Source: Mobula birostris (Eukaryota). Taken from it: 64,000 nucleotides of DNA. The notes beneath the pieces were generated by a model, which made no database searches, was not told the origin of the DNA, and saw only the letters and a program-made list of their open reading frames with translations. Below are positions 1 to 64,000 of the stretch, one piece after another. Positions within the stretch are counted from its first letter, which is position 1. Each line of letters begins with the position of its first letter. The stretch lies in NCBI RefSeq assembly GCF_030028105.1, contig NC_092379.1, positions 45,680,150 through 45,744,149 on the forward strand. Reading direction: 5' to 3'. The position numbers were made by a program, and so were the translations under genes.

Positions 1-177
1 CGCACAATGCCATCCACGAATATCTACAAGGACTGTTCATTCCACGCTGTACGGAGTTCAGACCATAGCCGTTTTTACGGAAAAACTGACATGTAGTTGA
101 CAGGAACATGCAAAGCAAAACTAGTTGCGTGAATCGTTTGGACAATTAGATCTTATTATACAGTGAAATACAATACA

Positions 178-470
178 TTTATTTAGCGATACAACGCGGA
201 GTAGGCCATTCCAGCCGTTCGAGGCACAACGCCCCAGCAGCTGCACAACCCCGCTTAACCCTATCCTAATCCAAGACAATTTACAATGACTAATTAACCT
301 ACCCAGTCGGTATTTTGACTGTGTTAGGAAAGCGGAGCATCCGGGAAAACCAATGCATTCCACCGGGAGGACTTACAGACCTCTTGCAGAATGGTACAGG
401 CATTGAACTCCGAACTCCAGAACGCTCCGACCTGTAATAACGTCGCTCTGCCTCTGCGCTACCTTGGCGT
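178..470 (-). mobile_element. tRNA-derived SINE (HE1-like elasmobranch SINE)
   Basis: The reverse strand starts with a tRNA-like head (A-box-like GTAGCGCAGAGGCAGAGCG, B-box-like GGAGTTCAATGCC) and ends in a TAAATAAAT tail. A more decayed copy lies at about 15540-15780. Confidence 0.7.
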
Positions 471-2396
471 TGTGTTGTCGGTTGGCAATGGTTGGAGCCA
501 TAAATTGCCCCAAAGGAAATGATGAAAATCATTGTACAGGCGCAATAACATCATCGTATTAGATTCTCAGGGCAGGTTTTAAATACCCTTTCGGAATTTC
601 ATGAATGTTAACTTCTTCCCGTGATAATGGCAGATGGTTGCTTATGTATGCATATTGCTCAACTCAAATCACAACTCCTTATCAAATGAAGCTGTCCACG
701 TATTGCTGCGGAAAGATCTATGTGGCAAGTGGAAGTGAAATTGCTATGACATTAGTTCCAGACAATATTTAAAAGAAACTGTAACAACCTGCGCTAGATA
801 TTCAATGCATTACGTAAAAGAACATGCTGACAACTACGAACCCCAACATTCTTCAGTCTCCGACTATTTATAGAATACACTATCGTTCTATTCATTTGTC
901 CTAAGTTAGTACCCTCACGTTTTCCACCAATTAGCTAAGTATTAGCAAATTATTTTCTTGTCCATATCCCACCAAATTTTCCAGGAATCCTTCTCAGAGA
1001 TCTCAGCTTGTTTTCCCAGCAAATATACATATTACAGTATATCCAACCGTAATATCATGGAAATAGATTAAGAGCAGCTGAGGCCCCAGTACCGGTCGCT
1101 GCTTTTACGACCGTAAACCCTTATTTCATTCGCTTCTGGTAAATGGTTGCTGTAAGGTTTAACATGTACAAAATAGACTGCTTTTATTCACCTGAGCTAC
1201 TCAGACAGTACTTCCCAAACACAAGATATCGTTATGACCAGGGGCGTCAAATACACGGGTAGTTTTCTTCTTCCATGCACACCACATCCTGACTTGGAAA
1301 TGCCGTATAGCGCCTTCACTTCAGTTTCGATGGGTTACATCCTGTACTACTCAAAATGAGTGCACATCACGCTACACCAGAAGCATTAAAATAGTTCAAG
1401 AAAGTAGCTCACATTCTCAAGGCTAAGCATGCCTGACAGGTAAATCATGAACTTGCCAGCTGCATCGAAACGACATTAAAATATTAAAACAAAAATACTA
1501 AAGGCCTGTACACATTTGAAAGTGAATTATTCTGCCAAATTTTTTACTGTATTTTAATAGCTCTGTTTAATTCTGTTTCTGGAATGCGTTGGGAAATAAA
1601 TATTGCAGTTGTCGGTTCATACATTGCAGTAGACTTCTGTAATTTTCAGGATCAATTATGCGGCAAGAGATCGCTGCGAATACATGGTTCTATTATATTT
1701 TGTGACACGTGGTAGCCTACAGAGACAGTGTTTCACTTTACTGCCAAGTTTTCCTATTTCTAGTGGAGTCGTTCCAACAAAATATGATGGAAGGTATTGA
1801 GGACATAGCAGTCAGTCCTGGGTTCATAAATTGTTGGTTGTATTGAATGCTAACCACACAGCAGCGCTCTCGTTAGAATTCCTTATTTTGAACAGCATTC
1901 TACTCCGTTCGTAATGGGAAAAAACAGTCAAACTTGGTAGTTTTTACTGAGTATAGCTCTACGCTTATTTACCCTATTCAGTCAATTTGTTTCGACATCA
2001 CAATAGAAACCGGAAGACGAACTTTTTGCCTATTTTGTGCGAATCCTTTCCAATGCAGTCACGTTCAGGCCAATGAGCCACGTTTTCCCTCAGTATTCTG
2101 TTGATCTGATGGTGAACGTTTGCATTCCCGAATGTAGTCAGGGTTAAATTCGTGTTAATGTAATCTTTGCGCTATGTTATAAATAAACGGGAGGATCATT
2201 TAGGATATCATCTAAAGAAATCAGAGGAATCAAGCTGATAAGGCAGGAAGAACGGTATTAGCGAAGCAAAAGAAAAAAAAAAACACTGAGAAATGCAGAG
2301 TGTGGGATTATGAGCGACTGTGACCTGATTACAGTTGTAATAATCCACATCTTTAATATCATAAAATGAAAATAACCATTCCCACTTTTTTGCCAG

Positions 2397-2717
2397 AAGA
2401 TTGTCATGAGGCTGATATTAATGTCATCATAAAAAAGCCTTCATTTGAAGAGATTTGGACGCTTCAGAGAGCGACAATTATATGCGAAGTGGTTTACGCA
2501 GATTTACAGAATGTCACAGTCTCTTGGCGAGTAAATGGAAGTCGGAGAATCAACGGAGTAAAGACACACGGTCCAGAGTGGAGGGGAAGTAAATCCGTCA
2601 TCGTCACCAAACTGAAGGTCAGTTTAGAGGAGTGGAACAGTGGAACCGAATACCTGTGCTTCGTAGAAGACCGTGATCTGCCAACACCGCTGACAATCGC
2701 CACCAAAAAAACTAAGG
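2397..2717 (+). CDS. IgW: Ig heavy-chain constant exon, penultimate C1-set domain (IgW long-form CH5-like; homologous to IgNAR C4)
   Basis: Acceptor ttttttgccag ends at 2396 and the donor is G|GTAAGT at 2717/2718. The exon is phase 1-1 and 321 nt. Translation DCHEADINVIIKKPSFEEIWTLQRATIICEVVYADLQNVTVSWRVNGSRR...WNSGTEYLCFVEDRDLPTP has the canonical C1-set Cys-Trp-Cys. The PxFEEIW..ATIxCE and GSKSxIVxKLKV motifs match shark IgW/IgNAR as I recall them. The isotype call is from memory, not from a search. Confidence 0.9.
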
Positions 2718-2881
2718 GTAAGTGCAATTAAGCGCCGTGTTGAGGCCACAGAGTGCATTAGATAAACTGTTGGACAGTGACATTCATGAATAGTAAATAA
2801 AATCTCCTCTAATCTGGAGTATTACGGAGTAATCTGCAAATCATAGACGAAACTAATTGAACATATATTTTTCTATTCCAG

Positions 2882-3264
2882 TTACTGAAGTGCACCGTCC
2901 GAAAGTCTACCTCTTGTACCCATCAGCTGAGGAGATTCAAGCCGAGGAAGCAGCTACCCTAATTTGCCTTGCGACCGGTTTTTATCCGGAAGATATATAC
3001 GTCGGCTGGATGGCCAATGACACTCTTTTACCTTCCGGTAACTCCATCCAATTTAACAGCAATGAAGAAAAGGGCTCCAACTCGGTTACTAGCAAACTGA
3101 GGATCAGCGCAGAAGATTGGGAGAAGGGAACCACCTATCGTTGTTTGGTTGGACATCCGTCGTTACCAACACATTTAGTCAGAAGTATTAGTAAATCCCA
3201 TGGTAAACCTACTTTAGTTAACGTGTCACTCGTACTAACTGACAGCTTTAAATTGTGCGACTAA
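2882..3264 (+). CDS. IgW: Ig heavy-chain last constant exon plus secretory tailpiece (IgW long-form CH6-sec-like)
   Basis: Acceptor tttttctattccag ends at 2881, phase 1, after a 164-nt intron. Translation PKVYLLYPS..ATLICLATGFYPEDIYVGWMANDTLL..YRCLVGHPSL is a C1-set domain. The tail GKPTLVNVSLVLTDSFKLCD* has the NVS glycosylation site and penultimate Cys typical of secretory tailpieces. An internal donor G|GTAAAC at 3202/3203 would serve the membrane form. Confidence 0.92.
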
Positions 3265-3563
3265 TTATGCTTGATTCAATGACTAATACTTCGGAAGTGT
3301 TTCTTGCTTACTGCGTAGCTGTTTGAGTTTCCGTTTTACTGATTTACAAAAGACTACGCATGGCATTCACTCTTCAGATTATCCCACCACAAGTGAAATA
3401 TTCCATTAATCTCATCAGTTCGTTAACGTTGTGATGAGCTCTCGACAACATTAGAATGTTTTTAACGTTACAGTGATTCTGAAAATATAGTGCTTCGGAG
3501 ATATTAGTAAGTCACGGAATCGATAGCAGATAGCGATTTATTCTGTATGCCACATTACATTGA

Positions 3564-3569
3564 AATAAA
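3564..3569 (+). promoter_or_regulatory. Candidate poly(A) signal for the secretory transcript
   Basis: First AATAAA I found after the secretory stop (about 300 nt downstream), followed by a GT/T-rich stretch at about 3597-3617. Confidence 0.5.
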
Positions 3570-4014
3570 TTCAGCATGAAAACCTCTTAGCTTCCAGGTG
3601 TGTTCTCTTATCTTTGCAACTCAGAGTAACCCATGATTTGGTTTTATATATTCGCTTCATTCATATATCTGGTATACTTCTATTCTTTCCTTCTGACATA
3701 TTGCAAATATGGCAGGGTGACGGGAGAGGCAATGATGTGGGGGAAATTACTGAGGTTATTCAGATCCTAGCAGTTCATGGAGATTACATTCGAGATCTAG
3801 TTTGACAGATGGACTATTCGTGCATCCGTACCTCTCATCTGAACTTTGAAAGGAAAAGGTCCATTGACAACAGCTCGGAATAAGGATGAGGATCAAGTTT
3901 ATTTTCATGTACATATGTCGTGAATTTTATTGTTTTGCGGCATCAGCATAATGCAATACATAAAACGTATTAAAAATTACAATAAGAAAGCGATAAAAGA
4001 GAGCAAAGCAAGCG

Positions 4015-4400
4015 AGCTATGTTCATGAGTTCACGGATTGTTTAGAATCTGTTGGTGAAGGGAAAAGAAATCTGCTCCTGAAATCTTTTGTGCGTGCCTT
4101 CTTGCCCCTGTATCCCTGGTGACAGTAGTGGAAAGAGGTGTCCTGGGTGGTGGGAGTGGGATTCCTTAATGACAGTTGCCAATTTTTTGAAGTATCTGTT
4201 TTTGAAGATGTTCTCAATGTTGGGGAGTGTCGTGCCCATGAAGGATCTGGGTGTAACCCTCCACATCTTTTACCGATCCTTTGCGGTAGCGCCTATATAC
4301 CTGATGATGATTCGACTGATTAGAATGTTAGCCTTCCGCAGAAGATTAGTGGTGGCTTTGGTGACATACCAAATCTTCTCTAACTTCAAATGAAATATAA
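4015..4400 (-). mobile_element. Rex1/Babar-type LINE 3' ORF fragment
   Basis: Minus-strand translation GTTLPNIENIFKNRYFKKLATVIKESHSHHPGHLFPLL matches the Rex1 C-terminal motif (LPSIEDIY..RC..KA..IIKD.SHPGH.LF.LL). Confidence 0.7.
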
Positions 4401-7400
4401 CACTGGCCGTTTTTTTTTCCAATTTGCATCTATGTTTTGGGATCTGGATAGATATTCAGAGAGACTGGCGTCTTGGAGCTTAAACTTCACCCCTTTCCAT
4501 TGTTGACCCCTCATTTAGGACTGACGTGTGTTCCTTCGCCTTCCCCTTTCTGAAGTCGACAATAAATTCCTTTCTCTTACTGATGTTGAGAGCAAGGTTG
4601 TTGTTGCGGCACCACTCAGCCAGCTGATTAATTTCACTCTTGTGCGTCTCTTCCGTCACACTCTGAGATTCTGCCGAGAACAGTTACTTCGGCAAAGTTA
4701 TAGATCATGTTTATGCCAAAAACGTATGTGAAAAGATCAACTAAGCTGCTGGTTTTCAGATTTCACTTTAGTCTATCCAGAATTCGCCAAGAAATTTCCT
4801 TCAATAGTATCTCTTCTTACTTCTGGATTATGGCTTTACCGTTTCCATGGGGAATATTTATGAATACAGTAAGTGATGCTTGGTTGCTGATTTCAAGCAG
4901 GAACATACCTGATGCTAAGTAAATAACATTGTAGTCCATGCTCTATTTGACCTTTGACGCTGAGTATACTTCATCCAGTGCTCAAGAGAATGAAGAAGAC
5001 CGAAGCCTTCGACATCAGCGAATACAAAAATCATTCACCTGGCACCATCCCTATTCCTTGTAATTGATTGAAACGGAAATAGATATCCATGTTCGCTATA
5101 ACCTGCTTCTACACCTGCTTCTACGTCTGTATCAACTGAACGGCCACTACAAGCTTATCCTTGCATTATTTCTGAGCACCCACAACTGTGGCAATTCCCT
5201 CCCGAGAGCCCTTTTATACAACAGAGGGTGTATCACCGTGTTCCAGCAGATAGGGTATTTGGCTTATCTTCCCTATGCATATCGACGTACATGAGTTAAA
5301 GATCTGCCAAAGTCTGTCTGTGAACATATTTATCTTGAAATTCAGAGCTTCCACAGCCTCGACCTTGACCTCTCAATCTGGTTGAGCCCGACCAGATATC
5401 TCAAGGTGAACCCATTTTTGGGCAGTCATGTGGAAGTCCCAAATAGTGCAAATAGTTCAAGAACTGTCTGCACCTTTTCTCATCTATTTGTATTGATATG
5501 CTACTTAAATCTAGATATTTAGATCATGCGTTTTAAAACCGCAAGGCGTTTGCTGCTAAATATTCCCTGAGATATTTTTTCGGTGAATGGTACAGTGATA
5601 TACTAAATAACTACAAGTCAGTGAGTACTAACTGCTCCACTCCTCCCTGCGCTTTCCTTTGCTGTGCAAGACAAATTGAACATCAACGGGCAAATGAATC
5701 TCTGGCGACCTATCCTAATAGTCCTAATTCTGCACTGTATTGGTGTCCTTTAACTCCTTGCAATAATTCTGAAACATACCGGTTAATACGTTGATACTGT
5801 CAGGTCACTCGTCTGAGTGCTACTGGCTCCATGTAACCCAGTACTACCTGTGGCATGGTCGGGTGGTCGGCGACTAAACTAGCTCCACCACCAGACTTGA
5901 CTGGTGAGGAGGGTGGCTAGACACCCTGCAGGACGAAAAACAAGACCTGTCAAAGGGCTGGTGAACCCTCTCGCAGGGTCAATGGCCATCTAGCAAACAC
6001 CTGCCGTGAAGTGCGGAAAGGGAATCCCTTGTATCGAAGCTTGGTCTGGCCATTCACTGTAACAGGACTTCTCTCAGCCGTCTTCGACCCCACCATCCCG
6101 CTGGGAGGGGATGTCGAGAGGGTGGCTTTGGACTTTGTAACCCCCTACTCACCTAAAATACATTCACGCACACACTGTTCCTTTTTACTGAGCCTATGGG
6201 ATGGATAACCGAGAGGGAGAGAGAGAAAATAATGTGCAACAAATTTATTTTGAAAGCACCAGTAGTGCTAAAAATAAAGAAAACACAGACAGAGGCTGCA
6301 ATAGACAGTCGCATGTCCATAGTTAATAGATTTTCAAGGAGATGTAACTTGTAGCTATGTAAGTATCGTTGAGTCATCTGCAGTCGAATTCAATCCAATG
6401 TTACTGTATCGGTCCTTATGAATTCCAGATGAGCCCTAATATGATTCTGGAGTGGTGATATCTCTCATTTCACATCTAGAGTGGTGATATAAGTATCTTC
6501 TTATCTTGGCTCGGCTTCGGGTAGGTGAGTTTTGAGGATTATATGGTCTTGCTTGGAGGGGCCCATTGCATTCCCTTTAGCACTCCTTTCCTCAATTATT
6601 AACCGCTCAGCTGACCGTATAGAGAAGTGCAAGTGACTGATGGCTATAATATTGACAGCATTGTGAACAATGTGATCTTATGAAGGATAATTAATGAATG
6701 AAAGAATGGGCTATGTTGCGGCAAAGATTGTAAAGTGTCAGGTGCTCAGATTAGAGGAAAAGTGAAAATATATTTAAAACATCAGCGTGTTAGAAGCCGT
6801 GGATATTCGAAAGAGAAGAAGGAAATTCATGCATGCAGATTACTAAAATGTCACGGATTAAAGCAGTCGCCAAGAGCGAAGTATAAATTTGCATTTAGAA
6901 GATTAAAACGCTCAAGTAGAAGGCAAGCTGCAACTACATAAAGTAAAGCTCGCCAGAAGAAAGGGATATCACAGTATTTATTGAATTATATCTTTCCTTT
7001 ACTCGATGGGGATGGGATACGGAGGCAACTGCTCGGAATATGTTAGGAGTGTGGAGGTGAATATCGTCAAACGCCTGTTCCTCATTTGATGTCAATTTCA
7101 TGAATTTAACTGCAATTATGACAAATGGAACTGTACGTCTTCAGATGAATATAATCGACTTCCTATATGTGGAAGATGAATTCCACTTCCTCAACACCTA
7201 ATTAATTCTAAATCTAATTCGCTCTAGACACTCATGTACCAGAGTTAAACTAGAGAAAAGGATTTCACCGTCTGCGAATGTACTATCGGAAATCTGGATC
7301 GAGTGGATCCGTAATCAGTAATTTTAAAAAGCACATCAAGTAAAATTGACAAGGACGGCATAGAACTATTTTCTTTAGTTAGGACATGGTCTAACCAATT

Positions 7401-7557
7401 GAGTCATGCAAGTTTGGAATCCGGTATCTAGTAAATGCCATTGAACGAATGTTAAATTGAAATCTGAAGTTCAGAACGGTCTGATAAACAAGTACTTCAA
7501 GGGAAGTGGTCAGCAGTGTATTTTGCTTTCCTAAGAAAATATATATTTCGATTTCAG

Positions 7558-7718
7558 AAATCGGTGAAATTCCGGAAGACCTGGATGACTATTCAGACGG
7601 TGGAGGAGAAGTATTCGTAAACTTAGATGAAGAGGTTTGTTCTCCTTCAACGCTTCTCGTCTTTGTGATCCTCTTTATGATGAGTATGATGTACAGCGCA
7701 TTTACAACGACTATTAAG
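7558..7718 (+). CDS. IgW: Ig heavy-chain transmembrane exon TM1 (acidic spacer plus CART-like helix)
   Basis: Acceptor atttcgatttcag ends at 7557 (phase 1, compatible with the 3202 donor) and the donor is AAG|GTAATA at 7718/7719 (phase 0). Translation EIGEIPEDLDDYSDGGGEVFVNLDEEVCSPSTLLVFVILFMMSMMYSAFTTTIK aligns with the mIg TM pattern F..LF..S..YS...T..K. Confidence 0.88.
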
Positions 7719-8096
7719 GTAATAACGACTTTCAATGGTCCAGTAGCCGAAGCAAACACATTACAATCTCTGACGTATGTTTCACATTTTATCGGGGTGC
7801 AAGTTGTGAATTAATTATTCTAACGTAAGTAATTCAGATTTTCCCCAATGTATGGTTGGGATTCGCTGTAGTTTCCCTCGTGTTTACATTCCATACCGAA
7901 TAACGCGAATTAATGTGTTGTCACTGCATAAGATAACTAAAATACCATGCACGAAGATTATAACTCCAAAGGAAGGAATTACTGATAATGTCAGCGGGAT
8001 TTGCCAGGAGTATGCGATAAACGAGAGGGAGGAAGCTGAGAGAACGATAAGTTTTAACTCATTATTTGAATGCGTATAGATTAGATTCTTCGATTC

Positions 8097-8108
8097 ACGC
8101 GTGCGCGC

Positions 8109-8157
<49 letters not shown>

Positions 8158-8203
8158 CGCGCATCTATCTTTGTTGGTTTAAGTGAGTGAGAGAGAGAGA
8201 GAG
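8097..8203. repeat. Compound (GC)/(GT)n and (GA)n microsatellite
   Basis: Directly visible dinucleotide runs. Confidence 0.95.
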
Positions 8204-9829
8204 AAAGACACAGAGAGAACTAACAGCTGGGACGGAGACGAGAAATGGTCAATAAAACAATTACTTATGCTTAAACATCTTCGTGGTGAAGAACTGAGGA
8301 GCAATGGATGAGGAAGAGGTGGGATACTTCTCAGTTAGGAAGCTGATGGGAAAACAAGGCCATTTTTCCAGTAGGTTATTAGCGTGTCCAAATCCAGGAA
8401 GAGTAAATGTAATTAGAAAGTGGAATGGTGGGACTACTAAATTAGCATTTATCAAATAACGTTGAGTTATGCTAATCAACATAGGTGACGTTGACAGGAT
8501 TGACAACTGAACAACGAATGGAACGTGGTAATCAAATTTTATAATGAAATCTCTATAGAATTCTGTTCATCTTCAGAGTAATAACAGCTACTCCACATAC
8601 AAAGAACAGAGTGATCGTAAAATTGGATGTGACAATGTTGTATAGAAACAGGGCACAAGTGATTGATTTCTCTCGCTTTTTCATACACCTTTAAATAATT
8701 CTTGATTTGGATGAACAAGCAACCTATGTAGCTTACACGACTAATACAAATTAAACAATTACCTTTGAGTCATTCACCCACAGCAGTAATAGCTTCCTGA
8801 GCAAAAGTATTCCTTGCGAACCTCAGTGCCAGTGGCTGAGGAATATTTTCAGTTTATTCCTATCTTATTGCACTATCTTCATCTGAAAGAAAAATGTTAC
8901 ATTTTCTTAACCTTCAATACTGCGAAGAATTAAAATAGAAAACGGTGAAACGCTGGCCATACTCAGCAGGTTAGGCTGTATCTGTGGGAAGTGAAATGCA
9001 GTGAACAATTGAGGTTGAAACCTCTTCTTCAGAACTTGTGAGAAGATAAAGAAACTTGTAAAGCACAGTGAGTAATTAGGGTTCCTGATAGAATTAAACC
9101 GGGATGACCACGATGACAAGATATGACCAAGGTTGTCTTATCTAAGAATGAATGTAGACCGTTCAGGAATTAGGACGCAAGGAGAGGTGCACAGACATAG
9201 GAATGGGCCACAAGACTCTGCAGATGCTGGGAATCTGGCACAGTAACAAACCACTGGAGAAATTCGCTGGGCCATGCAAGATTGTGAGGGGAGAATTTCG
9301 GATATCGAAGCAGAAGTGAGTGTGGAGAAGGAAGGTAGCCTCTATGAAGAGGAGAGCGGGGAGTTGACCCAAAAGGGTGGAGGTGAAAATCTTACCTAGC
9401 CGGGGTGATGGACACGGGCAGCAGCAGATAAATGTGGGAAAGGGAGATAAGTTGTTGCAATGTGATAGTTGGGGGCAGACAAAGGCAAAGGAAAGAATCA
9501 TACAGGTGTAGCCAGGCGGGTAGGATTGGATGAATATGGAGATAGAGGATGGAGGGTGGCAAGCGGGGATAGAAGGGCCATTCTTGCTGGAATCTGACAA
9601 CTAAGGGATATGATTAAGGGGGGAATTCATGCAAGAATTCCGAAGTTCTCAGCAGGTTGCCGATCACGGCATGGTGTTCTGCGTGTGTCCTCGACTCAAA
9701 GCGAAGTAAGGGGAGAATGTGGCAAACAGGGACAATAATACCAACCAAGAAATGACTTAGACAGAAAAATCGTTACGTAAATTTGTAGAACTCATTATTC
9801 TGGGAATTATAAAGCATTGAGTTTTATGT

Positions 9830-10800
9830 CCCCGCTGGGCAAGCTATTAGAGCTAATTCCTAGAGACAGCGTTTACCAGTATGTGACAGAGCCAAATCTG
9901 ATTAGGGATTCTTACCGTTCCTTTGTGAAGTTGAGGTAGTGCCTCACGAGAGTGATGAACTTTTTCGAGAAAGTGAAAAGAAGAAGCAATTAAGATTGAG
10001 CACTGGACGCAGTAAATATACATTTTAGTAAGGCACTTGTCAGGGTTACCCATATTAGGTTAATCTTGAAAGTCAGGAGACAGGCGATCCTGGCACATTT
10101 ACAGAATAAACTGGAATTAGATCGCCCACAGAAACAGATCTGTGGTAGTAAGTGGAGGGTATTTCGACTGGAGGGCTGTGAGTAGTGATATTCCGCAAGG
10201 AACTGTTATGACATCCCTGTTGTTTGGAATTGTTACAGATGACTTATATAAAGAAGTGGGAGGGTGCTTTAGTTTGCTGGCAGATGACAAGAAGATTGGC
10301 AGTGTTATAGATATTCCAGATGGTTGTCGCAAGTTACAATTGGATACTTGCAGGATTCAGAGCTGAGTTGAGAAGTGGCAGATGGAATTCAATACAGAAA
10401 ACTGAGAAGACGTTCACCTTAGAAGGTCGAATTTCAAGACAGAAAACAGGATTAATGGTAGGATTCTCAGAAGCATGGAGGAACAGAGGAGACTTGGTGT
10501 CCACGTCCTTAAGTTCCTGCTTAACTCTATAAGTTGGTTAAGAACGTGTAAGCTTTGTTAGCCTTTATTAGTTGGAGGATTGAGCTCCAGAGCCGCGGGA
10601 TAATCTTGCAGCTCCATAAATCTCTGGTTTACCAGATTGTGTCGTGTTCATTTCTGATCGCCTCATTATAGTAAGCAAGTGATTGCTTAGAGTGTCCAGA
10701 AAAGATTTATCAGGATTTCGGTGAGATTAGAGAGTATGTTGTCGGATGAAAGGCCCAGCGTGCTTGGGCTTTTTTTCTTTGGAATGAGGGGGATGAGTAG
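9830..10800 (+). mobile_element. Decayed CR1 LINE RT/3' fragment
   Basis: WRAVSSDIPQGTV...LADDKKIGS and KWQMEFN-like remnants, with stops and frameshifts. Confidence 0.7.
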
Positions 10801-10819
10801 TGACTTAATAGAAGTATCG

Positions 10820-11530
10820 CACACAAAATGATGGAAGAACATGTCAGGCAGCATCTATGCAAAGGAATCCATATTTCGGGCCGAGACCCTTCATCAAAGT
10901 TGTAAAGGAAGGGGAAAGAAACCAGAATAAGATTAGCGGAGGGGAAGATTTACAAGTTAGAAGGTGATAGGTGAAGTTAGGTTATGAGGAAGGTAGATAG
11001 CTGGAGGAGGGAGTACGAAGTGAGAATCAGGGAAGTAATAGGTGGAAAAGGTAAAGGACTAAAGAAAAAACGAATTGCAAACATAGCTTGGAGAGCAGAG
11101 TGGCCCATAGGAAAAAGGCAGGAAGAGGAAGTCGGAAAAAATACTGGGTTAGAGAAATCGATGTTTATGCTGCCATTTTGGAGGCTACTCCGATGAAATT
11201 TGAGGTTCCTGTCCTCCAACCTGAGAGTGGCGTCATCTTGACGGTAAAAGAGGCTATGAACGAACGTCGGAATGGGAATGGGGATCAGAAGTGAAATGGT
11301 TGGCCACGATTTTCTGTTTGTTTTTTTTGTGGACAGACGGTAGGTGCTCGTCAAAGCGATCTCCCAATTTACTTTGTAAAGACAGCTGCAGTGTGAGCAC
11401 GGGATACAATAGATGACTCCAGCAGTCTCGCGGGTGAACTGTTGCCTCACCTAGAGGACTGTATAGGGCCGTGAAAGGTGGTGTGGAGGGACATTTCGGA
11501 CGAGACCCTTCAGCGGTCTGAAGAAAACAG
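10820..11530 (-). mobile_element. Penelope-like element fragments with GIY-YIG endonuclease remnant
   Basis: Minus-strand FTRETAGVIYCIPCSHCSCLY, KLGDRFDEHLPSV, VANHFTSDPHSHSD and ATLRLEDRNLKF..SLQNGSINIDFSN, followed by a pyrimidine-rich pLTR with degenerate hammerhead motifs (about 10871-10900 and 11490-11520). Confidence 0.8.
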
Positions 11531-11779
11531 ATTGCGAATAGATTTAAAAGGCGGAGGAGGGGAGAGAGAAGCACAAAGTGATAGGGCAAACCGGGAGGGT
11601 GCCAGAATGAGGATTAGTGGGGAGTGACGAATGGAAAAAGGAATCTCGGAATTATAGAGTGTATAAAATGTTAAGAGGCATGGATGAAGTGTATAGCCAA
11701 ACGCCGTTTTCCAAGTGGCATTGGTTAATAGGAGAGGATATATTTTTAAAAAGACTGGAGGAAGGAATATGGAGAATGT

Positions 11780-12400
11780 CAGAAGTAAGCTAGGCATCAT
11801 CTATGGAAAAAAGTACCGTGGACGTTTCGGGCCAAGACCCTTCGGAGGACTGTAGAAAAAAAAGGAGTAGATTTAAAAGGGTTGGGGGGAGAGGGGAGGG
11901 AAGAAGACAAGGTGACGGGTGAAACTGGGAGGTGAAGAGCTGGGAAGTTGATTGGTGAAAGGTCTGGAAAAGAACATCGAGCAGGAATATCGATTTCTCG
12001 AAATCTTGGTAATGCAAACCTCCTTCCCCACTCCCCATCCCTTTCCCCCTCTCTCACCTTATCTCCTCGCCTGCCCACGGCCTCCTTCTGATGCTCCTCC
12101 CCGTCTTCTTTCTTCCATGGCCTTCTGTCCTCTCCTATTAGACTCCGCACTTCCCCAACTCTGTATATTTTTCTCCAGTGAACTTCCCAGCTCTTTATCT
12201 TGTCTCTCCCTCCCGGTTTCACTTATCACCTTGTGCTTCTCCCTCCCCTCCCCCACCTTTTAAATCTACTCTTCATCTCTTTTCTCCAGATCTGATGAAG
12301 GGACTTGGCCCGAAACGTCGACCGTGCTTTTTTCCCCCTATAGATGCCGCCTGGGCTGCTGTGTTGCTTTGATTTCCAGCAGCTGCAGATTCTCTCTTGT
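11780..12400. mobile_element. Penelope-like pLTR pair in inverted arrangement
   Basis: A minus-strand pLTR (about 11800-11960) is joined to a plus-strand pLTR (about 11990-12400). Both carry the GGGTCT(C/T)GGCCCGAAACGTC-type motif or a close variant. Confidence 0.75.
12288..12324 (+). ncRNA. Minimal type I hammerhead ribozyme motif (core intact, helix I degenerate)
   Basis: CTGATGA at 12292-12298, GGG/CCC helix II, GAAAC at 12312-12316 and GTC cleavage triplet at 12317-12319. Helix I pairs poorly (AGAT vs GACC). Confidence 0.55.
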
Positions 12401-13769
12401 TTCAGATTGGAGAATGTCAGACCAAGGAGTGGTCAGTCTGTGCAACGCGCTGCCATAGTGTGGTGGTAGATGCAAGTACATCCGGGATATTTAAGAGACT
12501 TTAAGATAGACAGATGTAAGAAAAGTGCAGCGCTATGCTGGAGGGCATCGTTATATTGATTTTAGAGTAGATTTAAAAGTCGATAGAGCAATGTGAGTCA
12601 AAGGACCTGCATTGTGCAGTACTTTTCTATGCTCTGTTCTCTATATTCAGAAGAAGGGCGGCGAACCTATACTCAAGGTACACACACATATTAATCCTCG
12701 CAGTATATTGCTACAAGTCATCCAAAGTTGTGCGTAGGTTACTGCGGCTTTGTCTCACCTTGCAATATTGACACCAGGATAAGCATTGCTGTTTGCATAT
12801 GACGTTCTTTGAAAGGAGAGGAGACTATCAATACCACTACGTTTTAATCTAGCTTACAGCCTGATCATGGCTGTCACTTAGCAAGTAAAGGATGTTCTTG
12901 ATCCACTTTGGGAAAGTCGGAAACTATGGGCAGCTCTTTGAACGGGAGTTTCTAATACACTCATTTACCTGGCGGATGAAACCATCATCACATTGAACAA
13001 TATATCCTTCAACATCTCATAGTTTATCCTGATGAAAGGTATTACCATGACAACTCAGATGAAACTTTAGGAGCGTCTTTTCGAGGAACAGATGGCACAG
13101 CCTTTGTTTCAGTTTGCTCGCCACCTCCATCAACGGGCTTTCCTGTGCTACGAACTACATTATTGCTGCTTCTTGCCTTCACATAGAACTACATTATTGC
13201 TGCTTCTTGCGTTCGCATCATTTTGCTCTGGTCTTCACGTGGGTCTAATTATGACCTTTGCTTTTTGAACCTATTCGTCTCTATTTCAATAGATAAGTAA
13301 ACCGGATCTTTAGCTTCAATTTTACAACCGCCCCTGTCAATGATTCATGCCTCACTATTTCTATTGAAGCCAAAAAAATTCCAGACCAATACATATTCTT
13401 CCTTTGCATCATGTCTTCTGCGCCCCTATACACCGCAATTGCTTCTCCGAAACCACTATAACATTTCCTCATGCTACTAGAGAACGCAAGTCCTTTCATC
13501 CCGATATCAACGGACCCACACAATTCAGATACAGTAGAGTTTCAGTCTAATTCAGACTTCTAATCTAGTGCAATATATTTGACGTTCACGATATGGCCTC
13601 CTCTACAATGGAGACACCACCTGAAATTGGATGATTACTTTGCAAAAATCTGCTTTTCATCCTCATAAGTGATGTGGGACGTCCATTTATCTCTCTATTT
13701 AATGCTACATCCAGGTCTCACTATTGGAAAATCTCTGCATGGACCTTAGTGAAACCTTTGAAAACGATC

Positions 13770-14760
13770 TCCAAAGTAAACTGGAAAACTAGATCTATCA
13801 TTGGCTTGGAGATAGGAGTCAAAACCTAATGAATTTCTGATTGGAAAGCTCTGGAGTGGTGCATCGCAGTGGTCACCTCTGGAACTACTGCTGACTGTAA
13901 CATTTATTAATGACCTGAATTTGACGTAGAATATGTTATTTGTAAGTTTGCCCAAAATGTTTATCAACGGATACAGTAGGATATCCGTAGGCGAGCTGAC
14001 CAGAACGTTGGTCATCTGTCAAGTTAGTCCAGTGACAGATGAAGGGAAGTATTTTGGAAAGTGAAATACTCTAAGATTAGAGCATATGAGGGTCAGATTA
14101 GGGCACTACGAAATTTTGATGAACAGAGACACACTGGAGTATAAATCAATTGTTCTCTGTAGGCGGAATCACAAGAGGATGTGGCAGTAACGAAAGGATG
14201 TGGCAGTTTTCTTCAATGGACTAGTAATAGATTAAAGAAGTTCGAGCTACATGTTTCCAATTTTTAAAAAAAGACTCACCGGACCGGGATTGGATTATTC
14301 TACGCAGTACTGGTCACCATACTATGATAATCACTCGATCGCGCTGGACAGAATGTAAAAGACATTTTTCGATTTGTCCATTCCTTGACCGGAGTTTATT
14401 AGAAGAAATTTGGTAGGCTTGGTTTATTCTTCCTGGAGCGAAGGAGACCAAGGGCTGGCTTCAAAGATATATAATCAGATGAAATATAATAAGTATGGTT
14501 GGGGTAGTTAGTTAGAATGTTTGTCATGTTCTGCTGTATGGAAGAAGAGGATGGACATTAAACGTGGAAACGAAGACAATTCCAGAGGAAGTGGTAGAGG
14601 CACATTAAACAACAACTTTCAGTAAACATCTGGCCAATCACTTGAATAGACAAGATGTCGCATGCCGTGAAACTAATGCGATTAATGTTGGATACGTATA
14701 GGTGGGTCTTTTAGGACAAAGTGGACGGTACAGCCTGTTTCTGTGCATTAGAACTCGACC
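13770..14760 (+). mobile_element. Old decayed CR1 RT/3' fragment
   Basis: Remnants of SGVPQ.S.LGP and FINDLD, and downstream LEYCVQFWSPHY-like DNA, with many stops. Confidence 0.6.
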
Positions 14761-15939
14761 TTTAATTTCATAACTTTCCTTCCTTCATTTTCTGTTCGTG
14801 TTGTCTGGATGTAAACACGATATTATTCCACACTGTCAGAGAAAGTACACTTATTCCACCTTTTCCACTCTATCATCTTCTCTCGTGCCTGGACTGTCAA
14901 ATTATCCAGCTTTATGTGACTCGCACGTTATTTCTTTTTGCATCAGAACTGATCATTTCTATCAGTAATCCATCTGTGATTTCGTTCAAATTTTCTCTCT
15001 CCATTAGTACAGCCTAGCCTGCTGGGGACGTTCCACGGCCCTGCTATTTGCAACACTCATGGCAAGTTGGCACAATCGGTTGCTGGCTGTCAGGTTAACC
15101 AATTCGTCACCATCTACAGAAATGGCTTTGGAGTCAAAACGTTAGCTTTTTCGCGGTATGCGTCGCTAGATGTACCCTGCTCAGTGCGCCCTACATTTCG
15201 TCATTTTTAATCTAATAATTTTAATTTTACATGAAAGATTCTATAACATTCAATTATTTCATTTTCCATAGTGATATAGGTGGTATTAGGTTTCATTATT
15301 GTCATTATTTATGTTTTCCAATTTGTACTGCAATATAGATTCCCATCATTGTAGTAGCCAGTCATGTTGATACTGTGAGTCTTAACATAGACCCCACAGT
15401 TCATCCAATTGTACGCAAGGTAGCTGGAGCATACTTCATGTTCACTGTGATGTTGGTATTCAGTTCCATTATTTCTAAAGGGAAGTTATTATCTAAACCC
15501 CGGAACCTGGTTCATGAAATTTAACTCAGCCTTCGAGCTGCACCGCCCTGTAACACGTGGGCAAATCACACGATAATTTACAATGACCAATTAATCTACG
15601 AAATGAATTGCGGATGGAATTGACCAATCTGCCAACCGAACTGCAGGTGGAAACCTGAGCACGCGGAGAAAACCCATGCAGTCACTGAGGAGAATGTAAA
15701 AAAATCTTTACAGGACGGCCCCAGAAATTAAATCTGTGCGCTAGTACTCCAAACCATTTTTCTAACCACTACGCCTTTGTAAATTACATTTTGAAACATT
15801 CACCAGAAGGCTCAGAAACGGAAACAGCCAAATACTTCAGGAGGGAAAAAAAGCAGGAGCAGACAAGATAGAAAAAGGGGTAGACTAATCAGACCCCCGA
15901 AATGTCATTCATTGATATCACAGGTGACCTCATTATCAG

Positions 15940-18900
15940 TTAGAAACATCGATATTTTGAAAACATACAGCACAATACAGGCCCTCCGACCCACAAAGCT
16001 GCGCCAAACATGTTATTACCTTAGAAGTTACCTAGGGTTACCCATAGCCCTCTATTCTTCCTGAGCTCCATGTACCTGTCCAGGAGACTCTTAAAAGACC
16101 CTATCGTATCCACCTCCACCGTCGTCGCCGGCAGCCCATTCCACGCACACACTACTCACTGCATAAAAAAAAACTTATCCCTGACATCTCCTCTGTACCT
16201 ACTTCCAAGCACCTTAAAACTGTGCCCTCTCGTTCTTGCCACTTCAGCCCTGGGAAAAAGTCTATGACTATCCACACGGTCAATGCTTCTCATCATCTTA
16301 TACGCCCCTATCAGGTCACTTCTCAGCCTCCATCGCTCCAAGGAAAATAGACCGAGTTCGCTCAACCTATTCTCATAAGGCATGCTCCCCAATCCAGGCA
16401 ACATCCTTGTAAATCTCCTCTGCACCCTTTATATGGTGTCCACGTCCTTCCTGTAGTGAGGCGACCAGAACTGAGCACAATACTCCAAGTGTTGTGTCCT
16501 ATATAACTGCAACATTACCTCTCGGCTCCTAATGTCAATCCCACGATTGACGAAGGCCAATGCACCGTATGCTTTCTTAACCACGGAATCAACCTGCGTA
16601 GTAGATTTGAGTGTTCTATGGACTAGAACCCCAAGATCCCTCAGATCCTCCACACTGCCAAGAGTCTTGCCATTAATGCTATATTCTGCCATCATATTTG
16701 ATCTACCAAAATGAACCACTTCACACTTACCTGGTTGAACTACATCTGCCACGTCTCAGCCTAGTTTTGCAACATATCAATGTCTCACTGTAACCTCTGA
16801 CAGCCCTCCACACTATCGACAACACCCCCAACCTTTCTATCATCACCCAATTCACTAACGACTTCCTCACCGAGGTCTTTTATAAAAATCACGAAGAGGA
16901 GGAGTCCCAGAAGAAATCCCTGAGACACACCACTGGTCACCGACCTCCATGCAGAATATGACCCGACTACAACCACTCTTTGCCCTCTGTGGGCGAGCCA
17001 GTTCTGGATCCGCAAAGCAATGCCTCATTGGACACCATGCCCCCTTACTTTCTCAATAAGCCTTGCGTGGCGTACCTTATCAAATGCCTTGCTGAAATCC
17101 ATATACACTACATCTACTGCTCTACCTTCATCAACGTGTTTAATCACATCCTCAAAAAATTCAATCAGGCTGGTAAGGCACGACCTGCCTTTTACAAAGC
17201 CATGCTGACTATTTGGAATCATATCATACCTCTGCAAATGTTCATGAATCCTGCCTCTCAGGATCTTCTCCATCTACTTACCAAACACTGAAGTAAGACT
17301 CACTGTTGTATAACTTCCTGGGCTATCTCCACTCCCTTTCTTGAATAATGGAACAACATCCGCAACGCTCCAATCCTCCAGAGCCTCTCCCGCCCCAATT
17401 GATGATGCAATGATCATCGTCAGAGTCTCTGCAATCTCCTCCCTAGCCTCCCACAGTAGCCCGGGGTACATATCGTCTGGTCCCACTGACTTATCCAACT
17501 TGATGCTTTCCAAAAGCTCCAGCACATCCTCTTTCTTAATATCTACATGATCAAGCTTTTCAGTCCGCTGTAAGTCATCCTGACAATTTCCAAGACCCTT
17601 TTCCGCAGTGAACTCTGAAACAATGTACTGATTAAGTAGCTCTGCCATCTCCTCCGGTTCCATACACATTTTTGCACTGTCACACTTGATTGGTCCTATT
17701 CTCTCAAGTCTTATCGTCTTGCTCTTCACATACTTGTAGCATGCTTTTGGGTTTTCCTTAATCCTGTCCGCCAAGGCCTTCTGAAGGCCGCTTCTGGCTC
17801 TCCTAATTTCTTTCTTAAGCTCCTTCCTGCCAGCCTTATAACCTGCTAGATCTCTATCGTTACTTAGTTTTCCGAACCTTTTGTAAACTCCACTTTTCTT
17901 CTTGAATATATATACAACAGCCTTTGCACACCACGGTTTCTGTACCCTATCATCCTTTCTCTGTCTCATTGGAACGCACTAACGTAGAACTCAACGCAAA
18001 TATCCCCTGAACATTTGCCACATTCCTTCCGTACATTTCTCTGAGAACATCTGTTCCCAATTTATCCTTCCAAGTTCCTGCCTCATATTTCCCCATACTC
18101 CAATTAAACGCTTTCCTAACTTGTCTGTTCTTATCGCTCTCCAATGCTATGGTAAAGGAGATAAAATTGTGATCACCATCTCCGAAATGCTCTCCCACTG
18201 AGAGATGTGACACCTGACCAGGTTCATTTCCCGATACCAGATCAAGTACATTCTCTCCTCTTGTAGACTTATCTACATATTGTGTCAAGAAACCTTCCTG
18301 AACACGCTTAACAAGCTCAACCCCATCTAAACCCCTCGCTCTAGGGACATGTCAATCGATGCTTGGAAAATTAGAATCTCCCACAACGATAACCCTCTTA
18401 TTATTATCCTTTCCAGAATCTGTCTCACTATCTGCTCCTCGATGACCCTGTTACTATTGGGTGGTCTATAAGAAGCACCCAGCACAGATATTGACACCTT
18501 CCTGTTCCTAATTTCATCCCACAGAGACTCCATAGACAATTGGCCCATGTCTTCCTCCTTTTCTGCAGAAGTGAGACTATCTCTGATCAACAGTGTCACA
18601 CCCCCACCTGTTTTGCCTCCCTCCCTGTCCTTTCAGAAACATCTAAAGCCTGACACTCGAAATAACTATTCCTGCCCCTGAGCCATCCAAGTTTCTGTAA
18701 TGGCCACAACATCATAGCTCCAAGTACCGATCCACGCTCTAAGCTCATCCGCTTTGTCCATAATACTCCTTGCATTAAAATAAACACATCTCAAATCATC
18801 GGACCGAGCGTGTCCCTTCTCTATCACCTGTCTATACTCCCTATCGCACTGCCTCCAAACTCTCTCTATTTCTGAGCCAACCGCCTCTCCCTCCATCCCA

Positions 18901-19215
18901 CACCCCAGCAATCCTCTCCGCAATAGCTTTAGCAAACCTCCCCACCAGAATATTGATCCCCGGGGATTCAAGTGCAACCCATCCTTCTTGTACAGGTCAA
19001 AAGAGGCACCAGTGATCCAGAAATCTGAATCCCTGCCCCTACTCCAATCCCTCAGCCATGCATTTGTTTTCCACCTCACCCGATTCTTATACTCACTGTC
19101 CTGTGCCACAGGCAGTATTCTCGAGATTCCTACTTTTGTTGTCATACTTCTCAACTTCCTGCCTATTCTTCCTGTCTGTATTCTACACAGGCAACCTACC
19201 TCACCTCGACCCGGC
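15940..19215 (-). mobile_element. CR1 LINE, 5'-truncated within ORF1, frameshifted ORF2
   Basis: Broken ORFs cover the esterase end (DLYKKDGLHLNPRG), APE endonuclease (CVYFNARSIMDKADELRAWIGTWSYDVVAITETW), RT (QHGFVKGRSCLTSLIEFFE, VYMDFSKAFDKV) and C-terminus (RTRGHSFKV). Confidence 0.9.
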
Positions 19216-20464
19216 CTTCCTAATCACTCGGCGCAACTATATTGATAACGATGCAATATTTTATGTTCTGTAAGACGACCTTAAAAGTTTGTATGGGTTC
19301 ACGATTTAAAGGTTTTATTACACTTTGAGAGACGAAATTCGTCCTCATCACGGTCTTTACTTCATTGCTGTTTCTTCTGAAACTATATTTCTTCGCTGCA
19401 GATCATTCTGCACATGTTGGAAATCCAGTGCAACGCACAATAAATCCTCAACGAACTCAGCACGTCAGGTAGAATTTATGGAGAGGAATGAAGAGTCGCC
19501 GTTTAGGCCGGCAACTACTTATTCCTCTCCACAGATACTACCTAATCTGCTGAGTTCCACCATCATATTCTTTCTATTTCTCTTAGTTCTACGTCACTCA
19601 TACGCGGAAACTTTCACAATATTGATCATTACCATTCACAATGCGATATTTTTTTGTTTCAAAGCATCAGCATATATGATTCTATTATGTGTAATTGCAA
19701 TTTTTTCAATTCTCACTCCTGAGGCAAGCTATTCATATTAACGAATAAACTACTGAACCTTTACCATAGTGCCCTCAATGCAAATGTCTGATATTAAACA
19801 GACTAAAAATATCGGTATAATTCCAAGAATGCCCTTAGCCGCACGTTGTACTTTTCGACTTCCACTTATTGTGCAATAAAGGTGGACGAGCCAAAATACA
19901 CCCTGATTATTTGCAACCGTGCTCGGCAACATTTTCACTTTTACGTCCAGAGACTATGACCAACAACACAACAGTTCAGACCAGGGCAAAGAAGAATTTA
20001 TTCTTTGTGCTTAACGTGGATGGTGCTTCCTGTTCGCCAAAATAATATGTAAAACTACGCACAGTGTATTTTAGAATATCCGCTCACTGTAACGGGTTAA
20101 GAAAATACGTCAGGTCAGACTTAGTCCGAAATTACACCACGCATGAGGTATCAGATCAAGTAGAAAGCTGCAAAATACATCAACTCCTTCATATTTGACA
20201 TATGAGGGATCAGATGTGGGTTGAAAATAAACCAGTCGACCAATCATTTCCCTGTATAATTCCGACTTATAAGTACCCTTAATGGAGGGTACAGAAATAT
20301 AACATGGGGATGCAGCCTGGAGCTGATAATGAATCTAACAATTTACAAGGAAAATATTAGAACATTTTATTCTGTTACTGTACTGTTTCGACCATTCGGT
20401 CGCTTTGAATGTTTGCCTCTCTCAGCTGCTCACTGGATTCTCTGTTCGTGTTCTATCGTTACAG

Positions 20465-20473
20465 GTGAATTAG
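20465..20473 (+). CDS. IgW: Ig heavy-chain TM2 exon coding part (VN*), cytoplasmic tail KVN
   Basis: Pyrimidine-rich acceptor ttctatcgttacag then GTG AAT TAG, in phase 0 matching the TM1 donor. This mirrors the V-K-stop TM2 exon of other IgH genes. It is the first such match I found downstream of TM1 (intron 7719-20464, 12.7 kb). Confidence 0.72.
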   Translation: MN

Positions 20474-20544
20474 AGAATGCTAAAACAGACGCAGCTCCAG
20501 CTTTTGTTTTAATGGACCCGAAGTTAAGTGATGACGTATGGTGA

Positions 20545-20680
20545 CCATCCTGATGAAGCTTCTCAGCCTGGAGCGTCGATTGTTAGTCTGCTCCATAGAT
20601 ACTGCCTGACCTGCTGAGTTCCTCCAACTTTTAGTGCGTTGTTCTGGATTTCCACTATTTGCAGAATCTCTAGTGTACAG
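20545..20680 (+). mobile_element. Penelope-like pLTR 3' fragment inside the predicted TM 3' UTR
   Basis: CCTGATGAAGCTTCTCAGCCTGGAGCGTCGA (dead hammerhead, GAAA changed to GGAG) followed by the family tail GCCTGACCTGCTGAGTTCCTCC...TTTCCA...TGCAGAATCTC. Confidence 0.7.
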
Positions 20681-20691
20681 TACATGATATC

Positions 20692-20697
20692 AATAAA
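20692..20697 (+). promoter_or_regulatory. Candidate poly(A) signal for the membrane transcript
   Basis: AATAAA about 220 nt after the TM2 stop, with T/G-rich sequence downstream. Confidence 0.45.
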
Positions 20698-23454
20698 CCA
20701 CTATTCTCTGCGTCAATTGCGATGTTGTGCTTGTGAAATTGCAGTTTTGTTTCCCTTTCTTCCATCGGTTTGATTCTGATTTTTTCTTGTGAAACACTTG
20801 TTTTGCTTAGAATTTCACAGAAATGTTGCAAAGCGTATTCCTCTGAATAATGTAACATAAACTGGGATTAAAACATTGTCGAATAGTGAGAGATTTGAAG
20901 TCTACCACAAATGTGAAAAAAAAATTCAATACGCCTTGCAATCTGCCATTCTAATTTTGTACTTGAACGAAACAGTTAATTTAATTTGACTTCATGAGCG
21001 TCGCCCTCTCCTACTACCCATACTCACTGACAAAGCAATAAGTTGTTTAGGAATGAGTCTTCGTATTTCACTCCGTTGACTGAGTTCCAAAAGAAGGTTT
21101 GATACTCAAGGCTGCGCACGAAGAAAGTGTAGCTGAATTAAACAAACTATATGTCTCTGTGTCCGGCAGCTTAACCAGTTGCCTTGCTTTAAAAAGTCGG
21201 GGTGGGGGACCATGATCATTATTAGCAAACTACGTGGAACTATTATAAAGAAATTGCGCGAATACACAATCTTAACTATTTGCATTTGAAAAAAAACATT
21301 ATCCCATTTAAGAGTTTCTTTCAGGTAGAATTTTACAACTGAAATATATTGATTACCATTATGTTTATGCTGAGTGATACTCTGCCACGACAGTAGGTAT
21401 TCTAGGAGATTGTGCCTCTGCAGTTCCTATCAGTGAGCATGGAAAATGGGAGAATCATGTCATGCTGCTCGGCTGAAAACAAAGGCTACAATCCTCCTTG
21501 TTGACCTTCCACTATAGTTGGGAATCACCGAGTCCTGCTGTTCACTGAGGGCAGAAAGTTGCTTTACCGGAACTCGGAAGCTGCATGACTGCTCACATTC
21601 GAAGAACAACGGAGCTCTAAATGTATGCATTACTCGGTTCTTGACATACATTGGTAGCCAACGCTGATTTGCAAATTTCCTGCATTTATTTTTGCAAATT
21701 TAACGGAAGTGTGACAGCCTGCAGATTGTTCAATTGCCCGTGAAAGGAGACACTGCGCGGGCCCTTGCAGTGTAGCAATAAGATCACTTGATGGAGAACG
21801 CATACTCTCGCCAGAGTAACCGGAGAAAATCCAATTCCTTTACGTCAGGATCTAAACCTTTCATGCTTGCAGAAAGCCGGAAAAAGCCAAAATCTGATTT
21901 TTCTGGCATGAAGTCAGAATGGGTTGGATCACTCAAATTCCTAACATCACGGGGAAATTACATAACCTCCTCAGAAGATTTTATGCTTATCGCCGTGTTG
22001 CCCGATACTGTTTGTTTACTTATTTGTGAGACACTACTGTTAGAACAAAGAGAATGCAATATAATGCTCATTGACTTCTTTATTACTGCTGGGAATTCTG
22101 GTCTAAATTGCACATGCTTACGCGTTCTGTTAAATATTGTATTTTTTTTTTACCATGTTCTATTGACTATTGATAAAACTGAACCACATTGCCAATTAAA
22201 CCTACATGTTGAGTAACGAAAATAAGGAAGATTTAACTCAGACAAGCAACGTAATTTGAGGCTAAAGATAAATCAGATAATCTTTTGGAAAATTTGCCGT
22301 GTTGCAAATCAAAATGGAAATTATTAAAATGTGTAATTAATTTAAAATATAACCAATACAAAATTATTTAAATTATTCTACGTTAGTGGTGTAACGTTAA
22401 TAATTTTAATTAATTTGTTCACTTAACTTTCCAAACAAATGTTTTAAATTATTTCAAGAACAACTAAGTCAAATTTAAGCATACTTAAATTAAAGTGTAC
22501 GAGTAGCAGCTGGGAAATGAATAATGTAGATATATATTGCTGAAGGCGACGCGCTTCGTAATACTGTATACTACTTGATATGTGAAGACTTTCGTCAAAA
22601 TGGTTGTTCTTTCATTGAAACGATTATCAAATAGTGTCGTATAATTGCTGTTAAAACTTTTTAACATGTGCGAATGAACTGACGTTTAAAAAGTTCGTGT
22701 TGTGGTCCATAGGTTTGCTCACAACAAGAAACATTGGAACTTAGATCACAAAGCCTTGCTGGTTTTCTGCGGGGCAGATCCCACCTCTTGAGCATGACTC
22801 AGTGTTTAGAGAATGTGACTAAACAAATTAATGAAGATAGGTAGAGTGGTGTACGTGTTTTTAGTTAGCTGTTCGGCAAGGTTACCCATGGCAGGCTTTT
22901 CCACGCAGACGTGAGGGGTGAGATCCATGGAAACTTGGCTGCGTTGACTCGAATTGGCTTTCCGACAGAAGACAGTGCATGGTAAAACATGAAATGTGTT
23001 CTGCCTGAAGATTGGTGACGAGTGGTGTTCTGCAAGGATTGTTCTGTGACCCCACTCCTCCTATTTTTTTTTCTGATTTTTATCATTGACATAGAGGAGG
23101 AAGAGGAAGGGTGAGTTAGTAAGTTAGCAGATGATTCTGACAAGGAAATGGAAGGCTTGGACAGTAAGTTTGCAGATGGCACGAACACTGGTGGTTTGTA
23201 TGCTGTAAAACGTTGTTGTAGCTTACAAAGAGCTGGATGGGAAAATGGCCGCTTAACACTGCGCCGTACTTAAAGCGAATAGGTTTTAATAACGTCTGTT
23301 GTGTGTGTTTGTGTCCATAAAAATCAGTGATATTTGGCGAGAAATAAGCAGAAAAACAATTCTGAACTCTGTTGCTCACTAAGGTTTCAAGCATTCATGC
23401 CTGGAGATGCCAATAAACGACCAGGAGCGAAAAGAAAACCACTTGACATCTTCA

Positions 23455-23947
23455 AGAGACGAGAAAATCTGCAAGTACTGTAAATCCAAGCAACATACAC
23501 AAAATACTGGAGGAACTCAACAGTCCAGGAAACATCTATGGAAAAGATTAAACAGTCGACGTTTCAGGCCAAAACCCTTCATCAGGACTGGAAAAAAAGA
23601 TAAAAAGTTCGAGCAAGGAGTTTGGGTGAGGGGAGGAAGACACACAAGGTAGTAGCTGATAGGTGAAAGAAACAAAGGGCTAGAAAAGGGGGAACCTGAT
23701 AGTGGAGGATAAAAGACCATTGAAGAAAGAAAAAGGGGAGGAACATCAGAGGGATGTGATGGGCAAATAAAGAGATGAGGTAATAAAGAGATGAGGTGAG
23801 AGGGGGAATGTGGAATGGGAATTGTGACCGTGCTGGGAAACTACCGGAAGCTCGAGTAATCGATGTTCATTCCAACAGTTTGTCAGAAAAAATCGGGATC
23901 TCCTGGTGACCACCCACTTCAATTCTACTTCCCACTCTCATTCCGAC
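23455..23947 (-). mobile_element. Penelope-like pLTR with inverted junction to a GIY-YIG-region fragment
   Basis: Same pLTR family on the minus strand, switching to a + orientation CCACCCACTTCAATTCTACTTCCCACTCTCATTCCGAC segment just before the LTR insertion. Confidence 0.75.
23553..23590 (-). ncRNA. Intact minimal type I hammerhead ribozyme (Penelope type)
   Basis: Reverse complement CAGTC-CTGATGA-AGGGTTTTGGCCT-GAAAC-GTC-GACTG gives a 5-bp helix I (CAGTC/GACTG), full core, AGG/CCT helix II, palindromic ACGT helix III and a GUC site. Confidence 0.75.
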
Positions 23948-25153
23948 TGTCATAATGGGGTGTCTGGGAACGGACCCAAGTGCAAGACACAGACACTGAA
24001 GTACTAGGGACAGGACGAGGATGCCGGGTGAGGGCTAGGACATCGACTCGAAAACTGGGAACCCGGAACAGGACTGGACAAGAGAGCTAGGAGCTCGGGC
24101 TTGGACTCCGAGCCAGAGACTGGACAAGGACCCAGTACCTGGGTCTTGCCTCTGGCTCGGACCCCAGAACTAGGCAAGGACGTGACTTCGCTAGCAGGCA
24201 GGACGGGGCTGGAGTCTTCAGACTTCAGGCGAGGCTTGAGGCGAGGCTGGAGACCAGAGACTTGAGTCGAGGCTGGAGACCACAGACTTGAGGCGAGGCT
24301 GGAGACCAGTGACTTGAGGCGAGGCTGGAGACCAGTGACTTGAGGCGAGGTGGAGACCAGAGACTTGAGACGAGGCTGGAAATCAGAGACTTCAGGCGAG
24401 GCTAGAGACCAGAGGCTTGAGACTAAAGACTTGAGGCGAGGCTTGAGACTAGAGGCCTGAGGCTTGGGGTCTTGAAGCTTGGCTTGGGGCGAGGCTTGAG
24501 GCTTGGGGTCTCGAAGCTTGGCTTGGGGCGAGGCACGGCTAGGAACTTGAGGCGAGGCTCGGCTAGAGACTTGAAGCGAGGCTTGGCTAGAGGCATGGGG
24601 TCTTGAAGCTCCTCGTGGGCAGGGCACAGTACTCCTGGGCAGGGTGTGGATCACCTGGGCAGGGAGCGGATCTACACCTGACGGAGACAAGGGACAGGAA
24701 GGGACAGAAACAATCGCAGGTTAACGGCAATCTGGCCTGGTTTACCCGACGGAGGCAAGGGACAGGAAGGGATCTAGATACAGAGTGGCTCCAAGAGAAG
24801 ACTTCAGGCGAAGCGAGGCGGGAGTTACCGGCAAGATAAGGCAAGGCTTAAGGCAATGCAAGGCGAGACAAGAACTTCAGGCGAGGCGAGGCGAGAGTTA
24901 TCGGCAAGACAAGGAAAAGATTCAGGCAATGAATCAGAAGGCAGGGGAAGGGATACAAGGAGTGAGGACAAGAACAATCCAGCCACCAGGCGTTGGTCTT
25001 TCGAGGTATTTATGCAGCCAGCCCCAACGAGAATCAGCAGCCTCAATTAGTGCTCAATAGGAACAAAAACAGGGTAGACAGGAAAACCTGGAACAAGGGT
25101 CGATGGATCGGGCCGTAAACCGGAATGCGGAGTTCACGGACTGGACCATGACA
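23948..25153 (-). mobile_element. Solo LTR (about 1.2 kb) with internal tandem repeats
   Basis: TGTCA...TGACA termini with a perfect 5-bp TSD CCGAC (23943-23947 and 25154-25158). It contains arrays of GAGGCGAGGCTGGAGACCAGAGACTT-like units. Strand is inferred from a TATA-like ATAAATA on the minus strand (about 25007-25013). Confidence 0.88.
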
Positions 25154-25569
25154 CCGACACGTCATTGCATTGCTTAGTCTGCTGCACAACATCCTGAGCC
25201 AAGGGCCCATAATATGCTGGATTGTGTTCCGTGTTCCAGGTTCTACGGTTAGTGTGCTACTCAGAATCGGAATCAATTCTGATCCAAGTGCAAGACACAG
25301 ACACTGAATTACTAGGGACAGGAGGAGGATACAGTGTGAGGGCTAGGACATGGACACGAAAACCAAGAAACCGGAACAGGACTGGACAAGAGAGGTAGGA
25401 TCCCAGCCTTGGATTCCGAGCCAGAGACTGGACAAGGACCCAGAACCTGTGTCTTGCCTCTGCCTTGGACCCCAGAGACATAGAAACATAGAAAATAGGT
25501 GCAGGAGTAGGCCATTCGGCCCTTCGAGCCTGCACTGCCATTAATTATGATCATGGCTGATCATCCAAC

Positions 25570-28500
25570 TCAGTACCCCGCCCCAGCCTTCCCTCCATAC
25601 CCCCTGACCCCCGTAGCCACAAAGGCCATATCTAACTCCCTCTTAAATATAGCCAATGAACTGGTCTCAACTGTTTCCTGTGGCAGAGAATTCCACAGAT
25701 TCACCACTCTCTGTCTGAAGAAGTTTTTCCTAATCTCGGTCCTAAAAGGCTTCCCCTCTATACTCAAACTGTGGCCCCTCGTTCTGGACTTCCCCAACAT
25801 CGGGAACAATCTTGTTGAATCTAGCCTGTCCAATCCCTTTAGGATCTTATACGTTTCAATCAGATCCCCCCTCAATCTTCTAAATTCCAACGAGTACAAG
25901 CCCAGTTCATCCAGTCTTCCTTCATATGAAAGTCCTGCCATTCCAGGAATCAATCTGGTGAACCTTCTTTGTACTCCCTCTATGGCAAGGATGTCTTTCC
26001 TCAGATTAGGGGACCAAAACTGCACACAATACTCCAGGTGTGGTCTCACCAAGGCCTTGAACAACTGCAGTAGTACCTCCCTGCTCCTGTACTCGAATCC
26101 TCTCGCTATAAATGCCCGCATACCATTCGTCTTTTTCACCGCCTGCTGTACCTGCATGCCCACTTTCAATGAATGGTGTATAATGACACCCAGGTCTCGT
26201 TGCACCTCCCCTTTTCCTAATTGGCCACCATTCAGATAATAATCTGTTTTCCTATTTTTGCCACCAAACTGGATAACTTCACATTTATCCACATTAAATT
26301 GCATCTGCCATGAATTTGCCCACTCACCCAACCTATCCAAGTCACCCTGCATCCTCTTAGCATCCTCCTCACAGCTAACACTGCCACCCAGTTTCGTGTC
26401 ATCCGCAAACTTGGAGATGCTGCATTTAATTCCCTCATCCAAGTCATTAATATATATTGTAAACAACTGGGGTCCCAGCACTGAGCCTTGCGGTACCCCA
26501 CTAGTCACCGCCTGCCATTCTGAAAAGGTCCCGTTTATTCCCACTCTTTGCCTCCTGTCTGCTTACCAATTCTCCACCCACACCAATACCTTACCCCCAA
26601 TACCGTGTGCTTTAAGTTTGCACACTAATCTCCTGTGTGGGACCTTGTCAAAAGCCTTTTGAAAATCCAAATATACCACATCCACTGGTTCTCCCCTATC
26701 CACTCTACTAGTTACATCCTCAAAAAATTCTATGAGATTCGTCAAACATGATTTTCCTTTCACAAATCCATGCTGACTTTGTCCGATCATTTCACCGCTT
26801 TCCAAATGTGCTGTTATCACATCCTTGATAACTGACTCCAGCAGTTTCCCCACCACCGACGTTAGGCTAACCGGTCTATAATTCCCCGTTTCTCTCTCCC
26901 TCCTTTTTTAAAAAGTGGGGTTACATTAGCCACCCTCCAATCCTCAGGAACTAGTCCAGAGTCTAACGAGTTTTGAAAAATTATCACTAATGCATCCACT
27001 ATTTCTTGGGCTACTTCCTTAAGCACTCTAGGATGCAGACCATCTGGCCCTGGGGATTTATCTGCCTTCAATCCCTTCAATTAACCTAACACCACTTCCC
27101 TACTAACATGTATTTCGCTCAGTTCCTCCATCTCACTGGACCCTCTTACCCCTACTATTTCTGGAAGATTATTTATGTCCTCCTTAGAGAAGACAGAACC
27201 AAAGTAATTATTCAATTGGTCTGCCATGTCCTTACTCCCCATAATCAATTCACCTGTTTCTGTCTGCAGGGGACCTACATTTGTCTTTACCAGTCTTTTC
27301 CTTTTTACATATCTATAAAAGCTTTTACAGTCCGTTTTTATGTTCCCTGCCAGTTTTCTCTCATAATCTTTTTTCCCCTTCCTAATTAAGCCCTTTGTCC
27401 TCCTCTGCTGAACTCTGAATTTCTCCCAGTCCTCAGGTGAGCCACTTTCTCTGGCTAATTTGTATGTTTCTTCTTTGGAATTGATACTATCCCTAATTTC
27501 TCTTGTCATCCACGGGTGCACTACCTTCCTTGATTTATTCTTTTGCCAAACTGGGATGAACAATTGTTGTAGTTCATCCATGCAACCTTTAAATGCTTGC
27601 CATTGCATATCCACCGTCAATCCTTTAAGTGTCATTTGCCAGTCTATCTTAGCTAATTCACGTCTCATACCTTCAAAGTTACCCCTCTTTAAGTTCAGAA
27701 CCTTTGTTTCTGAATTAACTATGTCACTCTCCATCTTAATGAAGAACTCCACCATATTGTGGTCACTCTTACCCAAGGGGCCTCTCACGACAAGATTGTT
27801 AATTAACCCTTCCTCATTGCTCAAAACCCAGCCCAGAATAGCCTGCTCTCTAGTTGGTTCCTCGACATGTTGGTTCAAAAAACCATGCCACAGACATTCC
27901 AAGAAATCCTCTTCCTCAGCACCTTTACCAATTTGGTTCACCCAATCTACATGTAGATTGAAGTCACCCATTATAACTGCTGTTCCTTTATTGCACACAT
28001 TTCTAATTTCCTGTTTAATATCATCTCCGACCTCACTACTACTGTTAGGTGGCCTGTACACAACTCCCACCAGCGTCTTCTGCCCCTTAGTGTTACGCAG
28101 CTCTACCCATATCGATTCCACATCTTCCCGGCTTATATCCTTCCTTTCTATTGCGTTAACCTCTTCTTTAACCAGCAACGCCACCCCACCTCCCCTTCCT
28201 TCATGTCTATCCCTCCTGAATATTGAATATCCCTGAACGTTGAGCTCCCATCCCTGGTCACCCTGGAGCCATGTCTCTGTGATCCCAACTATATCATAAT
28301 CATTAATAACAATCTGCACTTTCAATTCATCCACCTTATTATGAATGCTCCTTGCATTGACACACAAAGCCTTCAGGCGCTCTTTTACAACTCTCTTAGC
28401 CCTTATACAATTATGCTGAAAAGTGGCTCTTTTTAATGCTTGCCCTGGATTTGTCAGCCTGCCACTTTTACTTTTCTCCATAGTACTTTTTGCTTCTACC

Positions 28501-28601
28501 CTCACTTTACACCCCTCTGTCTCTCTGCACTGGTTCCCATCCCCCTGTTGTGAACTAACCTCCTCATGCCTAGCCTCTTTAATTTGATTCCCACCCCCCA
28601 A
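25570..28601 (-). pseudogene. CR1 ORF2 (APE endonuclease plus RT), disrupted
   Basis: Endonuclease CVNARSIHNK..GITETW..GDFN..SDHN and [29 protein letters not shown]. Lesions are a nonsense codon at 27081-27083, a frameshift near 26890 and a nonsense codon at 26563-26565. Confidence 0.92.
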
Positions 28602-28606
28602 CCATT

Positions 28607-29542
28607 CTAGTTTAAAGTCACCTCAGTAGCCCCCGCTAATCTCCCTGCCAGGATATTGGTCCCCCTAGGATTCAAGTGTAACCCATCCTTTTTGTACAGG
28701 TCACGCTCACGCCAAAAAAGGTCCCAATGATCCAAAAACTTGAATCCCTGCCCCCTGCTCCAATCCCTCAGCCACGCATTTATCCTCCACCTCATCGCAT
28801 TCCTACACTCACTGTCGCGTGGCACAGGTAGTAATCCCGAGATTACTAGCTTTGCGGTCCTTTTTCTCAACTCCCTTCCTAGCTCCCTATATTCTCCTTT
28901 CAGGACCTCATCCCTTTTCCTACCTATGTCATTGGTACCTATATGTACCACGACCTCTGGCTCCTCACCCTCCCACTTCAGGATATCTTGGACACGATCA
29001 GAAATATCCCGGACCCTGGCACCAGGGAGGCAAACTACCATCCGGGTCTCTGGACTGCGTCCACAGAATCGCCTATCTGACCCCCTTACTATCGAGTCCC
29101 CTATCACAACTGCCCTCCTCTTCCTTGCCCTACCCTTCTGAGCTACAGGGCCAGACTCTGTGCCGGAGGCACGGCTTCTGTCGCTTCCCCCGGGTAAGTT
29201 GTCCCCCCCAACAGTACTCAAACAGGAGTACCTGTTGTTAAGGTGCACAGCCACCGGAGTACTCCCTATTACCTGACTTTTCCCCTTCCCCCTCCTAACC
29301 GTGACCCACTTGTCTGCCTCCCGTGGCCCCGGCGTGACCACCTGCCTGCAACTCCTCTCTATTACCTCCTCACTCTCCCTGACCAGACGAAGGTCATCGA
29401 GCTGCAGCTCCAGTTCTGTAACGCGGTCCCTTAGGAGCTGCATCTCGATGCACCTGGCGCAGATGTAGACGTCCGGGAGGCTTGGAGACTCCAGGGCCTC
29501 CCACATCCGACACCCAGAACAGCAAACTGCCCTCACACTCAT
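28607..29542 (-). CDS. CR1 ORF1p: CxxC..CxxC Zn finger, coiled coil, SGNH esterase
   Basis: Open from ATG at 29542. Contains CSGC..CARC, LLRDRVTELELQL and the SGNH blocks VIGDSIVRG, HIGTND and DGLHLN. Confidence 0.9.
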   Translation of the reverse strand: MSVRAVCCSGCRMWEALESPSLPDVYICARCIEMQLLRDRVTELELQLDDLRLVRESEEVIERSCRQVVTPGPREADKWVTVRRGKGKSQVIGSTPVAVHLNNRYSCLSTVGGDNLPGGSDRSRASGTESGPVAQKGRARKRRAVVIGDSIVRGSDRRFCGRSPETRMVVCLPGARVRDISDRVQDILKWEGEEPEVVVHIGTNDIGRKRDEVLKGEYRELGRELRKRTAKLVISGLLPVPRDSECRNAMRWRINAWLRDWSRGQGFKFLDHWDLFWRERDLYKKDGLHLNPRGTNILAGRLAGATEVTLN

Positions 29543-32417
29543 ACTGCCCCTCTCCTCAAATAACAACAGAAAATGAATGCCAAACTTTCCTCGCCTGTTT
29601 CCGCCTAAGCCCGTTGAGCCGAAGCCCTTAAGTCTTCACTCTGCTCCCGGCTCACTCCGCAGCCCGCAAACTACGCTGCCCGCTCTATGAGGCTCTGTTC
29701 CTTTTAAATCTGCCGCGCTGCACTGCCCAACGTCACACGCCTGCGCAGTCCCGCCTCTCTGAACGCCGTTGGAGAAAAAAAAAATAACGAAAATTTCAAA
29801 AATGTCTTTCTCGGCACTCCCACTCAGACTCTTAGACTCCTTCTTCGAATCAAACCCGAAGCAGGATGTCTGCCCTTTTAAATCTGCCGTGCTGCACTGC
29901 CCGACGTCACACGCCTGCGCAGTCCCGCCTCTCTGAACGCCGTTGGAGGAAAAAAATAACGAAAATTTCAAAAATATCTTTCTCGGCACTCCCACTCAAA
30001 CTCTCAGACTATTTCTCCAAATCTCCTTCTTCGAACTAGGCAAGGACGTGACTTGGCTGGCAGGCAGGACGAGGCTGGAATCTTCAGACTTGAGGCGAGG
30101 TTGGAGACCGGAGACTTGAGGCGAGGCTGGAGACCAGAGACTTGAGTTGAGGCTTGAGACCAGAGGCTTGAGACTAGAGACTTGCGGCGAGGCTTGAGGT
30201 CTTGAAGCTTGCCTTGGGTCAAGGGTCGAGGCTTGGGGTCTTGAAGCTTGGCTTGGGCCGAGGCTTCGCTAGAGACTTGAGGCGAGGCTTGGGGTCTTGA
30301 AGCTCCTTCTGGGTAGGGCGCGGATCACCTGGGCAGGGTGCGGTACTCCTCGGCAGGGCGCAGATCACCTGGGCAGGGCGCGGATCTCCACCTGACGGAG
30401 GCAAGGGACAGGAAGGGACAGGGCCCACCGCAGTGTAACGGCAATCTTGCCTGTCTTACCCGACGGAGGAAAGGGACAGGAAGGGACCTAGATACAGGGT
30501 GGCTCCAAGACAAGACTTCAGGCGAGGTGAGGCGATAGTTACCGGCAAGACAAGGCAAGACTTAATGCAATGCAAGGCAAGACAAGAAATTCAGGCGAGG
30601 TGAGGCGAGAGTTACCGGCAAGACAAGGCAAGGCTTCGGGCATGGAAAAAGAAGACAGGGTAAGGAATACAAGGAGTAAGGACAAGAACAATCCAGCCGC
30701 CACGCCCTGGTCTCTGGAGGTATTTATGCAGCCAGCCCCAACAAGAATCAGCTGCCTCCATTAGTGCTCAACACGAACAGAAACAGGATAGACAGAAAAA
30801 CCTGGAGCAAGGGTCGATGGACCGGGCCATGAACCGGAATGCGGACTTCACGGACAGAACCATGACACCGACACTTCATTGCATTGCTTAGTCTACTACA
30901 CAACATCCTGAGCCAAGGGCCCATAATATGCTGGATTGTGTTCCATGTTCCAGGTTCTACGGTTAGTGTGCTACTCAGAATCAGAACTGATTTATTCTGA
31001 AATTCATCAGGCGATATTTACATAAACTAGGGCAAGGAGGTAGGTTTTAAAAGATAGCGCCATGTTAAGGATCCACAGCGTTCACCGAAGGAATTCGAGG
31101 GCCTCGACTTTTAAAAGCTAATGGTAACATGACAAAGGATGGAGATGATCAACCTGAGAGTATTAGGGAACTGAACGTATTTTGGAGATTGACAGAGTCA
31201 GACTTTCTAGAGGTAAGATGGATAATATAGGAAAGAAATTTGAGAAGAGATGTGGGAATTTTAAAACTTTCTCAATGGGTTTCAAGGATAGGACGAATGA
31301 TGTGAGGAATGTTCAGAATTTAGCCAGGTGCGCTTAAGCGTGATGCCTGGCGGATGCATTCTGTATTTGCGGATACTAATCATTTGAAGGAAAATGCCCT
31401 GTGCTTATTTTCCAAAAGTGCTGCCAACAGGCAACAGACCCGTTGGTCGTTCCTTCAATCTCAGTTGCGCTGACACAGAAACTGGTCCTCGGTGACAATG
31501 TTATCGGAACTTATAGCATAGAAATAGGGCATTCAGCCCAGCATGTGAAGGCTGACCTGTGAGTACACATCCGTGTTAATCTTACCTTGCAGAACTCGGC
31601 TCAAAGTCGCAGAGCTGATTCCTGTGCTCCTCCAGATACATTTTAAATGCTGTTTCACCATTCCCTTTGGGCACTGAAAACTTGGAACTGGGTCTTCTCT
31701 TGGAAATAAGATATCTCTAAATCCCTCCATATATTTTACCCCGTTTACCACCTTTATCTTAATTTTTTGTCTACTGAATTAAATGCTTCAAAAATGAAGA
31801 CAATTTAACCACTAACCTCTCCCAGCTTCCCCGCCCCCACATTATCTAGCGTCACTTTAAACATGCAAAGCATGTAATAATAGTTAACTGTACATTTTGT
31901 TTTATATGATTGATTTTAGATTTTATATATTGTGTGGTTTTATTTTAATCTGATCTTTATGCTTACTGTGATCTTTTTTTTTGCTGCATTGGACCCATAT
32001 TAACAATCTTTTCATTCTCCCTTACACTAAAGAATGACAACAAACAATATTGCATTTTGACTTACATTTCCTGCGATCCACCCCACGCATAATTTTCCTA
32101 ATACTAACTATATTTTATGCATCTTCTCTTAACTTCCTCCCACAAACTCCAGTTTCTCGTAATAAATAACGCCATGCAACATCCCAGTGAATCCCCTCTT
32201 CACCCTCTCCTGTGCTATCACATTCTTCTTCTCATGTGTCGACAAGATCTGCATAAAATATGGAAACTGAGATCATACTTTGCTATTATGTCATTAGAGT
32301 ATAAGCTCCTTGCTTTTTGATTGTTTGCCGGGTAAATGACAGCTCGTAGACCGCATGCTTTCATAATATTATCCACCTGTACTGCTAACTTCAATGATCG
32401 ACGGATTTGCACACCAA

Positions 32418-32653
32418 ACAACAGGAATTCTGCAGATGCTGGAAATTCAAGCAACACACATCAAAGTTGCTGGTGAACGCAGCAGGCCAGGCAGCATCTG
32501 TAGGAAGAGGTGCAGTCGACGTTTCAGGCTGAGACCCTTCGTCAGGACTAACTTCCTTCAGTTAGTCCTGACGAAGGGTCTCGGCCTGAAACGTCGACTG
32601 CACCTCTTCCTACAGATGCTGCCTGGCCTGCTGCGTTCACCAGCAACTTTGAT
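32418..32653. mobile_element. Penelope-like pLTR insertion forming a 94-bp inverted repeat with two hammerheads
   Basis: Arms 32460-32553 and 32560-32653 match at 93/94 positions around a TCCTTC loop. A direct repeat GATTTGCACACCAA flanks the insertion at 32404-32417 and 32651-32664. Confidence 0.9.
32563..32600 (+). ncRNA. Minimal type I hammerhead ribozyme (mirror copy on the minus strand at 32513-32550)
   Basis: TAGTC-CTGACGA-AGGGTCTCGGCCT-GAAAC-GTC-GACTG gives helix I AGTC/GACT, an intact core and a GUC site ending at 32595. Confidence 0.75.
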
Positions 32654-33639
32654 TTGCACACCAAGGTCAGTTTGCTCCTCATAACTCGTTGGTACATGTT
32701 TCGAGCCTCTTTGATACTCCCAGGTAGCATGGGCTCACGTTTAACAGGATTAAATTCCATGGCTAATTTCAGGAAAAGATCGATATTACTCTGGGGTAGG
32801 AAGATGCTGCGGGTGAATCACAGTGACGTGCTGCAAACTGCTTTCAAATGTTCTAAATCTACAGTACTTCTTTTGAATTAGTCTCACTGCAATCTGCATA
32901 TTCCTCAATAGACCCATCTGATCCTTGCTTCCTACACCTCATGTATGTTGCCTTCTTCCACCTGACTAGATTTTCCACCTCACTTGTCACCTATGGTTCC
33001 TTCACCCTACCATTCTTTATCGTCCTCACGGGGGCAAATTTATTCCTAACACCCCGCAAGAGATCTCTAAACATCGACCACATGTCCACAGTACATTTCC
33101 CTGCAAAACATCATCCCAATTGACACCCGCAAGTTCTAGCCTTATAACCTCATAATTTGCCCTTCCCCAATTAAAAAATTTCCTGTCCTCTGTGATTCTA
33201 TCCTTTTCCATGATTATGCTAAAGGGCAGGGAGCGGTGGTCACTGTGCCCCAGATGCTCACTCACTGAGAGATCTGTGACCTGACCCGGTTCGTTACCTA
33301 GTACTAGATCTAGTATGGCATTCCCCTTCGTCGGCCTGTCCACATACTGTGACAGGAATCCGTTCTGGACACACTTCACAAACTCTGCCCCATATAAACC
33401 GTTGGAACTAATCAAGTTCTATTCGGGGTAAATAGCATGATCGAACTGCTGATTCGGAGAAGGTAAAAGGTAGGGAGGTGCCATGTTTCATGTTAAACTC
33501 CTTGTGATGTTTGGACGTGGCGATTTTGTCGTAATCCTGTCCCACCCCCACCCCGACCCCCGACTTGGAAAATCTAATGATTAAGGGGACTAATCAAGGG
33601 AGTATTCCTCCGTGAACCTGACCACTGTTTACATATCCC

Positions 33640-35735
33640 CAAAGGCTTACGTTAATGAGACACTCAAAGTATTGAATGCTGCCACGGGCAAACAAGAAAC
33701 TACGCACGACTAACAATTTAAAATCCTACTTGCAGACTTCAGTCAAGCTTGTTTGAAGGAACCTATGCCCAACCAGAAGTCCTGGATGAATCAAAAAATC
33801 CACAATCTGCTGAGGGCCACATCAAAGGTCTAGCAACTAAGTAAGATACAAGAGGTCCATGTACAATATCGAGAAAGCTATCTCACAGGCGAGGTGGCAT
33901 TTCCAGACCAAAACTGAAACAACGTAGGATGCTCAACAACTGTGGCAGGGCTTAACTGCCATTATCTCTTCCAAAGTGAAAACAAGTGACACAGGCGTCA
34001 ACAAGGTTTCACAGCCAAATGAGTTAAATGCCTTTTATGTTCGTTTTGACCATTAAAATCATGACGGAATCTTCACGAACCCACATAGCCCCCGATGACC
34101 TGGTCAAGTCAATTTCTGAGGCCGATGTGAGAGTAACCCTCTAGTGGTAACACCACGGAAAGCATCTGGCCCCTGAGGAATAACTTGCTGATTACCAAAG
34201 AACTATGCGTGAGTGTTCACTGATAACTTTAACCTCTCACGTCGGTAGTCTGAGGCACCCACCAGCTTCAAGGCAGCTGCAGTTACATGGGTGTCCCAGA
34301 AGAGCGTGGTAACCACTGGAATAACAATCGTTAGTATTTACATCAGCTGTGATGAAGTGTTTTGAGAGACTGGTGATAAAACATATCAACTCCTTCCTGA
34401 GAGGCAGCTTGGATCCGCTTCAATTTGCCTACCAGCGAACAGACCCACAGCAGATGCCGTTTCATTGGCTCTTCACTCAACATTAGAACATCTGAACAGC
34501 ATGTTCTTCTTTGACTACAGTTCAGCATTCAGTACTATCATCCCCTGAAAACTAATCAATAGACAGCAAGACCTTGTCCTCCATTACTCACTTACAGTCC
34601 CCAGTCAATTCAGATTGGCAACACTATCTCCTCCACAATCTTCATCAGCACATGTGCAGCACAAGGCTGTGTGCGTAGTCACCTGCCCTACTCGCTTTAT
34701 GCTTTTAACTGTGAGGCTAAGCACAGCTCAAAGTCATATTTAAGTTTGCTGATGACACCACTGTCATTGGCCGAATCAAAGGTGGTCACCAATCAGCATA
34801 TAGGAAAGAGACTGAAAATATGGCTGAGTGGGGCCAAACAACAAACTATTACTCATTGTCAGTAGCAGCATTATTATTGACTTCGGTGGGAAGAAATCGC
34901 AGATCCGTGAATCAGTCCGCATCGGGAGATCAGAGATGGAGAGTGTCAGCAACTCAAATTTCCTTGGTGTTATCAGTTTAGAGGATTCGGCTTGGACTAG
35001 CACGTAAGTGCTATTGCGAAGAAAGCATGACAGCATTCCACTTTCTAAGAAGTTTGCTAAGGTTCGGCGTGTCATGTGAAACTTTGACAAAGTTCTATAG
35101 CTATATGGTGGAGCTATATATTGACTAGTTGCGTCAGGACCTGGTATGGAAACACCAATGCCCTTTAACGAAAAATCCTACAAAAGGTAATGGGTACGGC
35201 CCAGCCATCATGGAAAAGGATCCCCACCATTAAACTCATCTACATGGAGCATTACTGCAAGAAGGAACATCCATCACCAAGAACCCCCACCACCCAGGTC
35301 ATGCTCTCTTCTTGCAGGAAGAAGATACAGGAGCCTTAAGACCTACTTCAACCAATGGGACTTGCTTCACTCAACTTCACTTGCTCTATGATTGAACTGT
35401 TCCCACAACGTATCGGCTCACTTTAAAGGACTCTTAATCTAATGGTGTCGATACTTATTTATTATTATTATTATTATTATTGTTGTTATTGTCATTATTA
35501 TAATATTATTATTATTATTATTTCTTTTTTCCCCATTTAGTATTTGCATAGTTTGTTGTATTTTGCAGCGTGATAGTTTGTCCGACATGTACTGTGTGGT
35601 TTTCATTGATTCTATTATGCTTCATAGGTTTACTGAGAATGCCCGCAAGGAAACAAATTTCATTATTGTATATGGTGATAAATATGTACTTTGATAATAA
35701 ATGTGCTTTAAACTTTGAACTTTGTAACTTAACAA
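33640..35735 (+). mobile_element. Rex1/Babar LINE, decayed RT and 3' UTR with a (TAT)n run at about 35455-35521
   Basis: VMKCFERLVIKHINSFLRGSLDPLQFAYQ..TADAVSLALHSTLEHL and KFADDTTVIG motifs, with frameshifts. Confidence 0.85.
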
Positions 35736-38259
35736 TAAGTCCCGATGCACTTTCATGCCATTCACATTTATTGAAAACATAAATGGTCCCAGCACCAATC
35801 TTTTTACCTCTTAAATATCACAGAAGAAACCTTCTGAAGTCACCAGGAACATCATTTTAGCATAGCTCCCTGAATCTAGTAGGCCCTAATATTTCAGATT
35901 ACTTTCCTAAATTGGACGTATTGCTGGCCTTTCTGATGTATCTACTATGTCAGCCGTATCTACTATCCTGCCCTCACCAATACACTCAATTACCTTCTTT
36001 TAAACATACACATTGGTTACCGAGATGTGCCCTTAACATGCCCGGTATCCCTTGTTGATCCACCCACCCCAACACCCCCACATCCCCACCCGGGCACACA
36101 CACACTGTTTCCAAGTGTATCACTCCAAGATTTCCAAAAGTGTAATACCACCTCCTCTTTGTCATCTTCCCTCGTCTTCTCTGAAACCTTTATACCCTGT
36201 TGACTGATTAGCTGGCTTTTAATTGCGTCTCATCAATGGAAATAAAAACCTTAACCAAAATCAAAATCAAAGTTTTAACTAAAGGTCTGACTTCAACTAC
36301 CTAAATTAGACTGCTTGCATTTAAATAGATCGAAATTAGTTTTGTATTCCCCCTTCTCTGCATTTATCCATCAGCTTTGCCAATCGATGTACTCACTTTT
36401 TCGCCTTCAGCTGAATGCACATTGCCATATAAACATCCAAGGAGTGGCCCGTTTCTCTGTGGTCATCCTTATTAGAAGGTTGCAAGTTCATCCACGACTT
36501 AACTCCAAAAAAAAAAAGATGGTTTTGAATTATTGGGATCAGTCTCAATTAGTCTATTTAAAAGTAAATGGTTGTCGGCAAGTTGCTGGTTACAGAATTT
36601 GGACAGCAGGTTGCGATTCGTTTGGGCAATATTAACACCTGTTATCAAATGGGAAAAGGTAAACAGGCACAGTGAGTAAAATATACATGCTGGAATTGAG
36701 GATGTGTTTCATTGAGGTGTGATTCTGGAATACTGGAGTTTTTTTTTCCTCCAATGAGTGAAAGACGCGGCGCTGACATCTAATTGAACGTCGTCGCCCT
36801 CGTTAGACATGGCAATCTAGCACAAAACATGGAAAAGAGAATAGAAAGGGATTTAGAGAGAAGAGCTGCACCTGGAAAAGGAAAAAAAAAAGAGTGTAGA
36901 TAGTTTTTTATTTTCCCTCAATAGATGCTGCCTAGCTTGCTGAGTTCCTTCAGCATTCAGTCCGTGTTGCCGGAATAAGTTTCAGACACGTTGCTGTGAA
37001 CGTGGGTGAAGGAAAGAAAAAGTGTGTGAGCTTTGATAGAATGGATGGTTAATTTGAAAACATATACGCCACTAGATTAGGAGCCAGCAATATGAGTTAG
37101 AATCCAACAGTGGCAACTCGAGAATTTGAGATCATCATCTCATTAAAAATATTTTAAAGTTAGCTTTGGCAGATCGCAAGGCATGAGAGAAATAAACAGG
37201 AAAAAAAAAATGCTCCCCCGTCCTCTGTAGGAAAGAATGTCTCTTCTCATTCCCCAGTTCGCTCCAGTGTCACGAACTGAACTTCTTGACATAACCACGA
37301 TACATTTAGGATCCTCGTCCTTACAAAGATAATAATCCACCTTAATTGAATCCAAACATTAAAAAATCTGGAATACCATAAGAATTTGAATTTGAAATCT
37401 CCAATTCTGCCTTATGGACTGGAATATATTTCATTTCAGATAGACTCCGTTACTGCCATCCTCTGGTCATTGTTGGTATGCCAAGACAAGATTTAAGCAT
37501 TCATCATATTCAAAGTTTCTGTGTTCTAAATCCATTTATCCGCCTTATCTCATGAGTATCAACACGTTCATCTAAAAAAAAACTAAAAGCTATTGGTCTC
37601 AGCCAACCCAAAATTTGCCGGGTAAAATTTAGGCAATATTTGTTTGAACTTGTGAGGGAATAAGTAGGAGGTTTTACTCATATCTTACTCATTTTATTCA
37701 TATCCTTTTATAGGATCCTACACCAGCGTTACTTTCTGCGTAAATTTTATTCACACTTCACACTTCAATGCAATCACTCTTATTCTTATAAAGTGTAGAA
37801 AAGACAATGGACGTGTCTGTTTTGTACACATTTGGCCACTGATATCATTTCACCAATTCAACATTGAATGTCCAGGGAATATATGCCCGTAAATAAAACA
37901 ATAGCTCGGAAGATCATGGTTCACAATAAAATCCCTTTGTGCCTCTTACAGATGCAGTACCACCGGACGTGTTTTGTGTTACAGACATACGCGTTTGTCA
38001 CTTTCCTAAGAATTACCAGCATCCGTGAAATTCAGCATTTGTGAACGCTTGCTGAATTACGTGCTTGCTGCCTTAACTGTAGTCAGCAATATAACTTTCC
38101 TACAGTTGGGTTCTGTAGGACGCAACTGAACTCAAAAGCAGAAAACGCTGAAAGTAATCAGCAGCTCGCTGCATCTGTAGGAAAGATGCAATGTTGACAG
38201 TTGAATTTGATATCCTCGAATTAGAAGTGTGAAAGTTAACAATAAAAGATTGTTTCGGA

Positions 38260-38350
<91 letters not shown>
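38260..38350. repeat. (GT)n(GA)n compound microsatellite
   Basis: Directly visible. Confidence 0.95.
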
Positions 38351-38354
<4 letters not shown>

Positions 38355-39469
38355 CACGAGCGCGAGATGAGAGGCAAGCGTTCTGTATCACGGCTTATTT
38401 CTGTGTGTTGTGTTTGCGTGAGAAACAGAGATAGACAGACTGAGAAACAGGCAGTAAAAGAGGACAGTGATAGAGAGAGGGATGAGAAAGGGGAGAGGGA
38501 GAGAGAGAAAAAAAAGAAACAGAACAGTGAATTGTCATATTTGCTAATTCTCGAATTTAAATACCGATCTTTATTTACATGCGACTTCGACAGGACATGG
38601 CATGTCCACATGCATATTGCCAAATATCGTCGCGAGCTGACATTTTGTTTCAATTGTTCCTTACTACTCCCTGAAAGCCGAGCGAATACATTCGCAACCT
38701 GTTCAATATTCTATTTTAAGACAGGTTACCCAACCCCACCGTTACATCTATCAATTCAGGGAGTCTTTATTTCCAAAGAAGCAATATACAGTATGTCCGT
38801 AAACAGATTTCCAGGTGTTATATCAACAATGTCCATTAAAACTCTAGCAAACCTCCCTTATTTTGCGTCAAATTTCTCGATAATAAACTGTAACATTCTG
38901 TTACTTTCCCGGATAATTTGTGTAAATCATATATATTCTTAGCATCAGTCGCTGGATGACGAGGTGACGTTGGGAATCGACTGATAAGATACTAGAAAAA
39001 GTAGAAATAATCTCTCGAAAATTACGAAAATGTGATGCATAGCTTTGGAGGTACAAGAAACCACGTGGGACTTCACGGAATAATTAGGAGCTGATGATGC
39101 TTCAGTTTAAAACAAAAACACCGAATGCTTTCAAGCAACTCGTAGGGGTTGCTTGGAATTCTCCATTCAAGCTGGTCGTTGAGGTTCAGGTGACGGGAAT
39201 ATTCCAGACGAAATTGATAGTAAAGTAATCACGAATATACAGTAGACGAAAAGAGTCAGCTATGACCCTACTGAATGGTAGAGCTTATTATTGCTTTAAT
39301 TGCGTACATTGCAAATAAAGGGTAAGTAACAGAGTAAGCAAGGTGAAATTTCGTAGACTGGACGGACGCAATGACACCTTGAAAGGTATTAGCAGTAGAA
39401 ACTGGATGGAAAAGATGCATCCAGCAGAGAAATGCTGGGCATGAGATATCAGTTAAATAAAAAGTAAAA

Positions 39470-42400
39470 GGGAGGTGAGAGCTAATAGTGGACCACTGGA
39501 AAATTATGCTGGTGCGGTAGTAATGGGGTCAAAGAAATGGCAGATGAACTTAATGGGTACTTTGCATCTGTCTTCACTATGGGTGATACTAGCAGTATAC
39601 CAGTAGTTCGTGAGTGTCAGGAAGCAGGGTGAGTGTAATCGCTATTACAAAGGAAAAAGTGCTGATCAAGCTCAAAGATTTTAAGGTGGATACGTCACCT
39701 GGGCCAGATGGTCTTCAGAGAGGTTGCCGAAGAGATAACAGATGCATTGGTCATGATCTTTCAAGAATCACTAGATTCTGGCATGGTCCCAGAGGACTGC
39801 AAGATCGCAAATGTCACTCCTCTAAGAAGAGGGTGGGGGGTGCAAATGAAAGGAAATTATAGGCCAGTTAGCCTAACTCCTGTGGTTAGGAAAATGTTGG
39901 AGTCTATTATTAAGGATGAGGTTCCGAAGTACTTGGAAACTAATGATAAATAAGTCAATGTCAGCATTGGTTACAGAAAGTCCCGTCTTTAACGGGAAAT
40001 TTTGTTTGACAGATCTGTTAGAGTTCTTCGAGGAAGTTAACAAGCAGGGTGAACAAAGGAGAGGCAGTGGACGTCATTTACTTGGATTTCCAGAAGGGTT
40101 TGATAATGTGCTACACATGAGGCTGCTAAACAGGATAAAATCATATGGCGTTACAGGAAGGATACTGGCATGGTTAGCGGAATAGCTGACAGGCAGGAGG
40201 CAGCGAGTGGGAATAATAGAGGTCTTTTCCGGTTGGCTGCCGGTGACTAGTGGTGTTCCTCAGGGGTCATATTTGGACAACTGCTTTCACATTGTTTGTC
40301 AATGACCTCGATGATGGAATTGATAGCTTTGTGGCAATGTTTGCAGGTGATACGAAGAGAGGTGGATGACTAGGTAATGCTGAGAAAGCAATGCGATTGC
40401 AGCAGGACATGGACAAATTGGAAGAATGGGCAAAAAGTGGCAGATGGAATACAGTGTTCGGAAATTTAAGATAGTGCATTTCGGTAAAAAGGAACATAGT
40501 GCGAACTATTCCCTAAATAGGGAGAAGATCCAAACATAATAGCACCTAGGATTTAGGAGTCTTGGTGCAAAACTTCCAGAAAATCAATTATCAGGCAGTC
40601 TGTCGTAAAGAAGACAAATGTAATGTTGGCGATCATTTCAAGGGGAATAGAATATAAAACAGGGAGAAAATGCTGAGCCTTTATAAGATATTAGGCAGAC
40701 CGCACTTAGTCTATTGTCAACAGTTTCGGGCACCAGATTTCAGAAAGTATGTGTTGAAATTGGGGAGAGTTCAGAGGACGCTCACGGGATGATTCCAGGA
40801 ATGAAGCGGTTAACAATGAGGAGTGTGCGGCAGCTTTGGGCCTGTACTCACTGGAATTTAGAAGAATGCGGGGCGATTTCATTGAAACCTACCGAATGCT
40901 GAAAGGACTCGATAGGGTGGATGTGGGGAGGATGCTTCCTTTGGTGGGGAAATCCAGAACTAGAGGGCACAGCCTCAAAGTTGAGGGACAACCGTTTAGA
41001 ACAGGATGAAAAAGGATTTCTTTTTGCCAAAGAAGTAGCTAATCTGTAGACTGCTGTGTCACAGACTGTGCTGGAGACCAAATCCATGCATATATAGAAC
41101 ATAGAAAATAGAATATACAGCACAGTACAGGCCCTTCGGCCCACAATGTTGTGTCGACCCTCAAACCCTGCCTCCCATATAAGCCCCACCTTAAATCCCT
41201 CCATATACCTGTCTTGTAGTCTCTTAAACTTCACTAGTGTATCTGCATCTACCACTGACTCAGGCAGTGCATTCCAGACACCAACCACTCTCTGAGTAAA
41301 AAACCTTCCTCTAATATCCTCCTTGAACTTCCCACCCCTTACCTTAAAGCCCCGTCCTCTTGTATTGAGCAGTGGTGCCCTGGGGAAGAGGCGCTGGCAA
41401 TCCACTTTATCTATTCCTCTTATTGTCTTGTACACCTCTGTCATGTCTCCTCTCATCCTCCTTCTCTCCAAAGGGTAAAGCCCTAGCTCCCTTAATCTCT
41501 GATCATAATGCATACTCTCTAAACCAAGCAGCATCCTGGTAAATCTCCTCTGTACCCTTTCCAATGCTTCCACATCCTTCCTATAGTGAAGCGACCAGAA
41601 CTGGATACAGTACTCCAAGTGTGGCCTATCCAGAGTTTTATAGAGCTGCATCATTACATCGTGACTCCTAAACTCTATCCCTCGACTTTGAAAGCCAACA
41701 CCCCATAAGCTTTCTTAACTACCCTATCCGCCTGTGAGGCAACTTTCAGGGATCTGTGGACATGTACCCCCAGATCCCTCTGCTCCTCCACACTACCAAG
41801 TATCCTGACATTTACTTATTACTCAGCCTTGGAGTTTGTCCTTTCAAAGTGTACCACTTCACACTTCTCCGGGTTGAACTCTATCTGCCACTTCTCAGCC
41901 CACTTCTGCATCCTATCAATGTCTCTCTGGAATCTTTGACAATCCTCCACACTATCTACAACACCACTAATCTTTGTGTCGTCTGCAAACTTGCCAGCCC
42001 ACCCTACTACCCGCACATCCAGGTGGTTAATAAAAATCACGAAAATTAGAGGTCCCAGAACAGATCCTTGTGGGACACCACTAGTCACAATCCTCCAATC
42101 TGAATGTACGCCCTCCACCACGACACTCCGACTTCTGCAGGCAAGCCAATTCTGAATCCACTTGGCCAGATTTCCACGTATCCCATGCCTTCTGACTTTC
42201 TGAATAAGCCTACCGTTGGAACCTTGTCAAATGTCTTACTAAAATCCATATAGATCACATCCACTGCTATACCCTCATCTATATGCCTGGTTACCTCCTC
42301 AAAGAATTCTATCAGGCTTGATGGGCACGATCTGCCCTTCACAAAGCCACGCTGACTGTCCCTGATCAGACCATGATTCTCTAAATGCCCAGAGATCCTA

Positions 42401-43793
42401 TCTCTAAGAATCTTTTCCAACAGCTTTCCCACCACAGGCGTAAGGCTCACTGGTCTATAATTACCCGGACTATCCCTACTAGCTATTTTGAACAAGTCAA
42501 CAACATTCGCCTCCCTCCAATCCTCCGGTACCATTCCTGTGGACAACGAGGACATAAAGATCCTAGCCAGAGGCTCAGCAAGCTCTTCCCTCGCATTGTG
42601 GAGAAGCCTGGGGAATATTCCCTCAGGCCCCAGGGACTTATCTGTCCTAATGTACTTTAACAACTCTAACACCTCCTCTCCCTTAATATCAACATGCTCC
42701 AGAACATCAACCTCACTCATATTGTCCTCACCATCATCAAGTTCCCTCTCATTGGTGAATACCTAAGAGAAGTATTCATTGAGGACCTCGCTCACTTCCA
42801 CAGCCTCCAGGCACATCTTTCCACCTTTATCTCTAATCGGTCCTACCTTCACTCCTGTCATCCTTTTTTTCTTCACATAATTGAAGAATACCTTGGGGTT
42901 TTCCTTTACCCTACTCGCCAAGGCCTTCTCATGCCCCCTTCTTGCTCTTCTCAGCCCCTTCTTAAGCTCCATTCTTGTTTCCCTATATTCCTCTATAAAC
43001 CCATCTAATCCCTGTTTCCTAAACCTCATATATGCTGCCTTCTTCCATGTGACTAGATTTTCCACCTCACTTGTCACCCATGGTTCCTTCACCCTACTAT
43101 TCTTTATCTTCCTCACCGGGAGAAATTTATCCCTGATATCCTGCAAGAGATCTCTAAACATCGACCACATATTCATAGTACATTTCCCTGCAAAAACATC
43201 ATCCCAATTCACACCCGTAAGTTCTAGCCTCATAGCCTCATAATTTGCGCTTCCCCAATTAAAGACAATTCCAGTCCTCTCTGATTATATCCTTTTCCAT
43301 GATAATGCTGAAAGCCAGGGAGCTGTGCTCACTGCCCCCTAGATGATCACCCACTGAGAGATCTGTGACCTGACCCGGTTCCTTACCTAGTACTAGATCT
43401 AGTATGGCATTCCCCCTCGCCAGCCTGTCCACATACTGTGACTGGAATCCGTCCTGGACACACTTAACAAACTCTGCCCCATCTAAACCTTTGGAACTAA
43501 TCAGGTTCCAATCAATATTAAGGAAGTTAAAGTCACCCATGATAACAACCCTGTTATTTTTGCAAATTTCCAACATCTGCCTCCCAATCTGCTCCTCTGT
43601 AGCTCTGCTGCTGCCATATTTAAGGCAGAAGTTGATCTTTCTCTGATCGGTCAGGGCGTCAAAGGATATGGCGTGAAGGTAGGTGTGTGGGGCTGAGTGG
43701 GATTTGGAATCAGCCGTGATAGAATGGCGGAGCAGACTCGACAGGCTGAAAGGCGTAATTGTGCTTCTATGTCTCATGGTCTTATGGTCTTAT
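39470..43793 (+). mobile_element. Decayed CR1 (outer element), interrupted at about 41096-43615
   Basis: DTSPGPDG, NYRPVSLT and SGVPQG remnants. Its 3' end continues across the nested element (TCCATGCATATAT | ATATTTAAGGCAGAAGTTGAT) to a CTTATGGTCTTAT tail. Confidence 0.8.
41096..43615 (-). mobile_element. Nested CR1 (endonuclease end plus RT), frameshifted
   Basis: Tail AGAACATAGAAAATAGAA at the left end and ORF2 segments in the ORF track ([16 protein letters not shown]). A possible ATAT duplication marks the junctions. Confidence 0.9.
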
Positions 43794-44812
43794 TGAGATG
43801 AGGACATACCAGGTGGAGGTACAATGGATCAGAGAGAGACAAAAAGCTGAAATTTGAGCTGCAATATTGGGAACGAACCTGAAATTGCTCGATTTCAAGC
43901 CTAAAGCTGAGCTACCGATCTTCATAAAATTGTGGAAACAGAGCTTTGAGTGGAGGTTATATGGAAGTTAGTCCGTCAGGCGAGTGGAAGCTCGTGATCG
44001 TTCTAACAAACACCATCTTCTCTGCCAAACGATGACACAATTAGCATTTAGTTTGCAAATGCACCGAATACACTATTCTAAATTAGAGACAAATATGCTA
44101 TTATTCATTCAGCTGAAACTCGACACAAGTAATACATGTCTGCCTCCCCTTTATATGCCCGACCTTGGCACCACCATGACCTCCACCTGCCTCTAACTGC
44201 AATTTGGCCATGTATGTATTTATACGTATCTTCAAAAGCGTTTATTCATTTCTGAAATGGATACATCAATATGTTTTCAGTTCCATAGTTACTGCAATCA
44301 GCATTTCAGGAGTTAAGGACTCAGGTTCACTTTTCTCTAATATATAATTATTTTTTTCCAATATTTTTCAATGTGACAACTCAAATCCACATTCTACCTC
44401 GATCGCTTTATCTGCTGGGGTTAGGGTTTGGGAAGGAGAAAGAATTGGCAAATATTATGCTCTGTAACTAAGCAAACTAATTGAAAAAAAATACAGGAGC
44501 AAGGATAATTGTCTACTTACATATTTTTAAAACATTTTGTGAGGGGCTCACATATGACGTAGTGGCGTAATGACTTATGCCATTCACGTCCATCCTACAT
44601 ATAACCCAGATTGAATTATGTGAACAAAGAAGGAATACTCAATCAATATATTTAAAATATTTCTCTAAAATTAGTGAAATATTAAATACACTACACTCGT
44701 CACTGCATAGCTATAAACTCGAACACAATATCGAATGCATCTGAACTCAAATACGTAACGTATTGCTTTCTAGTCAGCTTATATATTATATTATATTATA
44801 TTATATTATCTT

Positions 44813-46327
44813 TGTCATGGTCCGGTTCGTGAAGTTTGCATTCCGGTTCACGGTCTGGTCCGTCGTTTCCTTATTCTGGGTTTTCCTGTTTTCCCTTGTT
44901 CCATTAGCTGCCTTAATTGAGGCACTTGATTCTCGTTTTGGGCTGGCACATAAATACCTCTCAAAAAAGGATTCCCTGCTGGACTGTTCCCTTCCCCGTC
45001 CATCCGAAGCCTCGTCTGTATCTCTGTCAAGTGCAACCGCCAGAGTAAGACCAGAGTCTTGCCACACCAAGATAAGGAAATATCTATCGTTGAGTTTGGA
45101 ACTATCTTTTTGTGTCCCCATATTTAGTGTCTGTGTCAAAGAAGAGTTCCAGCCCTAGGCCCTGTTCCCAAGGAGGGGTCCTGATTCTGTGTAAAGCCCC
45201 AACCCTAAGTCCTGTTCTCAAGGAGGGGTCCCAGCTCTCTGTTCTGTATTCCTGTGTTCCAAGTTCCAGGTGCCGCATTCCAGTCCTGTCCAAGTCAAGG
45301 CTTCGTGTTCTCGTCCTGTCAAGGTCCCTCGCCCAGCCCAGGAGTCCCTCGCCCAGCCCAGGATTTCCTCGCCCAGCCCAGGAGTGCCTCGCCCAGCCTG
45401 GGAGTTCCTCGGCCAGCCGGTGCTGGAGATTCCTCGTCCTGTGCTGGAGATTCCTCATTCTGTGCTGGATCGTCCCCATCCAAAACCTCGGCAGTTTACC
45501 TCCGCAGTCATCCTGGCCTTGTGTCCTAGAAAGGGTCCCGGCCCTGCTCTCCGAGGAGCAGTCCCGGCTCCCTACCCAACAGCCTAACCAAGCCGAGTCC
45601 TAGAGCCGAGTCAATCCTAGTCGAGGAATCTTGTCCTGCCCTGGAGTACCTCGTGCTGCCTTGGACTACCTCTTCCAGTCCACGTCCAAGGCTCTGAGCA
45701 TCCAGTCCACGTCCAGGGCTCTGAGCTTCCGGTGCACGTCCAGGGCTCTGAGTTCCTGAATTCCAAGACCCAGTCCAGGCACCGTGTTCCAGCCCCGTCC
45801 AAATCTGCACTTTGTGTCCTCTTCTGGTTCTGGTACCTCGCCCAGACCAGTGCTGGAGTTCCCTCGTCCTGTTCTGGAGTTTCCTCGTCCGGTCCGAGCG
45901 ACGTCCAAGAACCTCGTCCTGTCCACGTCAAGGTTTTGTGTTCTCGTCCTGTCCATTGCCTCTTCCTGTGCAGGAGCTCCACGTCCAGTCCTGTAGCCTA
46001 GCCACGTTCAGTTCTGTAGCCACGTCTTGTCCTCACCTAGATCCGGGATCCGAGCCTGACACAAGACCTATGTTCCGGGTCCCTGTCCAGTGTCTGGCTC
46101 TGAATCCTATCCCAGGCTCCTTTTCCAAGTTCCTTATCCTGGCCCCGCTTTCCCAGTCTTAGTCCTAGCCCAGGCCCGGTGTCCTTGCCTCATCCAGGGC
46201 CTGTGTCCATGTCCAGGGTTGTTTCTACCTTACTCTTCTTGCTATCTCGATAAACCTAGTCCTGTTCTCAGTTCTTCAGTGTCTGTGTCTTGCATTTGGG
46301 TTCGCTTCCAGCGCCCTCCTTGTAACA
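44813..46327 (+). mobile_element. Solo LTR (1515 bp), relative of the 23948 family, with different internal tandem arrays
   Basis: TGTCA...TAACA termini and a perfect 5-bp TSD ATCTT (44808-44812 and 46328-46332), in a (TTATA)n tract. Its ends are homologous to the reverse complement of the 23948 LTR. Confidence 0.88.
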
Positions 46328-46399
46328 ATCTTATATATAAAGAATCTTAGGTTCTGAGCTCCTGGTTTGAGGAGCCCTCAATTTATCTCAGCTGTTTGT

Positions 46400-47960
46400 C
46401 CTGCATACTCCTTCTGAGATTGGGATTGAGGAGATCCAAGTGTCAGGGCAAGGGACGACCTAGGAACAGCATAGCTGGTGAGTTATTGGTTGCGGAATGT
46501 GCTGCATTGCGATATGCAAAGAGGAATTTGGCAAGCTGCTGATACAGTATACTGTGTTCTGCTGACATTGCTCGCAGGTACTTCTTTAGTCTCTGGCTAA
46601 AGCTTTCCGCCAAGCAATTTGTGGGTGGGTGCAGATGTAATATATCTTATTCCAACTATTTTCAGGAATGGCTGAAAATGTTCTACAGCAAACTGTGCTT
46701 CATCCTCAATGACAAAGTGCTCAGGAACACCACTTCTGGAAAAGAGGATTATTCTGCTTGTGAATACTTCGAAGTTGTAGTGGAGTCTATAAGGAGCACT
46801 TTTGGCCACTTTGGAAAATCTCACATGAATTCTCTCCCAGGGCAAAGCAGGCTATTACCACGGAAGGAGATAAGCTGTCCTGGGTATCTTCTAGACATAT
46901 TACCTTCCGAATAGTGTGTGGTTAGCTCATCAATCACAGGCAACCAGGCAAAAGCTTACCGTCAAAAATCCATTTTTTATTAATGGTATGCATCTCATCC
47001 AACGCAAAATGGGGGGATTGGAATTTCTGCTGTACAATTCAATCATTTTATGTTTCCTTGGGACAACATGAGGTCTTTTGTGGTTTCCCTCTGGATCATG
47101 TGTGCCATAATGGAGAGAATTTCGATTTGTATTAGGGAGAATATATCAAGGGGAGTGTCCTCTTTTGTAAACTTCTCAAGTATTTCCTTTTCCAATTATA
47201 ACCGGACAATGCATGTCCCAGATTAGTTGTCTTCTTGAATTAGATCTTGTAATCATGTCCTCCATCTCTGCGTTCATGCTGTCGCTGTTAGTGGAATACC
47301 CTTCTGTGGATTGAAAATGACACCAGTGGTTGATCATTAGCAATGAGGGTATACTCCCTCAAATACAGCTACTGCTTGAAACGTTTTAAACCTCAAACCA
47401 AACTGAAAGCTTCTCTGTTAATCTGCTGTGGCAAGAGAAGATAATACATTAGCTAGGGGGCGTTCATTTCCATCACTCGTAACCTATACCATAAGCGAGG
47501 CGTCACAAACAAGCTTAACTGGACGACATGGATCATAATATGTGGGTACCGTGCTTGACGTCGCCACTTCATTTGTCACCTGGAAAGCCGTCTCACATTG
47601 CTTTGTTCATTGCCACTCCTCGACCTGTAGTAACGAGTTCAAGGGATGGAGCTCAGTAGTCATGTTTGGTGGGAACCTATTATAGTAAATAACAATCGTG
47701 ACATGTCCTTTGGCCCTGGGCATTCCAACACTGCTTGAATTTTATCAGCACATTTGTGTATTCATTGTGCATTGATGGTGTGACCACATGAAGAGACTCT
47801 TGGTTTAAAGAATTCACACTTGTTGCATCGTACTCTGAGGCCATAATCTTCTAATTTTTACAACACAGTCTTGAAATTTTGGAGATGTTCCTTGTCATCC
47901 TTACCGGTGACGTTGATGTCATCCAGTTAACAATGAGTGCCTGGACAAGCTTGCAGCACC
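46400..47960 (-). mobile_element. Highly decayed Ty3/Gypsy pol remnant (RT, RNase H, integrase)
   Basis: Minus-strand GVPEHFVIEDEAQFAVEHFQPFLKIVGIRYITSAP resembles the integrase core (G.P..LVSDNGPQF...F..F....GI.H..SAP). LDDINVTGKDDKEHLQN resembles the RT YLDD region. Confidence 0.7.
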
Positions 47961-48239
47961 TGCTCCACAGCTTTCTCTTAGAATGTAGGTGCAGCTTGCT
48001 AACAGTTTGGCAGGCAAGAGTTCTCTTTTAGGAAACCATGCTGACTTTGGCACTATATTGTTATGTGCCTTCAATACCCGAACCTCATTCTTAATTATTG
48101 CCTCCAACATCTTCCTAAACACTGAAGTGAGGCCGTATGAATCGCATTCCAGTTTTATAACCTTGAAACAGATCTCCAAAACGTTACGTTTGACCTCAGT
48201 GGTTTTCTCTGATGAGAAAACAAAACGATTTTAAACAGT

Positions 48240-49335
48240 GCACACAGAATGCTGAAGGAATTCGGCAGGTCAGGCAGCGTTTATGATAGATGTTTCAAAC
48301 CGATGGAGGAAAGAAGCCAGAATAACAAGGTTGTGAAAAGAGAAGGAATATAAGCTGGCAGGTTACAGAAGAAAACAGATGAGAGGCATAGTGGATAGGA
48401 AGGTGATAAAAGATGAGTAAGAAACTACGAGGTGAAAGGTGGAGAAGATAAAGGGTTGAAGAAGACTTCTGTAGCATTTTACTTGAAGAAGAAGTGTTTA
48501 TGTGATTACCTCGTCCACTCTTCCCTCCCACTGATCTCCCTCTTGGTGCATTTTTCTACAAGAGGTACACCCGACTCTGCTACTCCTTGTTCCACGCAAG
48601 TATCTAGAGCTCCAAACCATTCTTCCATGTATGGTGACACTTCACCTACGAGTCCATATGGGCTTTCTACGATATCTGGAGCTCACGATGAAGCCTCCTC
48701 ACATCAATGTGATTCGATGTAGATTCTGGGGAGTGCTCCGTCGAGAACCTTTGCTCCATCCGCCAGGATTTCACGGTGGCTACTCATTTCAATTCGACTT
48801 CTCATTCTGACAGGTCTGCCATGGCCCCCTGTACTGCCACAATGAAGGTACACTCAGGTTGGAGAAGCAACTCCTCCTCCTCGGTAGCCTTTAACTTGAT
48901 GTCAGGAACACCGATTTCTGATAATTTCTGGTAATTTCTCCCCACATGCTCTCCTTCTCTCTTTTTCAGTCCCCCCCTTCTAGTTCCGCTCTCACGCTTT
49001 CTCTTCTTCACACCAGCCTCGGCTCTCTTCCTTCACAGTTTCCATGGTCCACCGTCCCTCCCTTTCAGACTGCTTGAGTCTCCTTCCTCTTCAGTCCTTC
49101 ACCTCTTCCATCTACATTTTCCCAGCTTTTCACTTCATCAACCCCTCACCCCCCCCCAACTGCTTCCTTACCTGGTCTTAACTATCAATTGCCAGCTTGT
49201 ACTCATTCCCCTCCCCCTTCCTTTCGACACTTGATGAAAGTTTTTGGCCGGAAACATGGAGTGCTTATTCCTCTCCATAGACGCTGCCTGACCTGCTGAG
49301 TTCCTCCAGCATTTTGTATCTGTTACGTAGGCTAG
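48240..49335. mobile_element. Penelope-like element: inverted pLTR plus decayed GIY-YIG region and pLTR
   Basis: Minus pLTR at about 48240-48440, then + strand FT.ES..YC..CS / VATHFNS / ..LRLE.Q.L remnants and a pLTR with a degenerate hammerhead at about 49229-49256. Confidence 0.7.
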
Positions 49336-49549
49336 GAGGTCCAGGCGACTGAAGACCGGCACTCCCCTTTTTAAGAACAGCTCCTACCCCTCCACATTTA
49401 GATTTCTGAACGACAACACAATAGTTTAGACAATTTCAAAACACTGTTCAAGCTTTGTAATTAGACACATGGATGATCGCACTTGCTTGTCATAGGAACG
49501 CGTGAAACAGTGCACAGTATAATTCAATGTATTAATTTGGTAAAATCGT

Positions 49550-52340
49550 AAGTTGATTTATTATTGCCACATATACTGAGGTACAGTACAAACCTTGTAT
49601 AGCACATCGTCCATACAGATTAATTCATTGCAACAATGTGTTAGGCTAATACAAAATAAAACATGAGGGGTGCAGAAAAAAGTGTTGCACGACACAGAAC
49701 GCCAATAGTAAATAAAGGGCAAAGTCACAAAGAGGCAGATGGTGAGATCTAGAGTCCTTCTCATTCACCACTCTTATAACAGTGAGATAGAAGTTCTTCT
49801 TGAACCTGGTATCTTCTGTCCAGTGGGATAATGGAGATGATAGCATGCCTGGGCGGGGGGGGGGGGGGGGGTAATTAATTATGTTGGTTGCTTTGCTGAG
49901 AGGGTGACACATATGGACAGCGTCCAAAGAGGGGAAGCTGATTCACGTCATGTGCTGAGCTGCATCCACAACTCCCTGCAGTTTCTTGAGGTCACGTGTA
50001 GAGCATTGCCATTCCAAGCCGCATTACATCCAGCCAGCATGCTTTCTATAATGCTTCGATAAAAGCTGGCAAAATGAACGTGGAGATACCAAATTCCTTT
50101 GTCCTGCGGAGGAAGTAGAGGTGTTGCTGAGCTTTCTTGGCCTGGCGTTTAGATAGTTAGACCAGGAAGTCTATTGGCTATGTTCTACTTTAGGAACGTA
50201 AAGCTCTCAATCGTCTCGTCAACAGTTGGTGTAGAGAGGAGCATGTCCACCTTCTCCCTTTCTGAAGTAAATAACCAATTCGTTTGTTTTGTTGTTGTTG
50301 AGGGAAATGTTGTCGTGATTCCATGCCACTAAGCTCTCTATCTCCTTCATGTTCTCGGACGTCAAAATCTCAGAGTGCAGTCTCCTGATCGTTAAATCTC
50401 CGACTATCTATTCCGGGCTCGACATAGTGATGCAATCACGAAGAAAGCACACTGGCGGCCATACTTCATTAGGACTTCCGGGAGATTTGGAATGCTGCCA
50501 AAGACTGGAGCAAATTTCTACATGTGTACCGTGGAGAGCATTAGGACTGGTTGCATTACCGGCTGGTATGAAGGCTCCGATGCAAAAGATCGAAAGAGGT
50601 TGCACATGTTTGTTGATGCAGCCAGCTCTATCGTGGGCAAAGGATTCCCTGCCATTGAAAACATCTTCAAAAGACTGCATCTCGAGAAGACTCCATCCAT
50701 CAACCCTCATCGTTGTGACATGAATTTTCATTACTAACATCAGGGTGAAGTATAGGAACCTAAAGATGCACACCACACTCAAGGTTTCAGGAACAGATTT
50801 GTCCACTCCTCAGTCTGATTTCTGAACAGCCTATTAACTTATAAACATTATCTTACTATGTCTCTTTCCCAATATTTATTTATCTTATTTTTATCGTAAC
50901 TTGTGGTTTCTTGTATGCCTTGTACAATTTCATTGCCACTGTGACGTAAACGTCAAAAATGAATATCAATCGAGGCAGGTTATATAAAAATAACCAAACA
51001 TTTATTAAACACGGATAAACGATAAGGAAAAAAAAAAACAAACGAAAACATTAACCGGAAGTTATCAGATATGCAGCGGTTCACCAACTCGCCATTCGGC
51101 TCTGGATCTTAAAGCGTTAAATGCGAAAACAGTTCTTAAAGCGATACAGTCAGAAATAGTTCTTAAAGCGCTAACTTCGAAAGTCCAACAGATTTACACG
51201 TTCAATTGGGAGAGACTTCCCTGGAGAAGGATTTCTTCACAGACACAGCTTTACTGCTGGTTCTGTCCACAGGATTCACGATGCCGAAAATAAACAGTTT
51301 AAATCAACTGACCTTAAATTCCTTTAGAGAGAGAGCACTTTTTTGCATGAACTACTTTTACCTTTTGGCAAGAGTTATCAGCGATGCAGGTAGCTACTCC
51401 TCCAATGTAGCCTCAATAAGGTCGATCCTTTATTAAACTGCCAAACGATGCCGACTCCTCTTGATCCTTCGATCCTGTACTTCGATAAATTCTTCACTCT
51501 CACTTCTACTGTTGGAATTGGGTAAATCAACACACCTAGCAAATATTTCCAGTCCAATAAGATGGTATCTTGCATCAAAACGCACACTCCGTTTTAAAAA
51601 TGAAACCTCGTCACAAAAACAAACACGCAACAGAAACCGAGATACAGCACTTCTACCTGGAAATCTACAGACTCGAAAACTCCCTGCGTCACCTGGGCCG
51701 ACCCTTATATAGTCATGGGACACATGTTATCACGTGACCTCACATCGGCGGGAAAATCACATCAGGTGACCTCCAAAAGACCATTACATCATTCTCACAA
51801 AACAACACAGATCTCCTTGAGCATGTAACACCGCAAAATAACAAATCTCACGACATCTGGTAATGTTATTAAACGTAATTCTGACTTTGATTCAGATTTC
51901 TGAACTCCGACTCATCGTTATTTGAGATGCGGTCCACCACGGTGGTATCATCTGTAAACTTGTGGATGTGGTTAGAACGGAATCTGGTTACGTAGTCGCA
52001 GGGAATACAGTAAACGGCTGAGGACAAGACATCGTTGACCACCCGTGTTTGGAATGATCATGGCGGAGATGTTGCTGCCTGTCCTTACAGCTGTGGTCTG
52101 TATCCAGTCTCAGAGCAGAGCGAAGCTCTGACTTCCAGGGTCTAGAGTTTAGTGTTGAATTTCTTTGGAATAATTGCATTGAAGGCAAGCTATACATAAT
52201 AAACATAGTCTGACGTAGGTATCTGTGTTGTAGAGATGCTCCAGGGATGAGTTTAGGCCCAGGGTGATGGCGTTTTTTTTATAGACCAGTAGGCAAATTA
52301 TGGTGAATCGATGTTGACTGGCAAATTCGGAGATGTTGTG
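49550..52340. mobile_element. Rex1/Babar LINE fragments in both orientations (host of the 50940 LTR)
   Basis: CTVESIRTGCITGWY, LPAIENIFKR and TTCTGA-type tails. Confidence 0.7.
50940..51830 (-). mobile_element. Solo LTR (891 bp)
   Basis: TGTGAC...GTAACA termini and a 4-bp TSD CCAC/CCGC (one mismatch). The minus strand has TATATAAG at about 51704-51711 and AATAAA about 60 nt from its 3' end. The Rex 3' UTR continues on both sides. Confidence 0.8.
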
Positions 52341-53143
52341 TGCCCTGACAAGCCACTCAAGCACATCATGGTCAGACATTAACAGTTGTTAAGGACCGTT
52401 ATCTAATTTTTTTTTGATTGTTTTTATTTATTTTTAGATGTGGGTTACTAACATGATAGTGTCTTCTTAATGCAGGAGGGAAACACAACCTGGAACGGGG
52501 AGAGGTTAAGATATTTGGAAGTATGCCAACCAGTTGATCCTCACAAGATCTCAGGACAGGGTCAGGGACAATACCAGGAAGACTGATCTTACATTCATCT
52601 TGATGTCTGTAGGTTCAGGTGCACTGGAGACTGTCAGGGGTGATGGTGATCGATTCGTTCGCTTCTGCTCAAAACATGTATGGAAGGTGATAAGCTCATT
52701 TTCGATTAAGTGTTACCTGAATATGATTGAATGCAAATGATATGAAGAGACAGTACAACTTCAGGTTAACATTGCATCATATGGTACTACATTCAGATAA
52801 AGTGATGAATATACCAGCTCCTTTATATCTGAGATATAATGATCAGATGCTGATTGGAAACGTACAAAGAATATGAGCCCATTAATATTCTTCCCAAAAT
52901 GTTTCTCACACTCACGCAGGAGTTATTGCAGAATACAGCCCTTTCATATTCCTGTATTATTGCTCTTGCATATGTATGTAATGGTTCGACTATTGTGCGT
53001 ACCACAGCAGAAATGTCTGCAACTAAGAAAGAACCCAATGATTTACAAACGAAAATTATGTGTTAATTCATGCTTTTGACCATACCACCTGGTTGTCTCT
53101 TTCCCTCAATCTCTGATTCACAGGTGGTGTTCTGTCATTGCAG

Positions 53144-53152
53144 GTGAACTAG
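53144..53152 (+). other. Paralogous TM2-like exon (GTG AAC TAG = VN*), orphan or alternative last exon
   Basis: GTGTTCTGTCATTGCAG|GTGAACTAG is 22/26 identical to 20448-20473 and sits in a multi-kb paralogous block. Confidence 0.65.
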
Positions 53153-54610
53153 TGGATGCCGAACCAGAAGAAATGTTAAATACTGAAACATCCCCTCTGC
53201 AAATATATAACGACTTTGATTCACTTTCTCCCAACCTTTTGATTCGGCATTGTCAGTTGCTGTTGGGTGGACTTTTACAATAACAGTGACAGCAAAATAT
53301 GTCCTTTATAATAAGAAATGGTGAGGGGAAATTTTCGTGGGACATATTGGAAACTGATTCTATTGTGAAAGAATTCAATTATCCTTTGAGTAGAGCATTG
53401 TAATTTCGCACTCTGAAAGAAAGCCCATGTTTAAAAGACTGCCTCTCTTAATATGCAAAGTAATATATTAATATGAACAAGTAATCGTTAGGAAATACTA
53501 GACATCGAGTTTTAATGTGTTCCTCCGTTAGCTGGTTTTATTTTTGCATCTGTAATTACATATCAAAATAGAGTTTGATACGCGAAGGTAATTTCAGGAA
53601 TTTTTAGTTTTCCTGGAAAGTAACCACATGATCCCATTTAAGTCCTTCTCTGGGGTAGTATTTAAGAAACGAATATATTAATTGTTCCTTTTGTTTGTTC
53701 TTATCAGCAATTTGTGAGTGTTGGTGTTATTGACACTTCCCAAAACTTCTCTCGCACTCACGCACAAGGTATTACAGAATCGCATCATTTCTATAAACGA
53801 CCTCGAGTAACACATCCCAGCTGCGACTTCCGTTCTCCAGTTGAGAACATTTTTTCTACATGAGACCTAAATGCTTCGCTGAATTATGAAGAAGTTGGTC
53901 AATGTATAATAAGTTGTATTTTAAAGTAATTCCAATGTGAAATATATGCTGAGAATTGTAGAATAAATAGATAAGATTCAAGTGTGCCGTGGTAGAGCAT
54001 AAGCAGTTGAGGGCAAAAGATTAGCAACGGATATATTGTGTTGATATCACAACACGTTACGTTACAGTGTGTTCTCTATGAAAACTGTTATCAGGATTTT
54101 ACTGAGGCTTTCAATGGAAATAGTCCCACCCTGCTTCTCGACCGTCCTAGACTCAAAAGCTTCAAGCTTTTTCCGGATATTGATAACAGTCGGAATCACA
54201 TGATGGGCATAGGTTGTCATGTTCCCAGTGGCCGATAAAAGGCATTACCGTGACTCCAGAATTACATGGCAACACACATTGTAATGAAAATCTAGCAGAA
54301 AATACATGCCTTTCTCTACTCTTTGTTCACACTTTCAATTTCCAGAATTACTTAGTGACTGGAAAAAAAACACATCCTGCAGATGTGTTTGGTGGAGAGC
54401 ACATCCCGTCAGTGCAGTAACATGATTCATCCATGTAAGTCCGAATCAAAGGCTTAAATCTCCGAAAGAAATCAGAAGAAGCTGCATCAGAACCTGAATG
54501 ACGCAAATTCCTGTGATTACCATCAGGTTGTTGTTCTCCTTCAATTTCACCTGTGAAGCCTGAGTTTTGCGCAATCATAACATTGCAAATTAATTGAAGC
54601 TATGAAGTTT

Positions 54611-54933
54611 CGTTGAAGTGTTGAAGTGTTGGCGCCTGGCCAAATGGTTAAGGCATTCGTCTAGTGATTTGAAGGTCGCTAGTTCGAGCCTTGGCTGAGG
54701 CAGCGTGTGTGTCCTTGAGCAAGGCACTTAACCACACATTGCTCTGCGACAACACTGGTGCCAAGCTGTATGGGTCCTAATGCCCTTCCCTTGAACAACA
54801 TCAGTGGAGAGGGGAGACTTGCAGCATGGGCAACTGCTGGTCTTCCGTACAACCTTGCCCAGGCCTGCGCCCTGGAAACTTTCCAAGGTGCAAATCCATG
54901 GTCTCATGAGACTAACAGATGCCTATAAATATA
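54611..54933 (+). mobile_element. tRNA-derived SINE with CORE-like central motif
   Basis: A-box-like TGGCCAAATGGTTAAGG, B-box-like GTTCGAGCC, central GTGTCCTTGAGCAAGGCACTTAACC, and a 9-bp TSD ATGAAGTTT (54602-54610 and 54934-54942). Confidence 0.8.
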
Positions 54934-56169
54934 ATGAAGTTTTGTTACTGCTATATTGACATGTCAAGTATAATTAAGTCATGGGCAATTACATTTGGAT
55001 CACGTCTATTTCTACATCAGTTATATTTCATCACCTTAATTTCATATATACTGATATCTTTTGCCGTCAAGGCGGAACTTACTTAGTTGATTCTTCCGAG
55101 GGCCTAAAGTCATGGGAATAACAAAGGCTTTCTTCAACAGATTATATCCTGTCAGTGATCTGAATAATAACATTTTCCTTACTTGTAGTAAATTCCTGCT
55201 AGAATGTCAACAAAGAGAATGCAATAAAATTGTTCAATGCAGATTGATTTTTAACCGAAAATTCTGGTTTAAGACTAATGCACCTCCGCATGCATTTAAA
55301 CTTTGATTGATATTAGTCAAACTTTCCACAATAATAATTAAAGCTGTAAGGTGTATATTTTTTTTTTAAAGCAAGGTGACGATTTAATTCATTCATGCAA
55401 CAGTGAAACTAAGATCCTAAAGACTAAGGATCAATCGAATTATCTTGCATCTTGCCAACGATTGGGTCTGCTGCTGAAGTAACCAAAAGTATTACATCGT
55501 TGAAATAAATTTGAATGATGATTATTACAAAAGGATTGCTGCTGCTGTGTCTTCGCAACAAAGTTAATCACTTTCATTAATGTATTCATACTTTACTAAC
55601 AAAGAAATCTAATCGGTAACTGTCCTCACAGATATTGCAACACAAATGCACGAAATAAAATTAATTTTATTTTCATCAAAGTGAAAGGGCAGCGTTGTGA
55701 GCTAAATTGTGTAAATTACTGATAATGTCGCGCTTCATAATTTAGAATCTTGTTGAGATAAAGACATCAGTTTATTTACCTTGCGAGTTAGACTTGTGGA
55801 GTTCAAATAAAAGCATTCCACTCCTCTAGTCATTTTCTCTGCCTGCTGGATGCTCTCACATGTAAATCTATCCAAATCTTTGAAATCACTCCAAAATTCA
55901 AATGTTCGAAGTACATTTATTATTAAACAATGTATACATTCTACAGCCTTGAGACTCGTCACCTGAGAGGCAGCCACGAAACAAAGAAAGGCAAAAAAGA
56001 AGACCGTCAAACACCCAATGCATCACTACGTTCGGATATGGCCTAACTGCGGAGCGAGACACTGAAGCAGGTCGATAGTTCACAGACTTTAATGCGAACA
56101 GAGTTTGCGGGAAAAGAAAATAATAAACGCTGGGCCAATCAGGGCCATTAACTAAAACTCTGAAATAGA

Positions 56170-59100
56170 AAACGAAACCAACACTGCGGTTGAGAGGAAT
56201 AACTAAATATAAAATGAATACCGCTAGTCTTTAGAGTCAGTCTGCAAGGGAGATGGGACCCAGAGCGACAGAGCAGTGAAAGAGGTGCATGGAGTAAAGC
56301 CAGATCTAATATATAGAGAGGCTTTGAGGAAAGAGAAGCAGAATAAACGGTGTAAAGGCAGTAAGGTAGAAGGGCTGAAGTGTGTGTACCTCAATGCAAG
56401 AAACATCAGGAACAAAGGTGATGAACTGAGATCTTGGATACATACATGGAATTATGATGTAGTGGCCATTATAGAGACTTGGCTGGCACCAAAGCAAGAA
56501 TGGATTCTCAATATTCCTGGATTTCAGTACTTTAAAGGGGATAGAGAGGGCGGGAAAAGGGAAAGAGGGGTGGCATTGCTGGTCAGGGATACGATTACAG
56601 CTGCAGAAAGGGTGGGTAATGTAGCAGGATCCTCTTTTGAGTGAGTACGTTTGGAAGTCAGGAACAGGAAGGGAACATTTACTCTACTGGGGGTATTCTA
56701 TAGGCCCCCTGGTAGCTGCAGAGATACAGAAGAGCAGATTGGGAGGCAGATTTTGGAAAGGTGCAAAAATAACAGGGTTGTTATCATAGGTGACTTTAAC
56801 TTCCCTAATATTGATTGCCACCTGATTAGTTCCAAGGGTTTAGATGGGGCAGAGTTTGTTAAATGTGTCCAGGATGGATTCCTGTCACAGTATGTGGGCA
56901 GGCCGACTAGGGGGAATGCCATACTAGATCTAGTACTTGGTAATGAAGCGAGTCAGGTCAGAGATCTCTCAGTGGTTGAGCATCTGGGGGACAGTGACCA
57001 CCTCTCCCTGGCCTTTAGCATTATCATGGAAAAGGATAGAATCAGAGAGGACAGGAAAATTTTAATTGGGGAAGGGCAAACTATGAGGCTATAAGGCTAG
57101 AACTTGCGGGTGTGATTTGGGAAGATGTTTTTGCACGGAAATGTACTATGGACAAGTGGGAGATGCTCAGAGATCTCTTGCAGGATGTCAGGGATAACTT
57201 TGTCCCGGTGAGGAAGATAAAGAATGGTAAGTTGAAGGAACCATGTGTGACAAGTGAGGTGGAAAATCTAGTCAGGTGGAAGAAGGCAGCATGCACGAGG
57301 TCTAGGAAGCAAGGATCAAATGAGTCTATTGAGGAATATAGGGAATCAGGAAAGCAGCTTAAGAAGGGGCTGAGAAGAGCAAGAAGGGGACATGAGAAGG
57401 CGTTGGCGAGTAGGGTAAAGGAACAGCTCAAGTCATTCTTCAATTATGTGAAGAAAAAAAAGGATGACAGGAGTGAAGGTAGGACCGTATAGAGATAAAG
57501 ATGGGAAGATGTGCCAGGAGGCTTTGGAATTGAGCGAGGTCCTGAATTAATACTTCTCTTCGGTATTCAAGAATGAGAGGGAACTTGATGATGGTGAGGA
57601 TAATACGAGTGAGGTTGATATTCTGGTGCATATTGATATTAAGGGAGAGGAGGTGTTGGAGTTGTTCAAATACATTAGGACGGATAAGTCCCCGGGGCCT
57701 GAAGGAATATTCCCCAGGCTGCTCCACGAGGCGAGGGAAGAGATTGCTGAGCCTCTGGCGAGGATCTCTATGTCCTCGTTGTCCACGGGAATGGTATCCG
57801 AGGATTGGAGGGAGGCGAATGTTGTCCCCTTGTTGAAAGCAGTTAGTAGGGATAGTCCGGGTAATTATAGACCAGTAAGCCTTACGTCTGTGGTGGGAAA
57901 GCTGTTGGAAAAGATTCTTAGAGATAGGATCTCTGGGCATTTAGAAAATCATGGTCTGATCAGAGACAGTCAGCATGGCTTTGTGAACGGCAGATCGTGT
58001 CTAACAAGCCTGATAGAGTTCTTTGAGGAGGTGACCAGGCATATAGATGAGGATAGTGCAGTGGATGTGATCTATATGGATTTTAGTAAGGCATTTGACA
58101 AGGTTCCACATGGTAGGTTTATCCAGAAAGTCCAGAGGGCATGGGATCCAGGGAAGTTTGGCCACGTGGATTCAGAATTGGCTTGCCTGCAAAAGGCAGA
58201 GCGTCGTGGTGGAGGGAGTATATTTAGATTAGAGGATTGTGACTAGTGGTGTCCCACAAGGATCTGTTCTGGGATCTCAACTTTTCGTAATTTTTATTAA
58301 CGACCTAGATGTGGGGGTAGAAGGGTAGGTTGGCAAGTTTGCAAAGGTTGGTGGTATTGTAGGTAGTGTAGAGGATTGTCAAAGATTGCAGAGAGACATT
58401 GATATGATTCAGAAGTGGGCTGAGAAGTGGCAGATGGAGTTCAACCCGGAGAAGTGTGAGGTGGTACACTTTGGAAGGACAAACTCCAAGGCAGATTACA
58501 AAGTAAATGGCAGGATACTTGGTAGTGTGAAGGAGCAGAGAGATCTCCGGGTACATGTCCACAGATCCCTGAAAGTTGCCTCATAGCTGGATAGGGTAGT
58601 TAAGAAAGCTTATGTGGTGTTAGCTTTCATAAGTCGACGGATAGAGTTTAAGAGTCGCGATGTAATGATGCAGCTCTGTAAGACACTTGTTAGGCCACAC
58701 TTGGAGTACTGTATCTAGTTCTGGTCGCCTCACTATGGGAAGGATGTGGAAGCATTGGAAAGGGTACAGAGGAAATTTACCAGAATTCTGCCTGGTTTAG
58801 AGAGTATGCATTATGATCACAGATTAAGGGAGCTAGAGCTTTACTCTTTGGAGAGAAGGAGGATGAGAGGAGACATGACAGAGGTGTACAAGATAATAAG
58901 AGGAATAGATAGAGTGGATAACCAGCGCCTCTTCCCCAGGGCACCACTGCTCAATACAGGAGGACGTGGCTTTAAGGTAGGGGGTGGGAAGTTCAAGAGG
59001 AATATTAGAGGAATGTTTTTTAGTCAGACAGTGTTGGTGCGTGGAATGCGCTGTCAGTGGTGGAGGCAGATACACTAGTGAAGTATAAGAGACTACTAGA

Positions 59101-59210
59101 CAGGTATATGGAGGAATTTAAGGTGGGGGCTTATATGGGAGGCGGGGTTTGAGGGTCGGTACAACATTGTGGGCCGAAGAGCCTGTACTGTGCTGTACTA
59201 TTCTATGTTC
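56170..59210 (+). mobile_element. CR1 LINE with almost complete but disrupted ORF2 and 3' tail
   Basis: CVYLNARNIRNKGDELR..AIIETW, GDFNFP, SDH and RT QHGF..DFSKAFDKV, with several stops and frameshifts. Tail TACTATTCTATGTTC ends at 59210. Confidence 0.92.
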
Positions 59211-62200
59211 TGTGACTCGACAGTCCAATTTCTCAGGCAAGGCCGAATGCAATCAGAAACCGAAATTTTGCTGGGCTTTGCTCAAGTCTCTACAAGCACG
59301 ACGTCGAAAAGAATTAAGTGAAATACTATCACAATGAAATAATAATTAGCCGACAAGTGTATTTGAGCGCTGCCGAATCGATGGTTGTAAGAGGGCACCC
59401 CTCTCTGGGCGCAGACCCTGAAGCCCAACAGATCTGTATCCGCTGGAATGCTCGGATGAGGAAATTGTCCAAATTGTCCCCTCCAGTATCCAAGAACGTT
59501 CTTCTGGATTGTTAATCACCCTTCCCTGTCCACAAGATACTGGACCTTGCCACGAACCCGACTAGATGCCAAGAGACGCCGCACCGTAAAGACCAGGGAA
59601 CCATGTACCAAGCGGGGAGAAGGGCGAGGTGTGGTGACTGGGGGAGGGAAGAGGTAGTTAACGGCTTCAGCTGGGAAACATGGAATACTGGGTGGATTTT
59701 CAATGATGCTGGAAAACTCAATCAATACAACACCTTGTTAAAAGCCCTTTCCACTCTGAACGGTGCAACGTAGTGCGGTGCCAAGTTGCGGCTCTCGACT
59801 TGCAGGGGAAGATCACTTGATGCCAATTAGACATCCTATCCTGGTTTGAAATACCTTATCTGTCGGCCGAGGCTGATTAGCCTGCCGGGCATGTTGTTTC
59901 TGGGTACGCAGCAGAGAATCCCTGGCTCGTCTCCAGGTGCGCTTGTAACGCTGGAACAACTGTTCAGCAGTTTAACTACTACGTCAGTCTCCTGATCAGG
60001 GAACAGCTACGGCTGAAAGCCCTTCTGGCCTACCAAAGGGGACCCACCAGTCGAGGACGACTGGGGATTATTGGGGTGATCTCTCCCCAAACCAATTGGA
60101 AGCACCAGGACGTGGAGTTGGAAGAGGCAAAGCAGCGCAGGGTTGCTTCCAACTCCTGGTTCACCCTCTGTCTAGTTATTGGATTGCGGTTGGAATCCAA
60201 GCTAGAGGCTGGTCATGGCTCCTGCAAGCTTTCTACAGGCGGGAAGTGAACTGTGGTCCATGATCAGACACTATATCTTGAGGATAGCCGAAATTCAGGA
60301 TGAAGCGGCGATAAAAGATCACAAATCCCATGAAGTGCTGTACCTGTTTTAGTGTAGATGCTTTGGACCACTCTTCAAATGCCTGACCTTTACTATGGTC
60401 GATATGAACACTGGCTAGGGTAAGTATATAGCTCAAAAGCGATACCTGGTCTTATTGGAAGTCACATTTTTCAGGCATGGCCGACGGGTTATTTTCAAGA
60501 AGCTATCTGAGAACCCTCTAGACATGCCGGGCGTGTTGTCGATGAGAGCGGGTATAGATAATAATATCATCTAAAAACACAAAACAAACTTGTTCAGGAT
60601 GTCCTTGAGCACATCGTTAACTAAAGCCTGGAATACAAACCAAAAGGGATCACCAGGTACTCACATTGGCTATTAGAGGTGTTGAAAACTTTCTTCCACT
60701 TAACCCCTTATCTTATGCGAACCTGATTGTAAGCATTGCGTAGATCATTTTTGGAAAACATGGCTACTCCCTGAAGATCTTCAAACGCAGACGCCAGCAT
60801 GGAAAGAGAGTAACGGTTCAGGACCGATAATCGATGCACGGACGGAGCTTGCCATCTTCCTTGTCCTGCCTGCGAGGTTGACGGACGGATAAACCCCATA
60901 GCCAATGCCTCCTTGATGTATTCCTCCATGGCTACCATTTCAGGGCGAGAGAGGGTAAATAGCCAGGGAGGAACAGTGCCAGGTAGGAGGTCTATGGCAC
61001 AGTTGTATGGCCAGTCTGAGGGAAGCTGGTGGCCTTCCTTTTACTGAAAACCTCACGGAGAAAGGCATATTCAGCTGTAATCCCAAAGAGGTCCGCATCC
61101 TCAGCTGACACAGGAGGGGATTCATGGAACGAGCTTGATCTGGACCCAGACAGGTACACAGGAATGCCGGTCCCCACACTTGGAGTGCTTGTTTTGACCA
61201 ATCGATCCGTGGGTAATGACAGGATAACCGGGGAGACCACGTACTAGTGGCAGTTCAGGCAAATCAACTAGATCGAAAATGTTGTTCATGATGGTTGCCT
61301 TCGATCACACGTTGGAGGAGCCGGTGCCCAGAGGTCGACCGTCTAGCGCCTTAAAGTTAGTCTTGTCTCTTAATTCCTGAGTCGGAACGCCTCGTCTTTG
61401 AGCTACAGAGATGTCCATGAGATTCCCAGCTGCACCAGAGTCGGTAAACGCCTTAAGTTCTTGGGTCTGAGACTTCAACGATAGGGTATAGCTGCGAACA
61501 TTACACAATTAGGGGAAGCTGACTGAAGAGAGAACCGACGCGTCAGGATTCCCCTCCTTGCTGACGGGTGTCCTGTGTTACCGGACGCTTGAAACCTGCA
61601 GCACGGAATTGTCTTTGATCTCCAGATCAGAGGCGCATGTGCCCTACTTGCATAGGCTCCTCTGTGAACTGGGTGCTGGGAGGTGACGGACAGAGAGAGG
61701 GCGAGGAAAAACGGTGATCAGACAGGGCGTAGGAAGCTTGAAACTTTCTTTCCCTGTGCCACTCAGTGACTCGGTCGTCAACTCGCACAGCCTGATTAAT
61801 CAGACCATCCAGACCACCCTACTCGTCCCGGACAACGATCTTATGCCGGACCATTGCGTTCAGTCCACGCTGGAAGATGGTGATGAGTGATCTCTCATTC
61901 CAAACCGTCAAAGAGTGCGGAATTAGACTGCATAGGCTCTCACCGTTCCTCTGCCTTGGCGCAGGTCCAAGAGTCGGTGGGCGGCCTCCTGACCCAGTCC
62001 TGGAAGGTCAAATACTCTTCTTAACTCTGCCATGAAACGTCGGAAGCATTGGGCTGCGGGGTATCCTTGCTCCTGAAGAGCGTTGAACAGGTTGAGAATA
62101 GATTCATCTGGAAGATTGACACATGCACGTCAGTTCTTCCACATCTTTACCAAAACGACCAGGCTGGGCTGGAATGTCCCCTCACATTGAGTAATAAAAT

Positions 62201-62500
62201 TCCTGTATCAGTCTGGATCACTAGAATATCTGCCTGCTTGTGGACTACTCAGTTCCTGTAAGGACGCGGGAATCCGTGGGGTCCGAAGGGCGTCGGTTGC
62301 GGTCCAGGCGCGGGAGCGGGAGCATTAGTAGCGGAGGTTGTCGAGGCGGCAGAAAGGGGGGATCTGCAAGATGTTAGGAGTAGGACTGAGCGGGAAGAGG
62401 TGCTGAACTGCATTGGCGAGAATGTTAACGGCTGTCATCTGACACTGGATGTCCACAGTGAGCTCGTGGACGGAGGCCGTGAGAGCGGAAATAGCAGACA
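59211..62500 (-). mobile_element. Decayed, internally deleted Ty3/Gypsy chromovirus (gag, protease, RT, integrase, chromodomain, candidate 3' LTR at about 59211-59390)
   Basis: gag WNERSLITIFQRGLN..LINQAVRVDDR, protease LKAFTDSGAAGNLMD, RT MEEYIKEALAMGFIRPSTS..DLRNAYNQVRIR, integrase IHPVFHVSQLKP and chromodomain FTVRRLLASSRVRGKVQYLVD. A purine tract lies near 59395-59407 and the ACA terminus at 59211-59213. Confidence 0.85.
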
Positions 62501-62689
62501 CCTAATTCCAATTGTTTGTGATGAGCTGTTCAACCGTTGTGGTCAGGGATAATCCTTCCGATGAGACTTGGTTTGTCAGCACGAGATTATCTGCCTCATT
62601 GCTTCCGTAACTTCACTCAAAACAGACTCCATTGTCTATAGCTTGTCCCCTGCTTGACCAATGAATCTCAGGGCCAAAATGATTGAAAT

Positions 62690-63030
62690 TACTTTGACCG
62701 TGGTATGATTGTTGGTGCCAAACAGGGTTGTTCGAGTATCTCAGATACTGCTAATCTCCTGGAATTTTCACGCAGATCATTCTGTAGAGTTTATAGAGAA
62801 TGGATCGAGAGCAAACAAAAAAATCCAGTGTGTGGCAGTTGAATGGGCGAAAACGTCTAGCTAGTAAGAAAGGTCGGGAGAGAATAACCAGACTGATTAA
62901 AGCTGACAGGAAGGCGAAAGTAACACTTGTTTCTACAGTGAAATGCAGAAGAGCATCTCTGACATTGTAATTGTCGGGCTACCGCAACAGAAGACCATGA
63001 ACATACAGTGGCCACTTTATTAGGTACACG
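62690..63030 (+). mobile_element. Tc1/mariner-like non-autonomous remnant
   Basis: Ends in CAGTGGCCACTTTATTAGGTACAC, a terminal motif I recall from fish Tc1-like elements. The internal AAAGCTGACAGGAAGGCGA...GCAGAAGAGCATCTCTGA segment resembles a transposase DNA-binding-region fragment. Confidence 0.55.
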
Positions 63031-63220
63031 AGGAAACAGAATGCTTTCTATGGTAAGTAAATAAACGAAATACACCCAGAATTTCGATTTAAAGTTAGCT
63101 TCAGCACACCGTAAGGCATTACCACATTAACGTAAATGCTCTTGCAGCTCGCTCATGCCCTTCTGGAAAGAAAACCGGCAAGCTTTCCCCAGCACTTTCA
63201 TCAGTCTCACTAATTGCATT

Positions 63221-63905
63221 TGTAAGGGATTTCTTCTTTTATGTTACTGCGTCGGCTAATCAAAATGGTTTCTTTGTTATGTTAAATGCTGAGAAAGTTC
63301 TCTCGCTAGAGGCTTGTTTGGGTTATAGAGGGAGTTGTATTCAGTTGCTAACCAATTGTGATAGATGTTATTCTTTCCTATGTGTCTGTAAGCTATTGTG
63401 ATGCGCGGGTTTTAGGGCAGAAAGCGCGATGGGGAGAGAGAGAGTGGGCGCGATGCTGTGAGCTGGCCGACGGAACGGACCCGGAGCCGGAGTCCGAGGT
63501 CCAGGGTCTTCTGCGAGGAGAGGAGACGAAGACAGACTTGTGTGGAGCGTCTGGTCGACCACCGTTGTCGGTCCCAGGCGGCGGGTCGAGGTGGTCAGAG
63601 GGGATCGAATGGTGGAAAGCCGACTCCGTTACTAGAGTTCCAACTGTGCACGAAGAGTTTGAACTTTGATGAGTTTGGCGCCTTTTACTTTCCTTTTATA
63701 TTTTACCTCTATTAATTATATAGTTGCAACAATACCTATAAATTGTAATCATTTAATCGTATATGGTGTATTGTCTGTTATTTGGCGGGGTGGGGTACAT
63801 CACACAACATCCACACAAACTTAATTACCCAGTTTGGCGGACCGAAGGCTGCTTCCCCTAGACGAAAGTGAGTTGAGCGAGCCTGCGCTTACCGGGGGGG
63901 CTACA
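63221..63905 (+). mobile_element. 5' LTR of an LTR retroelement, followed by a degenerate tRNA-Pro-like PBS; element continues beyond the window
   Basis: TGTA...TACA termini. TTAGGGCTTTGTCCGAGAT (63907-63925) resembles the tRNA-Pro PBS TGGGGGCTCGTCCGGGAT. The left boundary is less certain. Confidence 0.6.
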
Positions 63906-64000
63906 TTTAGGGGCTTTGTCCGAGATTGAATTCAGTGGCGTGCTGTGTGATTGCCCTGTGTAAATCAGTGTTGCCCTGTCTCTGTGGGATTGTGGTTAGT

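What the first reader, a model, noticed from the sequence alone, without database searches (positions are those of the whole stretch)
19770..22300. Ancient direct duplication of the IgH membrane 3' end: TM2, 3' UTR and flank recur about 33 kb downstream as an orphan
Seen: colinear matching blocks between about 19770-22300 and about 52720-55450. These include AATGCAAATG..ATAT..AGAC (19777/52730), CA(A/G)CTCCTT(C/T)ATAT..GATCAGATG (20181/52815), the acceptor plus VN* (22/26; 20448/53127), TTTGATTC and TGTGAAA..AATTCAAT in the UTR, ACAT(T/G)ATCCCATTTAAG (21296/53626) and CAAAGAGAATGCAATA (16/16; 22046/55211). Each copy has its own later insertions (PLE at 20545, SINE at 54611). I found no Ig-domain exon or clear TM1 between 22.3 and 52.7 kb. 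The AG acceptor and the VN-stop are both preserved, with only a synonymous AAT/AAC change in the coding part. Inference: either a relic of a deleted IgW cluster, or a second alternative last exon giving the same membrane protein a different 3' UTR.
Basis: partly seen in the sequence, partly recalled or inferred. Interest (0 to 1): 0.8.

Follow-up and report, generated by a model that had tools for sequence, protein, structure and literature searches.

The report
Dead duplicate of IgNAR membrane-exon end
About 33 kb downstream of a ray antibody (IgNAR) gene lies an old, decayed second copy of its last tiny membrane exon and the DNA around it. RNA data show only the first copy is used, so the second is an ordinary gene-duplication relic and not a second working gene end.

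Summary
Window 20142-22581 (copy A) and 52778-55759 (copy B) are colinear homologues in the same orientation. Eight to nine chained blocks give 1,144 aligned nt at 69.6% identity (K2P 0.39). The chain score is 201, against 28±19 (max 75) for 100 other window segments, 59 for reverse-complemented B and 24±16 for shuffles. Each copy carries its own later repeat insertion.

- The gene is IgNAR, not IgW or a generic IgH. Its exon at 2366-2728 matches nurse-shark 'Novel antigen receptor' at E 2.4e-39.
- The first listed block (octamer, 19777/52730) is not part of the significant chain.
- Most of the 'UTR' is downstream flank. A's only canonical AATAAA is at 20692.

RNA contigs from four runs contain the TM1(7718)→TM2-A(20465) junction at depth 65-668. 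They give zero depth over all unique sequence of copy B. DNA runs of the same animal and of related species do hold B.

B's AG and Val-Asn-stop are intact, but that block (76% identity) is barely more conserved than the other blocks (61-75%). B also lacks A's poly(A) signal. No C-domain or TM1 remnant lies between 22 and 64 kb.

Verdict: a non-functional relic of an old segmental duplication. An earlier scan note on other DNA of this genome reports a similar 'ghost second IgW 3' end'; I did not check it.

The parts
2366..2731 (+). IgNAR constant-domain exon, probably C4. This is context: it is part of the gene that owns copy A.
   Evidence: About 68% identical over 101 aa to PDB 2MKL 'Novel antigen receptor', E 2.4e-39. 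Pfam C1-set.
2857..3264 (+). Last IgNAR constant-domain exon with secretory tailpiece.
   Evidence: ORF. Pfam C1-set E 5.7e-19. Matches tailpiece-bearing mu/alpha C-terminal domains.
7558..7718 (+). TM1 exon (acidic linker plus transmembrane helix), with donor AAG|gtaata.
   Evidence: Sequence. Its last 30 nt are the loose end joined to 20465 in the RNA contigs of all four runs.
20142..22581 (+). Copy A of the duplicated segment. It holds the last ~320 nt of the TM1-TM2 intron, TM2, a short 3' UTR and about 1.9 kb of downstream flank.
   Evidence: Colinear HSP chain.
20465..20473 (+). The functional TM2 exon coding part, GTG AAT TAG (Val-Asn-stop).
   Evidence: Spliced RNA contigs covering 20463-20620 at depth 65-668, with TM1 sequence upstream.
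20546..20680 (.). High-copy repeat inserted in A's 3' UTR after the duplication. It is absent from B.
   Evidence: Other copies at 23459-23587 and 49232-49317. RNA-contig depth above 16,000. Rfam gave no match.
20692..20697 (+). AATAAA, the probable poly(A) signal of the membrane mRNA. This is inferred.
   Evidence: It is the first canonical signal after TM2. RNA depth falls to 0 beyond 20640. It has no counterpart in B.
52778..55759 (+). Copy B, the orphan paralogue of copy A.
   Evidence: Colinear HSP chain. Held by DNA runs of the same sample and of other species, but by no RNA run.
53144..53152 (+). TM2-like pseudo-exon, GTG AAC TAG, behind ttgcag.
   Evidence: Sequence. Zero RNA depth over 51900-54600 in four runs.
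54617..54929 (+). SINE-like insertion specific to copy B, flanked by the direct repeat ATGAAGTTT(C/T)GTT.
   Evidence: Sequence. RNA-contig depth 11,000-62,000. ARAGORN finds no intact tRNA.

Best explanation
Copy B (52778-55759) is a non-functional relic. An old segmental duplication copied the 3' end of an IgNAR-type heavy-chain unit: the end of the TM1-TM2 intron, the 9-nt TM2 coding part, the short UTR and about 2 kb of flank. Only copy A stayed in use; the membrane IgNAR mRNA is made by splicing TM1 (donor 7718) to 20465. Copy B drifted at roughly the same rate everywhere, lost the poly(A) signal, and was pushed about 33 kb away by retroelement insertions. Its intact AG plus Val-Asn-stop is survival by chance of an 11-nt target.

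Shown here: the homology, use of A in RNA, silence of B in the available RNA, absence of partner exons, and presence of B in the DNA of related species.

Inferred: the neutrality of B, its age (about 15 times the divergence from the nearest other species in the index), and the mode of origin. Duplication of the 3' end alone and a whole cluster later deleted cannot be told apart here.
For: - Homology: chain score 201 against controls of at most 75.
- Divergence: 1,144 aligned nt, 69.6% identity, K2P 0.39. The acceptor/TM2 block is 76% identical, against 61-75% for the other eight blocks.
- One exact 16-mer is about what 70% identity over 1.1 kb predicts (expected about 1.1 runs; my arithmetic).
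- RNA use of A: contigs 20463-20620 at depth 253, 668, 164 and 65 in X1-X4 carry the TM1 end as loose letters.
- RNA silence of B: depth 0 over 51900-54600 in the same runs. Only the SINE and a LINE are covered.
- RNA runs X2, X4 and X20 hold 0.00 of B's words. DNA runs of the same sample (S4) hold 0.75-0.88, and DNA runs of other organisms hold 0.43, 0.15 and 0.04-0.06.
- B has no AATAAA or ATTAAA until 53962, about 820 nt downstream. A has one about 220 nt downstream, and it aligns to a gap in B.
- No C-domain or TM1 remnant was found in 22-64 kb.
- Earlier scan notes, unverified, describe other truncated IgNAR clusters nearby (s1-145200).
Against: - The RNA evidence comes from assembled contigs of four (plus one) runs from one study. 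Such contigs drop rare isoforms, and the tissues are unknown to me. Use of B at under about 1% of A, or in another tissue or life stage, is not excluded.
- B's acceptor and stop are intact, and that block is the best conserved of the nine, though only slightly.
- B is retained in related species, which is expected for neutral DNA at those distances but is also compatible with constraint.
- Genome-wide copy number of the block could not be measured.
Confidence: 0.8

Rival explanations
1. Copy B is a working alternative last exon. TM1 can splice to 53144 and give the same Val-Asn C-terminus with a different 3' UTR, in a tissue, stage or condition not sampled.
For: An intact AG acceptor and GTG AAC TAG, with only a synonymous change. 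B is present in the DNA of related species.
Against: Zero RNA-contig depth on B where A has 65-668, and 0.00 of B's words in RNA runs. There is no canonical poly(A) signal for about 820 nt. The polypyrimidine tract is weaker, and a competing AG lies 19 nt upstream of the acceptor (sequence). Conservation of the exon block is not clearly above that of the flanks. The intron would be about 45 kb, running across a stronger, used TM2.
Confidence: 0.05
2. The two copies persist because the flanks hold cis-regulatory DNA, for example a 3' enhancer or insulator of the IgNAR cluster. The blocks would be conserved for that reason and not for the exon.
For: The homology extends about 2 kb beyond the poly(A) site of A, and several 75-85-nt blocks reach 72-76% identity. 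Octamer-like motifs lie nearby.
Against: Identity is uniformly low, and the longest exact run is what chance predicts. Octamer frequency is at chance. There is no functional or cross-species test.
Confidence: 0.07
3. The block is an old dispersed repeat, or the match is chance, and it has nothing to do with the Ig gene.
For: The window is rich in LINE, SINE and other repeats. About 30% of the spacer has another copy inside the window.
Against: The chain score is far above every control. Only two copies exist in 64 kb, in the same orientation. The match runs colinearly through a functional exon, its intron end and its flank. True repeats here show RNA-contig depth above 10^4, while the block shows 0 to a few hundred.
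Confidence: 0.03

Closest known systems
Truncated or orphan immunoglobulin gene remnants from birth-and-death evolution of Ig clusters (for example truncated constant-region pseudogenes in mammalian IGH, or pseudo-clusters in cartilaginous fish). This is from general knowledge.
   Same: A paralogous fragment of an Ig gene lies next to a functional copy. It is diverged, unexpressed, and lacks the other exons.
   Different: Here the remnant is only the 9-nt TM2 exon with its noncoding surroundings. Its reading frame and acceptor happen to be intact. It belongs to an IgNAR unit in a ray.
Canonical two-exon membrane end (TM1/TM2) of vertebrate heavy chains, where TM2 encodes only Val-Lys-stop in IgM. 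This is from general knowledge.
   Same: Copy A behaves exactly like this. TM1 ends in ...Thr-Ile-Lys and splices in phase 0 to a two-codon TM2 followed by a stop.
   Different: The residues are Val-Asn, not Val-Lys. The intron is 12.7 kb and repeat-filled. Copy B has the same coding letters but no RNA support.
'Ghost second IgW 3' end' noted by this scan about 26 Mb away in the same genome (s1-145788, unverified).
   Same: A second, decayed 3' end lies downstream of an Ig heavy-chain cluster, with a mutated poly(A) signal.
   Different: That note reports the TM2 exon itself as removed, whereas here it is intact. I could not compare the sequences, so a common origin is untested.

Membership tests
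Functional Ig heavy-chain TM2 terminal exon | AG acceptor in phase 0, followed by a 2-3 codon ORF and a stop | tested here: met
   B reads ttgcag|GTG AAC TAG at 53144-53152.
Functional Ig heavy-chain TM2 terminal exon | Spliced to TM1 in mRNA | tested here: not met
   A has a junction contig with a TM1 loose end at depth 65-668. B has depth 0 in the same four runs and 0.00 of its words in the RNA runs listed. Contig data cannot exclude rare use.
Functional Ig heavy-chain TM2 terminal exon | Poly(A) signal within a few hundred nt downstream | tested here: not met
   The first AATAAA or ATTAAA in B is at 53962. A's AATAAA at 20692 aligns to a gap in B.
Functional Ig heavy-chain TM2 terminal exon | Exon and splice site conserved above the neutral flank | tested here: inconclusive
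   76% identity for the exon block against 61-75% for the other blocks. For the 11 nt of AG plus three codons, 10 of 11 matches has P of about 0.11 at 70% identity (plus arithmetic). No orthologue alignment was possible.
Relic (pseudo-exon) of a segmental duplication | Colinear homology to a functional copy that includes noncoding flanks | tested here: met
Relic (pseudo-exon) of a segmental duplication | Not transcribed, and essential partners or signals lost | tested here: met
   (silent). (no TM1 or C exons). (no poly(A) signal).
Dispersed repeat / transposable element | Many copies, at non-Ig loci | not testable with these tools
   Only two copies exist in the window, and the block has no high-depth signal in RNA contigs, unlike the true repeats. 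A genome-wide count was not possible.
IgNAR heavy-chain gene (owner of copy A) | Constant domains orthologous to shark IgNAR C domains | tested here: met
   Exon 2366-2728 against 2MKL 'Novel antigen receptor': E 2.4e-39, about 68% identity. Its paralogous domain 4Q9B gives E 1e-18. The V-D-J-C1-C3 part lies outside the window (note s1-145457, not checked).

The most novel reading that the evidence does not exclude
Copy B is kept, not merely left over. Either it is a rarely used alternative terminal exon that gives membrane IgNAR a different 3' UTR in a cell type or life stage not sampled, or it is part of a duplicated 3' regulatory module shared by IgNAR and IgW clusters. The second idea follows the similar 'ghost 3' end' noted at an IgW cluster.
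Probability: 0.07. Interest if true: 0.6.

Novelty: new member of a known kind. Interest (0 to 1): 0.22.

Why it matters
It mainly matters for annotation. The IgNAR membrane mRNA of this ray ends at 20465-~20715, and the look-alike at 53144 should not be annotated as an exon. It also records a partial duplication and decay event in an IgNAR cluster of a batoid, consistent with birth-and-death turnover of these clusters. If a comparable ghost 3' end really sits behind IgW clusters too, comparing them could date when the 3' end was duplicated relative to the IgW/IgNAR split. That is a modest but testable point about cluster evolution.

Tried and rejected
- Default self-BLAST (word 11) found only one A/B HSP. 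Sensitive settings with chaining were needed.
- A MAFFT global alignment of A and B misplaced known anchors and was discarded in favour of anchored block alignments.
- A TM1 peptide (53 aa) searched against 1.84 billion representatives gave 0 hits because it is too short. I therefore could not reach other species' loci through proteins.
- A second homology, 3875-4668 against 50250-51896 (partly inverted, 58-71% identity), was examined as a possible further piece of a relic cluster. Two word-index protein searches, Pfam, and BLASTP against a LINE ORF in the window found nothing. The protein atlas gave a lead to PF09004 (ALKBH8_N) clusters in chordates, score 0.91 with 187 shared features. From memory, that domain rides on fish retroelement ORFs. 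I therefore lean towards a decayed retroelement, but this is not proven.
- The octamer ATGCAAAT at the upstream edges (19778 and 52731) is at chance frequency in the window.
- Rfam at gathering thresholds found nothing in the whole window, and ARAGORN found no tRNA in the SINE. The labels 'PLE' and 'SINE' therefore rest on copy number and the target-site repeat only.
- ORF 52152-52388(-) was the best non-self hit of the C-domain profile (E 0.23). It has no Pfam support and was rejected as chance.
Full report
**What is in the window.** The window begins inside an immunoglobulin heavy-chain gene. The ORF at 2366-2731 is a C1-set domain. It is about 68% identical over 101 residues to the nurse-shark 'Novel antigen receptor' domain of PDB 2MKL (E 2.4e-39) and matches a second IgNAR domain, 4Q9B, at E 1e-18. 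The next exon (2857-3264) is a C1-set domain ending in a secretory tailpiece. An earlier scan note (s1-145457, not checked here) places L-V-D1-D2-D3-J-C1-C2-C3 of an IgNAR cluster just upstream of the window. The gene is therefore IgNAR, not IgW. TM1 is 7558-7718, with acceptor tttcag and donor AAG|gtaata. Other scan notes call the genome giant manta ray; I did not verify that.

**Is the duplication real?** Default self-BLAST shows only one weak A/B hit. With sensitive settings, 19700-22400 against 52650-55550 gives eight colinear same-strand HSPs of 58-73% identity with a chained score of 201.

| Comparison | Chain score |
|---|---|
| A vs B | 201 |
| A vs 100 other window segments of the same length, both strands | mean 28, sd 19, max 75 |
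| A vs reverse complement of B | 59 |
| A vs reversed B | 30 |
| A vs 30 dinucleotide-block shuffles of B | 24±16, max 64 |

A whole-window comparison extends the last block to 22581/55759.

- Block-wise realignment gives 1,144 aligned positions, 69.6% identity, 150 transitions, 198 transversions and K2P 0.39.
The 16-mer CAAAGAGAATGCAATA is unique to 22046 and 55211.
In A it lies inside DNA that is colinear with another repeat copy (19502-19578 and 19957-20071 against 49242-49324 and 49407-49524). The octamer occurs 6 times in the window against 3.7 expected.
- The supported limits are 20142-22581 and 52778-55759.
- Repeats lie at or close to three of the four ends: 19405-20071 upstream of A, a LINE fragment from 22760 downstream of A, and a LINE from about 55930 downstream of B. 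The original unit may therefore have been larger.

**Later insertions.** In A, 20546-20680 is a high-copy repeat. It has other copies in the window and RNA-contig depth above 16,000, and it is absent from B. In B, 54617-54929 is SINE-like. It is flanked by ATGAAGTTT(C/T)GTT on both sides, has depth 11,000-62,000, and is absent from A. Rfam and ARAGORN recognise neither element.

**Which copy is used?** Four runs of the same organism, labelled RNA, hold part of copy A.

- Laid on 19300-23300, each run has a contig covering 20463-20620 at depth 253, 668, 164 and 65. The loose upstream letters of these contigs are the last 30 nt of TM1 (7689-7718), so the junction reads ...ACT ATT AAG|GTG AAT TAG (sequence). 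TM1→TM2(A) is therefore demonstrated.
- Depth drops to zero after the repeat, at about 20640. The only canonical AATAAA is at 20692. This is inferred, because contigs break at the repeat.
- Laid on 51900-56200, the same four runs give depth 0 across 51900-54600, including the acceptor at 53144. Coverage appears only on the SINE and on the LINE beyond 55930. This silent stretch also shows that the signal on A is RNA and not contaminating DNA.
- An index search with 52780-54600 finds DNA runs of the same sample (S4) holding 0.75-0.88 of the words. DNA runs of other organisms hold 0.43, 0.15 and 0.04-0.06. RNA runs X2, X4 and X20 hold 0.00.
- B therefore exists in the animal's DNA and in that of related species, but not in its assembled RNA.

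**Signs of selection on B.** There are none that stand out.

- The acceptor/TM2 block is 76% identical, against 61-75% for the other eight blocks.
- Keeping 10 of the 11 letters of AG plus three codons has a probability of about 0.11 at 70% identity.
- One exact run of 16 is what 1,144 positions at 70% identity predict (about 1.1 expected).
- B lacks a counterpart of A's AATAAA. Its first canonical signal is 820 nt downstream of the acceptor.
- B's polypyrimidine tract is poorer, and it has an extra AG 19 nt upstream of the acceptor (sequence).

**Is anything else of a cluster left near B?** Four searches found no C-domain or TM1 remnant anywhere in 22-64 kb:
- tblastn with both C exons and TM1;
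- a profile of the two C exons against all stop-to-stop ORFs of at least 25 aa;
- phmmer with TM1;
- Pfam on the ORFs just upstream of B.

The same profile finds the two known exons at E below 1e-59, and tblastn finds each exon with the other at 35% identity. V and C1 were not available as queries.

A second homology does exist: 3875-4668 (in the C5-TM1 intron) against 50250-51896, partly inverted. Its conceptual translation resembles the C-terminal part of fish retroelement ORFs as I recall them. The protein atlas points to PF09004-bearing chordate clusters. Pfam, two word-index searches and BLASTP gave nothing. I treat it as a probable decayed retroelement, not as part of the relic, and I flag it as unresolved.

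The spacer between A and B holds LINE ORFs with endonuclease, reverse-transcriptase and GDSL-esterase-type ORF1 domains. About 30% of it has another copy within the window.

**Interpretation.** The simplest account is an old segmental duplication of the 3' end of an IgNAR-type unit. Copy A kept the job, and copy B decayed neutrally and was separated from A by retroelement insertions.

- From the word shares, B differs by about 2-3% from the nearest other species (0.43, or 0.49 after normalising to 0.88, equals (1-d)^31). The A/B distance of 0.39 is therefore roughly 15 times older than that split. This is a rough, inferred figure.
- The data cannot tell whether a whole cluster once lay there, followed by loss of V to TM1, or whether only the 3' end was copied.
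- Unverified notes of this scan describe further IgNAR clusters 135-764 kb downstream, one of them truncated (s1-145200), and a 'ghost second IgW 3' end' elsewhere (s1-145788). Partial copies therefore seem common in this genome.
- Published work places the IgM, IgW and IgNAR clusters of elasmobranchs in one linked region and derives IgNAR from an IgW-type cluster (PMC12227049). That makes such turnover unsurprising.

**Verdict.** The 'alternative last exon' half is not supported by the available RNA. This is an ordinary pseudo-exon relic of low to moderate interest. The residual novel reading, rare regulated use or a conserved regulatory flank, has a probability of about 7%.

Noticed in passing
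window 19560-20492: RNA contigs run unspliced across the TM2 acceptor from about 900 nt of upstream intron. Depth is 108 in X2, 32 in X1 and 17 in X4, which is about 13-26% of the spliced contig's depth in those runs. This could be intron retention, or a transcript starting in the repeat at 19.4-19.6 kb and reading into TM2.
   Followed up: no
window 19467-19559 (and 19715): A cluster of A>G differences between RNA contigs (X2, X4) and the genome lies over a stretch that is an imperfect inverted repeat of itself (19453-19557). This could be A-to-I editing of a hairpin, or contigs from other copies of the repeat.
   Followed up: no
window 3875-4668 and 50250-51896: A pair of homologous stretches (58-71% identity), partly inverted relative to each other. 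One lies just after the secretory exon and the other about 1 kb upstream of copy B. It is probably a decayed retroelement (atlas lead to PF09004), but no sequence search confirmed that.
   Followed up: partly
window 7719-20464: The TM1-TM2 intron is 12.7 kb and largely retroelement DNA: a LINE at about 15.9-19.2 kb plus repeats at 8.9-12.6 kb. It is nevertheless spliced efficiently.
   Followed up: partly
window 32404-32664 and whole window: Rfam at gathering thresholds reports no family anywhere in the window.
   Followed up: partly
window 24004-24690 and 45100-46160: Long ORFs on both strands in low-complexity, Ser/Pro/Gln-rich tandem-like DNA. Only 24004-24687(-) was scanned against Pfam, with no match. 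They look like repeat arrays and not genes.
   Followed up: no
window 21704-22196: Very low RNA-contig coverage (depth 2-5) about 1-1.5 kb downstream of the presumed poly(A) site of copy A. The homologous part of B has none. This could be read-through or an unrelated weak transcript.
   Followed up: no
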